Of a DNA stretch of 64,000 nt, positions 1 to 64,000 are shown piece by piece. The stretch covers positions 157,096-221,095 of the IMG/VR virus record IMGVR_UViG_3300045999_010033; one strand, given 5' to 3'. The first letter of the stretch is position 1. Each line of letters starts with the position of its first letter. The position numbers and the translations under genes were made by a program. A model generated the notes under the pieces. That model made no database searches. It was given only the letters and a program-made list of their open reading frames with translations, and was not told the origin of the DNA.

Positions 1-3000
1 GATATTATTGATGTAAAGGCTACGCCTGATGTGTTTCCAAAATCAACCGTAGATACATCACTAACAACAGTTGATGCCCCAGACCACATCGCTATAAATT
101 GTCCCATTCTTGCATTAGAACCACTCCTAATTGTGTATTCAACAAACATTCCATCGTAAGAACCGGTACTCATACTATAAATTGTAGTTGAACCTGTTAT
201 AGATACACGCTTAGTTGTATTCAATACGGGTGCAATACTATCTCCCATCAATACCGTATCATCCGAAAATACTTCCAATATCGGAAGACCCGAAATATCA
301 TTCACAGAGAATAGTGAACCCGAAAGGTTATCAGTAACTGAAAATAGTTCACCTTGGCTGCCTAATACACTAAATATAGATTGAGAAGAACCTGAACCAT
401 GTATGATTGCACGTTGTACTCCGGAGCCGGATACTAATAGTGTGGATGATGTAAGTGATGTTGCAATTACGCTACCCGTTACATTTAATACACTACCATT
501 AAAATTAAGATTTGCTTCCGCAACTGCACTATTTACACTACCATCCGATGTTAATACTCTATTATCTGCAGGTGTCGCTATTGTGGTAAATCCGGTACCA
601 CTTGTTCCTGCAGTTCCGCTGCTTCCTGCTGTCCCGCTGCTGCCACTACTGCCGGTTGAACCGCTACTTCCACTGCTTCCTGCTGTCCCGCTGCTGCCAC
701 TACTGCCGGTTGAACCGCTACTTCCACTGCTTCCTGCTGTCCCGCTGCTGCCACTACTGCCGGTTGAACCACTACTTCCACTGCTTCCTGCCGTGCCGCT
801 GCTGCCACTACTTCCAGCGGTTCCGCTACTGCCGCTGCTACCGGTTGAACCACTACTGCCCGCACTACCACTGCTTCCTGCAGTTCCGCTGCTTCCGCTA
901 CTACCGCTTGTTCCCGAAGAACCTGCTGTCAATAGATTTGTTCCTACACCTGCTGCTGCTTCTGTTAAATCTATATATGCACCCCTTGCTGCACCTCCTT
1001 GTTCAAAAAATCTTAATTTATTTTGATAAGAATCGATAGTTATACCACTACCAGTGAGTGAGTTATTAGTAGCTGATTTATTTAGTAATATTTCACCACC
1101 CTCGTCACCCGATTGATATAATATACTTAATTTAGTACCATCAAATGTTAAAAGTGATTCTGCGTTCGCTTCCCCTTGAGTTCCCGTTGCGGTTAATATT
1201 CTATCATTAGCATTGTTTAATATGTTTGCAACACCACTCGTACCGCTGCTTCCGCTGCTTCCTGCAGTTCCGCTGCTGCCACTACTGCCGGTTGAACCGC
1301 TACTTCCACTGCTTCCTGCAGTTCCGCTGCTGCCACTACTGCCGGTTGAACCGCTACTTCCACTGCTTCCTGCAGTTCCGCTGCTGCCACTACTGCCACT
1401 GCTTCCTGCTGTCCCGCTGCTGCCACTGCTGCCGGTTGAACCGCTACTTCCACTGCTTCCTGCAGTTCCGCTGCTGCCGCTACTGCCGGTTGAACCACTG
1501 CTTCCGCTACTTCCACTGCTTCCTGCCGTCCCCGATGTGCCCGAAGTTGCTGCAGTATAAGATGTACCGTTTATTATCAGTGAACCGGATATACTAACAG
1601 AGCCGGTAAATTGATGTGTATTTGATACCAATGTTCCGAATTGTGTGGAACCGGTAATCAATTCGGTCGAAGAAGTAATAATTTGCGAAACTATTCTTTG
1701 TGCAACTAATGTATCTCTTACCGTAAAGTTATCCGCAGAAGATGCGGTTAGCGCCAGTACCGCGAGTGATGCGGTTTGTGCAAATGATGCGGATGTGGCA
1801 TTAAGTGGTGTACCATTTATCCAAACCCCACCATTGTAAACTAATGCCTGTCCATTTGTAGGAGTTGTAATATTTACATCCGATAAATCATCCAGAGTTT
1901 GTGTTATATTTGTAGCAGCTGAAGACCCACCCGATGTATTTCTAAAAGAACCCGCTTGTATAAAAATTGCTTGTGATGTATTTGTTAAATCACTAGCATT
2001 TCCCTGAACTAATAGGTATCCCGCAAAAATTAATGATTTAGCGGTAAACTCACCTTCTACAAAACTATCAGAAAGTAACGCAGATAAAGCGTTTGCTATT
2101 GATGTATATGAATTATGTCCGTAGTATATTACTGCACGCTTAGATTCGGGACTATAAAATATTCTTTGAATAGTAACGTTAGGACCAGATACACTTGATA
2201 ATCCATTTCCGTTATCATATTTTGTAGGATCCACTACGGTGTAATAGTTGCCATTATTACTGTCCAAATATATTCCAGATCCAGTTCTATACGCCCTAGC
2301 CATAGATGCAGTAAGAGCAGGTGTAGCAGTATAATGTGATGGACTATTAGGATTTTGTGAATAATATCCACCTAAAAAGAATCCCGTACCATCTCCTATA
2401 TTGATTCTTAGCGAACCACTTTGGCCCGATGGTGTGAATCCATTTACTTTTATCGGTCCGAATGACCTAATAAAATCATTTTGTTGTGTATCACTATTAT
2501 ATGTAGTTTGTACACTACTTGCGTATCCTGTTATACTTGAATAGTTTGGATGTGTAACTAATCCAAGAGGTATTGCCTCCTCGTATTGAGTTTCATCAAA
2601 ATAAGAAGTTTGTTGGAAGATTACTCCTGTCCCATCAACGTATAAATAAGTCGTTTGTGATGAAGTTATGTATTGTGCAGATGCAGTATAATCATTCCAA
2701 TTAACGTAAGTAATAATAGGATTGATTTCCGACCCGCTGGTGGCATTCATATTATTAATGATACCACTACCTTTTTTAACATATATTACACTGCCACTAA
2801 AAGAAATACCTCCACCATATAATATTCCCGAACTTAATCCACCTTCTAACCATTTGAATTTGGTTAAGTTACCATTTTGACGATAATATAAATCATATCC
2901 GGTAGCTGTGTTAGAAGCAGATGTAAATAAGTACGATGCAGTTATGTTATTGGGTCCTGGATCTTGACCTGGATCTAATCTTAAATGTCCTTGTAATGTA

Positions 3001-6000
3001 AAGTTAGCAGTTGCATTTAATGATCCAGATACATTAACACTACCCGATAGTACACTTATTCCTATTAAGGTATTAGACCCACTTGTTATTAAACTACCGG
3101 TAACTATTTGGTTTCCTACACTAACTGATGTTCCTATAAATGTCTGAGACCCCGATACGTTTATGCTGCCGGTTATGGTTTGCGTTCCTATAATCGTACT
3201 TGAACCCGTCAATCCATAAGAACCCGTTAATTGTTTAGAGTTTATCCAAACACTACCACTTCTAACTAAAAGGTCTCCCGATGTTATTCCATTAATTTTA
3301 ACATCATGCAGTTCATCTAATTCGTAACCATTATCTATTTTTACATATATCGAACCAACAGTCGCACTTACTCTTTCTACATATCCTAGTCTAACGGAAT
3401 GTAGTGGCGCTTGTGGTGTGGTTTGTGTGTATTGTCCTGCCGAACTACTTAAATATACAAGTCCGCCGGCAGTTAATCCTAATGTGTTTAATTCATTGAG
3501 TGGACCTTCGGTTTGTACGAATCCCTCCTCTCCCGAAAGTATTTGTTCTGCTACAAATCCTAATGTATTTGCCGAACCCAATTCAGCTGTCGCAGACGCA
3601 CGTTTTACTGAAACACGATTTCCTTGTGAACCAAAAATATAAACTACAGTTCCTTTTGTTAATGTTGTCGCTTCTGCGTTAAATGCACGTATGAATAATT
3701 CTTCACCAATTGCCAAGTTTACATTTCCACCTTTCAGTCCGAGATTCAATGTTCCGTATCCATCATCCCACCCCAATCTACCTTCTGCCTTTGGTTGGTC
3801 AGAACCGGTAACAAAATTAATTACACTTGCGTTATTAATTGAGCCTGATATTTGAAGATTTTCAGAATACGATGCGGACACCGCTCGTAATGCCCAACTT
3901 GCAGTACCATATAATGAGCTTGTAATATTTGTCGCATTTATAGACCCGGTTACATTTAAAACCGAACCATCAAATGTTAAGTTAGCTTCGGCATTAGCAC
4001 TATTTGCACTACCATCCGATGTTAGTATTCGATTATCTAAAGGATTTGATATTGTATTAAATCCTGTACCGCTGGTGCCTGCACTTCCACTACTTCCTGC
4101 AGTTCCGCTGCTTCCTGCTGTCCCACTGCTTCCGCTGCTTCCACTGCTTCCTGCCGTTCCGCTGCTCCCTGCTGTCCCACTGCTTCCACTGCTTCCTGCC
4201 GTTCCGCTGCTTCCGCTGCTTCCATCGGTTCCGCTACTTCCACTGCTTCCTGCCGTTCCGCTGCTTCCGCTGCTTCCATCGGTTCCGCTACTTCCACTGC
4301 TTCCTGCCGTTCCACTGCTTCCGCTGCTTCCATCGGTTCCGCTGCTTCCACTGCTTCCACTGCTTCCATCGGTTCCGCTACTTCCACTGCTTCCTGCAGT
4401 TCCGCTGCTTCCACTGCTTCCTGCCGTTCCGCTGCTTCCGCTGCTTCCATCGGTTCCGCTGCTCCCTGCTGTTCCGCTGCTTCCACTGCTTCCTGCAGTT
4501 CCGCTACTCCCTGCTGTCCCACTGCTTCCGCTGCTTCCGCTACTTCCATCGGTTCCGCTGCTTCCACTGCTTCCTGCCGTTCCGCTGCTCCCTGCTGTCC
4601 CACTGCTTCCGCTACTTCCATCGGTTCCGCTGCTTCCACTGCTTCCTGCCGTTCCGCTGCTTCCGCTGCTCCCTGCAGTTCCGCTGCTGCCGGTTGCTCC
4701 TACTGCTGCTATCCATTGAGTTCCATCCCAACGATATATGTCGGTATCGGATGTATTATAATATAAAGAGCCACTTTTGAATGAACCGGTCGGACTTGAA
4801 CTATAATTGGGTAATTTAAATTGCGTTTCTGCATCAATAGCAGATGCTGTCAAACTTCCTGAAAGTGAAAGTGAGCTTGTAAATATTATTGTATTTACAT
4901 TTACAGAAAATTCAGCTCCACCCGATATAGATACTGATCCGGTAAATTGATGTAAATCACTCCCACTTACTCCGAATTTAGATGAACCCGTAACAAAACT
5001 GATAGATGATGTAATAGTTTGGACATGTATTCTTTGAGCAACTATTGTATCACTAACATTTATCGAACCGGTTACCACTAATGTATTACCATCAAATGTT
5101 AAATTGGATTCGGCAACCGCAGTATTGGTAGTTCCATCCGATGTAAGTATTCTATTATTTGCTGGATTTGAAATTGTATTAAATCCTGTCCCACTCGTAC
5201 CACTACTTCCGCTGCTTCCGCTGCTTCCACTACTTCCTGCAGTTCCGCTGCTCCCTGCTGTCCCACTGCTTCCGCTGCTTCCATCGGTTCCGCTGCTTCC
5301 ACTACTTCCTGCAGTTCCGCTGCTTCCACTACTTCCTGCAGTTCCGCTGCTCCCTGCTGTCCCACTGCTTCCGCTGCTTCCTGCAGTTCCACTGCTTCCT
5401 GCAGTTCCGCTGCTTCCGCTGCTTCCTGCAGTTCCGCTGCTTCCTGCAGTTCCGCTGCTTCCTGCAGTTCCTGCCGCTGCTATCCATTGAGTTCCATTCC
5501 AACGATATATGTTTGTATCACCTATATTATAATATAATGAACCGGTGCTAAATGATCCCGATGGGTTAGAGTTGTAAGTTGGTAAAGTAAATCCGGTTGC
5601 AGCACCAATATAAGATGATGTGAAACTTCCACTAATTAACATTGAACCGGTAAAGGAAATACTATCAATATTTGCAGTGAACACATTCCCAACACTACCC
5701 GATATATTTATCGAACCAGTTACTTCGAGTCCTCCACTAATTTGAGTATTCGTGTTTACTTTGAATCCATATGCAGGGTCTACCGAGGCAGTAACACTGC
5801 CTGATGATATTCTTGAAAGGTTTAATCCTACTACACTTGATGCGGATATGTTTGTTATTCCTGCACCATTTCCTATAAATGAACCAGAGAATGAACCACT
5901 AAATATGCCATTACCGGTTTGCGCAAAAGATGCAGAATCGGACCAACTTGCAGTTCCATATACACGTTTGTTACTACTATCTACATATATGTCACCTCTA

Positions 6001-6830
6001 ATATGGGTTTTAGTTATATTTGTGTTTCCAATTGTAGTCGTATTAGAACCTTTACCAATTGTGTTATATCCTATTACAATTTGATTGGTCTCCGAACTTG
6101 CGCTTGGTTTTGTATTTGCTCCAATAAAAACCGATTGATTAGAATCTATGTTGTTTCCTGCTTCAGCAGCCTTTCCGGCATTTACACCAACCGCGACGTT
6201 GTAATCGCCCGTTTCCATAGCAATCAGTGCTTCAGACCCAATTGCTACATTGTAGTTTGTATAGCTAGATGAATGTAATGTATAAGACCCTATTGCAGTG
6301 TTACCATCACCTGTGTTTTCATTTAATGCGTATGAGCCTATTGCTGTGTTTTGTTGTCCGGTATTTAGTGATAGTGCGTTATTACCAACTACGGTATTAG
6401 TTGTGAAACTTCCATCCCCACGGCCGATTCTGACACCATGTACATATATGTCGTTATTTGTAGTTAGTGAGCCAGAAACATCTACAGAACCACTAAATTG
6501 TGAATTAAAATTTACCTTAAAGCCAAGTATAGAATCTACCGATGCGGTCACACTACCCGATGATATACTAGAAAGATTTAATCCAACTACACTCGATGCC
6601 GATATATTTGTTAATCCTGAACCGTTTCCAAAAAAGGAGCCGGAAAATGAGCCACTAAATGCAGATACCGTTGATCCAATCTCAATTATTTTTTCACCAC
6701 TAGAACCACTGGTTTTCATAAACAACTTACCATCGTAAGTGTTTATTGCCAATTCACCATAATCCAATGAAGATGTGGTTGGTACACGACCGGGTACTGC
6801 ACTTCTACGCAGTTTTATTATTTGACTCAT
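1..6830 (-). CDS. Giant tail fibre/adhesin-like protein (>2,270 aa, 3' end runs off window) with Gly-Ser-Ser collagen-like tracts
   Basis: ATG at 6828-6830 reads MSQIIKLRRSAVPGRVPTTSSLDYGELAINTYDGKLF, a typical fibre N-terminal attachment motif. The same frame was verified at all four repeat tracts and at the window edge (...DVSTVDFGNTSGVAFTSII). Its absence from the ORF track is consistent with no in-window stop. Contains NxAIG beta-roll repeats and LDDLSDV/LDELHDV fibre motifs. Confidence 0.85.
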   Translation of the reverse strand, partial: MSQIIKLRRSAVPGRVPTTSSLDYGELAINTYDGKLFMKTSGSSGEKIIEIGSTVSAFSGSFSGSFFGNGSGLTNISASSVVGLNLSSISSGSVTASVDSILGFKVNFNSQFSGSVDVSGSLTTNNDIYVHGVRIGRGDGSFTTNTVVGNNALSLNTGQQNTAIGSYALNENTGDGNTAIGSYTLHSSSYTNYNVAIGSEALIAMETGDYNVAVGVNAGKAAEAGNNIDSNQSVFIGANTKPSASSETNQIVIGYNTIGKGSNTTTIGNTNITKTHIRGDIYVDSSNKRVYGTASWSDSASFAQTGNGIFSGSFSGSFIGNGAGITNISASSVVGLNLSRISSGSVTASVDPAYGFKVNTNTQISGGLEVTGSINISGSVGNVFTANIDSISFTGSMLISGSFTSSYIGAATGFTLPTYNSNPSGSFSTGSLYYNIGDTNIYRWNGTQWIAAAGTAGSSGTAGSSGTAGSSGSSGTAGSSGTAGSSGSSGTAGSSGTAGSSGSSGTAGSSGSSGTDGSSGSSGTAGSSGTAGSSGSSGSSGSSGTSGTGFNTISNPANNRILTSDGTTNTAVAESNLTFDGNTLVVTGSINVSDTIVAQRIHVQTITSSISFVTGSSKFGVSGSDLHQFTGSVSISGGAEFSVNVNTIIFTSSLSLSGSLTASAIDAETQFKLPNYSSSPTGSFKSGSLYYNTSDTDIYRWDGTQWIAAVGATGSSGTAGSSGSSGTAGSSGSSGTDGSSGSSGTAGSSGTAGSSGSSGTDGSSGSSGSSGTAGSSGTAGSSGSSGTAGSSGTDGSSGSSGTAGSSGSSGTAGSSGSSGTDGSSGSSGSSGTDGSSGSSGTAGSSGSSGTDGSSGSSGTAGSSGSSGTDGSSGSSGTAGSSGSSGTAGSSGTAGSSGSSGSSGTAGSSGTAGSSGSAGTSGTGFNTISNPLDNRILTSDGSANSANAEANLTFDGSVLNVTGSINATNITSSLYGTASWALRAVSASYSENLQISGSINNASVINFVTGSDQPKAEGRLGWDDGYGTLNLGLKGGNVNLAIGEELFIRAFNAEATTLTKGTVVYIFGSQGNRVSVKRASATAELGSANTLGFVAEQILSGEEGFVQTEGPLNELNTLGLTAGGLVYLSSSAGQYTQTTPQAPLHSVRLGYVERVSATVGSIYVKIDNGYELDELHDVKINGITSGDLLVRSGSVWINSKQLTGSYGLTGSSTIIGTQTITGSINVSGSQTFIGTSVSVGNQIVTGSLITSGSNTLIGISVLSGSVNVSGSLNATANFTLQGHLRLDPGQDPGPNNITASYLFTSASNTATGYDLYYRQNGNLTKFKWLEGGLSSGILYGGGISFSGSVIYVKKGSGIINNMNATSGSEINPIITYVNWNDYTASAQYITSSQTTYLYVDGTGVIFQQTSYFDETQYEEAIPLGLVTHPNYSSITGYASSVQTTYNSDTQQNDFIRSFGPIKVNGFTPSGQSGSLRINIGDGTGFFLGGYYSQNPNSPSHYTATPALTASMARAYRTGSGIYLDSNNGNYYTVVDPTKYDNGNGLSSVSGPNVTIQRIFYSPESKRAVIYYGHNSYTSIANALSALLSDSFVEGEFTAKSLIFAGYLLVQGNASDLTNTSQAIFIQAGSFRNTSGGSSAATNITQTLDDLSDVNITTPTNGQALVYNGGVWINGTPLNATSASFAQTASLAVLALTASSADNFTVRDTLVAQRIVSQIITSSTELITGSTQFGTLVSNTHQFTGSVSISGSLIINGTSYTAATSGTSGTAGSSGSSGSSGSTGSSGSSGTAGSSGSSGSTGSSGSSGTAGSSGSSGSSGTAGSSGSSGSTGSSGSSGTAGSSGSSGSTGSSGSSGTAGSSGSSGTSGVANILNNANDRILTATGTQGEANAESLLTFDGTKLSILYQSGDEGGEILLNKSATNNSLTGSGITIDSYQNKLRFFEQGGAARGAYIDLTEAAAGVGTNLLTAGSSGTSGSSGSSGTAGSSGSAGSSGSTGSSGSSGTAGSSGSSGTAGSSGSSGSTGSSGSSGTAGSSGSSGSTGSSGSSGTAGSSGSSGSTGSSGSSGTAGSSGTAGTSGTGFTTIATPADNRVLTSDGSVNSAVAEANLNFNGSVLNVTGSVIATSLTSSTLLVSGSGVQRAIIHGSGSSQSIFSVLGSQGELFSVTDNLSGSLFSVNDISGLPILEVFSDDTVLMGDSIAPVLNTTKRVSITGSTTIYSMSTGSYDGMFVEYTIRSGSNARMGQFIAMWSGASTVVSDVSTVDFGNTSGVAFTSII
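591..923 (-). repeat. Coding 9-nt-period repeat, about 37 Gly-X-Y triplets (GSS/GTA/GST)
   Basis: Minus strand reads GGA AGC AGT GGA AGT AGC GGT TCA ACC... in the fibre frame. Confidence 0.9.
1233..1541 (-). repeat. Coding Gly-X-Y repeat tract, about 34 triplets
   Basis: Same GSS/GTA/GST triplets, same frame. Confidence 0.9.
4062..4700 (-). repeat. Coding Gly-X-Y repeat tract, about 71 triplets (GSS/GTA/GTD)
   Basis: Same triplet period and frame; longest tract. Confidence 0.9.
5184..5471 (-). repeat. Coding Gly-X-Y repeat tract, about 32 triplets
   Basis: Same triplet period and frame. Confidence 0.9.
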
Positions 6831-6890
6831 TTAGGTATATACCTTTAGTTAGTAATAGAATATGCTATATAGCACTTACTAACATAAATA

Positions 6891-7175
6891 TTAAAACTCC
6901 CCTAAATCAATTACATTTCCATAAAGACTACCCGATATAATTGGGTCAGATGGTGCGTTTGAACCGGATTGCATCCATATCATAGCAGGAACTACTGAAC
7001 CCGATTCCGAATCCAAGCTAGCCGATATATCGTATGAGGTTGCATCTACAACCGCAATTGCACCACTAACAATAAGAGAATATTGGTCATCGGTTAAAGT
7101 GGTGATAGTTACATTTTTAAGTGTGGCTCCATCCAAATCTAATTCAAGTTGTTTTGTTCTTATTCTTGTGGCCAT
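6891..7175 (-). CDS. Hypothetical virion/fibre-associated protein (94 aa)
   Basis: ORF track; SGS-rich like the fibre and immediately upstream of it. Confidence 0.6.
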   Translation of the reverse strand: MATRIRTKQLELDLDGATLKNVTITTLTDDQYSLIVSGAIAVVDATSYDISASLDSESGSVVPAMIWMQSGSNAPSDPIISGSLYGNVIDLGEF

Positions 7176-7176
7176 T

Positions 7177-7830
7177 TTATACGGGTTTTATTTTTCCAAA
7201 TATTTTAATATCTTGTGGTGGAACTCTATTATCTATTAACCAATAATCGTTAATTTTTATTTCAATATTAGAGCCACTTTGACTTATACTAAATATTCCC
7301 GGCATATGCAATCCATCAATAAATACTTCAAAGTTTTCAGGGCCGATGGTTTCCGTACCATAATCTAATGTTCTATTATTTATGATTAATCTATTTAATA
7401 CGGACTCATCTGCGGTGGCAGGTGTTTTATCTATCACACTTGCACTAACATAAATATATCTTGCACTATATTGTAGGATTTCTTTATGAAAGTCGTTTGT
7501 TATGTTATTGGTAAAAATATATGTAGTCGGCGATTCTGACACTTTTGTATTTGCCTGAAATGCTTTTGGTGCAGAAATCCCATCATTAATAATTTCTTGA
7601 ATACTTCCGGTTGCCGAATTTAAATTAGGTACATTATTTATATTTACTTTTGAAACCGATTGTTTCAATTTTTTTGTATTGGCTTGAAAATTTTTTGGTG
7701 AAGCAATGCCATCATTAATAATTTCTTGAATACTTGCAGTTGCAGAAAGTACATCTGGCAAATTATTAAAATTTATCTTTGATACAACTCGATTGAGTTT
7801 TTTTGTATTCGATGTGAATCGGTTAAGCAT
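7177..7830 (-). CDS. Hypothetical structural protein with tandem 43-aa repeat
   Basis: NTKKL...SIQEIINDGI..PK.FQA occurs twice, 129 nt apart. Confidence 0.65.
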   Translation of the reverse strand: MLNRFTSNTKKLNRVVSKINFNNLPDVLSATASIQEIINDGIASPKNFQANTKKLKQSVSKVNINNVPNLNSATGSIQEIINDGISAPKAFQANTKVSESPTTYIFTNNITNDFHKEILQYSARYIYVSASVIDKTPATADESVLNRLIINNRTLDYGTETIGPENFEVFIDGLHMPGIFSISQSGSNIEIKINDYWLIDNRVPPQDIKIFGKIKPV

Positions 7831-8152
7831 ATTTTTCTAAGTCTCCTCCAACTACAATTTCATCCAAAGTATCTAATGGATATTCAAATCTTGATTTAAT
7901 AAATTTAACTAAAAGTCCATCCGATGCCATTTCAGTAATATAATCTCTTGGATTGATATTTTGTGTATTAATTCTTATTCTTAATCGGTCTTGCTTAGTA
8001 CGATATTCTACCTCTCGTAATATTGGTGCAAACCGCCAACCTTTTGCAATCCAAATCCAATATGTAGAATCATTTAAATTATATGGAGTTAGAATTACTC
8101 TTGGAACATTTCGACTAATTACGTTTGTAATATCTAAAAGTGTTCGTTTCAT
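7823..8152 (-). CDS. Hypothetical neck-region protein (109 aa)
   Basis: ORF overlaps both neighbours; resembles the C-terminal domain of the 8149-9246 protein. Confidence 0.6.
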   Translation of the reverse strand: MKRTLLDITNVISRNVPRVILTPYNLNDSTYWIWIAKGWRFAPILREVEYRTKQDRLRIRINTQNINPRDYITEMASDGLLVKFIKSRFEYPLDTLDEIVVGGDLEKYA

Positions 8153-9246
8153 ATCAATTCAATATATTTTCCGGTTATTGTTACTTCATCAGTATTTACA
8201 ACATTCCATCCCAAAGTTATATTATTGAATGTAACCGTTAATGTACTTCCACTCATAGAATATGTATAATGTGTAGTTTCGTAATATCTGACACCATTTA
8301 TGTATATTTTTATATCGTATTGCGTCGCTATTACCGATGAAAATGCTGCGGGTGTTTTTATTAATTTTACATTTGTCAAATTAAATATATTATCCGAAAC
8401 ATAATTCATAAAATCCGAACTATTTAACGATAGATAATCCACAAGGTCTTTATTATCGTAGTATGGTGATTGTGTAGTGAGCATTGCTTCTAATCTGCCA
8501 TCTGCTGTCAAATCCGTTTCAGATGTAACAACCACACGATTAATTGATTGAGATTTCCTCGTTGTATTTTCTGATGCGAATTTTTCAGGTAGAAGATATG
8601 CCTTTACACTTAATGTAAACTCTAATCTATTTATGCGTTCTTGATTATCATTTACTTCATTTACTACATTGTAATCCGCAACACTGGCATAAAACTTAAA
8701 TCGGGCCTTATCACCCCAATATTCATCTGATGCGAAGTTTAATGCCTCAATTACAACGTTCATATGTTCGGTAAAACTTGTCCATGCCATGCAATCGTAG
8801 TTTACTTCGACATAATCCGGCATAGTTATATTATATAAATCATAAGCAGGAGTTATGCCATTTAGAATACTAAACCTGTCGTATCGGTTTCTTTTACTCC
8901 ACTTTGTTACGGTTGAATATGATACGTGTCTATTAAGCATTGGTATTGCATCATTTTTGGCAACAGTTGTCCTTCGTATCATCATTATAGGTAGCTGTAT
9001 TCTACCTTTATTATCTCTATATATACCCTGACGTCTTGCTCCATTCCATCTTTCAGAATTACCATAAATTACTGGTATCTTTATATTTGTATTTTGTGAA
9101 TCGGATAGATTTGGCAATGCCACATCTTCTAAATATGACATGATGGCGTAATCTACATCATATAGAGTTACCGATGGGTTAATATCCCCACCTTCCCATT
9201 TTCTTTGAAGTATTCTATCTGATTGTCTTAGTGGATTCTCTGCCAT
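8149..9246 (-). CDS. Tail terminator/sheath stabiliser (T4 gp15-like) with C-terminal extension
   Basis: KIPVIYG..ERW...LPIMMI, PDYVEVNYD and FTLSVKAYLLP motifs; follows the gp13/gp14-like genes. Confidence 0.6.
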   Translation of the reverse strand: MAENPLRQSDRILQRKWEGGDINPSVTLYDVDYAIMSYLEDVALPNLSDSQNTNIKIPVIYGNSERWNGARRQGIYRDNKGRIQLPIMMIRRTTVAKNDAIPMLNRHVSYSTVTKWSKRNRYDRFSILNGITPAYDLYNITMPDYVEVNYDCMAWTSFTEHMNVVIEALNFASDEYWGDKARFKFYASVADYNVVNEVNDNQERINRLEFTLSVKAYLLPEKFASENTTRKSQSINRVVVTSETDLTADGRLEAMLTTQSPYYDNKDLVDYLSLNSSDFMNYVSDNIFNLTNVKLIKTPAAFSSVIATQYDIKIYINGVRYYETTHYTYSMSGSTLTVTFNNITLGWNVVNTDEVTITGKYIELI

Positions 9247-9701
9247 TATTCAATTCTTTTTTCTATGTTAAGATCACTTATTCTACTCATAAATGCGGTA
9301 CACACAATACTGTAATTGTTATACTCCTGTCCTCCTATGAATTGAACTTCATTTGTATTATTGATTTCGTAATAAGATGTATCAAAATAAATGAAATCAC
9401 CAACTTCGGGATATATTCCTTTTTCTTGACACCTTTCTCTATCCAACTTGAATGTTATGGTTTGTGTAGTATCTGGTCCAAATCCTTCGTATGTTCTTTC
9501 AATACCATCTTTATCAATTAGGGCGTATATGGATACTCCACGATAGTATGTTTTATCAAGAGATTCACCATACAAGTTTACCTTTGATTGATAGATATTA
9601 AGTTTGTAGAGTATTATTTCAACTTGTATTACTTCATCTACCAACTCTCTAGCAATCCCTCTAAAAAATGTTACGTCACGTGGAGATATGAATTTTGGCA
9701 T
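9246..9701 (-). CDS. Neck/head-closure protein (T4 gp14-like)
   Basis: NLYGES..K, YPEVGDFIYF, YYEI motifs; synteny. Confidence 0.65.
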   Translation of the reverse strand: MPKFISPRDVTFFRGIARELVDEVIQVEIILYKLNIYQSKVNLYGESLDKTYYRGVSIYALIDKDGIERTYEGFGPDTTQTITFKLDRERCQEKGIYPEVGDFIYFDTSYYEINNTNEVQFIGGQEYNNYSIVCTAFMSRISDLNIEKRIE

Positions 9702-9702
9702 T

Positions 9703-10890
9703 TCAACCTATATAAATTGTGAGTGGAATTTTTTTCAACATCTCTTGATGGTAATCGGCTTCGTTCTTTTTATATTCAAATTGCTTTGTACGTCCGAGTT
9801 CATCTAAATTTTCGCGTAGTTGAGTGATTAGTGTATCCTTTTCGGTTTGAGCTTCGGAACGAAGTGCCGCACCATCAAGTGATACTTCACCATCGGGTAT
9901 CGGAATTGTACTATATTTTTCACGAATAGCACCAAGTAATTCTTTAGCAAGGGCTAATGTGTATTTTCGTATCCATTGTTTTCCAACATCGTTTATGGAA
10001 TCATATGAAATAAAATCATATTTAATATCCGAATAGTCCGATACCTTATTATCTTTTATAGTTATCGCGTTTTTATCAAATTCATTACTTGAAAAATATT
10101 CAAAATAAATTCGTTTTGGGGTTCGAACCGTTGGGATTGGAAATACTTTTATTTTATCATTTACAATATTAAAAGTATATGCAGATTTACGAATTTGGTC
10201 GTTTAACTCAATGTGTTGAATTCTAAGTGCATCCTCAAATAGTGGCATCAATAGGAATTGTGCCGCAGGTGAATACTGTCCAAATCCAAATTCATCCAAT
10301 AAGTTTAGAGTACCTTGCGCACCAACTGAATATGGGTCAAAGAATCTTTGTATCGCAGGTGTTGATTCAAAAAATACTTTTGTAATTTCAAATTTAGATG
10401 CCGTGTTGAATAGAGTTGAAAACGATTGTGATGTGGCAGCATCCTTTGCCAATGAGGCGATATCGTATTCTTGCTTACCTACTTCCATATCAATATACGC
10501 CTTCTTAATATCCGTGTCACCACCAACATACGCAAGTGTTCCATATGCCTGCGACATTCTGAATATCGTAGGAACAAATGAGCCATCTACAAGTGTCTGA
10601 CTAAAGTTTTTGTTTTCTGATTTCGGATAACCACGGAGTATATTTAGATTATTTCTTATATTAAATTGATTAACTTGTGCCGAATATTCCGAAACGGCTT
10701 CTTCAAAGCAGGCATAAAATTGTGTATCTATCATTTCGATATCAACTGTTGGATATCCAAGACGAGTTGCACACCAAACTGCAGTTCTGGGTCCATCGGT
10801 TTGAAAATCCGCATCTGCATCATACAATGCGTATGGGGTTGAACCTGATATTGCCGAACCTGAACCGGGCCATTTTACGTTAAGAGACAT
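9703..10890 (-). CDS. Neck/adaptor protein (T4 gp13-like)
   Basis: RLGYPTVDIEM..Q, WIRKYTLALAKELLG..R.KY..P.G.V.LDG, C-terminal P..IYIG. Confidence 0.8.
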   Translation of the reverse strand: MSLNVKWPGSGSAISGSTPYALYDADADFQTDGPRTAVWCATRLGYPTVDIEMIDTQFYACFEEAVSEYSAQVNQFNIRNNLNILRGYPKSENKNFSQTLVDGSFVPTIFRMSQAYGTLAYVGGDTDIKKAYIDMEVGKQEYDIASLAKDAATSQSFSTLFNTASKFEITKVFFESTPAIQRFFDPYSVGAQGTLNLLDEFGFGQYSPAAQFLLMPLFEDALRIQHIELNDQIRKSAYTFNIVNDKIKVFPIPTVRTPKRIYFEYFSSNEFDKNAITIKDNKVSDYSDIKYDFISYDSINDVGKQWIRKYTLALAKELLGAIREKYSTIPIPDGEVSLDGAALRSEAQTEKDTLITQLRENLDELGRTKQFEYKKNEADYHQEMLKKIPLTIYIG

Positions 10891-10904
10891 AGTTAGTTAT
10901 TTAC

Positions 10905-10914
10905 TATAAATATA
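10905..10914 (-). promoter_or_regulatory. Representative copy of the recurrent ATATTTAT(A) upstream motif (candidate late promoter)
   Basis: Copies at 6884, 10905, 13919, 16971, 19070, 23550, 30805, 34829, 39626, 40828, 42764, 54726, 58113, 61951 and 62835, all just upstream of gene starts. Confidence 0.7.
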
Positions 10915-10946
10915 AAAAATAAAAAAGGGGAGAATTAATCTCCCCT
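10915..10946 (-). terminator. Intrinsic terminator after major capsid gene
   Basis: Sense GGGGAGA-TTAAT-TCTCCCC followed by TTTTTTATTTTT. Confidence 0.8.
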
Positions 10947-10974
10947 AATTTATTTTTGGTTATCTAATCGGTGA

Positions 10975-12609
10975 TTAGAGAGTATGTAGACCCTCAACCA
11001 CAATCTTGCCATAGAATTCCGGACGGACTATCTTCTTAGCGTATCTCGTCATAACTCCACGACGTGGTGTGAAGTTAGTCGGGTCATACACAAGCGGAGT
11101 CATAATCAAAGGCACATATGGTGCGTAGACAGCTCCAGTTTCGAAGAAGTTAGAACCTTTGAAACCAAGAAGGATAACGTTCTCAGTCATGTATGGGTTT
11201 TTGTAAACATCATACCTGTTAGAGATTGAACCTACATTGGTTACACCAGCTGCAAATTGAAGAGCATCTTTACCAGGGTTAGCTGAGAAGCCATTCATTG
11301 ATTCGAGGATAGTACATACATCCGGGCTAGCCACGATGAAGTTTGCACCACCACGCATTGTCAACTGATGGATTTTGTTTGATACCTTTTGAAGTTTGAT
11401 ACCAAGTGTTTGATACCAAGTGTTCTTTTGGTAAGCGTTTGCAGATATAGTAGCAGAATCAGGTGCGAAAAGACCGGTTGTTGAATTGTAGTCGTATCCT
11501 ACTCTTGCAGACCAGTAATCAGTAGTCAATGCGTTAGCCTGAAGCATCTCAAGAATTTCCAAATCAATCTCAAGAGAGATGTATTCAGAAAGCATCTGAG
11601 TCAATTCAGCTTCTGCGTCGATACTGTGGTATGCGTTAAGGTCTTGCGCCAATTCAGGAGTCCAAACTGCTTTCAACTTACGAGTTTTAGCAACGATTGG
11701 TTCTGATTTGAGTTCAAGCTCAATTTCAGGAATACCAACATCAGCACCAGTTCTATCTTCAAAATCACCTCTTGAAGTAGCGGTTGGTTGTTTGTGATAA
11801 GATACTGTTGCAGTTGCACCATCGGAAAGGAATGCAGCAGTAGATCCAGTTACAAAGAATTCAACAAAGTTTCCGTTGATATTTGTGTATTGTGGATATA
11901 GTGTGACAGAGCCAGATGTAAGTACAAACGCTCTAACACCATTGAAATCCATTTCGGAAAGAATTGATGAAGATACTGCTACCTTCTTAATACCACCTGC
12001 TGCAACGGATGCTGAAAGTGCGTTTGAATAATCGGTATCTGCCCAAGATGCACTTGTTACAGTTACTCCTGCACCTATACTTCCTGTACCGATTGTTACA
12101 CTAACATCGTTGATGGAATATCCGAAACGACCAGGGCCATAAAGACCTTCTTCTGCTACTTGAGTAGAACCAAGTTTGTTACCTGCAGGTGAAAGAGAAT
12201 CTTTACCAACGGTACCACCTTTACCGAACATTGAAGAACCAGAGAATGCTGGCTTACCTGCTTGGTCGGTTGAATACTTGAAGTCCATGTAGAAGATAAG
12301 ACCTGAAGGTAAGTTCATCGGCTGTACAGAAACGAATTCTTTTGCAGCGATGCTACCAAAGATACGTCTTACAAGCGGAAGAGCTACACCTGCCCATTCT
12401 TCAGAACCAGCTGCGAAGCCAGTCTTTGTTGCTTCATCAAGAAGCTGCTTAGCTTGGTTTTCAAGCAATACTGCCATACCATGCTTTTGTGATTCAGAAC
12501 CTGCTCCTTCAAGAAGGCCTGTTTTTTCCCATTTGGATTTCAAACCCCTAGTTTGCTCAAGCATAATGCTTTGCGGGTTTGCACCATTCATTAATTTTTT
12601 TAAGTCCAT
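10975..12609 (-). CDS. Major capsid protein (T4 gp23-like), 544 aa
   Basis: AVLLENQ, VSVQPMNLPSGLIF, AKTRKLKAVWTPELAQDLNAYHSIDAEAEL, YAPYVPL, F.PRRGVMTRYA. Start reassigned to ATG at 12609 (MDLKKLM). Confidence 0.95.
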   Translation of the reverse strand: MDLKKLMNGANPQSIMLEQTRGLKSKWEKTGLLEGAGSESQKHGMAVLLENQAKQLLDEATKTGFAAGSEEWAGVALPLVRRIFGSIAAKEFVSVQPMNLPSGLIFYMDFKYSTDQAGKPAFSGSSMFGKGGTVGKDSLSPAGNKLGSTQVAEEGLYGPGRFGYSINDVSVTIGTGSIGAGVTVTSASWADTDYSNALSASVAAGGIKKVAVSSSILSEMDFNGVRAFVLTSGSVTLYPQYTNINGNFVEFFVTGSTAAFLSDGATATVSYHKQPTATSRGDFEDRTGADVGIPEIELELKSEPIVAKTRKLKAVWTPELAQDLNAYHSIDAEAELTQMLSEYISLEIDLEILEMLQANALTTDYWSARVGYDYNSTTGLFAPDSATISANAYQKNTWYQTLGIKLQKVSNKIHQLTMRGGANFIVASPDVCTILESMNGFSANPGKDALQFAAGVTNVGSISNRYDVYKNPYMTENVILLGFKGSNFFETGAVYAPYVPLIMTPLVYDPTNFTPRRGVMTRYAKKIVRPEFYGKIVVEGLHTL

Positions 12610-12628
12610 TTTGTTTTGTTTTGTTTTA

Positions 12629-13777
12629 TTACTTAATAATACCAGCCAACTTCTTAAATCTATTTGCGAAGTCAGCATTTTCAGAAATTACTTGCTTTTG
12701 TTGAGCAGCGGTAGGTTTTGTTGATTTAACCGCTCTACTTGCAATACCTTCAGCGATAGCCTTTTTAGCAACTTTAGATACTGATGTGTACTTAAAGTTT
12801 TCTGCCAATGTAGAATATACTAATTTGACTTCTCTAACTGATTTTGTTCTATCCAAAGTTTCGATAACTTTAACCTTTTGCTCGTTGGTCATGTTATGTG
12901 CTCTGAACAATTTGTTTGCGAAAAGAAGTTTAGCGTTTAGAAGATTTACTTCATTGATAGTGCCCTGAAGTGATTTGATTGCCTTGTATGCTTGGTTAAG
13001 TTCGGATTTCAACTTTTTGTTTTCTTCCACTTTCTTTTCCATTTCATCATCATCTGCATCGGTCATATCAGCTTCCATTTCACGAAGAATTTCTTCTAAG
13101 TCAATGGTATCATCATCTTTTGCAGTATCATCTTCATCTTCTTCACTAACAACTACTTTTGGGTCTTCACCTTTATCGGTGCCGGCCTCTTCACCATCGG
13201 CTAGGGATTCCATAGCCATCTGGTCATCATCTTCATCTTCAGTTGATTCTTCTTCTGCGAGTGATGATTCCAATTCTCTAATGATTGATTCAAGATCCAT
13301 ATCATCTTCATCATCATACGCTTCTTCTTCATCTCCGGTGATTTCGTATTCCTCATCATTATCGGAATCAGTGTCATCGTCACCGAAATCCATATCATCG
13401 TCGCCGAAATCCATATCATCGGTATCATCTGTGTCTTCTTCTTCAGTAAGATCTTTTACTTTAGAATAGTCATCAAGTTCAGAACCGGGTTCGCCGGATT
13501 CGGTTTCAGTAGAACCACCTTCGAATTCGGTATCGGCATCATAACCCGAAGGTTCTTTCATGTCACCTGCACCGATTTCAGATGAATCTAATTCCTCGGT
13601 CTTCATTTCTTCTTCATCATCGCTCATTTCGGCTTCTGCTCTCAATTTTTGAGATAGAATTGATTGGAGGCGTGGAGTGAAGGCTTCTTCAAGAGCGAGT
13701 TTAGCATTTGCCAAAGCAGTTTCTTTAACGGCTTTAGCATCAGCAATTGCTTGCTTTAACAATTTTGAATTTGCCAT
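12629..13777 (-). CDS. Prohead scaffolding/core protein (gp22-like role)
   Basis: Highly acidic centre, coiled-coil C-terminus (INEVNLLNAKLLF), directly upstream of the capsid gene. Confidence 0.75.
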   Translation of the reverse strand: MANSKLLKQAIADAKAVKETALANAKLALEEAFTPRLQSILSQKLRAEAEMSDDEEEMKTEELDSSEIGAGDMKEPSGYDADTEFEGGSTETESGEPGSELDDYSKVKDLTEEEDTDDTDDMDFGDDDMDFGDDDTDSDNDEEYEITGDEEEAYDDEDDMDLESIIRELESSLAEEESTEDEDDDQMAMESLADGEEAGTDKGEDPKVVVSEEDEDDTAKDDDTIDLEEILREMEADMTDADDDEMEKKVEENKKLKSELNQAYKAIKSLQGTINEVNLLNAKLLFANKLFRAHNMTNEQKVKVIETLDRTKSVREVKLVYSTLAENFKYTSVSKVAKKAIAEGIASRAVKSTKPTAAQQKQVISENADFANRFKKLAGIIK

Positions 13778-13955
13778 AATTTTTTACTTTTTTGATTTGT
13801 GAAGTTATTGTAGGGGAACTTCAATAGAATTTAGTTAGTTGTTCGGTCACCACTTATAGGGAAGGGTATTCATTAACTAACGAAGTTTAATCACATAATA
13901 AAAAATGTGATATTTGAGTATAAATATCACATTTTATAAAAAACATAAAATTAAT

Positions 13956-14390
13956 TTACCAATTTATATTATCTACTTTATTTTTTATAGTTGTTGCAAC
14001 TCCACGTTCTTTTGCTTCTTCGTTCATTGCCTTTGTTAACACCTTTCTTAACTCACGTATAAGTTCATCGTAATTTATATCAGTATTATTTTCGTAAGAT
14101 GTAAGTTGTGCCTTTGTTTCTGGTAGTTCCATTATATAATCTATAAGGTGTGTTCCTGCACCATTTTTTTCAACATATTTATCAATTTTTTTTAAAAAAC
14201 TATTTGTGTTACTAAAGTTTTTTAATATTTTTTTAAGTGCCCTTTGAACTTCAACACTTCTTCCGTTATAATATGCATCTATATTATCTGCAAGTTTACT
14301 AAACAAACCGGTTACCCAAGCTAGTATCAGTATTCCACCTAAAATAGCCACCAATGAAAATTCGTTCAATTGTTTTTTATTTGTTTTCAT
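13956..14390 (-). CDS. Putative head cargo protein with LNE site followed by a hydrophobic helix
   Basis: Likely start ATG 14390: MKTNKKQLNE|FSLVAILGGILILAWVTGLF. Confidence 0.55.
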   Translation of the reverse strand: MKTNKKQLNEFSLVAILGGILILAWVTGLFSKLADNIDAYYNGRSVEVQRALKKILKNFSNTNSFLKKIDKYVEKNGAGTHLIDYIMELPETKAQLTSYENNTDINYDELIRELRKVLTKAMNEEAKERGVATTIKNKVDNINW

Positions 14391-14391
14391 T

Positions 14392-14922
14392 TTATTTGAA
14401 ATATATTTCTTCAAAGTGAAGTATATCCAATAGGTTTGTTGGGTCTATTAATTGTGCCGCATTTAGAAGGTCTGAAAATTCTGTTATTGATTCGAATTGT
14501 CCTTTTCTAAATTCTTCTAGAAAATCAAACGTTGTAATATCTTTTTGCATAATCTCAACTGAATCCGCATTGTATTTTGTGAATAGGTCGTATTCCAATG
14601 CGTAAGATTTATTTACTATATCAATCAATCCTGTGAAATTAATGTTTGGTTTTACGGCCGGCATAGTTGGATTTATATTCCAATCTACAAGGTATTGTTG
14701 AAGTTTTTCGGCATGTCCCAATTCATTGGCTGCTTCTTTTTCAAAGAATGCTGCAGCATTGTTATATCCAACACCTTTGCACCAATTCGATGCAATACGA
14801 TAAAAGAAGTGTGCAGTATATTCATCTACCAATCTATCGTTGATAATCTTTACCGATGCTGGGTTAAGCTCTTTTGGATTTAGAGCCTTTGCCATTGTCA
14901 ATGCTTTGATATTTGTTGCCAT
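14392..14922 (-). CDS. Ferritin-like protein
   Basis: DEYTAHFFY...FFEKEAANELGHAEKLQQYL...ALE...GQFESITE matches non-haem ferritin ferroxidase-centre spacing. Start reassigned to MATNIK. Confidence 0.8.
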   Translation of the reverse strand: MATNIKALTMAKALNPKELNPASVKIINDRLVDEYTAHFFYRIASNWCKGVGYNNAAAFFEKEAANELGHAEKLQQYLVDWNINPTMPAVKPNINFTGLIDIVNKSYALEYDLFTKYNADSVEIMQKDITTFDFLEEFRKGQFESITEFSDLLNAAQLIDPTNLLDILHFEEIYFK

Positions 14923-14926
14923 AAAC

Positions 14927-15184
14927 TTAATGTAATTTTTGTTTTTCTCCTTTAATATAAGAAATAAATGCATTCATTGATGATGAATCTCTAAATACTA
15001 TTTGTTTCTTATCTTTATCGTAACTTTTTATATCTCTTTGAATTTGTGCCAACGCAGGATTTTGATACATTGTAGATAGTGTTTTCCATACTCTTTCCCA
15101 TACTTGCGGGTTTTGAATTGTTAGTGTACTATCGGTTGCCCCATCATTTGCGTTATAATCAAATTCTTCTTTTATTTTTTTTTT
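14927..15184 (-). CDS. Start-less 85-codon open frame (KKKIKEEFDYNAND...GEKQKLH*), the -1 frame continuation of the 15172-15588 gene
   Basis: Open from the A10 run (15175-15184) to TAA at 14927-14929, 4 nt before the ferritin ATG. No ATG/GTG/TTG between the upstream in-frame TGA and the run. Confidence 0.6.
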   Translation of the reverse strand, partial: KKKIKEEFDYNANDGATDSTLTIQNPQVWERVWKTLSTMYQNPALAQIQRDIKSYDKDKKQIVFRDSSSMNAFISYIKGEKQKLH

Positions 15185-15588
15185 AGTCCAAGCCTTTCTT
15201 GCATTTGCTCATGTGAAATATCGGCGATTTCAAAATATCTTCCGAGAACGTGTCCCATATCTTCATATAGGGCTTCAAGTCTTTGTTCTTGCTGATGTGC
15301 TATACTTGATTCTTTTTCAAACTTTTCTTGTAAGGATTTTAATTCTTTCATATTACGTTTGATAGTAACACGGTCAAACCAATCTCCACCCTCTCTCAAT
15401 GTGTATTCTTGTGCAGCATCTGCAATAGCACCAAGTGTTTCGGCAATTTGACGAATATCAGATTTACGATTAATACTTTCTCTATGTGTGCCGAATGTAG
15501 ATATTATTTCCAAAAAGTGTTTTTTAACTTCGGAAGGTAATTGTTGAAACTCTTCGGATTCTTTCAGTAAATCTTTTAATCGTATCAT
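15172..15588 (-). CDS. Putative internal head protein with MIRLKDLLKE leader
   Basis: ORF track; shared leader; ends CTA AAA AAA AAA TAA. Confidence 0.7.
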   Translation of the reverse strand: MIRLKDLLKESEEFQQLPSEVKKHFLEIISTFGTHRESINRKSDIRQIAETLGAIADAAQEYTLREGGDWFDRVTIKRNMKELKSLQEKFEKESSIAHQQEQRLEALYEDMGHVLGRYFEIADISHEQMQERLGLKKK

Positions 15589-15609
15589 TGTTTATATTTA
15601 ATATATTAA

Positions 15610-16164
15610 TTAAAACTCATCATTACCGTACGCCTTAATAAGTTGCATCAATCCATCGTAAGTTTTAGAAGAACCCTCTGGCTTATATTCACCATATCTA
15701 CTATTAAACTTTACTTTGACGGAATCTTTATCAGGATGACTTAACCAAACATTTTGTGTTGTATTTGATGTTTTTACAACAACTCCATTTTTATATTTTT
15801 TTGTATCAAACGCTTTCCACTCTCGGCCGGCTGGCTTTGGCTGTGATTTTGGTCTTTCAAATTTTTGGTATGGCTTATCACCCTTTCCGTACTCGCCGGC
15901 TGCAAATTTATTAACAAGATTATTTAAACCGGTTACATCACCACGATATCCATCTGCGTTTGCAGGAGTTCTCCATCTATCAGTTGCTGCTCCATCTTTT
16001 TTGAACTGCATAGTTCCATATTTTGGATGGCTTAAAGTTACATACTTATCGGCGGTTCTTACTGATACCCCATTTTTGAAATTTAATACACTTTCATTAA
16101 TGGTGGAGATTTTTTTAATCTCCTCACGAATTATTTGTCTTAATTGTGATACTGTGATTTTCAT
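15610..16164 (-). CDS. Putative internal head protein (MKITVSQLRQIIREE leader) with duplicated internal module
   Basis: FKNGVSVRT..YVTLSHP and YKNGVVVKTS..VWLSHP; GLNNLVNKFAAGEY and GLMQLIKAYGNDEF. Confidence 0.6.
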   Translation of the reverse strand: MKITVSQLRQIIREEIKKISTINESVLNFKNGVSVRTADKYVTLSHPKYGTMQFKKDGAATDRWRTPANADGYRGDVTGLNNLVNKFAAGEYGKGDKPYQKFERPKSQPKPAGREWKAFDTKKYKNGVVVKTSNTTQNVWLSHPDKDSVKVKFNSRYGEYKPEGSSKTYDGLMQLIKAYGNDEF

Positions 16165-16190
16165 TGTTTTTTTTTTTGATTAATAAAAAT

Positions 16191-16658
16191 TTATTTTTTA
16201 TGAGATTGGTATCCTTTATTTTTCATCCAATTAGTTAATGCGTATGGATTATCAATGCCCGGCTTATCTTTCATTGCTTTAACGGTTCCTTCCCATCCTT
16301 CGGGTGCCTTTTCGGAAATATTTTCTCCTCTAAATCCACTCATTCCATCTCCTTTCGTATTTCCTTGAAACCCAGCACCTACATCATTTTTTTTTTGACC
16401 GCCGAATGCATCTGCTTGCTTAATCTTTTGGATAGCCCTCATTACTTCTTGCTTATCCATATTAAGGCCATCAATTATTTTTGCAATTACAAGTACTTCT
16501 TTTTTACGAGGAAGATTGTAAGTTTTTAATTGAGATGTAAGTTTTTCTAAAAATCGGTTTACAGCCGTTGGAAGATTAACATCCAAATCATCAAGTGCTT
16601 CTTTTTGAATTGGTTTTTTATTTTCTTTTATAAGGCCTTTTAGTTTTATTGGTTTCAT
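16191..16658 (-). CDS. Putative internal head protein (IKLKGLIKE leader; C-terminal ISE|KAPEGWEGTVKAMK module)
   Basis: ORF track; leader and internal xxE sites. Confidence 0.6.
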   Translation of the reverse strand: MKPIKLKGLIKENKKPIQKEALDDLDVNLPTAVNRFLEKLTSQLKTYNLPRKKEVLVIAKIIDGLNMDKQEVMRAIQKIKQADAFGGQKKNDVGAGFQGNTKGDGMSGFRGENISEKAPEGWEGTVKAMKDKPGIDNPYALTNWMKNKGYQSHKK

Positions 16659-16678
16659 ATTTTTTGATTATTATTTTA

Positions 16679-16951
16679 TTAGTTAACAACTATATCCCAA
16701 TACTTAGAAGTTTCTTTTTTTGGCATTGATGTGTTTGTATATTTTGGACTAAGACTGTATATACGACGTCCTCCATTAATAGTACGAGAATATGTATAGT
16801 ATTTCGGATTTGGTAGATCATTTGTTCCATCAACTTCAAGTGGTAGCATGCCTCGTTTACGTCTTTGCCTATGTAGCGGATTATGCTTTTCGGCTTCATT
16901 CAGTTTTTGTATTCTATTAGGAATGAGTTTCATTAATTGCATGCTAATCAT
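16679..16951 (-). CDS. Small basic putative head protein (KLNE|A site)
   Basis: ORF 19 nt downstream of an ATATTTATA motif. Confidence 0.5.
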   Translation of the reverse strand: MISMQLMKLIPNRIQKLNEAEKHNPLHRQRRKRGMLPLEVDGTNDLPNPKYYTYSRTINGGRRIYSLSPKYTNTSMPKKETSKYWDIVVN

Positions 16952-16982
16952 TTTATTTTTCTTTATATAGTATAAATATACG

Positions 16983-17573
16983 TTAGTTCAATTCAACAAT
17001 TATTTCACGCATTAGGTCTTGTGCTTTACACCACTTACCACATTCGTCTGCAATTTTCTGCCATTGCTTACTCTCATTCATTGGTGCCATAAATGCTCCA
17101 TGCGTAGACGGGTTCGATACGAAGTCCCAGCCAACCAATTCGAAGTCGTCTTGCACCATTACCGTGCCATCCCTTTGCTCATTAACTGAACCAAGTCCAC
17201 GTGAACTAATACCAAGACGTATATTATTTTTAAGCAATTCTTTTAAGATATTGCCCGATGGTGTTGAAAGAATTTCTACCACTCCACAAACATCATCCCC
17301 TTCCCACCATATTTCACGAATATTGTGTGATACATTTTTAAGCTCGATTACTGGAGAATCCGGATGGTCTAATTCACCAAGTGCACGTCTTTCCTTAATC
17401 AATTGCTTATATTTTTCACACTCACGCTCTAATATCTCTTTTGGATAACGGCGATTGTTTTGATTGGGTGCACCTGCTCTTTGCAAAACGCCTTTAACAA
17501 GAAAAGTACCATTAGATTCTTCTTTGAGTTTTGCTTCGAATAGGTGGGTTTCTATTAATAGTTTTTTATTCAT
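16983..17573 (-). CDS. Prohead maturation protease (T4 gp21-like)
   Basis: NNRRYP, ALGELDHP, NVSH, LGISSRGLGS, DFVSNPST motifs. Confidence 0.93.
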   Translation of the reverse strand: MNKKLLIETHLFEAKLKEESNGTFLVKGVLQRAGAPNQNNRRYPKEILERECEKYKQLIKERRALGELDHPDSPVIELKNVSHNIREIWWEGDDVCGVVEILSTPSGNILKELLKNNIRLGISSRGLGSVNEQRDGTVMVQDDFELVGWDFVSNPSTHGAFMAPMNESKQWQKIADECGKWCKAQDLMREIIVELN

Positions 17574-17574
17574 T

Positions 17575-17769
17575 TTACATTCTTAATCTACCTTCAGACT
17601 TTGCTTGATATGCTTTGTCTACGGCATTAAAAAATTTCTTTTTTTCTTCGTCACTCATTGAGTTAATATCTTTCCCAGTTTTATCAAGCATAGTTTTGAA
17701 CAATTCTTGATAATCCTGCTCTTCTTTAATTACTTCTCTAACGAGTTCTTTTAGTTGTTGTAAGTTCAT
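17575..17769 (-). CDS. Small prohead core-like protein (64 aa)
   Basis: LKELVREVIKEE, MSDEEKKKFF; sits between portal and protease like T4 gp67/68. Confidence 0.55.
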   Translation of the reverse strand: MNLQQLKELVREVIKEEQDYQELFKTMLDKTGKDINSMSDEEKKKFFNAVDKAYQAKSEGRLRM

Positions 17770-17781
17770 TTTATTGTGGTT

Positions 17782-18192
17782 TTATTCTGATATTTTTCTA
17801 ATATGTTGTTCTAACTTAATCAACCTTTCTTTTATTTTCAAAATGTTTCCATTTGTACGTTTCCAAAATTGGTCATTAGATACTCCGTTTTCTTGCTTCA
17901 ATTTACCATACCAATTTAGAAATTTTTCCATTTCTGCCAATTGCTTATTGATGTTAGAAACGCCTTTACCGATTTTTCGGTGAGCAGGGATATCTTCATT
18001 TTTTAGTTCTAACCAACGATTTTCTTTTACAACGGTATACCCAGTTAGGTCAGCTTGTTGTTTCGCACTTTGCTTTGTATCTCCTCTTTTTTTGAATGCG
18101 TTTGGTGACTGGTATCCTTGAACGTTCCCTGTCACATTCATTTCTCTTACAACCTTTCTTATAAATTCTTTTAATTTACTTTTGTGTTGCAT
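17782..18192 (-). CDS. Hypothetical head-associated protein
   Basis: VVRE|MNVTGNVQGYQSPNAF and VKE|NRW sites. Confidence 0.55.
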   Translation of the reverse strand: MQHKSKLKEFIRKVVREMNVTGNVQGYQSPNAFKKRGDTKQSAKQQADLTGYTVVKENRWLELKNEDIPAHRKIGKGVSNINKQLAEMEKFLNWYGKLKQENGVSNDQFWKRTNGNILKIKERLIKLEQHIRKISE

Positions 18193-19048
18193 TTTTCAAT
18201 TCTTTTATTAGTTCGTATGCCATCATAAGCGCGGATACGTGTTGCTCTTTAACACGTTTATTCTGCTTTATTTTTTTTATCTGCCCTATCGTTTCTACTA
18301 ATTTTATTTTTGTAACTTTATCGGTAATCTTCTTTCCAATTTCATTTAGGGATTGTGTAATTTTATTTACTTCACTTTGAATGTGATTTGAAAAGCCGGA
18401 ACTATTAGTCATTCCATTAATATATTCTCGTAGTAAAACCTTTTGCTCATTACTTAGGTCTTTATACTTTGTATTAAAACTTTCTATTAAAATTTTATAC
18501 GAAAGAGCCCTTACAGTTTCATCTTGTTTTTTGAATTGTTCCAATACGGCATCTTTTATTTTTGCATCTTTATTCTGTATTGATTTATTTATTATGTTTT
18601 CTGCAATTGTAAATCTTGAAGATACCACATCGGTTGGATCTAAAATTTCGGATTCATTTATTGATTCAAAAATTTTATAAATTGATGCAAGAACTTTGTA
18701 GTTTGAAACCGATGATTTTAATAAATCTTCTATATTATACGATTCTCTTATTTTTTTTACTAAATTATATTTTTCTTTTGTCAATTTAGCTTCATCAAGA
18801 CGTTTGCGTGCTTCACAAACGGTATCAATAAACTTTTCTGCTTTTGCTTCAGAATTATATTTTTCGTTTATAAGATACTGATATAATTTTAATTCTTTTG
18901 AAAGTTCTTTTTTAGAATTAAAAAATTCTTGTAGGATTTTTTCTGCTTTAGATTTATTTTCCGACATAATTTCGGAGGTGATTTGTCTAAGCAGTAATTC
19001 AAAAATGAATCCTGTATTTTTGAACTTAGAATGTTTAATTTTTTTCAT
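18176..19048 (-). CDS. Hypothetical helical protein downstream of portal
   Basis: ATG 19048 MKKIKHSKFKNTGFIFELL; preceded by ATATTTATA motif. Confidence 0.65.
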   Translation of the reverse strand: MKKIKHSKFKNTGFIFELLLRQITSEIMSENKSKAEKILQEFFNSKKELSKELKLYQYLINEKYNSEAKAEKFIDTVCEARKRLDEAKLTKEKYNLVKKIRESYNIEDLLKSSVSNYKVLASIYKIFESINESEILDPTDVVSSRFTIAENIINKSIQNKDAKIKDAVLEQFKKQDETVRALSYKILIESFNTKYKDLSNEQKVLLREYINGMTNSSGFSNHIQSEVNKITQSLNEIGKKITDKVTKIKLVETIGQIKKIKQNKRVKEQHVSALMMAYELIKELKNATQK

Positions 19049-19087
19049 CAAAGGGATAATTTATCTCTTTATAAATATATTTATTGA

Positions 19088-20836
19088 TTATTTAACAGCA
19101 GATTTGGTATCTGTTAGTATTATTTTTTTACCACCAAGCATATCTTTGTATATTTCTTTATAACTTACTTTACGTGGTTTGTATTTTACAGAACCTTCTT
19201 TTTGTTTTAGAGTTTTAATCCCAAGTGGGTCGCGACCAAGTGGATGATCATCTTTACCATATCTAACCGGGTCTTTTGGTCTTCCAACTTTTCCTTCTTC
19301 TTCTAATTCATCTTTAATTTTTTGAATTTCTTCTTCAACATTGGTTGGTTCTTCTGTTCCGGTTTCTTTAGCAGGATCAGTTCCTTGTGTTTCAATTTGT
19401 GTCAATCTGAACGCTTGCTTTGTATCTTCCAATACATCAATTGTCATGTCATCTTGTTCATCTTGCGCAAATTTCATAATATTTTCATACATCCACTTTT
19501 TAGAAAACAATTTTGTTTGTTGCATAGATTGTATAAGAGATACCTTTGATGTATATAATTCTATTTGCTCTTGCTCATATATTTTTGATGGAATAGTAAG
19601 TTCTAATTGAAAATCCAAATCTGCCGCGTTATCCATACCCTGCGCATATAAATGAACTATTGCTATCTTTGTCAATTCGGAAATAAGAACTTTTTGTATT
19701 CTTTCGATGGTTTTGGCGAACCTTACATCTTGCGCTGCCAATGTTGCTTTTCCGTTTACATCTTCTTCATATCCCAAATGTGATTTTGGAATTTTAAGAG
19801 CTGCGAACATTTTTCCTTTTAGGTAGTTGATATCATCTATTGCCTGATATTCCATGCCCTTCAAAGTATCTATGCTCGTACCACTATCGCTACCGCGGAC
19901 AGGAAGATAATAATCCTCAATAATATTTTGAATATTATATTTAAGATTGTAATCTCCGGTTTTTTCATCTACAAATGGTGTTTTTTTACTGCTGTTAATG
20001 ATTCGTTGCATATAATTATCAACTTCAGTTGGTGGTATATTACCAACATCAACTTTGAATATACGTTTTTCGGGAGCACGCATAATACGATGTATTAACA
20101 TAGCATCCTCCATAAGAGTTAGTTGTTTCCAAACCCGTCTTGCACCTTCTATCATTGATTTTCCATAAGGAAGAAAATTAGAATCAGAATGCATTCTGAA
20201 ATGCGCAATTTCATAATTTTCATATTCTTTTTTATTAGAAGCAGAAGACCCTCCGTATGGGTTTGTGTATGGTGCATATACAAACTTTACACGTTGTGGA
20301 TTTTCTATATCAAAGTTTTCAACACGTGTAACTTCATATACCGATATGGGAATTACATTAACAATTCCAAGTTCAGGTGCTACTTCTAATTGTAAAAAGA
20401 AATCACCATACTTTACCAAGTTTCTTGTCCAAGGCCAAAGTGTGAATTCTATGTTTACAATATCATAAAATAAGTTATGAAGAATTTGTTTTACATTTTC
20501 ATCTGAACAATGTATTTTCAGTACATCTCCATGTTCATTTTTTGTTGTACTTTCATCTGCGTAAATATCTAATGCCGCAGCAAGAATAGGGTCATGATCC
20601 ATTGAATCATAATCTCTAAATAGGTCAGCACGAACTTGCTGATACGACATTGCCGATTCCAACATTCCACCACTATATTGTGGGGTCTTCAATTTCATAA
20701 AACGGTCTACAAGGTTAGTCGTCATTGATTGATATTCATCAGTATCAATGACCCTTACGCCCTTTTTAGTTCTACGAATAATTGTGTTTGTAGAAAATAG
20801 TTTTTGTAACCTTCCAAAAATGGTTTTATCTGCCAT
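19088..20836 (-). CDS. Portal protein (T4 gp20-like)
   Basis: QLTLMEDAMLIHRIMRAPEKRIFKVDVGNIP, EDYYLPVRG..GTSIDTLKG, ALKIPKS. Confidence 0.93.
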   Translation of the reverse strand: MADKTIFGRLQKLFSTNTIIRRTKKGVRVIDTDEYQSMTTNLVDRFMKLKTPQYSGGMLESAMSYQQVRADLFRDYDSMDHDPILAAALDIYADESTTKNEHGDVLKIHCSDENVKQILHNLFYDIVNIEFTLWPWTRNLVKYGDFFLQLEVAPELGIVNVIPISVYEVTRVENFDIENPQRVKFVYAPYTNPYGGSSASNKKEYENYEIAHFRMHSDSNFLPYGKSMIEGARRVWKQLTLMEDAMLIHRIMRAPEKRIFKVDVGNIPPTEVDNYMQRIINSSKKTPFVDEKTGDYNLKYNIQNIIEDYYLPVRGSDSGTSIDTLKGMEYQAIDDINYLKGKMFAALKIPKSHLGYEEDVNGKATLAAQDVRFAKTIERIQKVLISELTKIAIVHLYAQGMDNAADLDFQLELTIPSKIYEQEQIELYTSKVSLIQSMQQTKLFSKKWMYENIMKFAQDEQDDMTIDVLEDTKQAFRLTQIETQGTDPAKETGTEEPTNVEEEIQKIKDELEEEGKVGRPKDPVRYGKDDHPLGRDPLGIKTLKQKEGSVKYKPRKVSYKEIYKDMLGGKKIILTDTKSAVK

Positions 20837-20865
20837 AGTTAATCTTTATTATATATATACTATTT

Positions 20866-21975
20866 TTACCACTTTCTGCATGACCAGTAACGCGCTTTCC
20901 ATCTTGGGCCAGGATTATCACAGTTGTGTCTAGCTCTGAATGATTTGCGTCTTTCAGGATTTGATTTTTTAATACGCATATTTGGGTCTCCGAAGTTTAC
21001 TTTAACAACGTTACCTTTATCATTTTTAACGTACACTTTAAATTTTTTAACATCACCCTGCATTGGTTTGCCGAGCTTTACTTTTCTACCCTGATATTCT
21101 GCTTCAAAAACGCAACCGCATCCTGCTTCATTTAGTGTTCGGTTATATTCTCTCATAAAGACAATAAAGTCTTTGTAGTCATCATAGTTTTCAACATCGT
21201 ATTCTACGGGTTGAACTCTTCCGTAATTAATTTCGGAATCTTTATCTCTACGTTCGGGATGATCTGGATATTCTTCTTTCATAGCTTTTTGTTTTGATAT
21301 TTCGATAGCAGCCAATTGTTTTTGCGCTGCAGATTTACTTGAATGTGTTCCTAATCGGTCTCCACCTTTCTTTGGATATACTGCGTACTTATCTCCTACT
21401 TTCTTAATAGTTTCTTTAACCGGCTCATATCCTTTTCTCTGATTATCTTTTGTATCGGATTGATATCCTGGCTCTACTTCTCTATCATCATCAAAATCAT
21501 ATGTATCTAATTCGGCAGGATATCCATAATCGGGTGTATATGAAGAACTCTTATGATGATGCAAAAAATTACCATCACCGGTCCCATGTGGTATGTGATT
21601 GCGGGAGTTAATTGCTTCAGAAACCGGTACACAATTTGGAACTTCTTTACCATTTTTGTCTTTCATTCCAACTTGCTTATATCCATCCCAGCATGGCCCT
21701 TCCAATAACTCATCATCATCTTTATCTAATGGATTTTCGACTGGAATACGTCCACTTGGCTGTACCCATCCACCTGCGGAAGGGTCGTATCCTTCATTAC
21801 AAGTACGCCATCCACCACCCTTTGATTTATAGTTTTTTGCAGCCCATCCATTTGCATATGCACTTGGGTAAACATCAAATTTACGTTTTGCCGCAGCCTT
21901 TGATGCTGACCATTTTGCTGGGTCAGTCGGGCAATTCTTTTCTAAAAATAATTCTAATCTTTCTTCTATTGTCAT
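20866..21975 (-). CDS. Modular polyprotein-like head protein (alternating basic and acidic modules)
   Basis: Modules YPSAYANGW, GPCWDGYKQVGMK..VPNCVP, IKKVGDKYAV..LGTH, and FGDPNM..RRKSFRARHNC..RYWSC, separated by xxE sites. Confidence 0.7.
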   Translation of the reverse strand: MTIEERLELFLEKNCPTDPAKWSASKAAAKRKFDVYPSAYANGWAAKNYKSKGGGWRTCNEGYDPSAGGWVQPSGRIPVENPLDKDDDELLEGPCWDGYKQVGMKDKNGKEVPNCVPVSEAINSRNHIPHGTGDGNFLHHHKSSSYTPDYGYPAELDTYDFDDDREVEPGYQSDTKDNQRKGYEPVKETIKKVGDKYAVYPKKGGDRLGTHSSKSAAQKQLAAIEISKQKAMKEEYPDHPERRDKDSEINYGRVQPVEYDVENYDDYKDFIVFMREYNRTLNEAGCGCVFEAEYQGRKVKLGKPMQGDVKKFKVYVKNDKGNVVKVNFGDPNMRIKKSNPERRKSFRARHNCDNPGPRWKARYWSCRKW

Positions 21976-21976
21976 T

Positions 21977-22618
21977 TTAGTTTACGGATTTAGATTTAGT
22001 ATCACGACCCGCCTGTCGGGCTTTTCTACCTGCACAGTGTGCTTTTTGGCTGAATCCTTTGGGGTTATCGCAATCAATTGATTTTTTGTAGCCTTTTGTC
22101 CATTTTTCATTTAGTCGGTTTTCGTGCTTTATGATTAACTCACCCAATACTTCTATTAGTCCGACCAATCTTTGAAACCCGATTTGGTCCATTTGAACTT
22201 TACCACCACATATTTCTTCCATATAACCATTAAATTCTTCACGAGCATCTTCTAAATTAAAACCGCCTTCGGCTGCTTTTTTATAGTGTGGAAGTTTTAC
22301 AACAAAATGATGATAGGTAAGAATTGCTACTCCACCCTTTTCTTTTGCATCTTTAGTTATTTTAGTAGCACCTTCTAATCTTTTCTTTGCAAAATCTTCA
22401 AAACTTTCTATTTTTGGAGAGTTTGATTTAACTAGATTTGCGGAAGTTTTTTTCTTTTCATCACCATAGGATTTACCCATAGCCTGCCCAGCGGTAGTTT
22501 CTCTTCCAGCTATCGTCACTTTTGTAGATGGACGTATATCATGCTGCTTTGCATAAGCATCAAATTCGGCTTGAGATTTAAATTCTAATTCGTTCAATAT
22601 ATCTTTAAGTCTAATCAT
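21977..22618 (-). CDS. Putative internal head protein (MIRLKDILNE leader; C-terminal LNE|KWTKGYKKSIDCDNPKGFSQKAHC module)
   Basis: Start reassigned to ATG 22618. Confidence 0.65.
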   Translation of the reverse strand: MIRLKDILNELEFKSQAEFDAYAKQHDIRPSTKVTIAGRETTAGQAMGKSYGDEKKKTSANLVKSNSPKIESFEDFAKKRLEGATKITKDAKEKGGVAILTYHHFVVKLPHYKKAAEGGFNLEDAREEFNGYMEEICGGKVQMDQIGFQRLVGLIEVLGELIIKHENRLNEKWTKGYKKSIDCDNPKGFSQKAHCAGRKARQAGRDTKSKSVN

Positions 22619-22619
22619 T

Positions 22620-22859
22620 TTATTTAATGGCTTTACCAAACTCTTGTGAAAAGTCCGTATCTTGTGATAAATCAATTGTTTGAACTCGGCACTTTTTACA
22701 TTCGTGTTTTTGTGTAAGTATTTCTATTACTTGTTTAGCTTCACTCATTGATTTAGCTTTTGTAAAAAGTATTTGTTCATCCTTTTTGCCAGGAGGAACA
22801 CCCCAAATAATATATTCAGTTTTAGTGGTTTCTTTTAATATATCTTTAAGTCTAATCAT
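22620..22859 (-). CDS. Putative internal head protein (MIRLKDILKE leader)
   Basis: First 23 nt identical to those of the 22618 gene. Confidence 0.65.
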   Translation of the reverse strand: MIRLKDILKETTKTEYIIWGVPPGKKDEQILFTKAKSMSEAKQVIEILTQKHECKKCRVQTIDLSQDTDFSQEFGKAIK

Positions 22860-23200
22860 GTCGGCGGATTATATTTTTTATCACTTCCCTTTTTATCCCA
22901 ACTAACTCTTACTGGCTTTTTACCTTTACTGCCATCACCTTTATCGCCACGTCCTGCTTTGTTTTGTTTTGCACGTTTACGTCTTACGAAACTTGCTCTA
23001 CCTTTTTTTCCAAGCTTTTTTGCCGCTGCCGATGAAAGACATGCCGCATATGCTTCACCTTCTTCGCCGGCTCCACACTTTCCAACACGTTTACCACTGG
23101 AATCATATCTATCCCAGCCACCACCTCCTTTACCTCCCCATTTGCCCTTTCCGAACCACTTACGGAGGTCTTCGTCTAAAAGGTCAAATAGTTTAATCAT
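22856..23200 (-). CDS. Basic Gly/Lys-rich putative internal head protein (MIKLFDLLDE leader)
   Basis: DLRKWFGKG...KCG...ACL...FVRRKR; very basic after the leader. Confidence 0.65.
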   Translation of the reverse strand: MIKLFDLLDEDLRKWFGKGKWGGKGGGGWDRYDSSGKRVGKCGAGEEGEAYAACLSSAAAKKLGKKGRASFVRRKRAKQNKAGRGDKGDGSKGKKPVRVSWDKKGSDKKYNPPT

Positions 23201-23523
23201 TAGAATACGGAATTGATTTGAGATGAAACCTCTTTACCATACTTTGATTGACATTGTTTCATCAATTCATTATAGATATTTGTTCTCAAATCTATAAGCT
23301 CTTTTGGAGTATGTCCAAACTCTTTCTGCATATCCAACATACTATTCAAAATGTTTTCAAATGCTCCCATTTTCATAAATTTGGCGAACTCAAGTACCGC
23401 TTCGGTATGCGCATTTCTATCGGTTAATTTTTCTATCTTTTTAACGATAGGGTCTACATTGATCGCTTCTTTTAATCCGGTAACTACCTTTGTTTCTGAT
23501 AGTATATTAGTTAGTTTAATCAT
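23200..23523 (-). CDS. Putative internal head protein (MIKLTNILSE leader)
   Basis: Leader plus a second LKE|A site; first gene after an ATATTTATA motif. Confidence 0.65.
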   Translation of the reverse strand: MIKLTNILSETKVVTGLKEAINVDPIVKKIEKLTDRNAHTEAVLEFAKFMKMGAFENILNSMLDMQKEFGHTPKELIDLRTNIYNELMKQCQSKYGKEVSSQINSVF

Positions 23524-23562
23524 GCTATTTTATTTTAAGTGTTTCAATCTATAAATATACAA

Positions 23563-25167
23563 TTATCCTAATAACCATCTTATATCTTCAATCTCTCCGT
23601 TATTTCCATAAGAAATTTCATATGGGTTATTTTGTAAGTGGTTTTTAGTATAAACACTTTCGTATTGTTGTATTTTAGCCGAACTTAACATAGACTTTGT
23701 AAGGTCTACTCCTTCATTTCTAAGCCTCAATGCAGTATTTCTAACCCACAGTCCTATCGCCATAGCCATTGTCAAGTCATCGTTGTAGCCCTTCATTGCT
23801 TCCGCTCTACCATTAAACCAAATAAATGTAAATAATTCTTCTATCATACGAGAAGACCGTATTAATATCTCTTTTTCTCTAAGATACGTATCTAATGCAG
23901 AAATAATAAGTGGTCGCGTCCTTTGTGTTACCGAAAATCCAGCAACCATCTTGCGTTCCTCACGATAATATTTGTTGGTCATTTGCCTTTCTACATCAAT
24001 GTATTTCAAGTCATTACTCATGTAAAATAGATTACCATATCCACGATTAATGATTTGTTGTATGGCGGCCCAACCTACGTTTGAGTTTTCCACAACTAAT
24101 AGGGCATTATTGTATTCGGTAGCAAGTGAAACTAATAGGTTTCCAAAATCTTTTGTATTGATTTTACCACGATATTCTGCAACTTGTGAGCAATTATCTA
24201 AATCTATAACTTGTGCAGTTGAAAAGTCATTTGAATCACCACGTGAAACGTCCGCAGCAACCATATAGTTTCTTGTATAATCCGGATGTTCCCATCTCCA
24301 TAGGTTTCCATCGAAACCAGTTTTTTCAATTGGATCGATTACCCAAGTTTGCTTATACCACATTAGAAGTTGTGGGTCTATCACAGTATCACCGGAACTT
24401 ACAAAATCACAATCACACTCTTGCGCAGCTCCTTTTACACCAAGAACACGTGTTTGATCATCTCTCCACGTTTGATTTCTTTCAGGGTGCTCTGTCCAAT
24501 GAAGCATTATATTATTGAATCCATTTATTCCACTTTCTCCATCTACCCACATTTTATGAAACCAATTACCAACACCATTTGGAGTTGATAGTACAATAGC
24601 AGAACCACCAGTTGAAAGTGTAGATTGCGCCGATAGCCAAATTTCATCAATATCTCTAATGAACGCTGCCTCATCAATTACAAGCAATGATAGGGCTTCA
24701 GAACGTCCTGCATCAGGAGATGATGTGATTGCTTTAACTTGCGAACCATTTTTTAGTTTAAGAGATAATTTATTATCTTCAACTGATGCGGATGAGCCAT
24801 CTCTCAACCAAATTGGCAAAAGATCGTGCATCACTCTTACTTTTTCTACAAGGTTTTTTGCAACTGTTACTTTTGTAGCAATAACAAGTGCGTTAAAATC
24901 CGCATTGAATATCATTTTCCATAAAATAAATCCTGCGGATAACGTGGATAATCCAAGTTGTCTACTCTTTAAAATTATATTATAACGATTATCTTTAAAA
25001 TCAGTAATACATTTTTCTTGAAATGGAAAAAGGTGAAATGGAATTTTACCACGAGTAGGGTGCTGAATGACACAATACTTTTTCATAAAGTATATTGGGT
25101 CTAATGCACATTTTTTATACTCATCGGCAATTAGGTCTTTCAGGCTTCTATTTGGATTTATTGGCAT
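23563..25167 (-). CDS. terL: Terminase large subunit (T4 gp17-like)
   Basis: LFPFQ Q-motif, KSRQLGLST Walker A, LLVIDEAAF Walker B, LSTPNG, nuclease DVSRG..DFS and DDLTMA. Confidence 0.95.
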   Translation of the reverse strand: MPINPNRSLKDLIADEYKKCALDPIYFMKKYCVIQHPTRGKIPFHLFPFQEKCITDFKDNRYNIILKSRQLGLSTLSAGFILWKMIFNADFNALVIATKVTVAKNLVEKVRVMHDLLPIWLRDGSSASVEDNKLSLKLKNGSQVKAITSSPDAGRSEALSLLVIDEAAFIRDIDEIWLSAQSTLSTGGSAIVLSTPNGVGNWFHKMWVDGESGINGFNNIMLHWTEHPERNQTWRDDQTRVLGVKGAAQECDCDFVSSGDTVIDPQLLMWYKQTWVIDPIEKTGFDGNLWRWEHPDYTRNYMVAADVSRGDSNDFSTAQVIDLDNCSQVAEYRGKINTKDFGNLLVSLATEYNNALLVVENSNVGWAAIQQIINRGYGNLFYMSNDLKYIDVERQMTNKYYREERKMVAGFSVTQRTRPLIISALDTYLREKEILIRSSRMIEELFTFIWFNGRAEAMKGYNDDLTMAMAIGLWVRNTALRLRNEGVDLTKSMLSSAKIQQYESVYTKNHLQNNPYEISYGNNGEIEDIRWLLG

Positions 25168-25823
25168 TATTTTTTCAATTTTATTTTCCAGTAAACTGAA
25201 CCATTTACATATGGTGTGATTGTAGAGCCATTTTGTAATCCAACACCTAATCCAAATATTTTATTTTTTGGAGTTTGGTACATTAGACTTAATCCAATCG
25301 TATTTGGTAATTGGTTTTTTGTAAATCCACCATTTATTCCGAAATACAAAGTTGAAGTTGGTACCGGAGTTAACCACGTTGTATCGTGAATTTCTTTTTG
25401 ATTGATATTAGATAAATATGTTCTATACCAAATACGATTTTCTTTTATAGTATCAGTTAAAGTTACATATCCCAATGAATCTTTTAATTCAAGTGTATCA
25501 ATAGAAACTTTCTTTGCAAAATAGTCTTTAAGAATTTCTGCGGTATCCACATTTTCATATTGAACCGCAGTATCGTATTCAACTATAAATGTGTATATTT
25601 GTTCTTTACTACGATATTCAGTAAAACGATTTGGAATGTATTTAGTACTTGTTGTTTTTTTATTTACTTTATAAAGTTCTCCATCAATTACAACCGTATT
25701 TGATTTATCATATTTAGATTGTTGACATTGCATAAATGTCAAAAAAATTAAGAATATAACAAGTAATACTCCTTTCCAATCGAGTAGTGATTTGAAATTA
25801 AAATTTAACGATGAGTTCGGCAT
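25167..25823 (-). CDS. Hypothetical membrane-anchored protein
   Basis: N-terminal hydrophobic segment (GVLLVIFLIFLTFMQC); beta-rich C-terminus. Confidence 0.55.
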   Translation of the reverse strand: MPNSSLNFNFKSLLDWKGVLLVIFLIFLTFMQCQQSKYDKSNTVVIDGELYKVNKKTTSTKYIPNRFTEYRSKEQIYTFIVEYDTAVQYENVDTAEILKDYFAKKVSIDTLELKDSLGYVTLTDTIKENRIWYRTYLSNINQKEIHDTTWLTPVPTSTLYFGINGGFTKNQLPNTIGLSLMYQTPKNKIFGLGVGLQNGSTITPYVNGSVYWKIKLKK

Positions 25824-26475
25824 GATTTAGTTTAATAAATTCTTCTTCTAATAATCGTTTTCTTTCTATTAATAATTCTATCACTTCTCCCGCATCGGTT
25901 ACTTCTTGCTCTAAATCTGCTTTTACTTTATTTATATCAATATCCCACGTCCATTTTTGTAAAGAACCATCTTCCATAACAATAGTAAAATCATCTTTTA
26001 CTGATGCCAATGCTTCTTCAAATCTTTGCTTCATTTCTTTTGAAAACGCTAATTTATTACGAGTTAGTTTGTAATCAACATATAAATCATAAACACCATC
26101 AATTCTCAATTGTGTTTCAAATTCAGCAAGGCAATTAATACATTTGCCAGTTTTCCTCAATACCTTTTTATCGGCATGGGAATACTTAATTGTTTTACAA
26201 CTTTCGTTTGAGCAAGTGTTTAGTTTTTGTAGATATTGTCTTACATCATCAAAATCCGAAACTGATTCTTTGAATCCATCTTGTTGCTTCCATGTCTTTC
26301 CATCCTTATCGGTCCAAACTTCTCCAACTTCTCTTTTTACAATTTCTTCTTTTTCTCCATCATAACCAAATACTCTTTTTGTATTATCTTCTCTACCGAA
26401 AACGGTATCAATTATTTTTTTACGAGATTTGTGAATGTACTTGTTTTTTTCATCCCAACTTTTCCTTTTTTGCAT
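25798..26475 (-). CDS. Hypothetical protein with putative Zn-binding Cys cluster and coiled coil
   Basis: CSNESC...CINC. Confidence 0.55.
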   Translation of the reverse strand: MQKRKSWDEKNKYIHKSRKKIIDTVFGREDNTKRVFGYDGEKEEIVKREVGEVWTDKDGKTWKQQDGFKESVSDFDDVRQYLQKLNTCSNESCKTIKYSHADKKVLRKTGKCINCLAEFETQLRIDGVYDLYVDYKLTRNKLAFSKEMKQRFEEALASVKDDFTIVMEDGSLQKWTWDIDINKVKADLEQEVTDAGEVIELLIERKRLLEEEFIKLNHAELIVKF

Positions 26476-26504
26476 AGTTTGTTTTTTTGTAACTGTTAAT
26501 AAAA

Positions 26505-29500
26505 TTATTCATAAAATATTCCTAAAAGCTGATTTAATGGAGCGAATGTGCCTGTAAGTTTATAAGTCTTTCCGTTATAAACAAATACAATACCTTCTGC
26601 TGCTACTATTTTATCTACCCCACCCAATGAGTTTAATCTTTCTAATTCGTTTTTGAATTTTTTAATTATAGATGTGTCTCCGGTTTGTTTTACTTTTTGT
26701 GCAACTGAATCCAATTTCGTTTTCATAGCACGAATGGCAGTATCGGGGTGCACAGTTATTACTGATGTTACAAATTGTAAAACTTCAGAACCTACTCCCA
26801 AAAATATTTCTTCAAACGGTTTTATATTATCACGTTGTTGTTTTGGAACATTTATCTTATCGTGCTCTATTGTCCAATTTTGCAATGTTTTATCTGATAT
26901 TGTATTTAACCTAAAAGATTTTTCTCCAAATCCCCATCTGCGGATTAGTGCTTCTTTTGTAAGTTTATCGGGCTTAACGGGTGATTGCTTATCTATAAAA
27001 TCTGCCCACCATGCGTAGTGATAATCCGAAACGGAAGCAGAATCAGAAAGTCCAAATTTAGATTGTAGTTTGTTTAATTTTCCAAACCAATATCCTTGCT
27101 TCGATGAAAGCTCTTTACTTTTTGGAAGTTCTAAAACCGGAGGACCTGCTATCGTATATTTGGATTGCACATTTGCGTTGATTTGTTTTATCATGCCTGC
27201 CAATACTCTTGCGCTAGATTGGTCGGCGCTTATTGCCTTACCCGCATCATCATAACACACCGTTCCATGAAATACTAATAATGCCTGTCCGTATGGTATT
27301 ACGTTTACTGATTCTGGCCATATAACTTCAAGATTCATAAAACATTTCCCATTATTAAATATCTTTTCTTTTTGTTTTTCTGAAAGCCCACCTATTGCGG
27401 CGTTAAGGTCTTTCATTGCAAAATTATACGCATCGGTTAATCCACCACGACCTGCAAATTTAGATGCTACATCTTCTATACCCATTGCGTTTGCTCCTGC
27501 ATTTGCAAGATGTCCTTTGTTACGTGCGGCAATCAATCTTCCATTCTTCCAACTTATTGCCAAAGCCTGTCCGTCGGTTTTTTCACGAGCCAATTCCAAA
27601 CGACCACTTAGTGCGCCAGATATAATACGTTTAAGGTCACCAAACGTAAGCCCCATATCATCAAATGGATGTGACATGTGTCCATACGCACCACCTTCTT
27701 GTAATAGAGAAACTATACGATGCTCATATCCTCTTTCACGAATTACATCAACCGGTCTAATTGCCTTTGGTTTTACATATACATCTGGATAAGAGTATGG
27801 GTTTGGTCTTGAATTAAATGGATACATTTCCCATTTATCTGCTTTATCTTTTGCATATGCATCTCCTTTAGATGGATGAATTGTACGTTTAGCAGGTCCG
27901 TTTTCCTCTCTTGGATTATTAACCGGTATATTTTTTGCTGCCTTTTTAGCATCACGTTTTGAACTATATTCTAATACATCATATCCTACTATTTCAGCGT
28001 GCTTTTTTCCATATTTATCGTGCTTTTCCCAATCAGGAGAATATGGAGATCTGAAACTTTCCCCATTACTTGTCCCATCTACTACGGCTTCATTTACAAA
28101 ATTCTTTTTATTGAATTTAGTTGGTTTAAAATCAGTACGTGGTAAGTTCTTAACACGCCAAATTACATATGGTTGGTCTTGCTCATCATCACCGAATATA
28201 GTATCCGCAGTTGGGAAATCAATTTGAATATATCCGCCATTAGTAAACCACTCATCGGATTTATTTATACCATCATTGTTACCCAATTTTCTTTTATATC
28301 CTTTTGGTAAAAACATACCATCGGGTTGGTCATCATTAAATGCACCCTGAATACTTGTTGCTTCGTTTATAATTCCCTCTTGGAATATCTTTTTATTAAT
28401 CTTACCATATTCACGCATTAGTATTCCGGCCACCGCATGGGCTTTATTTTCAACAGAAGAGCCAGTCTTACCATCCTCTGCCCTATCTTTAATAATGCCC
28501 ATTTCATCTTGCTTACGATGTACCATTTCATGCGCAATCGTTCTTAAAATATCGGCAGTTAGGCGACCTTCGGTTGAAACGAATATTTCTTTTGTATTAT
28601 CATCGTATCCACCAAGAGATGTTTGTGATTCTGCGAACTCACCACCACCTACTAAATTGATTTTAGGTCTTTCATTTAGTTTCAATCGCTTTGTAGCATA
28701 TTCAACGAAATGATTTATTGATTCGGTTTTACTATCCAATGCATCTTCGGTTTCTCCGGTTTCGGGATTGTGATGTGAAAACGTTTTGTGCCAAATTTTA
28801 GATTTTTCTATTGCCCTTGCAGGATTAAGTTTATCTATTTTTTGTTGTGGTGATAATCTTCTATTAAACATTCCGGTAGCAGGAACATAATGTTCTTCAT
28901 TCAATAAATCTGCTGCGTTTCTTTTTGGTTCTTCTTTTTTATAACTTTTTATAGATTGTAATAATTGCGCATCGGTTAATTTGTATGTTTCTACACGTTT
29001 AATAACTTTTTCTAAAAAGTTTATTATAAATTTATTGTTACCATCTTGGGTTGATGAAATTTCGAACAAACCCATTGTTGCAGTAGATAGTGCCGCACCA
29101 CCACCCGCTGCTTGCGCACCACCAAATCCCAATGTTTCAAGTGCAGCATGCTTCACAATATCTTTTCCCAAATGAATACCAAACCCACCAAATCCATGTG
29201 TAAAAACACCAACTGAACCTTGTGCTGCTGCACTTGCAACTCCTAACGCACCTTGACCAGCGCTAACCGCTTTGGCCGCCGCTACACCTGCGCCACCTAA
29301 CATCATAGACCCCATTAACAATCCAACATCAATTGCAAAATGTTTGACATGATGTAATTGTTCTTTTCGTTTTTCATCGGAATAATCCCACTTTCCGGTT
29401 TGCTTATTTTTTACAGAACCAATCTTTTGTCCATTAGCCAATGCTTTAACTGCATCAACAGTTCCACCAATCATTTCTTTTTTGTGATGCGCCCACTTTT

Positions 29501-30800
29501 TTATTCCTTTACCAAAACCTTTAATGGCAGATTTTAATCTGGTCATCATTCCTTTTCTCTCCGGTGATTGTGGATTATTTATTTGTTCTATTGTTTTAGT
29601 TTCTTCATCAGATAACTTACTTTTTTCCGAATCCAATTGAGTTTTAATTTCTTCTTTTTCTTTTTCTGATTCCGGCTTTTCGGCATTTGTTTTAAAATCA
29701 GAACCTGATAGTTTATTAGGGTCTTCAGTTGGCTCTTCTGCTCCTGTCGTTTTTGGCTCTGAATCACTTGTGGGCTTTTCTGAAGCCGGTTTCTTTTCTT
29801 GATTGGTAGAGGCAGATGGTTCTTCTTTTGATGATGTCTTTTTATCTTTGCCAGTAAGCTTTTCTGCCTCTACGTGAGCTGGATGATCTTTGGCTAATCT
29901 AAGAGCTGCTCTTACTTTTATTTTTTTCTTTTCTCCTGCGGCGTTTGTATATTCAATTTCTTTATCCATTATAGGATTTTCCGATTCTGCCTCACCTAAA
30001 TAATTTGAAATAAAATCATTAAATATATCTTCGGCGGCAGCTCTTTCTATAATTGAAAAAATTGGATTGTATAATTCTGTCTCATCAATTGTTCTAAATG
30101 TAGTTGCCTGCTTTCCGTTTATGGTTGGCATTCCATGAGAATCTGATGATATATCTTTTACTTTCACCTTTTTGTTTTTGAATTTACCCATAAGAACGTT
30201 ATCTCCGACATCAACTCCTACTTTAATATTTTCACCGATTAATCGTTTTCTAATTAGGTCAAAAATACCTTTATCAAATTTTGAATATACTTTTTTAAAG
30301 TATTCTATGGCAGTTTTTTCATCTGCGCCACCAATATTTTTTCTTACATCAGTTCCACTAATTGCTTCTGCTTGTGGCGGCACTAAATACGTGTATCCAA
30401 TTTCTTTATAACCATAGCCCGCTTTACCACGATATGGTTTAAAATATGAACCACCTAATCTTTCTGCATCTTTTTCTCCAACTGCTGCAACGTATTGTGT
30501 AGTATCGGCATCAAACTTACTTAATATTTCAACTGGATTGTATGGATTTTTAACCATAACAAATCTATTAGCTGGAATATCAAACATTGTAGTTGCTATC
30601 TTTTTCTTTTCTTTAAAGTTAAAAGGAGATTTAGGTTGGGAAGTCGTATTTGAAGACCCAATGAAAACGTTACCAGCACCAAACTTACTAACTAAATTTT
30701 TATATGCTGCATAATGCCCTTTGTGGAATGGTTGAAATCTACCACTATATACTACTATTGTTTTTTTTACTTTTGGTTTATCTACTTCTGTTATATTCAT
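26505..30800 (-). CDS. 1,431-aa multidomain protein: HIGH-motif nucleotidyltransferase, hydrophobic Gly-rich segment, HExxH metallopeptidase-like and ligase-like (EKxDG) domains
   Basis: SGRFQPFHKGH and ISGTDVRK; ILRTIAHEMVH (28518-28532); REKTDGQ (27570-27584), MNLEVI, EGIVF. Confidence 0.75.
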   Translation of the reverse strand: MNITEVDKPKVKKTIVVYSGRFQPFHKGHYAAYKNLVSKFGAGNVFIGSSNTTSQPKSPFNFKEKKKIATTMFDIPANRFVMVKNPYNPVEILSKFDADTTQYVAAVGEKDAERLGGSYFKPYRGKAGYGYKEIGYTYLVPPQAEAISGTDVRKNIGGADEKTAIEYFKKVYSKFDKGIFDLIRKRLIGENIKVGVDVGDNVLMGKFKNKKVKVKDISSDSHGMPTINGKQATTFRTIDETELYNPIFSIIERAAAEDIFNDFISNYLGEAESENPIMDKEIEYTNAAGEKKKIKVRAALRLAKDHPAHVEAEKLTGKDKKTSSKEEPSASTNQEKKPASEKPTSDSEPKTTGAEEPTEDPNKLSGSDFKTNAEKPESEKEKEEIKTQLDSEKSKLSDEETKTIEQINNPQSPERKGMMTRLKSAIKGFGKGIKKWAHHKKEMIGGTVDAVKALANGQKIGSVKNKQTGKWDYSDEKRKEQLHHVKHFAIDVGLLMGSMMLGGAGVAAAKAVSAGQGALGVASAAAQGSVGVFTHGFGGFGIHLGKDIVKHAALETLGFGGAQAAGGGAALSTATMGLFEISSTQDGNNKFIINFLEKVIKRVETYKLTDAQLLQSIKSYKKEEPKRNAADLLNEEHYVPATGMFNRRLSPQQKIDKLNPARAIEKSKIWHKTFSHHNPETGETEDALDSKTESINHFVEYATKRLKLNERPKINLVGGGEFAESQTSLGGYDDNTKEIFVSTEGRLTADILRTIAHEMVHRKQDEMGIIKDRAEDGKTGSSVENKAHAVAGILMREYGKINKKIFQEGIINEATSIQGAFNDDQPDGMFLPKGYKRKLGNNDGINKSDEWFTNGGYIQIDFPTADTIFGDDEQDQPYVIWRVKNLPRTDFKPTKFNKKNFVNEAVVDGTSNGESFRSPYSPDWEKHDKYGKKHAEIVGYDVLEYSSKRDAKKAAKNIPVNNPREENGPAKRTIHPSKGDAYAKDKADKWEMYPFNSRPNPYSYPDVYVKPKAIRPVDVIRERGYEHRIVSLLQEGGAYGHMSHPFDDMGLTFGDLKRIISGALSGRLELAREKTDGQALAISWKNGRLIAARNKGHLANAGANAMGIEDVASKFAGRGGLTDAYNFAMKDLNAAIGGLSEKQKEKIFNNGKCFMNLEVIWPESVNVIPYGQALLVFHGTVCYDDAGKAISADQSSARVLAGMIKQINANVQSKYTIAGPPVLELPKSKELSSKQGYWFGKLNKLQSKFGLSDSASVSDYHYAWWADFIDKQSPVKPDKLTKEALIRRWGFGEKSFRLNTISDKTLQNWTIEHDKINVPKQQRDNIKPFEEIFLGVGSEVLQFVTSVITVHPDTAIRAMKTKLDSVAQKVKQTGDTSIIKKFKNELERLNSLGGVDKIVAAEGIVFVYNGKTYKLTGTFAPLNQLLGIFYE

Positions 30801-30871
30801 ATTAATAAATATCTTTTTTTATTGAAATATTATTATTACTATTTTTTTAATCGAACATACGAAATTTTTTT

Positions 30872-33800
30872 CTAATTACCAATTTTATTTTGTAACTCTT
30901 CTACTTTTTGAGTAAGTTCTTGTACAGCTTTCCATAAAACAAATACTAAATCGGATGTACTAATATTATCTATCTTTCCATCCATTACACCAACAAATTC
31001 TGGTAAGCCAATATCATGTAGTTCTTCGGCTATAATACCAATCATTTTCGCATCTCCATCGGATTGAGATTTAAAATTATATTCACGTATAGGTAATTCG
31101 TTAACCATAGATAATACAGATTTATCCCAATTTTTAATATTTTTTTTATATTTTTTACTAGATGTTCTCCTAACAATGTATCCAGTATCTGCTCCATTTT
31201 GAACCCATTGTACATCAACAAATGGATTCACTCCCGGTGATGAAACATCGGATGTTCTTAACATATTAGGTAAAAACAATGTTGGTCTAGTACTTTTGTG
31301 AGTTAATATTCCGATGTTTGCAGTTCCCCATGATATTGTGTTATCAACTGCAATTGATGAATAATTTGCTACTGCTCCTGCCGGCAAAATTATTTTTCCA
31401 TCGTTTAATCTTATATTTCCTTTTTGTATTACTAATGCATCTTTATTGGCATCATCAACCGTGTGTATAACCTTCCCGGCAATTCTAGCTGATACCAAAT
31501 CAGAACCGTCAGTATCATCTCTTTTTATTCTGAAATATTTGTTTTCATTTTTCAACATCTGAAACCCATCATTTGTTAATTCTATTAAATCAATTTCAGA
31601 TGTTGCAGTAAAATTGGCGTTATCCCAAATTGTTGAATTTATGTTTATACTCGGCTCTTGTGTTGTATTATTATTAGACCAAAAAGGACCGGATATAGTA
31701 TAAAAAGTATATAATGTATACACGTTATTCGGTGGGGTCGCAGTTGGAAAAGTTAATAATACATTTGAAGCAAATGTATTATCTATGGATACTACTTGGT
31801 TTGATCCAGATACAGTTACACCATTTCCAAATAGAGTAAAAATTGGTATATCGGCCGAATCTCTTATTTGAATTCCCCTATCAAAGCTTACATATCCTTC
31901 AAACGTATCGTTTGTTTCTATTAAAGGATTGCCAATGGAATCCCATCCAATTGTTAAATAGTAAGTTAGAGCACCATTGGGATTAATTGTTATCGTATCA
32001 TACGTTGGTGAATAATTAAAAGTACCATCAAAATAGTCAGTACCGGTCTTAGTTTCACCTTGTATTGTTATAGCAGGTGTACTTCCACTAATTGTATTAG
32101 TATTCGCAGATATAGATGATAACTCGCCATAACGTATATCTACACGCTTTTTAGAATTTTCATCAAATAATCCAATTGAAGGTATTTTGGGATTTAATAC
32201 AATTTTACTAGAACTATCTCTCAAAGAATCCCTATCGATAATCCATCCAGCAATTCTACCATCAGTTGCTACAACACTTCCGGATATTGTTAAATTTGCT
32301 CCATCCCAAAGAAGTGCGTTACTACCATTACGAATTGACATCTTTGGACTACCACTATCGAATCCTAAAAATATTCCATCGGTATTGTACGCAGAAGCGC
32401 TTATTTTTATACTTGGATTTTTACGTGTAGGATGATCGGAATCTAAAGCAATGACAGGAGTTCCACCTTTTGCACCTATATTAATTGTTCGGTTTGCATA
32501 AACATCTTGAGCAAAAAGAATATCAGTTGCTACCGAATCAAATTGTGCACTAAAATTATCCCAACTAGCAGACCATTGAGAGCCAACACTATTTCCCGTA
32601 TTATCATCGGATGGACGTGTACCAATTGTTGATGTATGACTTACTGCGCATAAATAATATCTATCAATCAAACTTGAGCCATTCCAATATTTTCCCAATA
32701 CAACATCACGTCGGGTATCGGTTCTATAATAATCGGTACTTGCCGACCATTCACCCCTATACACTACTCCTGGTCCGGTTTGTCCTACTTTACCTTCATT
32801 GAGTCTAAAAACTGTAGCGTATCTCTCAATGCCATCGGCAGACGCAGTATATGTTATACTACCAACCTTATATCCAGTTAATGACCCCGAAAAACTTTGC
32901 GATGTTAATATATAAAGTCCATCGTTAATTTTATTTAAAGTACCGGGGTATGGTGTTAGATTTTTTGGTATAAGACTTCCGGTATCATCATATGCAGATG
33001 AATAAAATGTTATAGAGCCGGTAATAGCAATTGGCTTTACTATAAAATTTATAAGATTAGGAAACGCTAAAGTACCGGATGCGTTAAATGCAAATGAATT
33101 ATTTGTTAATGTTAATTCTATGTCCTTTCCTGCCACTATATCATTACCACCTACAAATGTAAATGATTGCCTTAAATCTATTGGAACAAAATTATTGTTT
33201 ATATCGTAAAATTCAAACTTAAATTCAAACTTTTCGTTTGATATTTTATTTGGAACATTTACATTTAGTGTAACTTCGTTTGGAGAAAATGATGTTTCGG
33301 AAGCTGTAGATAATGATACATCTGTCAATTGCCAAACACCTGATTTAACTACAAAGAAAAGCCTACCACCACCAGTTTTATCTGCTTTAAAATTAATTTG
33401 TTGCTTATCAAATCTCCTAAAATTGGTGGGGGTTGTTATTGTAGTTAAACGCTTTCCATATCCAAAGTTAATATCGGTATCTACAAAAGAAGACCCGGTC
33501 ATATACACTTCTAAATTTCCGTAGTTTGCAACGGATGATGATAGTAATGGTGTAAAATCTAATTGATATTCAGTGCCCTCTGTAAAATTAATTGATTCGG
33601 ATGTAGCAAAATAAATCAATCCATTTGTGGTATTACTATCAGTTTGTGGAATTAATTTTACTGATTTATTTAAATACGTATCATCTACTTGCCAATCCGA
33701 TGGTGTGCTGATTGATCCAGTTATCCAAAACGCATCCAATATAGGGTCAGTAAATATTCCTTTTCTTACATTTAATGATGAAGAAAATGTTTCGGCAATT

Positions 33801-34813
33801 AATAAATCCGCACTCTCCAATTGAACATCTTCTAACAACTCAAAATCACCAAGCCAGTTTTGACTTTTGGCAAATACCTTTACACGATGCACATCACCGG
33901 TAAATGTATTCAAATCAGTTATTTTGATACGTGCAAAAGAACTATCAATATTTGAATCAAATACTAATGATGTATTTTCATATGAAGCAGTAAATGATGC
34001 AGATATAAAGTTTTTTACCTCTTGGTAATATGGACTAGTAGAACTTGTTTCATAATAAGGTATATTTACAACCGCAAGTTTGGATGTGTAAATATCCGAT
34101 AATGTAGGAGAAAAGGATTGGGGGAGTCCATCTACTTGTATTTGCAATCCTTCCATAGATTGAGAAAAAATTGTATCATCATTTATTCTCAATTGGTAAT
34201 TTACTGCACCATTGAAAGTTCTATAATCATCTCCTGGCGCAGGATTTATTGCGTATCCATCTATACTACTACTTACTGTTACTATTAATGGACTCCTATT
34301 ATATATTGGAAGTATTTGTTCTGTAATTTCAAACTTCGGAGTTTTATAAAATCTTATTTTAGTAGTGTTACGAAGATTTGGATTTACTTCAATTACCTTT
34401 TGCCACTTTACGTTATATGAATCTTTCCAAATATCCGGCACCGGTGTTATAGACCCATTTTGATCTACATAATCACTTAATTCTCCCAATATCGTTATGG
34501 TACACGGACCAAAGGCAGTATCGGGATAAATATGGACCGATACCACCTTTGATACACCATCGTATGGCTCTGGATTTCCTTTGGCAGGTTCATAGTAAAT
34601 GGTTTCACCTGCCGAATCCTTTATTTCTAGTTTTACTTCAGTACCGTTAACTAAAAATTCAGAACCTTGTATAAGGAATGCGTTTTTACCACCGGTAAAT
34701 GTATCCGGCAATTCAGTAACTCTAAAATATTTTGAGTTTGCATCCGTATCTAAAACCAGTGTGTTTACTCTATCTAAATTCTGTTTAAATAGTGTCTTTT
34801 TTAATATAGCCAT
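30872..34813 (-). CDS. Tail fibre/spike protein with C-terminal intramolecular chaperone (peptidase S74-like)
   Basis: TSSKKYKKNIK..YNFK..IGIIAEEL..LWKAVQELTQKVEEL at the C-terminus; YRGEWSAS..Y carbohydrate-binding-like motif. Confidence 0.75.
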   Translation of the reverse strand: MAILKKTLFKQNLDRVNTLVLDTDANSKYFRVTELPDTFTGGKNAFLIQGSEFLVNGTEVKLEIKDSAGETIYYEPAKGNPEPYDGVSKVVSVHIYPDTAFGPCTITILGELSDYVDQNGSITPVPDIWKDSYNVKWQKVIEVNPNLRNTTKIRFYKTPKFEITEQILPIYNRSPLIVTVSSSIDGYAINPAPGDDYRTFNGAVNYQLRINDDTIFSQSMEGLQIQVDGLPQSFSPTLSDIYTSKLAVVNIPYYETSSTSPYYQEVKNFISASFTASYENTSLVFDSNIDSSFARIKITDLNTFTGDVHRVKVFAKSQNWLGDFELLEDVQLESADLLIAETFSSSLNVRKGIFTDPILDAFWITGSISTPSDWQVDDTYLNKSVKLIPQTDSNTTNGLIYFATSESINFTEGTEYQLDFTPLLSSSVANYGNLEVYMTGSSFVDTDINFGYGKRLTTITTPTNFRRFDKQQINFKADKTGGGRLFFVVKSGVWQLTDVSLSTASETSFSPNEVTLNVNVPNKISNEKFEFKFEFYDINNNFVPIDLRQSFTFVGGNDIVAGKDIELTLTNNSFAFNASGTLAFPNLINFIVKPIAITGSITFYSSAYDDTGSLIPKNLTPYPGTLNKINDGLYILTSQSFSGSLTGYKVGSITYTASADGIERYATVFRLNEGKVGQTGPGVVYRGEWSASTDYYRTDTRRDVVLGKYWNGSSLIDRYYLCAVSHTSTIGTRPSDDNTGNSVGSQWSASWDNFSAQFDSVATDILFAQDVYANRTINIGAKGGTPVIALDSDHPTRKNPSIKISASAYNTDGIFLGFDSGSPKMSIRNGSNALLWDGANLTISGSVVATDGRIAGWIIDRDSLRDSSSKIVLNPKIPSIGLFDENSKKRVDIRYGELSSISANTNTISGSTPAITIQGETKTGTDYFDGTFNYSPTYDTITINPNGALTYYLTIGWDSIGNPLIETNDTFEGYVSFDRGIQIRDSADIPIFTLFGNGVTVSGSNQVVSIDNTFASNVLLTFPTATPPNNVYTLYTFYTISGPFWSNNNTTQEPSININSTIWDNANFTATSEIDLIELTNDGFQMLKNENKYFRIKRDDTDGSDLVSARIAGKVIHTVDDANKDALVIQKGNIRLNDGKIILPAGAVANYSSIAVDNTISWGTANIGILTHKSTRPTLFLPNMLRTSDVSSPGVNPFVDVQWVQNGADTGYIVRRTSSKKYKKNIKNWDKSVLSMVNELPIREYNFKSQSDGDAKMIGIIAEELHDIGLPEFVGVMDGKIDNISTSDLVFVLWKAVQELTQKVEELQNKIGN

Positions 34814-34859
34814 TAAAGAATATTTTTTTATAAATATTCCTAAAACTGATTATATATCT

Positions 34860-37800
34860 TTATCCACGTATTGAACTATATCCACCTATCTTTTTAATCT
34901 CGACAATGCCATCAACCATATCTCTCATTTGGTCAAGGTGTGAAATAATCCAAATAAAATCAAATTGAGTTTTTAGATATTGCATCATCATAAATAGGGA
35001 TGAGATGTTATCTGAATCCAATGTGCCAAACCCTTCATCAATTACGAGGAAGTTGGGTCTAGGAAGGTTGCATATGTTAATTAGAGCCACTCTAATTGCC
35101 AATCCACTAATAAACTTCTCCATACCACTCGACATTTCAAGAGCCCATTCTTGGTCATCGTAAACGATTCTAGCGTTAATGTTCTTACCATCCACATTCA
35201 TAACGATATTGAAATCCACAACCTGTCCAAGAATGTTATTAACTTCACTTTCTATTATTGGTAAGGCTTTAGATATTAATTCATATGGTATGCCATCTTT
35301 TTTAACGGCATCCAAATAGCACTCATATAAATGATATTTATCTTCCAAATCTTTTACTTCTTTTATCTTTGCTCTACAACTATCTATATAAGATTTTATT
35401 GTTGCCATCTTTGAAGTTAGAGATGATAGTTCACTATTTTTTACCTTAATGATTTTATCCAATTCGGTATTGGTTTCTTCTAATGCAGAAAGTTTAATTT
35501 CAATTTCTTTGTTTTGCTTTATAGTTTCTTCATTTGCATAGTATCTCTTTATACTATCACTAATAGTTTCCAATTGATGATTATATAGCTCATTTTTAGT
35601 TTTCAAAGTTTTAATCTCTTCTTGAACTTTTTCTATAAATGAAAGTAGTTTGTTATATTTTAATTTATTTTCATTTAAGGTATTCCAAATCGTTTCTACA
35701 TCTTTTATGGATTCATATTTCAATTTTAACTCTTCGATTGTATTCAATTTCGATTGTAAATCGGATTCCTCTTTATCCACTTTTTCTTTTGTAGAAATTG
35801 CATCTTTTACAAAAACATTATTTATACAATATTTACAATTTGGGTCATACTCGTGCTTTTCTAAATGAGAAAGCTTTTCCTTATTTAGTTTTATTGATTG
35901 CTTCAATAATTGTATGTTGTGGTTTAGTGTAACAATTTGATTCTTACACGAATCCAATTCATCTTTAGCATCACTTATACTTACTCCATTTATAGTTTGT
36001 GTTTCGTTTATGGTATTAAGTAACGCCTCTGATAAATAATTCAAATCGTTTAACTGCTTTTGTTTAGCACCACTTTCCGTGTCTAACGATTCCAATGCGG
36101 ATAATATATCCTTCTTTTTAGAAATTAATTTATCAATATCATAAACCACATCAACTTTTGCTAATTGTTTATTCAATGATATTATAGATTCTATTACATT
36201 ATCTTTTTTATTAATAGTTTCTGAAATTAATGATTCTAATTCTGAAATTAAAGTTTGGGTTTGCCCCACTTCTAATATTTTATCATTTAATTCAGATGTG
36301 AAATCAGTTCTTTTGAAATTTTTAATTAGAGCACTTACCTCTTTTATTTCATCCGAAGCCGCTTCATGTAATTTATCAAATACATTTAATCCCATAAATT
36401 GAGCAAGTAACTCTTTCCTTTCCGATTGAGATTTATCAATGAATAGGGCGTTGTTTCCTTGCAAAGAAAGAGATGTCAATACAAAATCTTCATAACGTCC
36501 AACGTATTGTTCTATTATCAGATTAGTATCACGACGTTCTGTTCCATTAAGAGATTCGACTCGCCCATCTACAGTTCTCCAAAACTGAACATCTACTTTT
36601 ACATTTTTACCTTTGTTGACAGTGCGTGCTTCTCTACGAATTGAATATGATACACCATTTATTTCAAAATCCAGTTGACACCAAAACGTTGTTTTACGAT
36701 TGTTCATTATGTTGGTAGCCTTAAACGCTCGGCTACATTTATCGTATAGGCAAAATGATATGGAATCAAATAGAGATGATTTTCCTGATGCGTTTGGTGC
36801 AAACAATCCGGTCAATCCATTTATTTTTGTAAAATCAATTTTATTATCTTCACCATATGAAAACATATTACTAAACTCAAAACGAATTGGTTTCCAAAAT
36901 ATATTACGTTGAACATCATCGGTTGATATCCTTCCATTTATTTCGGTGTTTATTGTTTCTATTTTGCGTAAATCACCATCTGTTAGATGTGGAAGCATAC
37001 GATTTAGATAATCGTTTATTAATGAGTTTTGATAATTGATATCACTTACATCATCAAAATCCAATTTAGAGCTTCTATTGCCGGTCTTTACTTTTGAAAT
37101 TGAATCGGTGCGGATAATACTAAAATCTTTTATTTTGTATTTCCTTTTTATTTCCATTACTACTTTTTTAGTAGTAGCAGAATCGGTATTGGAAAGCTTT
37201 ACACGTAGATGCGCATACTTTGGCATATCTAACACATTTGGTACAATACCATTATCAACATTTAGAGTATAATATCCATAATCATTTTGGATATCAATTG
37301 CTTCATAGGTTAAGGTATCCAAATCCCAAACAAGAAACCCATGACCACTTACACTTTCTCCAAAGTTTTGTTGTACAAGAGAACCGGCGTAAACTGCTTT
37401 ACAACCACTTGATGAAATCAACTCTTGCCTTTTATGGATATCGCCCAATAGAGCAATGTCATACCCATCAAACATATCAACCGTGAAATGACGAGATGAA
37501 ACTACATATCCAACATCGGTTTGAGAATGATCAACTGGTCCATGAAATAATGCAATCTTTATTTTTGTATCAATATCATCTGCTTTGGGCCAATTATCTT
37601 TATTATCAAAGATACTGAATACACCAAATCCAACTCCACCATAACTCCAAACTTGTGTATCTTTTAAATAATAAAAGTTTGGCAGGTTAAGTGCATCTAC
37701 CATTGGTGTCAAAACATCAAGCCTATCGGTGTTGTTCATATTACAATCATGATTACCTGCGATAAGAATTGTTGGGCAATGTTTTGTACATTCGGTGAAT

Positions 37801-38003
37801 AACCAACTTATTTCTTTTATCAATTCGGGAGACATCTCAAGTTTAGCATGAGCGATATCACCTGCTAAATAAATGATAGAATCTTCAGTACCATGTTTGC
37901 GAATTTCTTCAAACATTTTATCAAACACCAATCGGTACTCTTTATGTCTTTTGATGTTACGAATGTGAACATCTGCTATGTGAAATATTTTTTTTAATCT
38001 CAT
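34860..38003 (-). CDS. Fused Mre11/SbcD nuclease + Rad50/SbcC ATPase (gp47-gp46 fusion)
   Basis: HIADVH, AGD, GNHD, GDIH phosphoesterase motifs; APNASGKSS Walker A, CKYC hook, SSGMEK signature, LVIDEGFGTLD, ISH. Confidence 0.9.
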   Translation of the reverse strand: MRLKKIFHIADVHIRNIKRHKEYRLVFDKMFEEIRKHGTEDSIIYLAGDIAHAKLEMSPELIKEISWLFTECTKHCPTILIAGNHDCNMNNTDRLDVLTPMVDALNLPNFYYLKDTQVWSYGGVGFGVFSIFDNKDNWPKADDIDTKIKIALFHGPVDHSQTDVGYVVSSRHFTVDMFDGYDIALLGDIHKRQELISSSGCKAVYAGSLVQQNFGESVSGHGFLVWDLDTLTYEAIDIQNDYGYYTLNVDNGIVPNVLDMPKYAHLRVKLSNTDSATTKKVVMEIKRKYKIKDFSIIRTDSISKVKTGNRSSKLDFDDVSDINYQNSLINDYLNRMLPHLTDGDLRKIETINTEINGRISTDDVQRNIFWKPIRFEFSNMFSYGEDNKIDFTKINGLTGLFAPNASGKSSLFDSISFCLYDKCSRAFKATNIMNNRKTTFWCQLDFEINGVSYSIRREARTVNKGKNVKVDVQFWRTVDGRVESLNGTERRDTNLIIEQYVGRYEDFVLTSLSLQGNNALFIDKSQSERKELLAQFMGLNVFDKLHEAASDEIKEVSALIKNFKRTDFTSELNDKILEVGQTQTLISELESLISETINKKDNVIESIISLNKQLAKVDVVYDIDKLISKKKDILSALESLDTESGAKQKQLNDLNYLSEALLNTINETQTINGVSISDAKDELDSCKNQIVTLNHNIQLLKQSIKLNKEKLSHLEKHEYDPNCKYCINNVFVKDAISTKEKVDKEESDLQSKLNTIEELKLKYESIKDVETIWNTLNENKLKYNKLLSFIEKVQEEIKTLKTKNELYNHQLETISDSIKRYYANEETIKQNKEIEIKLSALEETNTELDKIIKVKNSELSSLTSKMATIKSYIDSCRAKIKEVKDLEDKYHLYECYLDAVKKDGIPYELISKALPIIESEVNNILGQVVDFNIVMNVDGKNINARIVYDDQEWALEMSSGMEKFISGLAIRVALINICNLPRPNFLVIDEGFGTLDSDNISSLFMMMQYLKTQFDFIWIISHLDQMRDMVDGIVEIKKIGGYSSIRG

Positions 38004-38941
38004 ATACTATTAATCTTACTCAACAATAGTTCATCCGATGTGAACTCTTTACTTTTATATACTTCTTTGTAAAAATTATCGTATCCCATTTCTGATGGGT
38101 CTTTTTCTTTCAAATAAATCATCCTTACCGCTATTCCTTGCTTTCTGAAATATTCTGCAACTTTAAGTGCTTCTGCTTTTGCATCATCATCCAATGCTAT
38201 AAACAGCTCTTTGACGGATTTGAAAAATATTTTTTCTACTAATTGCTTTGATGGAAACTTACCCAATAGTGGTATTGCATTCCTACGAATCGCTATGGCA
38301 TCAAACACACCTTCGCACAATATTATAGGCATATCCCAATTTATTTGGGAATCAAAGCATATTATATTTTTTGATATAGGGGGATTTTTATATTTCATTT
38401 TTGTATCCTCATAATACGAACGAGATACAAAATAATTTACAGAACCATCGGAATTGTATGATGGTACAATTAATCGTTTAGCATACATTCCATCCAAACA
38501 ATATCCTATATTGTATTTTACAATTTCTTTAATACCGATTCCACGTCGGTTTAGATAAGCGATTGCTTGACGATATTCCGGATTAAATCCACTCGGTTCT
38601 ATGGATAGTGATACAAACTCTTTTGGTAGTTGAATGAATACTTTTGTATCGGTATCGTTTTTTTCAGAAACGTATCCGGCATCCCCATAAACATCACGAA
38701 TGATTTTAATAGTATCTTTATCTACATCCAATTTACGAAGTAGATACGCAATTTTTTTCCCACCACTGTTACATACCCAACAATGCCATTTTTGAGTCTG
38801 AAGATTTATTTGTAATTTTTGCTTATGATGGTGGCAAAATGGACAATAAAACGCGTGTTCATCACCCTTTAAAAGAGAGTGTGAACCGATTACGTTTGTA
38901 AGTATTGATAGGACTTTATTTTTATCGAATTGTTTTATCAC
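38000..38941 (-). CDS. DNA primase (CHC2 Zn finger + TOPRIM)
   Basis: CPFC..HCWVC, KYKNP, CEGVFDA, ALDDD, KDP. Confidence 0.88.
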   Translation of the reverse strand: MIKQFDKNKVLSILTNVIGSHSLLKGDEHAFYCPFCHHHKQKLQINLQTQKWHCWVCNSGGKKIAYLLRKLDVDKDTIKIIRDVYGDAGYVSEKNDTDTKVFIQLPKEFVSLSIEPSGFNPEYRQAIAYLNRRGIGIKEIVKYNIGYCLDGMYAKRLIVPSYNSDGSVNYFVSRSYYEDTKMKYKNPPISKNIICFDSQINWDMPIILCEGVFDAIAIRRNAIPLLGKFPSKQLVEKIFFKSVKELFIALDDDAKAEALKVAEYFRKQGIAVRMIYLKEKDPSEMGYDNFYKEVYKSKEFTSDELLLSKINSI

Positions 38942-38945
38942 AAAT

Positions 38946-38976
38946 CAAATATACAAAAAGTATTTTGTATTTCAAA
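38946..38976 (-). promoter_or_regulatory. Bacteroidota-type housekeeping promoter (-33 TTTG, 19-nt spacer, -7 TATATTTG) for primase/SbcDC
   Basis: Exact match to TTTG-N19-TAnnTTTG. Confidence 0.7.
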
Positions 38977-38977
38977 A

Positions 38978-39400
38978 CTATTCTTCTAACCATTTTTGGG
39001 GAATCTGCTTATCAGCATAAAGAAACCCATTCTTCTCACACCACATAGCATAAGTAGTTTTTGAACCTTTGGATATTTTGTTTTTAGAATTTGTGAATAC
39101 AAATCGGATATCAAAATGTGGGTATTGCTCTTTTATTAACAAATGCTTTTTCCTATCCGCCAAAACAAACCTACCTTTAGTTTCAACTATTATCCCATTA
39201 GGTAATATAAAATCGGGATGATAGCTGTGTTCAGAAGCAGGTATAACATAATTAATAACTGACTCTTTTTCTTCGTATCTAATAGGTATCCCATTTTCTT
39301 TTAGCTGATTAGAGATTGATTCCTCCAACCCAGATTTAAAACCATATTTTTTTCCTACCCAATTTGATTTAGTACGCGATGTAACCTTAGATTTGGTCAT
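38978..39400 (-). CDS. Endonuclease I-like Holliday junction resolvase (T7 gp3 family)
   Basis: FKSGLEE, YHPDFILPNGIIVETKGRF..DRKKH, DIRFVF, TTYAMWC. Confidence 0.9.
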   Translation of the reverse strand: MTKSKVTSRTKSNWVGKKYGFKSGLEESISNQLKENGIPIRYEEKESVINYVIPASEHSYHPDFILPNGIIVETKGRFVLADRKKHLLIKEQYPHFDIRFVFTNSKNKISKGSKTTYAMWCEKNGFLYADKQIPQKWLEE

Positions 39401-39401
39401 A

Positions 39402-39611
39402 TTATTTTTTAACTGTAGAAGAATACATCTTATCGTTTACGATACCACCTCTGGCTTGCTTTAATCTTTCTTCACTTACTGCCCCACTGTCAATCTTTTG
39501 TAAATCATCGGTGGAATATGGAGTCTTTCTAGCGTTACTGACATCTTTGCCGATTTTATCTGTACCAAGTTGAGTTTGTTGTGCTTTATAAAGGTCTACT
39601 ATTTGTGCCAT
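39402..39611 (-). CDS. Hypothetical protein (69 aa)
   Basis: ORF downstream of an ATATTTATA motif. Confidence 0.55.
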   Translation of the reverse strand: MAQIVDLYKAQQTQLGTDKIGKDVSNARKTPYSTDDLQKIDSGAVSEERLKQARGGIVNDKMYSSTVKK

Positions 39612-39637
39612 ATTGTTTTGTTTTATATAAATATAAG

Positions 39638-40822
39638 TTATGTATCAAAACGTACTATAAAGTTTAATGGAATATCTATTTCCGATTTAACCGGCTTTGG
39701 TAATTTTGCAACAGCAACTAAATCATTATTATCATCATATAATCCGATTGCAGTAATAAATGGGGTAAGATATGAACCCGTCATATCAATTGATTGGCTA
39801 TAATATCCATCACCAAACCCACCATATACCGATGCATTTACTTTTGATTGATATCCAAATTGTATTGTTGAACCATTATCCAGCGTTACCTGCTTTCTGA
39901 CGTATCGTACACCGGGATATGGAGTTACACGACGTGTTATTCCATTTGAATCTACAAAATCTTCAACAACTGACCCGGTTTCAATTATTGCGCTAGGATT
40001 TGTAGATACATTGAATTCATCTTCACCTACAACTAAAAGATATTCATTTTCATATATCGTAGTTGTTGATTTGTATTGTATATCCCAAAGAGCAGTAAGT
40101 CTTGTAGATGGTGAAAGTGTGAGTACAATTAATCCTTTATCATAAAAGATATTTCCTATTTTAGTGGCAGATTGTCCTGCTGGTAAAAATGTGGCGTTTT
40201 CTATAACCATTACGCCGGTTTCTGCATCAAAGCTAATAAGGTTTTCTAAATATGTAGTTGAATCTAAATCAAAACTAATTTCATTATCATTTATATTTAT
40301 ATAATTCAAAGATGCGCTGTATTCATTTCCTAATTGATCTGAAAAATTAAACTCATTTGTTTCATTATCAATTAACGATACCAATATACCATTGAATCCA
40401 CTATCTCCAACTATATTACCATAAGAATCATCTATAAACGTTCTATTATTATCTATAAGAGTAAAACTACCTGGCTTTATTCCCTCTCCAATATATTTTT
40501 GTGGTATAGAAATAATTTTAGCAGAATCGTTTAATAATCTTTCTTTTTCTAAATTATTAGTAGCATAATTTGAAGTTTTTCTGCCAATTCTTAAAAAAGG
40601 ATTATCTTCGTTTCCATTATAAAATTGAGCCCTAAGTTGGCCGTATAATGATAGTTTATTAAAAGATAAGTTAGTATCGGACGTAGTAGTGCTATTCGCA
40701 TAAGATGCGGTATATTGCGCACTTAGTGTATCTATTTCGGCAGACGAGTCCGTGAATGACCAATCTTTGTAAACTTTGAATGGTCTAATGCTAATATCGG
40801 ATTTTGGTATAGGTTTTAACAT
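39638..40822 (-). CDS. Putative tail/baseplate structural protein, paralogue of 40894-42111
   Basis: C-terminal ITAIGLYDD..LVAVAKLPKPVK. Confidence 0.6.
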   Translation of the reverse strand: MLKPIPKSDISIRPFKVYKDWSFTDSSAEIDTLSAQYTASYANSTTTSDTNLSFNKLSLYGQLRAQFYNGNEDNPFLRIGRKTSNYATNNLEKERLLNDSAKIISIPQKYIGEGIKPGSFTLIDNNRTFIDDSYGNIVGDSGFNGILVSLIDNETNEFNFSDQLGNEYSASLNYININDNEISFDLDSTTYLENLISFDAETGVMVIENATFLPAGQSATKIGNIFYDKGLIVLTLSPSTRLTALWDIQYKSTTTIYENEYLLVVGEDEFNVSTNPSAIIETGSVVEDFVDSNGITRRVTPYPGVRYVRKQVTLDNGSTIQFGYQSKVNASVYGGFGDGYYSQSIDMTGSYLTPFITAIGLYDDNNDLVAVAKLPKPVKSEIDIPLNFIVRFDT

Positions 40823-40845
40823 ACAACTATAAATATTCCTAAACT

Positions 40846-40874
40846 AAAAACCCACCATAATTAGGTGGGCTTTT
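40846..40874 (-). terminator. Intrinsic terminator
   Basis: Sense CCCACC-TAATTAT-GGTGGG followed by TTTTTAGTTT. Confidence 0.75.
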
Positions 40875-40893
40875 AAAGTTTATATTTGAAATT

Positions 40894-42111
40894 TTAGAAA
40901 TCAAGTTTTACTTTTATTGATACTTCTTTATCGAAGGATTTTTCAATAGGTTTACTTATTTTAGCAACTGCCAATAATTCACTCGCATCATTATAAAGAC
41001 CAACTGATGTTATGTACACTTTTGGATCACGTTCAAACGTTGCTTGTGAAAATTGACCGGTGGAGCCAGTTACAAATGTTGGATTATTTGAGAAATTATA
41101 TTCTCTATTGTTTGCTCTTACAAAATAATGTGAAGTTGATACATTCTCAATTCTACGAGCTTGAAAATCATCACCGGCATCAAATGCTAAAAACAATTTT
41201 TTGTTGTTATCGTAGTATGTATCCGCTACACTTGCACTTGTTGGAATTAAACTAGATCCTACAGTGGCACCCAATGCAGCTGGATTCAAAATGAATATAC
41301 CCATATCAGGATAGAATAATCCAAATCCCTGTCCGTTTGATGATGTATATGTTGATATTGTTCCTTCGTTTGCGGTTCCGATATTCAATGCTCCACTTAC
41401 CATATTAAATACCCTACCAAAAGAACCAACAGTTTCAGTTTGTGCACTATCATCTATGAATGTATAAGTAGACCCTCCAGCTTGAAGACTTATTTGAATA
41501 TTTCCTGGATCCAATCTCTCTTTATATCTTGCTCTATTGATGGCTACTGCATAAAATTGATGTAAGTTATGAGCGCCTGCAGTAGAACCTGAATAAACAC
41601 TAAAGAACTCATCGTTGGTATCCAATAAAATGTTCCTAAATTGAGTATAAACTGCTTTGGTTTGCAATAGAGATGAATCGGTTTGAGAAAGTGTTGGAAC
41701 TCCACCACCACTTATATTTCCATAAGCAATTGAAAATTGAACTTCGGCGGTACTATCTGTTTGTGGATTTTTGTTGTAAACATCAAGATAGTATTTTCCA
41801 CTAACCGAACTACTTTGTGCGGAAGATGTAAAAAACCCAGTAAGTGAGCCAGATCCATCACTCCATATTCCTGAAGTTACTATTTCGGTACGATTTGTTA
41901 CTTTATCAATTGAACCAAATCTTTTATAAATACCACTTGATATTGTGGTTACATCGGGACTTATTTGCTCACCCTGTCCCAAAAATTGGTTAAGTATATT
42001 TACGAGCTCATTAGTATCAATCGGTGTACCGGCTGTGTTTGCAGCTGCGGCTAGATATTGCGAAAGATTACTTGCTAAAAGGGCTCCTCTATTATCTCTA
42101 ATTACTGCCAT
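40894..42111 (-). CDS. Putative tail/baseplate structural protein
   Basis: C-terminal YITSVGLYND..LLAVAKISKPI..KVKLDF; S/T/G-rich. Confidence 0.6.
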   Translation of the reverse strand: MAVIRDNRGALLASNLSQYLAAAANTAGTPIDTNELVNILNQFLGQGEQISPDVTTISSGIYKRFGSIDKVTNRTEIVTSGIWSDGSGSLTGFFTSSAQSSSVSGKYYLDVYNKNPQTDSTAEVQFSIAYGNISGGGVPTLSQTDSSLLQTKAVYTQFRNILLDTNDEFFSVYSGSTAGAHNLHQFYAVAINRARYKERLDPGNIQISLQAGGSTYTFIDDSAQTETVGSFGRVFNMVSGALNIGTANEGTISTYTSSNGQGFGLFYPDMGIFILNPAALGATVGSSLIPTSASVADTYYDNNKKLFLAFDAGDDFQARRIENVSTSHYFVRANNREYNFSNNPTFVTGSTGQFSQATFERDPKVYITSVGLYNDASELLAVAKISKPIEKSFDKEVSIKVKLDF

Positions 42112-42119
42112 AGTTTATA

Positions 42120-42743
42120 TTATTGAACGTAGTTTACGGTTACTGGTATTGTTTGAGAGCCACCCGTTTCATTACCATAAACAGTAATTGTTGTTCTTAC
42201 CGTTGATGTTAGTGATGGATTTGGAATGAATTTAAATGTAAGTCCTTTTGCTACCGCTGCCGTTGCTGAAACATCATCACCTATAAATACGGGGACAGTT
42301 CCTACATCTGCAGTTACACCCTCTCCTACTAAATCACCTGCATTTTTATTTGCAAGAATGACCGTGTATCCCAATCTTCTATTTCCGGAAGGGGAGGTGG
42401 TTGGTGAAAGAGCAACCTCACCACTTTTTTGATTAACCGTAATATTAGGTACACCAAATTCTACAACTGGGATTCTTGTAGTATTTTTTGGAAGTGTAAC
42501 AAGTTTGTATTTCATAACTTGTGTTTCATCCGGAGATGCTTCCAATACCGGCATATTTTTAATTGCGGAATCGTAATAAGCAGACCCAAGTGGATGTGCA
42601 GGTTCGTAGAGAGAGTAATCTACCTCATCATCGGCAAGTGCGAATTGTGTAATATTCAACCCCAATCCTGCCGCGAGTTTTTCCCTACCTTTTTTTGTTA
42701 GAATTGCATCTACTGTCAATTCAGTATTACTTAAATATCCCAT
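42120..42743 (-). CDS. Putative baseplate/tail structural protein
   Basis: DAILTKKGREKLA..ITQFALADD resembles tail-collar/fibre-base N-termini; context. Confidence 0.55.
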   Translation of the reverse strand: MGYLSNTELTVDAILTKKGREKLAAGLGLNITQFALADDEVDYSLYEPAHPLGSAYYDSAIKNMPVLEASPDETQVMKYKLVTLPKNTTRIPVVEFGVPNITVNQKSGEVALSPTTSPSGNRRLGYTVILANKNAGDLVGEGVTADVGTVPVFIGDDVSATAAVAKGLTFKFIPNPSLTSTVRTTITVYGNETGGSQTIPVTVNYVQ

Positions 42744-42792
42744 AGTGTATTGTTATCTTTTGTTATAAATATATTATTCTAAAAAATAAGTA

Positions 42793-45700
42793 TTATTCAG
42801 TTTCCAAAATCGGTTCTGAAGAATCTCTTCCTGCTTTATTTACTTTCAATGTATTTGGATTGGTAGCAAACACTTCGACCGGTGGTGTTCCATCCAATGT
42901 AGTGGCCGAAGTGTTTTTACATCCTCTCCAATATGAATTTTCCAATCCACGAGTTAGATCAGATGTATTTTTATAATGTGTAGGCAGATATCCTCTAACC
43001 GGCGTTACTTCTACTATTCTATCATTCGTGGTTGGAAGTGATGATGGCGTTGTTGTACCTGGCTGATAAAATGGCTGAATATTTACACGTGTTTCATAAT
43101 AAACTTCAGTGCCAGTTAATTCACCACTACGAGGATCATCTCCTTGCTGATAGTATGTGAACTCTCTTTCTTTCTTTTCTTTTAGAATCGATACAAGTAC
43201 ACGCTCTTTTGCTACTTTTCCGAATCGGTCGAAATAAGAGCGAACCGCGTGACCATCTTCTCCGAATATACCAAATCCAATATCACTAAACTCATCTTGT
43301 CCGGCCACCGCCAATCCTGCGAAAGCCTCTCTTTCCTTTTGTGGGGTGCCCTCATCTAGATTAGCATCTACAACCGAATCCGCGGTTTCTAAATATCCTG
43401 TCTCACTTAAAGATGATACGTTGAATAGACCTTCGGTTTCTATATTAGAATCGAGTTGATAACTATCGGATTCCAAACTTTCAGAATAATCGGCATCAAT
43501 AATCGTTGTGTGCTGATTATCTTCACCCATTAATTCATATTCGGTTGCATCTATTTCGGATTCAATTATAGTTGTTTCAAAATTCAAAATCGGTGAATCT
43601 TTCAAATCAATAGTATCCTGATAGTTTTCGGCACTACCGGTTGGTTTTGTGTGCTGAAACTTACTTCTTTCCAATATGTGTGGTTCAATCAATAGACCAG
43701 ATGTGGCTTTAACCCTAGCCGGCAACATTTGCTTGATATCTTCAAATAGGGCCTTTTCATATAACTTTATAAGATTGATATATTGATAAATGTCTATTTT
43801 TGAATTTGCATATCTTCTAAAATAATATTGACGTAGTTTATCTAATGAATCGTAGTTTGGTTTGTATGTATCCGATGGGTCACCAATATAGTTATCAAAA
43901 TTCAAACCACCGAATGCTTTTATAATATCAAAGTTTAATTCTTTGTTTGGAGAGAAAAACAATCCAACTCTATTAGAATCAATCGGAGCGTTATCATACG
44001 ATTTAACTGTAGACCTATATTTCGGTGATAGTTGGCTTACCAATGTTTGTTCTTCAACCCTAACTTTGTTTCCTACAAATCGACTGGAGCCGATGGATGG
44101 AATGGGTGCGGACACTTTTCTTTCATATGGAAGGAATTGATATGGATACGTCGTTATATCAGTAAATCCACTAACAGATGCAGTAAGTGGAGATGCTGCG
44201 TTTCTTGTGTTCATATAAGTAGCCGGAGTTGATTCCGCTTCTACCATATTACGAGTATATCCTTCATCATAATAAACGTTTGCATCAACGTTTAGTATGC
44301 TTGTACTTACATAGAGATTCTTTGGATATTCAAAATCAAGTCTGAAAAATAAATCATCAGTTGAAGATGAATAGTTATTACCGTTAATCATCTCAGGCCA
44401 TGCAGCATGTTCGTAAAATACCGAACTACTTAATGGCTGTGACCACGTTCTGATTTCATCTATATATCCAGTAAATGTTGAACTACCAACAACGACGGTA
44501 CCGGTGCTAGTAGCCCAACTTGCGGCAGTAGAAAGTGATTGAGTAAATACACGTCTTTCTCCACTATATTTTGCAATATCCATACGAACATTACTACCTT
44601 GCTTTGTTAAGCAAACGGCAGTATATTCGGTATCAAACAATGGAAACTCATTACTTGTCAATGTACCTGCTCCATAATTCCAAACTAATTTACCAAACGT
44701 TGGTTCTAATTGTGAACTTGCAGACGCTCGTAATGTCCAGCTATTAGATAATATTGTTGATACACTACCGGTCGCTGTAGGTCTAAAGAACAATTCCAAA
44801 CTATCTGGTGTTCTACTATTTTCTGTTGTGGGCCAACTTAAATTAATTCTTGAACCAGTATCCATACCCAACACATAGGTCAATTCATCCATTACCAACT
44901 TTCCTTTGCCGGATGTGGTTGGTTCTGGTCCACCAAATTCCATTATAGAAAGATTTGATGAAGGAATGCCATAGCATGAAAGTAAAGCGTAGATACCACG
45001 ACGTGTGCCTTTATGTTTTAGAAGATATGGCAGGTTATTTAGAATACGTCTCCATACTTCATAGTTTCTTTTTTTGGATGGTGAAAGAAACTTCTCATCA
45101 CCATTGGAATCCAATCCTAATGTATATTCCCAAAGTGGAATGTTTGAATTTAGATTTTTGGCATCCCAATTATAAGATTTTAGTACATCAAATAATATTT
45201 TATCCGCGATACCATTGGTTATATTATAACTTATATCTCTACTCCTCTCAATGGATTTCGCGTAGTAATATATGTTATCGAAATGATGTCCCATCATTGA
45301 CATGAACAAAAGGAATTGTTCATTTTCATCGTAGTTTAAAACATACGATGGAATATTGTTTAATACATAATTAGCGTTATTGTTATCATATATAGTAGCT
45401 GCAGTTGAGGCACTATTGTACCAATTTATTACTTGAGATGATGTGCTGGAATATCTAATCGTTCCATTGAATGGCCAAGATAAAGATGAACTTGTAAATA
45501 GAAATTTTTCAAATCCATCAAATCCTTGGATTACTGCGTTTTTCTTTTGTGTTTGACGATTTATCTCATTGATGCCCGCAGTAGAACCGGTGTATGCCGA
45601 ACCATTTCCGGTATAATCGGTAGATGCCGATGTTATAAGTGTTTCATACGTTTCGATTAATTGAACCTTATAAACAAAATTATCCAATCTTTCTTTTGCA

Positions 45701-48135
45701 GATGAAAAATGAGTAAAGTTTTCCCATAGATACCCGGTCAATGCATTAGATCCACTTGCGTATTCTATATTAATGTCTTCCCAATCCAAGAGAGACGCAC
45801 TTGTATAATTTTGAACTAAAGTATTATTGTTAACTGACCCACTCAATAAAACATCATCCAATGTTTCATAACTAACCGATTGCCCCTGAACAAAGTTTAC
45901 TTCTATGTTAAAGTTTGGTCCTTTAATTGGTGGACATTCTAATTTGGCTTGTTCAGTAAGTATTACAGTTTCAACCAATGGATTGGTCATCAATTTAGTA
46001 ATCCAAGAAGTTGAATTAATTTGAATTGCAGGAGGAAGCGGATTATATAATTTTAATATTAAAGATTTAACTTCCTTGCCAGGAACTACGGCAAGTATTC
46101 CATCTGCGTTTTCTGCTTTTTCCGATAGAGTCCAATTATCTTCTTCCCAAGATGAAATTAATACTTGTTCGTTACCTCCGAAATTCAAAAGATGAGTTAA
46201 ATACTTACTATCTTTTTCGGGAGTTATTATGGATAGGTTTTCAGTAAATGCTTGCATTAAAGCAGATTCAATTATGGTCTCATTTAACTGAACCTTTGGT
46301 AAACGAATATCGGTAATAATTTCGTATTCATTTCCAATAAGATTTTCTGCTCCACCACGATTGTATGGTCTTAAAACCAGATACAATTTGTTATCGCCTG
46401 CGTTCCAATCGGGATATGCCTCGTTTAGTTTTTTAACATTAAGTTTGAAAGCAGAATTTGTACCTAAATTCTTAAAAACGTTTATTAGCGTTTTATCTTT
46501 TTTACGAAGGTCTACATCAACACTTGTTGCACCAAACGTATCATAATTTACGTTAATATCTATATTAAAATCTGAAAACGCAGGAATATCCAAAAATTGT
46601 GGATATGTTATATTTGTGATAGATGGAAAATCATTTACAGCAGTAAATGTTATTAGAACTTCAATTGGAGAACTTGTTCCATATCTTCCACTACGTGCTA
46701 CAAGTATAACTTTTTTACTACCATATATTTCTTCAAAGTCTTTTTGAAAAAATAGCGTTACTTCATTATCAGATGCATTTACTTTTACCGATTTATCTTT
46801 ACTAATATATGCGATTACCTCATCTGCTCTTATTGTAGTAAATGGAATCCTTACGCCTTTTTCTAAATCTGATTCTTTTACTTGTACATCAAATTTATTT
46901 TGAGGTAAACTCAACTCCGGAGCCAATATGGCAACCTCTTTGTATAATTCAGCAACAACCGCTATGCCATACTTTAGTTCATTAATAGATAACTCAAATT
47001 GTTGGGGTACCGTTTTCCAATTTGTATAATCTATTTGAGTATCTCTTGAAAGACCTTGTAATTTATTTTGATAAACGGCTTTGTACTTGTATTCGGCAGG
47101 TAGATTTCCAGTAATCCCTAATCGTACTTTACCATTTGTAAGTTCCGTAAAATTTAATTTACCTATATCACTGCCATCTTCTACACCAATTCTACCGCCA
47201 GCAACAACATCGCCGTTTGCTCCTTCAATTGAATATTCTAAAAATATTTTACCATTTAATTCAAGTCCAAAGTTAGTACCAAACGCGATTTCGTAATCCA
47301 ATTGACTTGATGCATCTTTTGGAACTTCCTCTATTGGAGTATCGGTAGTTTTCTTTTCTCTAAAATAAAATGTAAGATTTATTACATCACCGGTACTTTT
47401 ATAGTCTTTAGTTGATGATACAATGTATGTACCATCATCTTGCAATTCATATTCGTTTACTTGTAGGTTCTCCGTGTATATTTCTTCAAATCTTGTAAAC
47501 GGAGTGTTACGATTACCTCTATTGAAATCAAATGTATAATTGTAAGTTCCATTATTTTGATCCCAATATGGATATCTGCTTGTACCGAATGTATTTGGGT
47601 CCGGTATAACTCCATCACTACCCGGTTGCCATCTTATCACATCATCAAATGGATAATTTGAACTAACAAACGTTTTTACAACAGTAACTTCGTAATAGTT
47701 AGTTAAAACCTTTCCTGCCGATGTTGCTTTATATATTTTCTTATCACCGAATGAAAGTGCAGGAGAATATACTATACGAGTGTTATTACTGATACCTTTA
47801 GAAATATCATTTTCTAAAAATTCAACATCTACTTTTTCAGAGCTAGATAAAGATTCAGCAGATAGATTTACAATTATGTTCCCATTCAGCAAATCTTGTT
47901 GATTTGATGGTGGAACAAACGTACTATTTGGTGGTGTCGGTGGTGTATAAGATGTACCGCCTCCGCCAGTTCCACCGCCCAATTGATCAGTAAATAATCC
48001 TAATTGATTAAATGGAACATATGGTCTAGTCCCATCGTATGGATCCGAAATTCCTGCCCCTCCGAATTGATTATCAAATTCAAATGGATTACCATCTACT
48101 GGTCTCTGATATTGTCTATTTTGTTTTACTGCCAT
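42793..48135 (-). CDS. Large baseplate wedge-like protein (gp7/P2 gpI-like core, LamG-like domain)
   Basis: IPSYV..FLLFMSMMGHHFD, WRRILNNLPYLLKHKGTRRGI..LLSCYG, FTGYIDEIRTW. Confidence 0.65.
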   Translation of the reverse strand: MAVKQNRQYQRPVDGNPFEFDNQFGGAGISDPYDGTRPYVPFNQLGLFTDQLGGGTGGGGTSYTPPTPPNSTFVPPSNQQDLLNGNIIVNLSAESLSSSEKVDVEFLENDISKGISNNTRIVYSPALSFGDKKIYKATSAGKVLTNYYEVTVVKTFVSSNYPFDDVIRWQPGSDGVIPDPNTFGTSRYPYWDQNNGTYNYTFDFNRGNRNTPFTRFEEIYTENLQVNEYELQDDGTYIVSSTKDYKSTGDVINLTFYFREKKTTDTPIEEVPKDASSQLDYEIAFGTNFGLELNGKIFLEYSIEGANGDVVAGGRIGVEDGSDIGKLNFTELTNGKVRLGITGNLPAEYKYKAVYQNKLQGLSRDTQIDYTNWKTVPQQFELSINELKYGIAVVAELYKEVAILAPELSLPQNKFDVQVKESDLEKGVRIPFTTIRADEVIAYISKDKSVKVNASDNEVTLFFQKDFEEIYGSKKVILVARSGRYGTSSPIEVLITFTAVNDFPSITNITYPQFLDIPAFSDFNIDINVNYDTFGATSVDVDLRKKDKTLINVFKNLGTNSAFKLNVKKLNEAYPDWNAGDNKLYLVLRPYNRGGAENLIGNEYEIITDIRLPKVQLNETIIESALMQAFTENLSIITPEKDSKYLTHLLNFGGNEQVLISSWEEDNWTLSEKAENADGILAVVPGKEVKSLILKLYNPLPPAIQINSTSWITKLMTNPLVETVILTEQAKLECPPIKGPNFNIEVNFVQGQSVSYETLDDVLLSGSVNNNTLVQNYTSASLLDWEDINIEYASGSNALTGYLWENFTHFSSAKERLDNFVYKVQLIETYETLITSASTDYTGNGSAYTGSTAGINEINRQTQKKNAVIQGFDGFEKFLFTSSSLSWPFNGTIRYSSTSSQVINWYNSASTAATIYDNNNANYVLNNIPSYVLNYDENEQFLLFMSMMGHHFDNIYYYAKSIERSRDISYNITNGIADKILFDVLKSYNWDAKNLNSNIPLWEYTLGLDSNGDEKFLSPSKKRNYEVWRRILNNLPYLLKHKGTRRGIYALLSCYGIPSSNLSIMEFGGPEPTTSGKGKLVMDELTYVLGMDTGSRINLSWPTTENSRTPDSLELFFRPTATGSVSTILSNSWTLRASASSQLEPTFGKLVWNYGAGTLTSNEFPLFDTEYTAVCLTKQGSNVRMDIAKYSGERRVFTQSLSTAASWATSTGTVVVGSSTFTGYIDEIRTWSQPLSSSVFYEHAAWPEMINGNNYSSSTDDLFFRLDFEYPKNLYVSTSILNVDANVYYDEGYTRNMVEAESTPATYMNTRNAASPLTASVSGFTDITTYPYQFLPYERKVSAPIPSIGSSRFVGNKVRVEEQTLVSQLSPKYRSTVKSYDNAPIDSNRVGLFFSPNKELNFDIIKAFGGLNFDNYIGDPSDTYKPNYDSLDKLRQYYFRRYANSKIDIYQYINLIKLYEKALFEDIKQMLPARVKATSGLLIEPHILERSKFQHTKPTGSAENYQDTIDLKDSPILNFETTIIESEIDATEYELMGEDNQHTTIIDADYSESLESDSYQLDSNIETEGLFNVSSLSETGYLETADSVVDANLDEGTPQKEREAFAGLAVAGQDEFSDIGFGIFGEDGHAVRSYFDRFGKVAKERVLVSILKEKKEREFTYYQQGDDPRSGELTGTEVYYETRVNIQPFYQPGTTTPSSLPTTNDRIVEVTPVRGYLPTHYKNTSDLTRGLENSYWRGCKNTSATTLDGTPPVEVFATNPNTLKVNKAGRDSSEPILETE

Positions 48136-48142
48136 GTATTAT

Positions 48143-49486
48143 CTATTGTTCTAATTGAAATACATCATTATTTATTCCATACCTAAATCCACTATCTATT
48201 GGGTTTTCCAATCGTGTTCCACTTCCACCACCTCCTCCACCAATTGGTGTTTGTATTGGAGGTTCTGGTAGGGGTTCTACCTCTCTTGTACCTGAATTAG
48301 GTGGAGTTATAACATCAATCGGAAATACACCTGGATCGGGCTCTACTATCGGTGGTTCTTGTGGCCTGAATGGTGCACCGGGTAATATATCCGGCTCCAA
48401 TTGTCTAATCGTAACAAGTGGATTTTCAATTGGTGTTGGGGATGGAGTTATTACCAATGATTCTTCTCTCCGGAGTTGAGCCAACTTCGGACTAAATATA
48501 TCAGTAGCATTTACCGTTGGAACTTCAAAACTTGCCAAATTATCTTTAACTGATTTTTGTAGCTGAACAACTGAAAATTCTTGTGGTAGTATCTGATATT
48601 CTACATTTCTTCTTTTGAGTGTTTTTATTTGAGATGAAACGCATTTATACAATATCTTTTCTACTTCCATTCTTATCATAGAAAAATCATATCTTTCCGA
48701 ATCATCAAATGTTGGAACTGATAATTGTCTTCCAAAATTTGATTGTTCTATATCGTAATATTTGTTTGATAGATAATATGTTACCGATGTTTTAAAGTTT
48801 TCAAAAATTCTATCTTTAAACGCATCAAATGATGATATTCCAAAATCTTTTTTTATTGTAGTAAAAAAATCATTACCAAATTTTGAAACCATAGTATCAT
48901 TTATCTTTGATAGATACTCTCTGCCAAATGAATCCAATGAATCCAAAATCCATTTTTTAACAAGTGGAAAATCTTTATCTTGCGCAATCGTTCTATTAAA
49001 CTCTTCTGCTACTTTCTTTGTTAGTTGCTCATCTTTAACTTTTAGTGGTAGGATTCTGACTTCTTCGCGTGTTGCGGAAATTTCTTGTATCCATACTTTT
49101 TGATATTCATTATCGTTTCCAACACGATTTCTTACAAAGTTTATATTAACTTTTAAAATTCCATTTGAGAATCCCAATCCATTCAACAACTTTTCCGCAT
49201 CAATCGCCAATTCCTTCTGCCCACCTTTGTTTACTACATTATAGATATAATTTTTAATATCACCACCCTTTATGTATGCAACATTTTTTCCCGATTTTTG
49301 TGGAAGTAAATTATTATTAACATCATAAACCGATACCTCCATAACATCATATTTGGAATCTCCAAACTCTGATATTTCGGATTCATCTTTTGAAACGATA
49401 AATAGGTCTTCGGGTTTTAAGAACTGCCCCTCATTTTCTAGCCTACTATTTATTTGTTCAATATTTGTATATTTGTTTATTGCCAT
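48143..49486 (-). CDS. Hypothetical structural protein with Pro-rich C-terminus
   Basis: ORF in the baseplate cluster; IQEISATREEVRI. Confidence 0.55.
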   Translation of the reverse strand: MAINKYTNIEQINSRLENEGQFLKPEDLFIVSKDESEISEFGDSKYDVMEVSVYDVNNNLLPQKSGKNVAYIKGGDIKNYIYNVVNKGGQKELAIDAEKLLNGLGFSNGILKVNINFVRNRVGNDNEYQKVWIQEISATREEVRILPLKVKDEQLTKKVAEEFNRTIAQDKDFPLVKKWILDSLDSFGREYLSKINDTMVSKFGNDFFTTIKKDFGISSFDAFKDRIFENFKTSVTYYLSNKYYDIEQSNFGRQLSVPTFDDSERYDFSMIRMEVEKILYKCVSSQIKTLKRRNVEYQILPQEFSVVQLQKSVKDNLASFEVPTVNATDIFSPKLAQLRREESLVITPSPTPIENPLVTIRQLEPDILPGAPFRPQEPPIVEPDPGVFPIDVITPPNSGTREVEPLPEPPIQTPIGGGGGGSGTRLENPIDSGFRYGINNDVFQLEQ

Positions 49487-49491
49487 AATTA

Positions 49492-50655
49492 TTAATCGTT
49501 ACTTGCGTATGATTTTGGATGTGATTTTATCATCAATGTTTTGAATGCTTTAGTATCTTCACTTTTATCAGAACGAATTACTTTTACTCTTAATTCGCCT
49601 GTATAATTCTGACTAGATCCGTATCCTAAAAATATAGGTTTACTTTGATATCCATTTGCCGCTCTTCCTCTTAAATTCAAAGATACTTTTACATCTCCGT
49701 TCGGAGGAACTTCAAAGTTAGTATTATCCGGCTCAAACCAACGCAATCTTCCATTTTCAGGATATGATACATCTATAATTATTTTGACTGGCAATTTATC
49801 GTTATTTACAAATTTAATAGATTCACCATTTATCCATTTACTTTCTGGCTCTTTATTGTTTCTATTTTCTTGAATCTTGGCATAGATTCTGTAATCGGTT
49901 GTAGTTGATAGTGTTCTATCAAATGATGCAACAACAACATCATTTATAACTTCACCTTTTGCCGCAAGTGCTTGCGCTTGCGTTCCTTGCTCAATTGCTT
50001 GTTGTTGTTGAACTGCTCCCAATTGTGCCTGCAATCCTTCTATAATAGAATTAAGAGAATCAATCTGCTTTATGAGTGCTTCTATCTGAGCTTTGAATCC
50101 AGAATTTTGTGCTTGTAACGATGCACGTAGTATGGATTCATCTACTGATTTTTGAACTGCAGTTTGTATTTGACTGGCAAAGTCGGCAAGTGTTTGAGAA
50201 AGAGTTTCTAACTGATTTACCAATACATCATTTAGCTGATCAGTTGCAAGTTTTTCATTTCTGGCTACTTCTATTTGCGCATTTAATACACCTATTGTTG
50301 ATTCTAATATGTTGATATTTTCTCTAAGTAAAGCAACTAATGCACGCAAATCTTCAATTTCACTAAGAGCCTGATTATATAATTCTAAATCAACTTTCGG
50401 TGTAGTTTGTATCGGAATATTTGGTTTTAACTCCGTTATCTCTATATCAATTGCTTTTACAAGCTCATCGTTATCAAATTTATCCTTTGATACATTTTTG
50501 AATATCAATGATGATGCGGCATTTTTTTCATCAACTATCGTTGTATTATATTCAGTTTTTGAAATAGCATTACTGCCGGAAACCTTTAGAATTTCTTCTA
50601 ATCTTTCTCTCTTTTCTATTTCTAATTTTTCTTTTATGGCTTCAATGGATAACAT
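49492..50655 (-). CDS. Coiled-coil structural protein with C-terminal beta domain
   Basis: Long heptad region, approximately aa 90-230. Confidence 0.55.
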   Translation of the reverse strand: MLSIEAIKEKLEIEKRERLEEILKVSGSNAISKTEYNTTIVDEKNAASSLIFKNVSKDKFDNDELVKAIDIEITELKPNIPIQTTPKVDLELYNQALSEIEDLRALVALLRENINILESTIGVLNAQIEVARNEKLATDQLNDVLVNQLETLSQTLADFASQIQTAVQKSVDESILRASLQAQNSGFKAQIEALIKQIDSLNSIIEGLQAQLGAVQQQQAIEQGTQAQALAAKGEVINDVVVASFDRTLSTTTDYRIYAKIQENRNNKEPESKWINGESIKFVNNDKLPVKIIIDVSYPENGRLRWFEPDNTNFEVPPNGDVKVSLNLRGRAANGYQSKPIFLGYGSSQNYTGELRVKVIRSDKSEDTKAFKTLMIKSHPKSYASND

Positions 50656-50656
50656 C

Positions 50657-51733
50657 TTATACTATTTCAAATAAAAACTTGTCATCAATAATGTTGTCAA
50701 TTCCGTCGGACGTAATTTTTAGTTTAAGTCTATAAATACGTTTTTGAGGTAATGTGTTTAAATCCATAACAAAATAACTACCACTTTGGTCGCAACTTAT
50801 TTTGGTATAATCTCCAAAAGGAAATAATATATCACCACTTACTTCATCTTGCAATTGATAATAACTCGATGTTGGTAAATATTTACTTTGGTCGTATTCA
50901 AAAGCCGTAGTGGTAAAAGATTTTAGAGGATATAACTCTCTACCTTTCAATCTTACTTTTACTTTTGAATTTTTATCGTATTTTGATTTAAGGTTTGTGA
51001 ATACAACTTTGTAATCACTGGTTGGCATCGAAGATAATGACCCTGTTGTAAATGAAAAATCATTCCAAACAAATTCCAATTTTGGTTCGTATATGGTTGA
51101 GGTTTCTTTTGAAAACCATTTTAGCAAACCATAATCGGTTGTATTTTCTTCATTTTGAAGACTATGATGTATAATAAATCCTTCATTTGGAACACTACCA
51201 CTTAACCACAATCTTACTATACCACTTACATCCATACGAACATCATCGGATGAATATGAGTATGATTGACTGGCTTCGGAACCGGTGTACCAAGTACCGC
51301 CTTCTCCATTAGCAGAACCAGTCGTGCCGGCAGAATAAACCGCAGAACCACCAATAGTATTAGTCATCCAAGCGGTTATACCATCACGATATTTCCAACT
51401 TACACCATTTGATGTTATATTATCAAATTTAGTACCGGTGCCCATTGTCCAGCTTTGTGATACGGCGTTAGCATATATTGTATAGTTCAAAGGAATTTCC
51501 TCTGAATTTGCCGACCTTAAAACTAAGTAAGATGTGAAGCTTGAACTAATAGCCCCTGCCGAAATACTTTGAGATATAGAGGTGATATCAAACTTTATAA
51601 GGGTACGCGTGACATCGCGGGTTGACCCATAATACGTTTTACCAACTTCTATTATCTCATCTAATCCGCTATTTTGTTCGGGTTGCTGTAGATATACACT
51701 CGCATCATACGATGCTGTAAAGAATTTATGCAT
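50657..51733 (-). CDS. DNRLRE/disaggregatase-like beta-sandwich virion protein
   Basis: DASVYLQQPEQNSG..RTLIKFD..W..GTG..VSW..WLSG..PNEGFII..PKLE. Confidence 0.55.
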   Translation of the reverse strand: MHKFFTASYDASVYLQQPEQNSGLDEIIEVGKTYYGSTRDVTRTLIKFDITSISQSISAGAISSSFTSYLVLRSANSEEIPLNYTIYANAVSQSWTMGTGTKFDNITSNGVSWKYRDGITAWMTNTIGGSAVYSAGTTGSANGEGGTWYTGSEASQSYSYSSDDVRMDVSGIVRLWLSGSVPNEGFIIHHSLQNEENTTDYGLLKWFSKETSTIYEPKLEFVWNDFSFTTGSLSSMPTSDYKVVFTNLKSKYDKNSKVKVRLKGRELYPLKSFTTTAFEYDQSKYLPTSSYYQLQDEVSGDILFPFGDYTKISCDQSGSYFVMDLNTLPQKRIYRLKLKITSDGIDNIIDDKFLFEIV

Positions 51734-51734
51734 T

Positions 51735-53756
51735 TTATAATACCTTTCCTTTTATGTCTTTATTTGGATACTTTACTTCAAATACACATGGGTCTAATGA
51801 TGGATACACTATTTTACCCATAGTTGCCGCCTGAATGTTATATTCATTTGGTGAGTATAATCCATCATTCGAACAAATGTTTTTAATAGTGACGGATGGG
51901 ACACTCATAACCCCATCAACGTTTGCTAATGTTAATTCTATATCGGAAATGTTTATGGGTTTATTGAATGTCCAATTATCAATATTAAAATAATCTTGCA
52001 ATTCGGTCAAACAATTTGCAAGAACTTCACGTTTATTATAAGATGAATAAACTATTATATCAAACTCAACTCCGATGTTTACAATAAATCCATCAATTAT
52101 ATTCACACCATCGGTAAGCATTCTATATTCGGAAAGGTATGTTTTAAGATTTTGTTTTACTGCAGAATTTAATGTAGTTAATTTTTTATTTACATCATAT
52201 CCTAGCACATAAAGATTAACTGCAAAGGGATTATTCAATTCCGTTGTAGAACCTTTCTTCTTTGAAATAAATTCATTTACTTGTCGTTGCATTTCCTCTT
52301 TAGGAACATCTTTAAGAGATTCTATCAAATTCATAAACTCCGATAAGGAACTTGGATTTGAGAGGATTGTAGACGGGTCATTTGCGTTTATTTCACCATC
52401 TGCGGATACATATACTTTCGCTACACTGCCATACCTTTCAGGCATACTCAACGCTCGTATCGAATAATCTTGTCTAGTCACTGCACGATTTTGCGAACCA
52501 AACATTGCCAAAGCATTTTGACGTATTTCTTCAACACTTTCTGCACCACGACCACCGGTGGCAGGTTCAAGATTTTCAACTGCCAAAGAGTTTTTTACTG
52601 TTTGATAAATTCCCGCATCAATAGTAGAAAGAGATAATAGGTCTTCTTCGTATTCAATTCTTGATACTGTAATCAAATCGCCTTGGTTTACATTCGATTG
52701 AATTCCTCCGCCGGTAAGATATTTGACAGTAAGTGTCTGTCCCGCAGGAGCAATACCAAATGTATTTGTTTTTAAAAAATTAGACGGGTCAATTGAATCG
52801 TTTAATCGGTAAACTGAATTTGCCAATCCTAATCCTATGTTTTTTGTATTTGGAAGTATTATATCATCCGATAGAGCAGTGTTGCCACTACCGAATTGTA
52901 TTTCCATTGTAGAATCGGTATTTACTTTAATAGAAAATCTGCGTGGAACTTTTTGTATTTCCAACATATAAGGAACTGAACCAGAATATTGTGCATATTC
53001 AGAACTGAACTTTGTAGTGTTTGCATTTTCTACAAAAATACTTTCTTGTGCCAAATAAGGAACTTCATAGTATTTGTTTCCATTTGAATCTGCTACTGAA
53101 ATTATCTGAATGATATTGGTATCGAATAATGTGGCAGTAGGATATTCGGTTGTATTTGGTATTGTAATTGTAGTTTCAGTTTCGGTCGCGGATATAGCTT
53201 TAACTGTTTTTGTTATAAGATAAAATGTAGGTTCACCATTTGAATCACGTTCATATACATCTATTTCTCTCCCACTTGAATTTCCAAAATCAAGCCCATC
53301 AACCGTTCGAAAAATTACGTTAGAATTTGAGGTTGAAATAACCTGCATGCCATCTTTTATCTTTAGATAAAATCTATCATCTGGTCGGTTATTAGCACCC
53401 ACCCCGATTGATGGAACCAATTGATATACGGTTAAGTTTACGGCGGCAGGTGTTGTCACTTTTGGTTTATATCCTAAAGTTTGAGCAAGTGCCATCACAT
53501 TTTTTCTTTCCGTTGCAAATGTTAGAATGGATTCCTTTAATTGTGTATCTAAATAAAAAGAAAGTACATCTCCAATGTAGGATGCCATTTCAATAAACAT
53601 CATACCGGGTGATGCCTCGTTAAAATCGGAGTAAGTGTTTGGAAAGTAAGTTTTTGCATAATCAATAAGGTTTTGCCTAAAACTTCCAAAATCTTTTCCC
53701 AAATAGTTTATTGTTCTATTTTCACCCCAATTTTTATTTGTTGGTTTTAATGCCAT
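51735..53756 (-). CDS. Baseplate wedge protein (T4 gp6 / baseplate J-like)
   Basis: YSDFNEASPG..IEMASYIGDVLSFY, LGYKP, ATGG..AESVEEIR, QNRAVTRQDY. Confidence 0.88.
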   Translation of the reverse strand: MALKPTNKNWGENRTINYLGKDFGSFRQNLIDYAKTYFPNTYSDFNEASPGMMFIEMASYIGDVLSFYLDTQLKESILTFATERKNVMALAQTLGYKPKVTTPAAVNLTVYQLVPSIGVGANNRPDDRFYLKIKDGMQVISTSNSNVIFRTVDGLDFGNSSGREIDVYERDSNGEPTFYLITKTVKAISATETETTITIPNTTEYPTATLFDTNIIQIISVADSNGNKYYEVPYLAQESIFVENANTTKFSSEYAQYSGSVPYMLEIQKVPRRFSIKVNTDSTMEIQFGSGNTALSDDIILPNTKNIGLGLANSVYRLNDSIDPSNFLKTNTFGIAPAGQTLTVKYLTGGGIQSNVNQGDLITVSRIEYEEDLLSLSTIDAGIYQTVKNSLAVENLEPATGGRGAESVEEIRQNALAMFGSQNRAVTRQDYSIRALSMPERYGSVAKVYVSADGEINANDPSTILSNPSSLSEFMNLIESLKDVPKEEMQRQVNEFISKKKGSTTELNNPFAVNLYVLGYDVNKKLTTLNSAVKQNLKTYLSEYRMLTDGVNIIDGFIVNIGVEFDIIVYSSYNKREVLANCLTELQDYFNIDNWTFNKPINISDIELTLANVDGVMSVPSVTIKNICSNDGLYSPNEYNIQAATMGKIVYPSLDPCVFEVKYPNKDIKGKVL

Positions 53757-53761
53757 TTAAT

Positions 53762-54199
53762 TTATCCGTTTACGTTTATTGTTACTGAATCTCTTATAGC
53801 AGGATTAGATGTCAATGAAAATTGTAATTCAAGGTTTACTCTATGATTATCAATATCGTTTTCATCATAATCAAATAATATTTGGTCTACATTTATATAT
53901 GGTAACCAAATGTTTACTGCTTCTGTTACTGTTCTTTCTATTTCTGCATCAATTTGCCCCTCAATAATTGGTTCAAAAAGTATCCTCCATATATCACATC
54001 CAAATTCGGGTTGCATTACGCGTTCACCTTTTTTTGTTAGGATTAGATTAATCAAATTATATTTTACTTGAGATAGAGTAGTATAATTCACAGCAAAAAC
54101 ACCATTGCTATTCGATGTTTGGTTTATGGATATCCCTAACGATTTGTAATCGTTTTCGGAAAGGTCTTGTACACTTACTCTACCAAGTTCTATTGCCAT
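53762..54199 (-). CDS. Baseplate wedge/sheath initiator (T4 gp25-like)
   Basis: NLINLILTKKGERVMQPEFGC..LFEP..WLPYI. Confidence 0.9.
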   Translation of the reverse strand: MAIELGRVSVQDLSENDYKSLGISINQTSNSNGVFAVNYTTLSQVKYNLINLILTKKGERVMQPEFGCDIWRILFEPIIEGQIDAEIERTVTEAVNIWLPYINVDQILFDYDENDIDNHRVNLELQFSLTSNPAIRDSVTINVNG

Positions 54200-54711
54200 T
54201 ATTTAAATCTTTTAACTAACTCAGTGTAATCTCTAGTCAATGCTTTTGCTACAATATCGACTGCTTCATTACCAGTGCTTTCAACCGTCACTTGTGGTGC
54301 CGGTTGATAATTCATATTTTTTGTGGAAAGATTTATCTCTCCCCAACCATTTTCCGAATCTCTATGGATAGCATCTAAAACTGACCCACCCATCATTCCG
54401 GCTAATCCACCACCATCACGTCTTTGATCTGCGGTAAATGGTGTAGTTGAATTTAGAATTTCGTTAAGCATAGGATCTTTTGATAAAGTTCTTTGCTTAG
54501 TATTACTTCTATTAATTCCAACCGATGGAGAAGAAGCAGTTTGTTTTTTTACACTAGATTTTATAGTTTCATTCGTATTTGACTTTTTATTTATTGCCGG
54601 AACTAATACTCCTGATTTAATAAGTTTAGCTACTTCTTCTTTTACTTGTTGTTTTACTTCATTTTTTACAACCTCTTTAATAAGAGTTATTAATACATCC
54701 GATTTAGACAT
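54199..54711 (-). CDS. Hypothetical protein
   Basis: LIKEVVKNEV, DPMLNEILNST, ALTRDYTELVK; preceded by ATATTTATA. Confidence 0.55.
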   Translation of the reverse strand: MSKSDVLITLIKEVVKNEVKQQVKEEVAKLIKSGVLVPAINKKSNTNETIKSSVKKQTASSPSVGINRSNTKQRTLSKDPMLNEILNSTTPFTADQRRDGGGLAGMMGGSVLDAIHRDSENGWGEINLSTKNMNYQPAPQVTVESTGNEAVDIVAKALTRDYTELVKRFK

Positions 54712-54779
54712 AGTTTTTTCTTTTTTATAAATATTGAAAGAAAAAGTTTACTTATAAAACCTTTTTACCAATATTGATT

Positions 54780-55850
54780 TTATTGTTTGATTTGGGATTT
54801 TGTAAGCTCTTGTCCATCTTTTATGGAAGCTTGCAAACGAGATTTATTATCAAATATTTGCTCTCTCACAGATTTTATTGAATTTTTTAAATTTGATGCA
54901 AGTTCTTCACCTTCGGCACTTCCTCTTAATAATTCAACCAATCTATCCGATGTTAATAGTTGTTCGTTATCACCAACCCCCTTTGCACTAATAAATCCGC
55001 CGCCTAAACTTACACTTGAGCGTGCAGTAATACTTTCCAAAGAAAACGCTTCCGAACTTTTTTTATTTTCTGAAACTATTTCAGTTACGGCTGGAAGAAT
55101 TGTATTTGTCACCGTGGCGATTGCCAATCCAATAAAATCACTCTTATCTAAACTTTTTAGAGGATTAACACTACTAAGTGGTGGAACAAAATAACCAACA
55201 TATGGTAATACTCCTGGCGCAGGAGGTGCAGGTGGTGGATACGCGCAATTGCACACAAACAACCCACTAATTGTAAGTAAATGGAGGTTTGCCGAAATTA
55301 TAAAATTAAGTAAAAATGGAGAAACACTTTCAAATAATGGAGGAACTATAATTGGAGTCCAAACTCCGGGAAATAAATTTATCGCGGTAGTTGTTGATAT
55401 ATTTTGTACTGCACCTATACATGGGATTGTAGGAGGAGGAAACCTTTTTAGTCTTGCACCCAACCAATATGATTGAACCGATGGACCAATATCCCTCAAT
55501 AGGTCTCCATTTTCATCTGATTCGGTTTTGCCTAACAAAGTAAATAGTAATGATTGCATTACACTAAAATTACCCGATTGTAATCCAACCCCTCCTATTA
55601 ATGTTTTTCCTGCATTTGTAACTAACTTATCATATTCATTTGTAAGATTGTAAGCAAACCAAAAGTTATCATTCAAGTTTATCAACTCTTGCTGTAATGC
55701 AGTATCATCTACTCCACCTAATGCAAATTTTGAAAATTGTTGAATTGCAACATTTTCTCCCATTTCTAGTGCCATATTTACATAAAAATCTGTCCACGAT
55801 GTGGATACTGCCGTTTTTTGTAATATTGATTTTTTTAAATTTATGGCCAT
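54780..55850 (-). CDS. Hypothetical baseplate-region protein with Pro-rich motif
   Basis: YPPPAPPAPGVLP; directly after the spike-like gene. Confidence 0.5.
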   Translation of the reverse strand: MAINLKKSILQKTAVSTSWTDFYVNMALEMGENVAIQQFSKFALGGVDDTALQQELINLNDNFWFAYNLTNEYDKLVTNAGKTLIGGVGLQSGNFSVMQSLLFTLLGKTESDENGDLLRDIGPSVQSYWLGARLKRFPPPTIPCIGAVQNISTTTAINLFPGVWTPIIVPPLFESVSPFLLNFIISANLHLLTISGLFVCNCAYPPPAPPAPGVLPYVGYFVPPLSSVNPLKSLDKSDFIGLAIATVTNTILPAVTEIVSENKKSSEAFSLESITARSSVSLGGGFISAKGVGDNEQLLTSDRLVELLRGSAEGEELASNLKNSIKSVREQIFDNKSRLQASIKDGQELTKSQIKQ

Positions 55851-55851
55851 C

Positions 55852-57093
55852 TTACTTACTTAGGTAATTACTCTTTGATAATATTACATCTAATCTATTT
55901 TTTATTGCTTGAAACTGTGGAAAGTTTTGAGGTTGTTTTTTTGAACCACCTGCAGGAGTTAGAAACCACATTTTAGTTACCTCATCAATTAAATCTTGTA
56001 ATATTTTTACAAGTTCACCACCCAAAACCATTTTTTGTACATCGGCACCTGCTGCTCCCTCACCCTTATTTTTACCTAAATAAATCTTACCATTTTCAGA
56101 ATTAAGAAATATTTGATTTGATCCTTTTGTGTGTAAAATTATATTACTTTCGTTATGAATATAAACTTCTTTTTTAGCATCAACCGAAAAATTTGCATCA
56201 GTTACTACACCAGTATTTCCTTTTCCAAAAATAATAAACTCTTTACTTTTTGCGGATAAAATAACTTGGTCGGAATTGATGTATATTTGGTTCCCTTTAA
56301 ATGAATCATCGCTTGGAAAATCCTTAAAAGCAATTCTTTCTTTTGAAACATTCTTATAATCAAATGGAATTTTAACTTTTTCAGAGACAATATAAATTGA
56401 AGAACCATCTTTATTAATATCTTCTTCGATTAATTCTCCTATTTTTTTATTTTCAGAATCGTTACTTTTTTTATTACTGATAAAAATTGATGGTGAAGAT
56501 GTTTTACCATCTTCGGTTAAGAAAAATTCCGAAAATCTAATTGATTGACCGGTCCGGCCAGTTATGATAGTATCTCCTACGTATGGTTTTAGAAATTTTG
56601 GCTTAGTATTTACTTTATAATTTTGTGTGGTTTGTTTTTTTTGATTTGAATTTGCGGTGTTTGTTATTCCTGTCTTTTTTAACCTTCCATAATTTTTTGA
56701 TTTTTCGGGAGAAATTTCATCTACTTCTTTTTCTTCTGTTAATTTTGAAATAGAATATAGTTCTCTAAAATTTGGATAAATAGTTCTTGAATACGGTAAC
56801 CAATAGTGATTGTTTTCTATTTTAAAAATTATAACAGTTTCTCCCTCAATTGGAAACGTCATTTGATTTTTATCAAAAGGATACGCTTTTACATTTTGAC
56901 TAGTAGATTCGTGATAAAACAATATAGCACCAAGTGCACTTGTATCAATATCACCAAATGAATCCGATTCATTGTAAACTATAACATCATCTGCTAATTT
57001 TCCATTTTCTTTTTGTAAAGGAAATTCAGACATGGATTCGCCATACCCCATATAAACAGTAACTACTTTTGCCAAAAAAGAATCTATTCTCAT
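55852..57093 (-). CDS. Baseplate central spike/hub protein (gp5/gpV-like)
   Basis: FPIEGETVII OB-fold-like motif, GDTIITGRTGQSIRF, QIYINSDQVIL, IYLG..MVLGGELV. Confidence 0.65.
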   Translation of the reverse strand: MRIDSFLAKVVTVYMGYGESMSEFPLQKENGKLADDVIVYNESDSFGDIDTSALGAILFYHESTSQNVKAYPFDKNQMTFPIEGETVIIFKIENNHYWLPYSRTIYPNFRELYSISKLTEEKEVDEISPEKSKNYGRLKKTGITNTANSNQKKQTTQNYKVNTKPKFLKPYVGDTIITGRTGQSIRFSEFFLTEDGKTSSPSIFISNKKSNDSENKKIGELIEEDINKDGSSIYIVSEKVKIPFDYKNVSKERIAFKDFPSDDSFKGNQIYINSDQVILSAKSKEFIIFGKGNTGVVTDANFSVDAKKEVYIHNESNIILHTKGSNQIFLNSENGKIYLGKNKGEGAAGADVQKMVLGGELVKILQDLIDEVTKMWFLTPAGGSKKQPQNFPQFQAIKNRLDVILSKSNYLSK

Positions 57094-57105
57094 ATAGAAT
57101 TATAA

Positions 57106-57642
57106 TTAAATTTTTACATAACCCGTACCAGGAATAAAATCTTTTTTATCCCATTTAGCTTTTAGTTGTCTCCAAGTAAATCCAAAATTTTTTTCAAAGT
57201 GAGGAGCATCTTTAAAACGAGTCCAATCACCTCCCCATGTCCATCCATTTGCTTTGAAGATGTTTGTTACTTCCATCCAATCGGATTTTCTATCTCCATC
57301 ATAATCTGCAACCGTATTATATGAACCTTCTTCGTATCTGCCATCACGATTGTTATCAACTAACAATATAATATCAAATGCCAATCCATAATTGTGAATA
57401 GATTGACCGGCGGCTGCTTGCGTTACAACACCCAATCGTTGTCCTTTTTCATCGAACAATTTGGTTCTACCACGTGAATAAATTTCTGCCTGCTCATCAA
57501 ACGTCCTAAGAGTGTAAGCAAAGCGACACATTGCTCTACCGGTCAGAGCAGGAACAATTTGTGCACGATAAATATGTTCTACTTCACTTCTAACTTTTGG
57601 ATGAAGTAGTTTAATTCTTTCTAATGTAAGTTTATCTTCCAT
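57106..57642 (-). CDS. M15-family L-Ala-D-Glu peptidase (endolysin-type)
   Basis: LRTFDEQ, SIHNYGLAFD, WGGDW..FKDAPHFE. Confidence 0.88.
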   Translation of the reverse strand: MEDKLTLERIKLLHPKVRSEVEHIYRAQIVPALTGRAMCRFAYTLRTFDEQAEIYSRGRTKLFDEKGQRLGVVTQAAAGQSIHNYGLAFDIILLVDNNRDGRYEEGSYNTVADYDGDRKSDWMEVTNIFKANGWTWGGDWTRFKDAPHFEKNFGFTWRQLKAKWDKKDFIPGTGYVKI

Positions 57643-57645
57643 AGG

Positions 57646-58050
57646 TTAAAATTTTGATTTTATTTCATCAATTTCTATTTCCAAATCAATTAACTTTTCT
57701 TTACTATCCCTTTCCATTTCGGAAACGGTATGTTCTATTTCGGAAAGTAATTGAGATTTTTCTGCTTCAGATAAATAACCTTCTTGTCCTTTTTGTTTTC
57801 CTGCAGCTGCTGCTAATCTCTGTGCAATGGTTGCTAACTTAATTAGATGATCATCATTCTTTACTGAGACTTCAATAAGGTCTTTTACTATCGGTGCAAT
57901 TACTGCTGCCTCTCCCACGTTTTTAATTAATTTTCGTAAGGATTCGATGAGTTCTGAAATGTTCTTCTTTTTATTTACTTGGTTTGTGTAAATATCTTGA
58001 AAAACATCAGATAGAGTTTTGCCGGGAAACAATTGAAAATCTACTGACAT
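57646..58050 (-). CDS. Hypothetical helical protein (possibly small terminase-like)
   Basis: Helical and acidic C-terminus; own ATATTTAT motif. The TerS idea is speculation. Confidence 0.45.
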   Translation of the reverse strand: MSVDFQLFPGKTLSDVFQDIYTNQVNKKKNISELIESLRKLIKNVGEAAVIAPIVKDLIEVSVKNDDHLIKLATIAQRLAAAAGKQKGQEGYLSEAEKSQLLSEIEHTVSEMERDSKEKLIDLEIEIDEIKSKF

Positions 58051-58135
58051 TTATTTTTATTTTTAATTACGTGTGAAATATATTCTTTATCCTAAATAGG
58101 ATACTCACACAAATAAATATAGTTAATCAATAAAC

Positions 58136-58828
58136 TTACATTTTAATATCACCCGTATCTTGATATTCGTTAAATAACTCCATTTGTTTCTGTCGCATTT
58201 TGTTTACCACTTTTGTAATATAATGAGTGGGGCAACCGGTCATTTCTCTAACTAAAAGATATAGACTTTTCTTATTGAAATTTTCTATGTATTCGGCACG
58301 ACGGAACAATTCCAATACTGAATCTGCAATTTGAATATCACGTTTTTTCTGAAAATATGTTTCTAAATTCTTATCCCAATAAGCTAGCATTAACCTATTA
58401 AATACCTTATATTCGGAATCTTTAACCTCATCGTGAAAATTATTTTCTACATCCCATTGTTCGGGCATTTTGGAGATTATATCGGTATCTTTGTACCTTT
58501 TGTAATTAGAATTGTTATTCAATATAAGGTAGTTTCTCGCTACAATTGTAAAGTAACTATACGCCTTTCCTTTATTAGGGTCATTGTACATATGGATTTT
58601 CTCTACCATAAACGCAACAACCTGCGACATAACATCTTCCGGCTCATCATCGAAATATGTAAACTTCCATTTATTGTAAACAATTTCGGCAAGCTTTTCA
58701 AATGATTGCTGGATTCTTTCTTTGTAGATTCTATCTCTAATTTCTTTTTCTGAAGCCGTATTATATTCCAATATGGCGTTCTCCGTGTCTTTTGTGAAGT
58801 ATTCTCTTACTACTTTTTTTCTTGGCAT
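58136..58828 (-). CDS. Phage sigma factor-like protein (gp55-like late sigma)
   Basis: YFTKD..AILEYN, KLAE, YNDPNKGKAYSYFTIVARNYL resembles sigma region 2 of gp55 homologues. Confidence 0.65.
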   Translation of the reverse strand: MPRKKVVREYFTKDTENAILEYNTASEKEIRDRIYKERIQQSFEKLAEIVYNKWKFTYFDDEPEDVMSQVVAFMVEKIHMYNDPNKGKAYSYFTIVARNYLILNNNSNYKRYKDTDIISKMPEQWDVENNFHDEVKDSEYKVFNRLMLAYWDKNLETYFQKKRDIQIADSVLELFRRAEYIENFNKKSLYLLVREMTGCPTHYITKVVNKMRQKQMELFNEYQDTGDIKM

Positions 58829-58830
58829 AT

Positions 58831-59094
58831 TTATTCGAAGTTTTTGTAATCTTCTATTAACTCCTTTATGCCTTGAAAGGTTGATCCAACGTCATCATCT
58901 TTTTCAAAGATTTGACGAGAATCAATCTCTCTCATTTTCTCCAGCAGTTGCTCATATGCCAAAGCCTTCTTAGAAAGAAATTCATCGTATGATTCGAATA
59001 TATCTTCGTATACTTCTAATTTAGAAAATAGATTCCAAATCAAATACAATGAGGCAATAAGGAATATAGAAAGTATAAAAATTATTATTTCCAT
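58831..59094 (-). CDS. Small membrane-anchored hypothetical protein
   Basis: N-terminal TM helix; FEKDDDVG. Confidence 0.55.
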   Translation of the reverse strand: MEIIIFILSIFLIASLYLIWNLFSKLEVYEDIFESYDEFLSKKALAYEQLLEKMREIDSRQIFEKDDDVGSTFQGIKELIEDYKNFE

Positions 59095-59095
59095 T

Positions 59096-59725
59096 TTAAA
59101 CTATTTCATATCCTTTTAAATAAAACTCATTTGCTTTTTTATGTTTTACTTCAATCAAATCTCCATCGGGAGATTTCATAATGATAATATCATTTCTTCC
59201 ATAATTAATTTTTTTAGTAACCTGAGTAGTATACACACGTTCTTTTATAGTTATTCCATCCAAATGGTCTATCTCATGTTGCACAACTACAGTTTGTAGT
59301 GTTTCGATTGAAACCGAATCTTTATCACCATCGGGATTAATAGAAAATTGCATTTCACCGAAATTATCAGTCATTACCGTAACAGAGTTAGAACGAAGTG
59401 TTCTTATTGGTTTGTTTATTGTTTTAGGAATAGATAAACACCCTTCATAAAATATGAATCCCTCTTCATCACGTTTTACGATGTATGGATTTAATAAAAA
59501 TAGTGAAGTATCTCTAACACGTATTAGGCATGCACGTTTTTGAATACCTAACTGATTTGCAGATATACCCACTCCACCATATTCATCAATGGCGCTAGAA
59601 AGAATGGATTCCAATTCATCTGCGGACTCTTTTGTAAATTCAGTACGTGGTACTGATGTTTTTAAATTTTTATCAAATTCGGGATTTGATAATCCATTTG
59701 CTTTTTTGTCTACAATTAATTTCAT
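59096..59725 (-). CDS. def: Peptide deformylase
   Basis: GVGISANQLG, EGCLS, QHEIDHLDG. Confidence 0.92.
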   Translation of the reverse strand: MKLIVDKKANGLSNPEFDKNLKTSVPRTEFTKESADELESILSSAIDEYGGVGISANQLGIQKRACLIRVRDTSLFLLNPYIVKRDEEGFIFYEGCLSIPKTINKPIRTLRSNSVTVMTDNFGEMQFSINPDGDKDSVSIETLQTVVVQHEIDHLDGITIKERVYTTQVTKKINYGRNDIIIMKSPDGDLIEVKHKKANEFYLKGYEIV

Positions 59726-60621
59726 ATAACTTTGTTTATAAATGGTAAAATAGCTAACTCTTTTGCTTTCGCTTCAACCATAATATCTACATCCAATTCG
59801 TATGTATTGGGGAGTGAATTAATATAATTAGAGTGAGCTTGTGGTTTTTCTTTGATGTTGTTTTCGTGCAATGCTTTCGATTCGGAATAATGCACAACTG
59901 GCGTTATGCCTTTTGGCCAAGTGGTAGCTGCTGCTTTCAGTGCTTCTTCTTCCGTCCAATCACTTGTACAAAATTGATGGTGATGATAATCGAACACAAT
60001 CGGAATACCGATTTTATTGTGTACGTATAGTAAATCTTTTACAGAATACATAGATGCCTTATCATCATTCTCAACGGTAAGCCGAGAACGAACCGATTCC
60101 GATAATCTATCAAAATTGGTACAGAATCTATCCATTGCCTCTTTCTTGTTGCCATAAACGCCGTTACAGTGTATGTTTATCTTATTGTAAGGAGAACGTT
60201 CTAGCCCCATTAGGTCGAATATTTTAGCGTGTAGTTCCAAATCTGCGATTGCATTGCGGACTACACTTTCTTTAGGGGATGTAAGAACTACAAATGGACC
60301 AGGATGCGATGTAATACGAACACCCATCAATTGGGCGTAATCACCTGCCTTTCTGAGCTCGGTTGCAATTTGTTTGTAATCCTTTAAGGCAGTAATATCA
60401 ATATGGTCACCCCAAGGAATGATGGCAGATGATAGTCTGAAAAAGTAAATATCGTTTGCTACGTTCCATTCCAATATTTTGATAATATCACTTGCGTTTT
60501 TAAGTGCAAGTTCTGACACGTAATCCAATCCTTTACTATCAAGAGTTTTTTTAACCATACTTCGATTTGTGGTAATCTTTTTACCCAATGATAAGTTTAT
60601 ACAAGCGTAACCTAAATTCAT
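59722..60621 (-). CDS. uvsE: UV DNA damage endonuclease
   Basis: LGYACIN, FFRLSS, HPGPFVVL, INIH, LTVENDD, VFDYHHH, HYSES, AHS, MVEAKAKE. Confidence 0.92.
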   Translation of the reverse strand: MNLGYACINLSLGKKITTNRSMVKKTLDSKGLDYVSELALKNASDIIKILEWNVANDIYFFRLSSAIIPWGDHIDITALKDYKQIATELRKAGDYAQLMGVRITSHPGPFVVLTSPKESVVRNAIADLELHAKIFDLMGLERSPYNKINIHCNGVYGNKKEAMDRFCTNFDRLSESVRSRLTVENDDKASMYSVKDLLYVHNKIGIPIVFDYHHHQFCTSDWTEEEALKAAATTWPKGITPVVHYSESKALHENNIKEKPQAHSNYINSLPNTYELDVDIMVEAKAKELAILPFINKVI

Positions 60622-60637
60622 AATATTAATTATTACC

Positions 60638-60669
60638 TAAATATAACAAAATTTTATCAAAAAACCAAA
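60638..60669 (-). promoter_or_regulatory. Bacteroidota-type promoter (TTTG-N20-TATATTTA) for the uvsE-def-sigma block
   Basis: One mismatch to TAnnTTTG, correct spacer. Confidence 0.55.
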
Positions 60670-60671
60670 TA

Positions 60672-61754
60672 TTAATAATTACCGAGGCCCTTATTGTTCA
60701 TCCAATGGTTGACTGCCTTTTGGTCATTCTGCCAAAGATGTTTTTTATCCCACGGAAACTCAGGATTTGTGTAGTATGGTTGCCCATTGTAAGCATTTAA
60801 CCAATCTTGCTCAGGTTTTTCGTTTTTTTCACTTTCTACCACGTTTTTATACTCATCTGCCGCAGTTTTTAGTGCATCATTCGGAATTGGGGGATTTTCT
60901 AATGTTTCTTCAAGTATTTTTGAATCTTTTTCGGATAAATTTATGATATTATCGTCTTTATCATCACCATAAACCTTAAATACTCTAATTCCATCGTTTG
61001 GAGTTGATTTTTTTTCGGAATTTTGTCTAATTAAGTTATTAAACGCGATGACCAGAGCAATTGCCAATGGGTCAAACACAAAAACTATCAAAAATATGAA
61101 AAATTTTACAACCGAGTTCAAATCTACTCCAAATGCTTCGGCAACAAAACGAAATCCACCCACTTCTCGCTCAATATCTATGTTTGCATTCTTAATTTTG
61201 TTAATAGTATCGTTATATTGTACGATTTCACTTTGCAAAACATCAATTTTTTCAGAAGTTTCGGTGATTTGTCTATCTCTATTATCAACTGAGCGTAAAA
61301 GTCTACTATTCGCGCGATTACCTTGTTGTAAATCAATTATTTTACCCTGATTTTGCTGGAAATTATTTAATTGTGTGTTAAAAATTTCTATTTGTTCTTT
61401 GTTCGTGTTGATTTTTTGCTCCCAAATGGATATTTCACGTTCAACTTGTTGAATTTTTAGGTTTTGCTGTTGAAACGCGTTAGAAAGATATCCAAAAATA
61501 CCCGCTGAAGTTATTATCATTAAGATAACTACGGCCAAAACCAAATAAATTTTTAATACTTTACCAATTGAATCCCAAGATTGTTTTAAATATGACGCTG
61601 CTACCAATTTTGAAAACTCTAACGCAGATGCCATTACCATTACGGCGATTGATGCACCACTGAATAGTATTCCCAAACCGGTTACTGAAAAATATGCAGC
61701 GCAACCAGCTACCACAAAGGCAGCTAACGCCACTAAAAATTTAAGCCAATTCAT
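60672..61754 (-). CDS. Multi-pass membrane protein with coiled coil
   Basis: AAYFSVTGL, LEFSKLV, ITSAGIFGYLS, IVFVFDPLAIAL. Confidence 0.7.
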   Translation of the reverse strand: MNWLKFLVALAAFVVAGCAAYFSVTGLGILFSGASIAVMVMASALEFSKLVAASYLKQSWDSIGKVLKIYLVLAVVILMIITSAGIFGYLSNAFQQQNLKIQQVEREISIWEQKINTNKEQIEIFNTQLNNFQQNQGKIIDLQQGNRANSRLLRSVDNRDRQITETSEKIDVLQSEIVQYNDTINKIKNANIDIEREVGGFRFVAEAFGVDLNSVVKFFIFLIVFVFDPLAIALVIAFNNLIRQNSEKKSTPNDGIRVFKVYGDDKDDNIINLSEKDSKILEETLENPPIPNDALKTAADEYKNVVESEKNEKPEQDWLNAYNGQPYYTNPEFPWDKKHLWQNDQKAVNHWMNNKGLGNY

Positions 61755-61755
61755 T

Positions 61756-61932
61756 TTATCTTTCTATGGATATGAGTTCACTAATTTTTTCTCTGATTCT
61801 TTTACAATCTTCGATAACAAATATAAGGTCATTCGTATCCAATCGCATGCGACCATTCGCCACATTTTCAATTATAGACATTTTAGATTCGAGAGATTCT
61901 AAAAGAGATTCTATTTTATCTTTATAATTCAT
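61756..61932 (-). CDS. Hypothetical protein
   Basis: Likely start MNYKDKIE at 61932, 18 nt after an ATATTTATA motif. Confidence 0.5.
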   Translation of the reverse strand: MNYKDKIESLLESLESKMSIIENVANGRMRLDTNDLIFVIEDCKRIREKISELISIER

Positions 61933-61965
61933 TTGTTTAAAGTTTATAAGTATAAATATCCCCAT

Positions 61966-62003
61966 AAAACAAAAATGGGTGAAGTTTTTCTGACTTCACC
62001 CAT
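61966..62003 (-). terminator. Intrinsic terminator after hsp20
   Basis: Sense ATGGGTGAAGT-CAGAAAA-ACTTCACCCAT followed by TTTTGTTTT. Confidence 0.8.
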
Positions 62004-62025
62004 TAATATAACACTTTTTTGTGAA

Positions 62026-62418
62026 TTAATCAACTTTAATTTCCACACTTTTTGGTTTTGCTTCCTCTTTTTTAGGAATGGTAAGATAGAGAACACCATT
62101 TAAAATCTTTGCTTCGGCTTTTTCTCCATCAAATTTTTTACCTACGGCAATCTTTTCATTAACTTTTGAAATTAATTGCTTTTGGATAGATGTCATTTCC
62201 TTTTCTGCCGATTTTACTACAATAGAATCTTCGTGTAATTCAATTGTAATATCATCTTTAGAGTGTCCTAATACTGATAAAGCAATCTGTGCTTTATCAT
62301 CTAATACTTCAATTGCCAATTTGGAATTTTCGTATTGATATTCAGTTGTAGTAAATATCGTATCGTTAAAAAACGAATCAAAAATCCTATCAAGTGCATC
62401 GTATTTTTTGTAATACAT
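62026..62418 (-). CDS. Small heat-shock protein (Hsp20/alpha-crystallin)
   Basis: LGHSKDDITIEL, AEAKILNGVLYLTIPKKE. Confidence 0.85.
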   Translation of the reverse strand: MYYKKYDALDRIFDSFFNDTIFTTTEYQYENSKLAIEVLDDKAQIALSVLGHSKDDITIELHEDSIVVKSAEKEMTSIQKQLISKVNEKIAVGKKFDGEKAEAKILNGVLYLTIPKKEEAKPKSVEIKVD

Positions 62419-62532
62419 AGTAATTAAGTTTTTAAGGTTATTTAATGCCTATTATAATTCAATTACTATACCAAATAAAAAAGTATGACAATACGTCATA
62501 CTTTTTAAGTTTTACCTGAAATAATTTCTGAA

Positions 62533-62811
62533 TTACTTCTCGTGAAGAGCATCAATTTTAGTAGCTACCTCTGGGTCTTTGTTTGTTAATTGTGCCAATA
62601 TAAGAGCAACTACTGATCCAACCATTACATTTGCATTACCGACGGTTGCAACCCACTCTGGTAATTGTACTGATGTTGTTTGTAGATAAGAAATAATTGC
62701 AGAAACACCACCAGTTACGATGGACAACCATTGGATGGTTACGAAGAACTTAGGTTTTGAAGAAAAAGTTCTCAAAACTAATTCAGAAATAAAAAGTGAA
62801 AGTGCGTTCAT
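62533..62811 (-). CDS. Holin-like two-TM protein
   Basis: Two hydrophobic helices, charged C-terminus, next to NlpC/P60; likely start MNALS at 62811. Confidence 0.5.
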   Translation of the reverse strand: MNALSLFISELVLRTFSSKPKFFVTIQWLSIVTGGVSAIISYLQTTSVQLPEWVATVGNANVMVGSVVALILAQLTNKDPEVATKIDALHEK

Positions 62812-62849
62812 AGTTAAAAGTTTTTGTTTCAATAATAAATATCAGAAAA

Positions 62850-63296
62850 TCACATAACACGTTTGAAACCTCTTATTTTTTTAGAATATTTTTCTTCACT
62901 TAAATTGTTTACATAAACACCATTCGATGTTCCCGAATGTAGAAACCATCCATCTATTAGGTAAACACCAACGTGCCAACCCGATGGACCTGAACTTCTA
63001 AAGAATACTAAATCTCCAGTATTTACTTCTTCTTTTGTAATCGTTTTACCTACTTTATATTGTTGAGATGCTACTCTTGGTATATTAACATCGTATACCT
63101 TTTTGTACAAAGATTGTGTAAATGCTGAACAATCTATTCCGCGCTTACTACTACCACCATACCGATATGGTGTGCGCCACCATTCGTTTATAAATTTATA
63201 TAATGATTTAGTTTCTTCGTTTAAGAGAGAATCGGGTATTTGAGCTTTTACCGATATGGATAAAAATAATAAGATTCCTAAAAATAATGTTTTCAT
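62850..63296 (-). CDS. NlpC/P60 (C40) peptidoglycan endopeptidase with signal peptide
   Basis: PYRYGG..GIDCSAF, PRVASQQ, GDLVFF, HVGVY, FLH; AQ signal cleavage site. Confidence 0.9.
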   Translation of the reverse strand: MKTLFLGILLFLSISVKAQIPDSLLNEETKSLYKFINEWWRTPYRYGGSSKRGIDCSAFTQSLYKKVYDVNIPRVASQQYKVGKTITKEEVNTGDLVFFRSSGPSGWHVGVYLIDGWFLHSGTSNGVYVNNLSEEKYSKKIRGFKRVM

Positions 63297-63337
63297 CTTA
63301 AAAATTTTATGGTTAACAATAAACCAATAAAACTTTA

Positions 63338-63802
63338 CTATTGTTTTCTAAACAAACCCTCTAAAGATGAAACCTTATTTCCGTTATTATCATTTAACTG
63401 CCTTTCGTAATACAATTGTTTGAGAGTTTGTAAATCTCGCGAGTTTTGATTAACAAGTCTATTATTTTGATAAGTTGCGTTTTGCAAAATATCAATTTTC
63501 TGATTTAATAGTCTTATAGAATCAAGTGTAGAGCCCGTAAAATTATATTGATTTTCTATAATGACATCAACCTTTTCATGTAAAAGGTTTTGTCCAGTTT
63601 TTACACTATCTATTTTTTGGTCAATCGTAGAAACGTTTGTTCTTATTGTACTTACATCGGTAAGCCCTTTTACGAAATTAGGAAATAGCAGGTAAACCAT
63701 CCCCAAAGTGATAAGTAATGTCGTAGTATATAGGATAATGGTATCCATAAACTCCTTCTTACTCATTTTAATAAAATCAAAATTAAAAGATTTCCAATTC
63801 AT
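63338..63802 (-). CDS. Membrane-anchored coiled-coil hypothetical protein
   Basis: TM helix at about aa 22-40 followed by heptads. Confidence 0.55.
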   Translation of the reverse strand: MNWKSFNFDFIKMSKKEFMDTIILYTTTLLITLGMVYLLFPNFVKGLTDVSTIRTNVSTIDQKIDSVKTGQNLLHEKVDVIIENQYNFTGSTLDSIRLLNQKIDILQNATYQNNRLVNQNSRDLQTLKQLYYERQLNDNNGNKVSSLEGLFRKQ

Positions 63803-63835
63803 AGAAGTGCGCGTTTTATATAAGTATTTAATTCT

Positions 63836-64000
63836 TTAAGAATTTTTCCATTGAGAATTTTCTTGTCTGCAAGACATGTGATCTGCCCAATGAATAATGT
63901 ATGGCAATTCGGTTTTCAATCTAAAATCTTCGTTGTATACTATAAAATATTTTTCATTTGCTTTATTATAAAGTCCATCTGCCAAAAAGATTCCGAGCAT
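63836..64000 (-). CDS. 3' end of a probable HD-domain hydrolase (partial)
   Basis: Reads ..LGIFLADGLYNKANEKYF..LPYIIHWADHMSCRQE..* into the window. Confidence 0.45.
   Translation of the reverse strand: MLGIFLADGLYNKANEKYFIVYNEDFRLKTELPYIIHWADHMSCRQENSQWKNS

What the first reader, a model, noticed from the sequence alone, without database searches (positions are those of the whole stretch)
26505..30800. 1,431-aa multi-enzyme polyprotein: nucleotidyltransferase + membrane segment + metallopeptidase + ligase-like domain
Seen: a HIGH-type motif (FQPFHKGH, ISGTDVRK), a Gly/Ala-rich hydrophobic stretch (about 29062-29340), HEMVH, and a C-terminal domain with EKTDG (motif I of ATP-dependent ligase/capping nucleotidyltransferases). 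Domain boundaries coincide with ITE|V, IGE|N, IDE|T, LGE|A, LFE|I, LNE|E, INE|A, VNE|A and LQE|G. The gene has the late-type motif 4 nt before its ATG. Inference: a late-made, packaged, protease-processed enzyme cassette delivered at infection. Plausible roles are NAD/nucleotide cofactor handling and RNA or DNA end repair as counter-defence, but substrates cannot be read from sequence.
Basis: partly seen in the sequence, partly recalled or inferred. Interest (0 to 1): 0.75.

Follow-up and report, generated by a model that had tools for sequence, protein, structure and literature searches.

The report
Phage multi-enzyme protein, novel RNA-ligase domain
A giant T4-like phage from lake water encodes one 1,431-residue protein that joins an NAD-synthesis-type nucleotidyltransferase, a miniature zinc protease and a previously unrecognised RNA-ligase-like enzyme; it is probably a repair and counter-defence kit that is cut into pieces and may travel inside the virus head.

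Summary
The 1,431-aa ORF (26505-30800, minus strand) is real and is intact in four independent lake metagenomes.

- **N-terminus:** residues 10-187 are a HIGH-superfamily nucleotidyltransferase (Pfam PF01467 above threshold, nearest to NadM-type NMNAT).
- **Metallopeptidase:** residues 692-812 fold as a minimal zincin metallopeptidase.
- **C-terminus:** residues 1031-1431 fold (pLDDT 93.5) as a ligase/capping nucleotidyltransferase closest to RNA ligases. Motifs I-V are invariant and a roughly 170-residue helical insert splits the fold. No Pfam model covers it.
- **'Membrane segment':** only a borderline-hydrophobic Gly/Ala-rich stretch.

The ligase-like domain defines a large phage family (at least 1,837 clusters) and was C-terminal in every family member listed. 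It is repeatedly coupled to the HIGH enzyme: fused in both orders, or as a neighbour. In a syntenic relative it is a separate gene behind CCA-adding-type, kinase and HD genes, which is an RNA-repair cassette.

Packaging and processing are not shown. Supporting them: a gp21-type prohead protease, five family-conserved hxE sites at module borders, a capsid-targeting-like leader on free-standing relatives, and published virion detection of cyanophage cytidylyltransferases.

The parts
26505..30800 (-). Whole ORF, 1,431 aa plus stop
   Evidence: Intact with 0 indels in four independent lake-water runs. Same architecture in at least 109 full-length relatives.
30804..30812 (-). Upstream motif ATATTTATT, ending 4 nt before the ATG (putative late-type promoter element)
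   Evidence: ATATTTAT is 16x enriched upstream of genes and found before 29 genes. Promoter function is not shown.
30240..30773 (-). HIGH-superfamily nucleotidyltransferase domain (res 10-187), NadM/NMNAT-like. HxGH at res 26-29, ISGTDVR at 147-153.
   Evidence: PF01467 25.3 bits against a cut-off of 21. phrog_395. TIGR00125 above its cut-off, while NadM equivalogs fall far below theirs. Best PDB matches are NMNATs 2qjt and 4yp5. Motifs invariant in alignment A4.
30081..30230 (-). Small beta-rich module (res 191-240), a shuffled cassette found at other positions in relatives
   Evidence: The same GKFKNKK...HGMPTINGK module follows the peptidase, or directly precedes the ligase domain, in relatives. 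Weak Cpn10/KOW/GroES hits only.
29841..30080 (-). Conserved small module (res 241-320) carrying the conserved LGE270 site
   Evidence: Family conservation profile. No family assignment.
29541..29840 (-). Low-complexity E/K/S/T/P linker (res 321-420)
   Evidence: Composition and low conservation.
29061..29540 (-). Lys-rich segment (res 421-487), then a Gly/Ala-rich hydrophobic region (res 488-580) ending in the conserved LFE580
   Evidence: 24% G and 21% A. Kyte-Doolittle maximum 1.58 at res 488-506. Conserved in the family. Membrane insertion is not established.
28365..28727 (-). Minimal zincin-like metallopeptidase (res 692-812). HEMVH at 757-761, third ligand probably E784 (GSxxEN).
   Evidence: H, E, H and the downstream E are invariant in alignment A2. 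AF2 model pLDDT 87.3. Foldseek hits are IrrE/PprI, minigluzincins, SPRTN, Wss1, CapP and ArdC. Pfam hits to zincin families are all sub-threshold.
27711..28364 (-). Variable modules (res 813-1030), largely specific to this phage's close relatives
   Evidence: Low occupancy in the family alignment. Pieces recur before the ligase domain in other proteins.
26508..27710 (-). RNA-ligase-like covalent nucleotidyltransferase domain (res 1031-1431). Motif I EKTDG has K1074 (27570-27584). Motifs IV/V EGIVF...YKLTG are at res 1402-1417 (26550-26597). The helical insert spans about res 1229-1397 (26610-27116).
   Evidence: AF2 pLDDT 93.5, pTM 0.88. The top 23 of 48,161 PDB chains are all ligase/capping enzymes, with RNA ligases at Z 7.4-8.8. 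Foldseek top hits are Trl1, T4 Rnl1, Rnl3 and Rnl2. hhalign against an Rnl1 profile gives P 4.8e-5 with motifs I, Ia, III and IIIa aligned. K44, D46, G47, R63, E128, E372, G373 and K384 are invariant.
27696..27704 (-). LQE1035, directly before the GGAYGHM start of the ligase domain: candidate cleavage site
   Evidence: [LIVMF]xE stands directly before this motif in 285 of 302 family members. The segment is disordered in the AF2 model, residues 1-9 with pLDDT below 50.
16983..17573 (-). T4 gp21-type prohead protease gene (candidate processing enzyme)
   Evidence: PF03420 102 bits, E 2.5e-30. Also present in Mel-JY01 and LR756508, which carry relatives of the protein.

Best explanation
The ORF is a modular 'polyvalent' protein of a 221-kb T4-like freshwater phage.

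**Shown**
- It has an N-terminal HIGH-superfamily nucleotidyltransferase nearest to NadM-type NMN adenylyltransferases.
- It has a central, minimal zincin metallopeptidase.
- It has a C-terminal domain with the fold and all catalytic motifs of ATP-dependent RNA ligases. K1074 in EKTDG is the predicted nucleotidylated lysine. The adenylyltransferase fold is interrupted by a helical insert.
- These modules are separated by linkers and shuffled cassettes.

**Inferred**
- The ligase domain seals broken RNA, most likely tRNA. In a syntenic relative the same domain is a separate gene directly behind a CCA-adding-type nucleotidyltransferase, a polynucleotide-kinase-type P-loop kinase and an HD phosphohydrolase.
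- The HIGH domain works in the same pathway. The two are fused in both orders and are neighbours elsewhere. Its most likely product is NAD+ or a related dinucleotide, made together with the phage's NadV.
- The protein is made with the late/structural genes and cut at conserved hydrophobic-x-Glu borders. The cut is made by the gp21-type prohead protease, by its own zincin domain, or by both.
- At least part of it is carried in the head and released into the next host. There it would act as pre-made counter-defence against RNA-cleaving and NAD-depleting immunity.

**Rough confidences:** domain identities 0.9; RNA-repair ligase role 0.6; functional coupling of the two nucleotidyltransferases 0.6; processing and packaging 0.4.
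For: **Domains**
- HIGH nucleotidyltransferase.
- Zincin peptidase.
- Ligase-like domain.

**Family size and position**
- 1,837 clusters at 50% identity, and the domain ends at the C-terminus in every hit listed.

**RNA-repair context**
- L096 gene order is SbcCD, a 1,448-aa protein, an 887-aa cytidylyltransferase (CTase) protein, PolyA_pol head (E 3e-30), AAA_33 kinase (E 2e-25), HD, the 414-aa ligase-like gene, TerL and portal. This is syntenic with the window.

**Coupling of the two enzymes**
- Mel-JY01 has a direct 639-aa fusion.
- In a motif scan, 155 of 306 sampled family members carry the HIGH motif.
- L099 has a free 182-aa CTase about 1.3 kb upstream of a free ligase-like gene.
- S-PM2d138 has the reverse order, ligase-like then CTase.

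**NAD link**
- NadV is present, and the only other PF01467 gene is a 141-aa protein that looks RfaE/TagD-like by eye.

**Processing and packaging**
- gp21-type protease.
- Five family-conserved hxE borders.
- 285 of 302 members have hxE directly before the ligase domain, in a segment that is disordered in the model.
- Free-standing ligases start with MIRLKKLLNE. That leader otherwise occurs only at the start of six ORFs in this genome, five of them in the head module.
- A module of the relative's polyprotein exists here as a leader-bearing free protein.
- T4 packages Alt and the internal proteins through short N-terminal propeptides that gp21 removes after Glu (PMC9026906).
- Cytidylyltransferases were detected in S-CREM2 virions (PMC10665884) and in S-SM1 virions with 25 counts (PMC3037559 Table S8).
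- The gene lies between a tail-fibre-like gene and TerL, behind the enriched upstream motif.
Against: - There is no proteomic, transcript or biochemical datum for this protein or any close relative.
- This protein's own N-terminus (MNITE) lacks the MIRLK leader.
- The virion-detected cyanophage enzymes share only 27% identity over 116 aa of the HIGH domain. The authors of that study themselves allow for contamination.
- In cyanophages the CTase and a free peptidase homologue sit among replication genes.
- No ligase Pfam model hits the domain even at E 10, and no PDB sequence does. The assignment therefore rests on fold and motifs.
- This genome has no kinase, HD or CCA-type gene next to the ORF, and it already has Rnl1 with a kinase plus an Rnl2-like gene elsewhere.
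- The motif ends 4 nt from the ATG, which leaves no room for a normal leader.
- The docking test of the two enzyme domains gave no answer.
Confidence: 0.5

Rival explanations
1. Same enzymes, but purely intracellular. The protein is made during infection and works in the infected cell as a multifunctional RNA-repair/NAD enzyme. It is neither packaged nor cut by the prohead protease. The conserved hxE triplets are structural or linker features, and the zincin domain acts on host proteins or only on the protein itself.
For: - RNA-repair enzymes of T4 are cytoplasmic (established knowledge).
- The L096 neighbours are ordinary soluble enzymes.
- The hxE count is at chance level.
- The cyanophage homologues lie in the replication module.
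- S-PM2 and Syn9 virion proteomes did not detect the cytidylyltransferase (PMC3037559 Table S8).
Against: - hxE stands directly before the ligase domain in 94% of members, within a segment predicted to be disordered.
- Free-standing ligases carry the same leader as five small ORFs of the head module.
- The gene sits in the late/structural block.
- Related enzymes were detected in virions of two cyanophages (PMC10665884; PMC3037559).
- The genome already has an Rnl1-plus-kinase pair and an Rnl2-like gene in the first quarter of the genome, so a third purely cytoplasmic ligase would be redundant.
Confidence: 0.33
2. The C-terminal domain is mainly a morphogenetic factor, like T4 gp63 (Rnl1), which also catalyses tail-fibre attachment. 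Its position next to the tail-fibre-like 1,313-aa gene would reflect that role.
For: - The neighbouring 1,313-aa protein has a tail-fibre-like C-terminus.
- In both syntenic relatives examined the ligase-like gene lies a few genes downstream of its 1,448-aa counterpart.
- T4 Rnl1 is among the structural matches.
- The dual role of gp63 is established knowledge.
Against: - All catalytic residues are invariant across 61 diverse members.
- The RNA-repair cassette in L096.
- The coupling to a HIGH nucleotidyltransferase has no link to fibre attachment.
- The genome has a separate Rnl1 orthologue.
Confidence: 0.07
3. The C-terminal domain is a DNA ligase, a DNA-end-modifying enzyme or an RNA-capping enzyme rather than an RNA-repair ligase. 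For example, it could seal or protect genome ends after injection.
For: - KTDG is also the motif I form of capping enzymes (own knowledge).
- DNA ligases and capping enzymes are in the fold hit list.
- One family member weakly hits the NAD-dependent DNA ligase adenylation model.
Against: - RNA ligases score Z 7.3-8.8, DNA ligases 5.2-6.9 and capping enzymes 4.2-4.8.
- There is no OB domain after motif V, because the protein ends there.
- The neighbours in L096 are RNA-end healing enzymes and a CCA-type enzyme.
- The genome has its own DNA ligase.
Confidence: 0.1

Closest known systems
ATP-dependent RNA ligases (T4 Rnl1, fungal Trl1 ligase domain, T4 Rnl2, TbREL1, Naegleria NgrRnl)
   Same: They share the adenylyltransferase fold (Z 7.4-8.8, about 180-197 aligned residues). 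They also share motif I KxDG, Ia, III, IIIa, IV and V in the same order. In a relative the domain sits with a kinase and a phosphoesterase, as in RNA repair systems.
   Different: No Pfam or PDB sequence match exists. A helical insert of about 170 residues lies between motifs IIIa and IV, and the protein ends right after motif V, so there is no C-terminal appended domain. An extra invariant GHxxHPFDD motif lies upstream of motif I. The cofactor and the substrate are unknown.
NadM-type NMN adenylyltransferase (archaeal/phage NMNAT; the NadV-NadM NAD+ salvage of phages)
   Same: It has the GRFQPFHxGH signature and the ISxTxxR motif. The best PDB and NCBIfam matches are NMNATs. NadV is present in the genome.
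   Different: Only the first 70 or so residues align, and the scores are far below the equivalog cut-offs (32 against 397 bits). There is no Nudix domain. The domain is embedded in a 1,431-aa protein. The substrate has not been tested.
Polyvalent proteins of phages and conjugative elements (Iyer et al. 2017, PMC5512222)
   Same: It is a large multi-enzyme polypeptide with an embedded minimal zincin peptidase as hub, and its modules are shuffled between relatives. It is proposed to be virion-borne and auto-processed.
   Different: The enzyme set differs: a find in that paper for 'ligase' and 'nucleotidyltransferase' (3 and 2 occurrences) showed no HIGH nucleotidyltransferase or ATP-dependent RNA ligase as a polyvalent-protein domain in the passages returned. 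Here a T4-type prohead protease with matching conserved sites offers a second processing route.
T4 Alt and internal proteins IPI-III (capsid-targeting sequence, gp21 cleavage, injection)
   Same: A gp21-type protease is present. hydrophobic-x-Glu sites lie at module borders. Free-standing relatives and five head-module ORFs share a 10-residue N-terminal leader ending in L-x-E, which matches the logic of the T4 capsid-targeting sequence (PMC9026906).
   Different: No experimental evidence of packaging or cleavage exists. This protein's own N-terminus is MNITE rather than the shared leader. The cargo would be repair and nucleotide enzymes rather than an ADP-ribosyltransferase.
Cyanophage 'cytitidyltransferase' genes (S-PM2d138; T4-GC190 of S-SM1; S-CREM2 ORF154; S-SRM01 gp258 with peptidase gp257)
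   Same: They have a HIGH nucleotidyltransferase of the same superfamily. S-PM2d138 also carries a ligase-like domain with the same insert architecture. S-SRM01 has a free homologue of the zincin domain next to its CTase. Virion detection has been reported (PMC10665884; PMC3037559).
   Different: The relationship is distant: 27% identity over 116 aa, and hhalign against a single sequence was negative. The domain order is reversed, and the genes lie in the replication module.

Membership tests
HIGH-superfamily nucleotidyltransferases (Pfam CTP_transf_like, PF01467) | Profile match above the curated cut-off | tested here: met
   25.3 bits against 21. TIGR00125 gives 28.9 against 27.7. 30.5 bits in the genome scan.
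HIGH-superfamily nucleotidyltransferases (Pfam CTP_transf_like, PF01467) | HxGH motif and the C-terminal ISxTxxR-type motif | tested here: met
   H26, G28, H29, S148, T150 and R153 are invariant in 31 relatives.
NadM-type NMN adenylyltransferase | Equivalog-level profile match over the whole domain | tested here: not met
   The best NCBIfam NadM models give 23-32 bits against cut-offs of 127-449, and only res 14-83 align.
NadM-type NMN adenylyltransferase | NMN + ATP -> NAD+ activity | not testable with these tools
   Indirect only: NadV is present and there is no other NMNAT candidate in the genome.
Covalent nucleotidyltransferases (ATP/NAD ligases and capping enzymes) | Motif I KxDG with the catalytic lysine, plus motifs Ia, III, IIIa, IV and V in order | tested here: met
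   K44, D46, G47, R63, E128, E372, G373 and K384 are invariant, and F147/H148 are at least 90% conserved, in 61 members. Motifs I, Ia, III and IIIa align with the Rnl1 profile.
Covalent nucleotidyltransferases (ATP/NAD ligases and capping enzymes) | Adenylyltransferase domain fold | tested here: met
   Model pLDDT 93.5. The top 23 of 48,161 chains all belong to this superfamily, with Z up to 8.8. The first 39 Foldseek PDB matches are all RNA or DNA ligases.
Covalent nucleotidyltransferases (ATP/NAD ligases and capping enzymes) | Formation of a lysyl-NMP intermediate | not testable with these tools
   Needs a labelled-nucleotide adduct assay with K1074A as control.
Rnl1 / Rnl2 / DNA ligase Pfam families (PF09511, PF09414, PF01068) | Profile match to the family model | tested here: not met
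   None of the three models hits the ORF at E <= 10, although each finds another gene of the genome. hhalign against an Rnl1 alignment gives probability 68% and P 4.8e-5.
Zincin-like metallopeptidases (gluzincin type) | HExxH plus a downstream Glu ligand on the next helix | tested here: met
   H66, E67, H70 and E93 of alignment A2 are invariant in 39 relatives.
Zincin-like metallopeptidases (gluzincin type) | Fold: N-terminal helix, three-stranded sheet and two C-terminal helices | tested here: met
   The model's secondary structure matches. Hits are IrrE/PprI, minigluzincins, SPRTN (TM 0.57, rmsd 3.3) and Wss1 (TM 0.59), with E-values no better than 5.6e-3.
Zincin-like metallopeptidases (gluzincin type) | Match to a curated peptidase family above its cut-off | tested here: not met
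   Only sub-threshold hits: DUF6782, DUF3920, M78, Tox-MPTase4 and eCIS_core.
Polyvalent proteins (Iyer et al. 2017) | Phage-encoded polypeptide combining several unrelated effector or enzyme domains with a zincin peptidase | tested here: met
   Three enzyme domains plus shuffled modules.
Polyvalent proteins (Iyer et al. 2017) | Carried in the virion and delivered with the DNA | not testable with these tools
   Only indirect evidence from distant cyanophage proteomes (PMC10665884; PMC3037559).
T4-type head-internal proteins processed by gp21 | gp21-type prohead protease encoded by the phage | tested here: met
   PF03420 E 2.5e-30 at window 16983-17573. Also present in two phages that carry relatives.
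T4-type head-internal proteins processed by gp21 | Conserved (L/I)-x-E sites at propeptide or module borders | tested here: inconclusive
   Five border sites are 77-99% conserved, four are not, and the total count is at chance level. 285 of 302 members have the site before the ligase domain.
T4-type head-internal proteins processed by gp21 | N-terminal capsid-targeting leader | tested here: inconclusive
   The shared MIRLK..L.E leader is on free-standing ligase relatives and six ORFs of this genome. This ORF starts MNITE instead, a form conserved as MNLxE in its family.
Integral membrane segment | Hydrophobic stretch of about 19 residues above the usual Kyte-Doolittle threshold of 1.6 | tested here: inconclusive
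   The maximum is 1.58 at res 488-506, and the rest of the Gly/Ala region is below 1.2.

The most novel reading that the evidence does not exclude
T4-like aquatic phages pack an RNA-repair and NAD kit into the capsid. This kit is an unrecognised RNA-ligase family with its coupled HIGH nucleotidyltransferase and, in relatives, kinase, HD and CCA-type enzymes. The enzymes enter either as leader-tagged single proteins or as one polyprotein that the prohead protease cuts at hxE borders, and the phage injects them with the DNA. Repair of cleaved tRNA and resupply of NAD+ would then begin before any phage gene is translated. A sharper variant holds that the ligase uses NAD+ as its AMP donor, and that the fused NMNAT-like domain recycles the released NMN. 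That would make it the first NAD+-dependent RNA ligase, with built-in cofactor regeneration.
Probability: 0.25. Interest if true: 0.85.

Novelty: new variant of a known kind. Interest (0 to 1): 0.62.

Why it matters
The C-terminal domain belongs to a very large, phage-only family with at least 1,837 clusters at 50% identity. No Pfam model covered any of 61 sampled members, and full-text searches for the nearest Pfam family (DUF6267) and for the one cultured phage carrying a close relative (Mel-JY01) found no paper. Recognising it as an RNA-ligase-type enzyme adds a new branch to the ligase superfamily, with an unusual inserted helical domain.

Its repeated coupling to an NMNAT-like enzyme, by fusion in both orders and as neighbours, points to an undescribed link between nucleotide-cofactor synthesis and RNA repair in phage counter-defence. 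tRNA-cleaving and NAD-depleting immune systems are currently central in phage-bacterium research.

If the packaging reading is right, the T4 'internal protein' route would be shown to deliver repair enzymes. That is a new class of injected cargo. It would also explain the cytidylyltransferases that keep turning up in cyanophage virion proteomes.

Tried and rejected
- **Sequence-level searches of the C-terminal domain found nothing informative.** This covers Pfam at E 10, NCBIfam, PDB by sequence and by profile, which gave only spurious eS6/GntR hits, and a Pfam scan of 61 members.
- **The Pfam DUF6267 lead from the ESM Atlas** gave no hit on this genome.
- **The PT-TG lead for the Gly/Ala region** (score 0.80) has no HMM support and was dropped.
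- **A Trl1-like pathway needing NAD+ for 2'-phosphate removal** was considered. No KptA/Tpt1 gene is present in the genome, so it is not favoured.
- **Docking of the HIGH and ligase domains** returned 'no answer' and is not used as evidence.
- **hhalign of the ligase profile against single sequences** of S-PM2d138 and S-SRM01 gp259 was negative. Homology to S-PM2d138 rests on the BFVD fold match and shared invariant residues.
- **RNA-seq evidence:** no served RNA run holds this DNA, so the transcription start and timing could not be tested.
- **Literature:** no paper was found for DUF6267 or Mel-JY01. The Burroughs and Aravind 2016 RNA-repair survey is not held.
- **Pfam and PHROGs scans of the six leader-bearing ORFs** found no hits.

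Full report
**1. The observation**

The ORF at 26505-30800 on the minus strand encodes 1,431 residues. The window is the last 64 kb of a 221,095-bp IMG/VR virus record that CheckV rates complete. Near-identical DNA occurs in lake and freshwater metagenomes. Contigs of four runs from four studies cover the ORF with no indels.

The Gly/Ala-rich stretch is at residues 488-580.

The neighbourhood is T4-like:
- major head protein at 10975-12678;
- gp21-type prohead protease at 16983-17573;
- portal at 19088-20836;
- large terminase at 23563-25167;
- a 1,313-aa protein with a tail-fibre-like C-terminus directly upstream;
- a fused SbcD-SbcC, then primase, then baseplate wedge.

**2. How common the protein is**

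At least 756 database proteins match the middle region. A motif scan of the first 60 hits shows the same order of HIGH motif, ISGT motif, HExxH, KxDG and terminal EG[IV]VF in nearly all of them, and 109 of the 120 listed hits passed the N- and C-terminal motif filters and were aligned.

A conservation profile splits the protein as follows:

| Residues | Character |
|---|---|
| 1-187 | conserved block |
| 191-240 | variable cassette |
| 241-320 | conserved block |
| 321-420 | low-complexity linker |
| 400-620 | conserved block containing the Gly/Ala region |
| 640-680 | private insert |
| 692-812 | conserved block |
| 813-1030 | poorly conserved modules |
| 1031-1431 | conserved block |

**3. 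N-terminal domain**

- Pfam CTP_transf_like passes its cut-off (25.3 against 21 bits).
- PHROG 395 'cytidyltransferase' matches.
- NCBIfam's domain-level model passes, while the NadM equivalogs match only residues 14-83 and fall far below their cut-offs.
- The best solved relatives are NadM-type NMNATs.
- HxGH and ISGTxxR are invariant.

This is therefore a HIGH-superfamily nucleotidyltransferase that resembles NMNAT. Membership in the NadM family is not established.

The genome encodes NadV. Its only other PF01467 gene is a 141-aa protein that looks RfaE/TagD-like by eye. That leaves this domain as the only candidate NMNAT partner.

**4. Central peptidase**

In 39 relatives the HExxH and a Glu 23 residues after the motif's last His (GSxxEN) are invariant. 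The AF2 model (pLDDT 87.3) has the helix, three strands and two helices of a minimal zincin.

Foldseek finds IrrE/PprI, ImmA-like regulators, minigluzincins, SPRTN, Wss1, CapP and ArdC. The E-values are weak and the probabilities high. Pfam gives only sub-threshold zincin families.

This matches the zincin 'hub' domain that Iyer et al. describe for polyvalent proteins (PMC5512222).

**5. C-terminal domain**

No Pfam, NCBIfam or PDB sequence match exists. An exhaustive search finds 1,837 clusters at 50% identity, and in every hit listed the domain ends the protein. The N-terminal extension ranges from 0 to about 1,500 residues.

In 61 diverse members, residues K44, D46, G47, R63, E128, E372, G373 and K384 are invariant. 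This is the motif I, Ia, III, IV, V pattern of covalent nucleotidyltransferases.

Profile-profile comparison with 71 Rnl1 relatives gave probability 68% and P 4.8e-5. It aligned EKTDG with EKMDG, GRG with TRGS, and the motif III/IIIa stretch.

The AF2 model is confident (pLDDT 93.5, pTM 0.88).
- In a Foldseek-independent scan of 48,161 PDB chains, the top 23 are all ligases or capping-fold proteins.
- RNA ligases lead: NgrRnl 8.8, TbREL1 8.7, Trl1 8.2, Rnl2 8.1 and Rnl1 7.4.
- DNA ligases score 5.2-6.9 and capping enzymes 4.2-4.8.
- Foldseek agrees.

About 180-197 residues align, from both ends of the model.

**6. What the ligase domain does**

The most informative evidence is context. In a 189-kb relative that is syntenic with the window, the gene order is:
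1. SbcCD;
2. a 1,448-aa protein;
3. an 887-aa cytidylyltransferase (CTase) protein (54% identical to this N-terminus);
4. PolyA_pol-head nucleotidyltransferase (CCA-adding type);
5. AAA_33 P-loop kinase;
6. HD phosphohydrolase;
7. a free 414-aa ligase-like gene;
8. TerL and portal.

Kinase, phosphoesterase, ligase and a 3'-end nucleotidyltransferase make up the classical RNA end-healing and sealing set. This argues for RNA repair, probably of tRNA.

In this phage the healing genes are absent at the locus. The genome holds a separate kinase-Rnl1 pair, an Rnl2-like gene and a DNA ligase in the first quarter of the genome (17-46 kb). This late-region ligase is therefore an additional one.

**7. 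Coupling of the two nucleotidyltransferases**

- Microcystis phage Mel-JY01 fuses them directly in 639 aa.
- 155 of 306 sampled family members carry the HIGH motif.
- A distant phage has a free CTase about 1.3 kb upstream of the free ligase gene, with a C92 peptidase between them.
- S-PM2d138 of a T4-like cyanophage has the reverse order, ligase-like then CTase. It has the same insert architecture and the same invariant His, Lys, Asp and Gly.
- S-SRM01 places a free homologue of the zincin domain beside its CTase.

Fusions in both orders are classic evidence for a shared pathway. The chemistry of that pathway is not known. An NAD+-using ligase with NMN recycling is an untested idea.

**8. Packaging and processing**

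These are inferred, not shown.

*Points in favour*
- The phage, Mel-JY01 and LR756508 all encode a gp21-type protease.
- T4 gp21 cuts after Glu in a short hydrophobic-x-Glu context and removes 7-65-residue propeptides. A 10-residue capsid-targeting sequence loads Alt and the internal proteins (PMC9026906).
- Family-conserved hxE sites lie at residues 5, 190, 270, 580 and 1035, each at a border between a conserved block and a variable linker.
- 285 of 302 family members have [LIVMF]xE directly before the ligase domain, in a segment that the model leaves disordered.
- Free-standing ligases begin MIRLKKLLNE-VLLKE|GG.
- In the six-frame translation of this genome, the pattern MI[RK]L..[IL]L.E occurs six times. 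About 0.03 would be expected by chance. It is always at an ORF start, and five of the six lie in the head module.
- One of those ORFs is 49% identical to the C-terminal module of the relative's CTase polyprotein. The same module therefore exists leader-tagged in one phage and inside a polyprotein in another.
- Cytidylyltransferases were found in S-CREM2 virions (PMC10665884) and in S-SM1 virions with 25 counts (PMC3037559 Table S8).

*Points against*
- The total [LI]xE count is at chance level: 12 against 12.7 +/- 3.3.
- This ORF starts MNITE rather than with the shared leader.
- The virion-detected enzymes are distant relatives, and S-PM2 and Syn9 proteomes missed them.

**9. Expression signal**

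On the coding strand, ATATTTAT(A) is the most enriched upstream 8-mer (16-fold). It precedes 29 genes, 19 of them in the 120-221 kb part that holds the structural genes identified in the window. Here it reads ATATTTATT and ends 4 nt before the ATG. That leaves no room for a normal leader. The transcript may be leaderless, or the gene may be co-transcribed with the 1,313-aa gene, whose copy of the motif lies 24 nt before its own ATG. No RNA run holds this DNA, so 'late' remains an inference.

**10. The 'membrane segment'**

The region is 45% Gly plus Ala and is conserved in the family. Its most hydrophobic 19-residue window scores 1.58, and no family model matches it. It may be a membrane-active or self-associating segment. 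A transmembrane helix is not established.

**11. Verdict**

- The domain interpretation is supported.
- The RNA-repair and NAD readings gain contextual support.
- The packaged, protease-processed cassette is plausible (about 0.4) but unproven.
- The protein is best filed as a new variant of the polyvalent-protein theme. It carries an unrecognised, very abundant RNA-ligase-like family that is coupled to a HIGH nucleotidyltransferase.

Noticed in passing
window 15172-15588, 21977-22618, 22620-22859, 22856-23200, 23200-23523 (all minus strand) and G000:C1:2217-3044: Six ORFs start with the same leader, MI[RK]L..[IL]L.E. It is the only place the pattern occurs in the six-frame translation, and five of the ORFs lie between the prohead protease, portal and terminase genes. 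None has a Pfam or PHROG hit. They look like T4-style internal head proteins that share a capsid-targeting sequence.
   Followed up: partly
whole genome; in the window before the genes at 9703-10890, 16679-16951, 18176-19048, 23200-23523, 30872-34813, 39638-40822, 42120-42743, 54199-54711 and 62533-62811: The upstream motif ATATTTAT(A) on the coding strand is 16-fold enriched before genes. TATTTATA is the reverse complement of the T4 late element TATAAATA, so it is not the T4 motif in the T4 orientation.
   Followed up: partly
window 34860-38003 (-): A single 1,047-aa ORF combines an SbcD-like nuclease (res 4-335) and an SbcC-like ATPase (res 298-1045). This is a fusion of the T4 gp47 and gp46 equivalents. 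The relative L096 has the same 1,054-aa fusion.
   Followed up: no
G000:C1:27285-28058, 29955-30494, 41312-41875, 44890-45450, 45675-45986: Outside the window, the first quarter of the genome carries NadV, an Rnl2-like ligase, an ATP-dependent DNA ligase, an Rnl1 ligase and an adjacent AAA_33 kinase. The phage therefore has four ligase-type enzymes in all.
   Followed up: partly
window 27654-27708: In three of four lake metagenomes, contigs break or branch exactly at the start of the ligase domain, with unlike sequence beyond the break. Co-occurring strains seem to share the ligase module behind different upstream modules, which suggests a recombination seam.
   Followed up: no
L106:1759-3534 (Synechococcus phage S-PM2, S-PM2d138): This 591-aa 'hypothetical protein' of a model cyanophage is a ligase-like domain (KWDG ... 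EGFV ... KIV) followed by a HIGH nucleotidyltransferase. That is the reverse order of the window's protein.
   Followed up: partly
L092:5932-6330 and 6563-7885 (Synechococcus phage S-SRM01 gp257, gp258): A free 132-aa homologue of the zincin domain lies directly upstream of the phage's cytidyltransferase gene, within the replication module.
   Followed up: no
L098:9458-12675: In one relative, the large terminase region is called as three genes (305, 396 and 345 aa). The first hits Terminase_6N and the middle one has a weak Intein_splicing hit, so the terminase may be interrupted by an intein.
   Followed up: no
window 42793-48135 (-) and 30872-34813 (-): Two very large neighbours are poorly explained. 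The 1,780-aa ORF has no PHROG hit at all. The 1,313-aa ORF matches only through a tail-fibre or minor-head-like C-terminal stretch of about 100 residues.
   Followed up: no
window 1-2000 and 4001-6000: Two stretches have 45-48% G+C against a background of about 33%, with strong negative GC skew. This could be foreign or RNA-gene-rich DNA.
   Followed up: no
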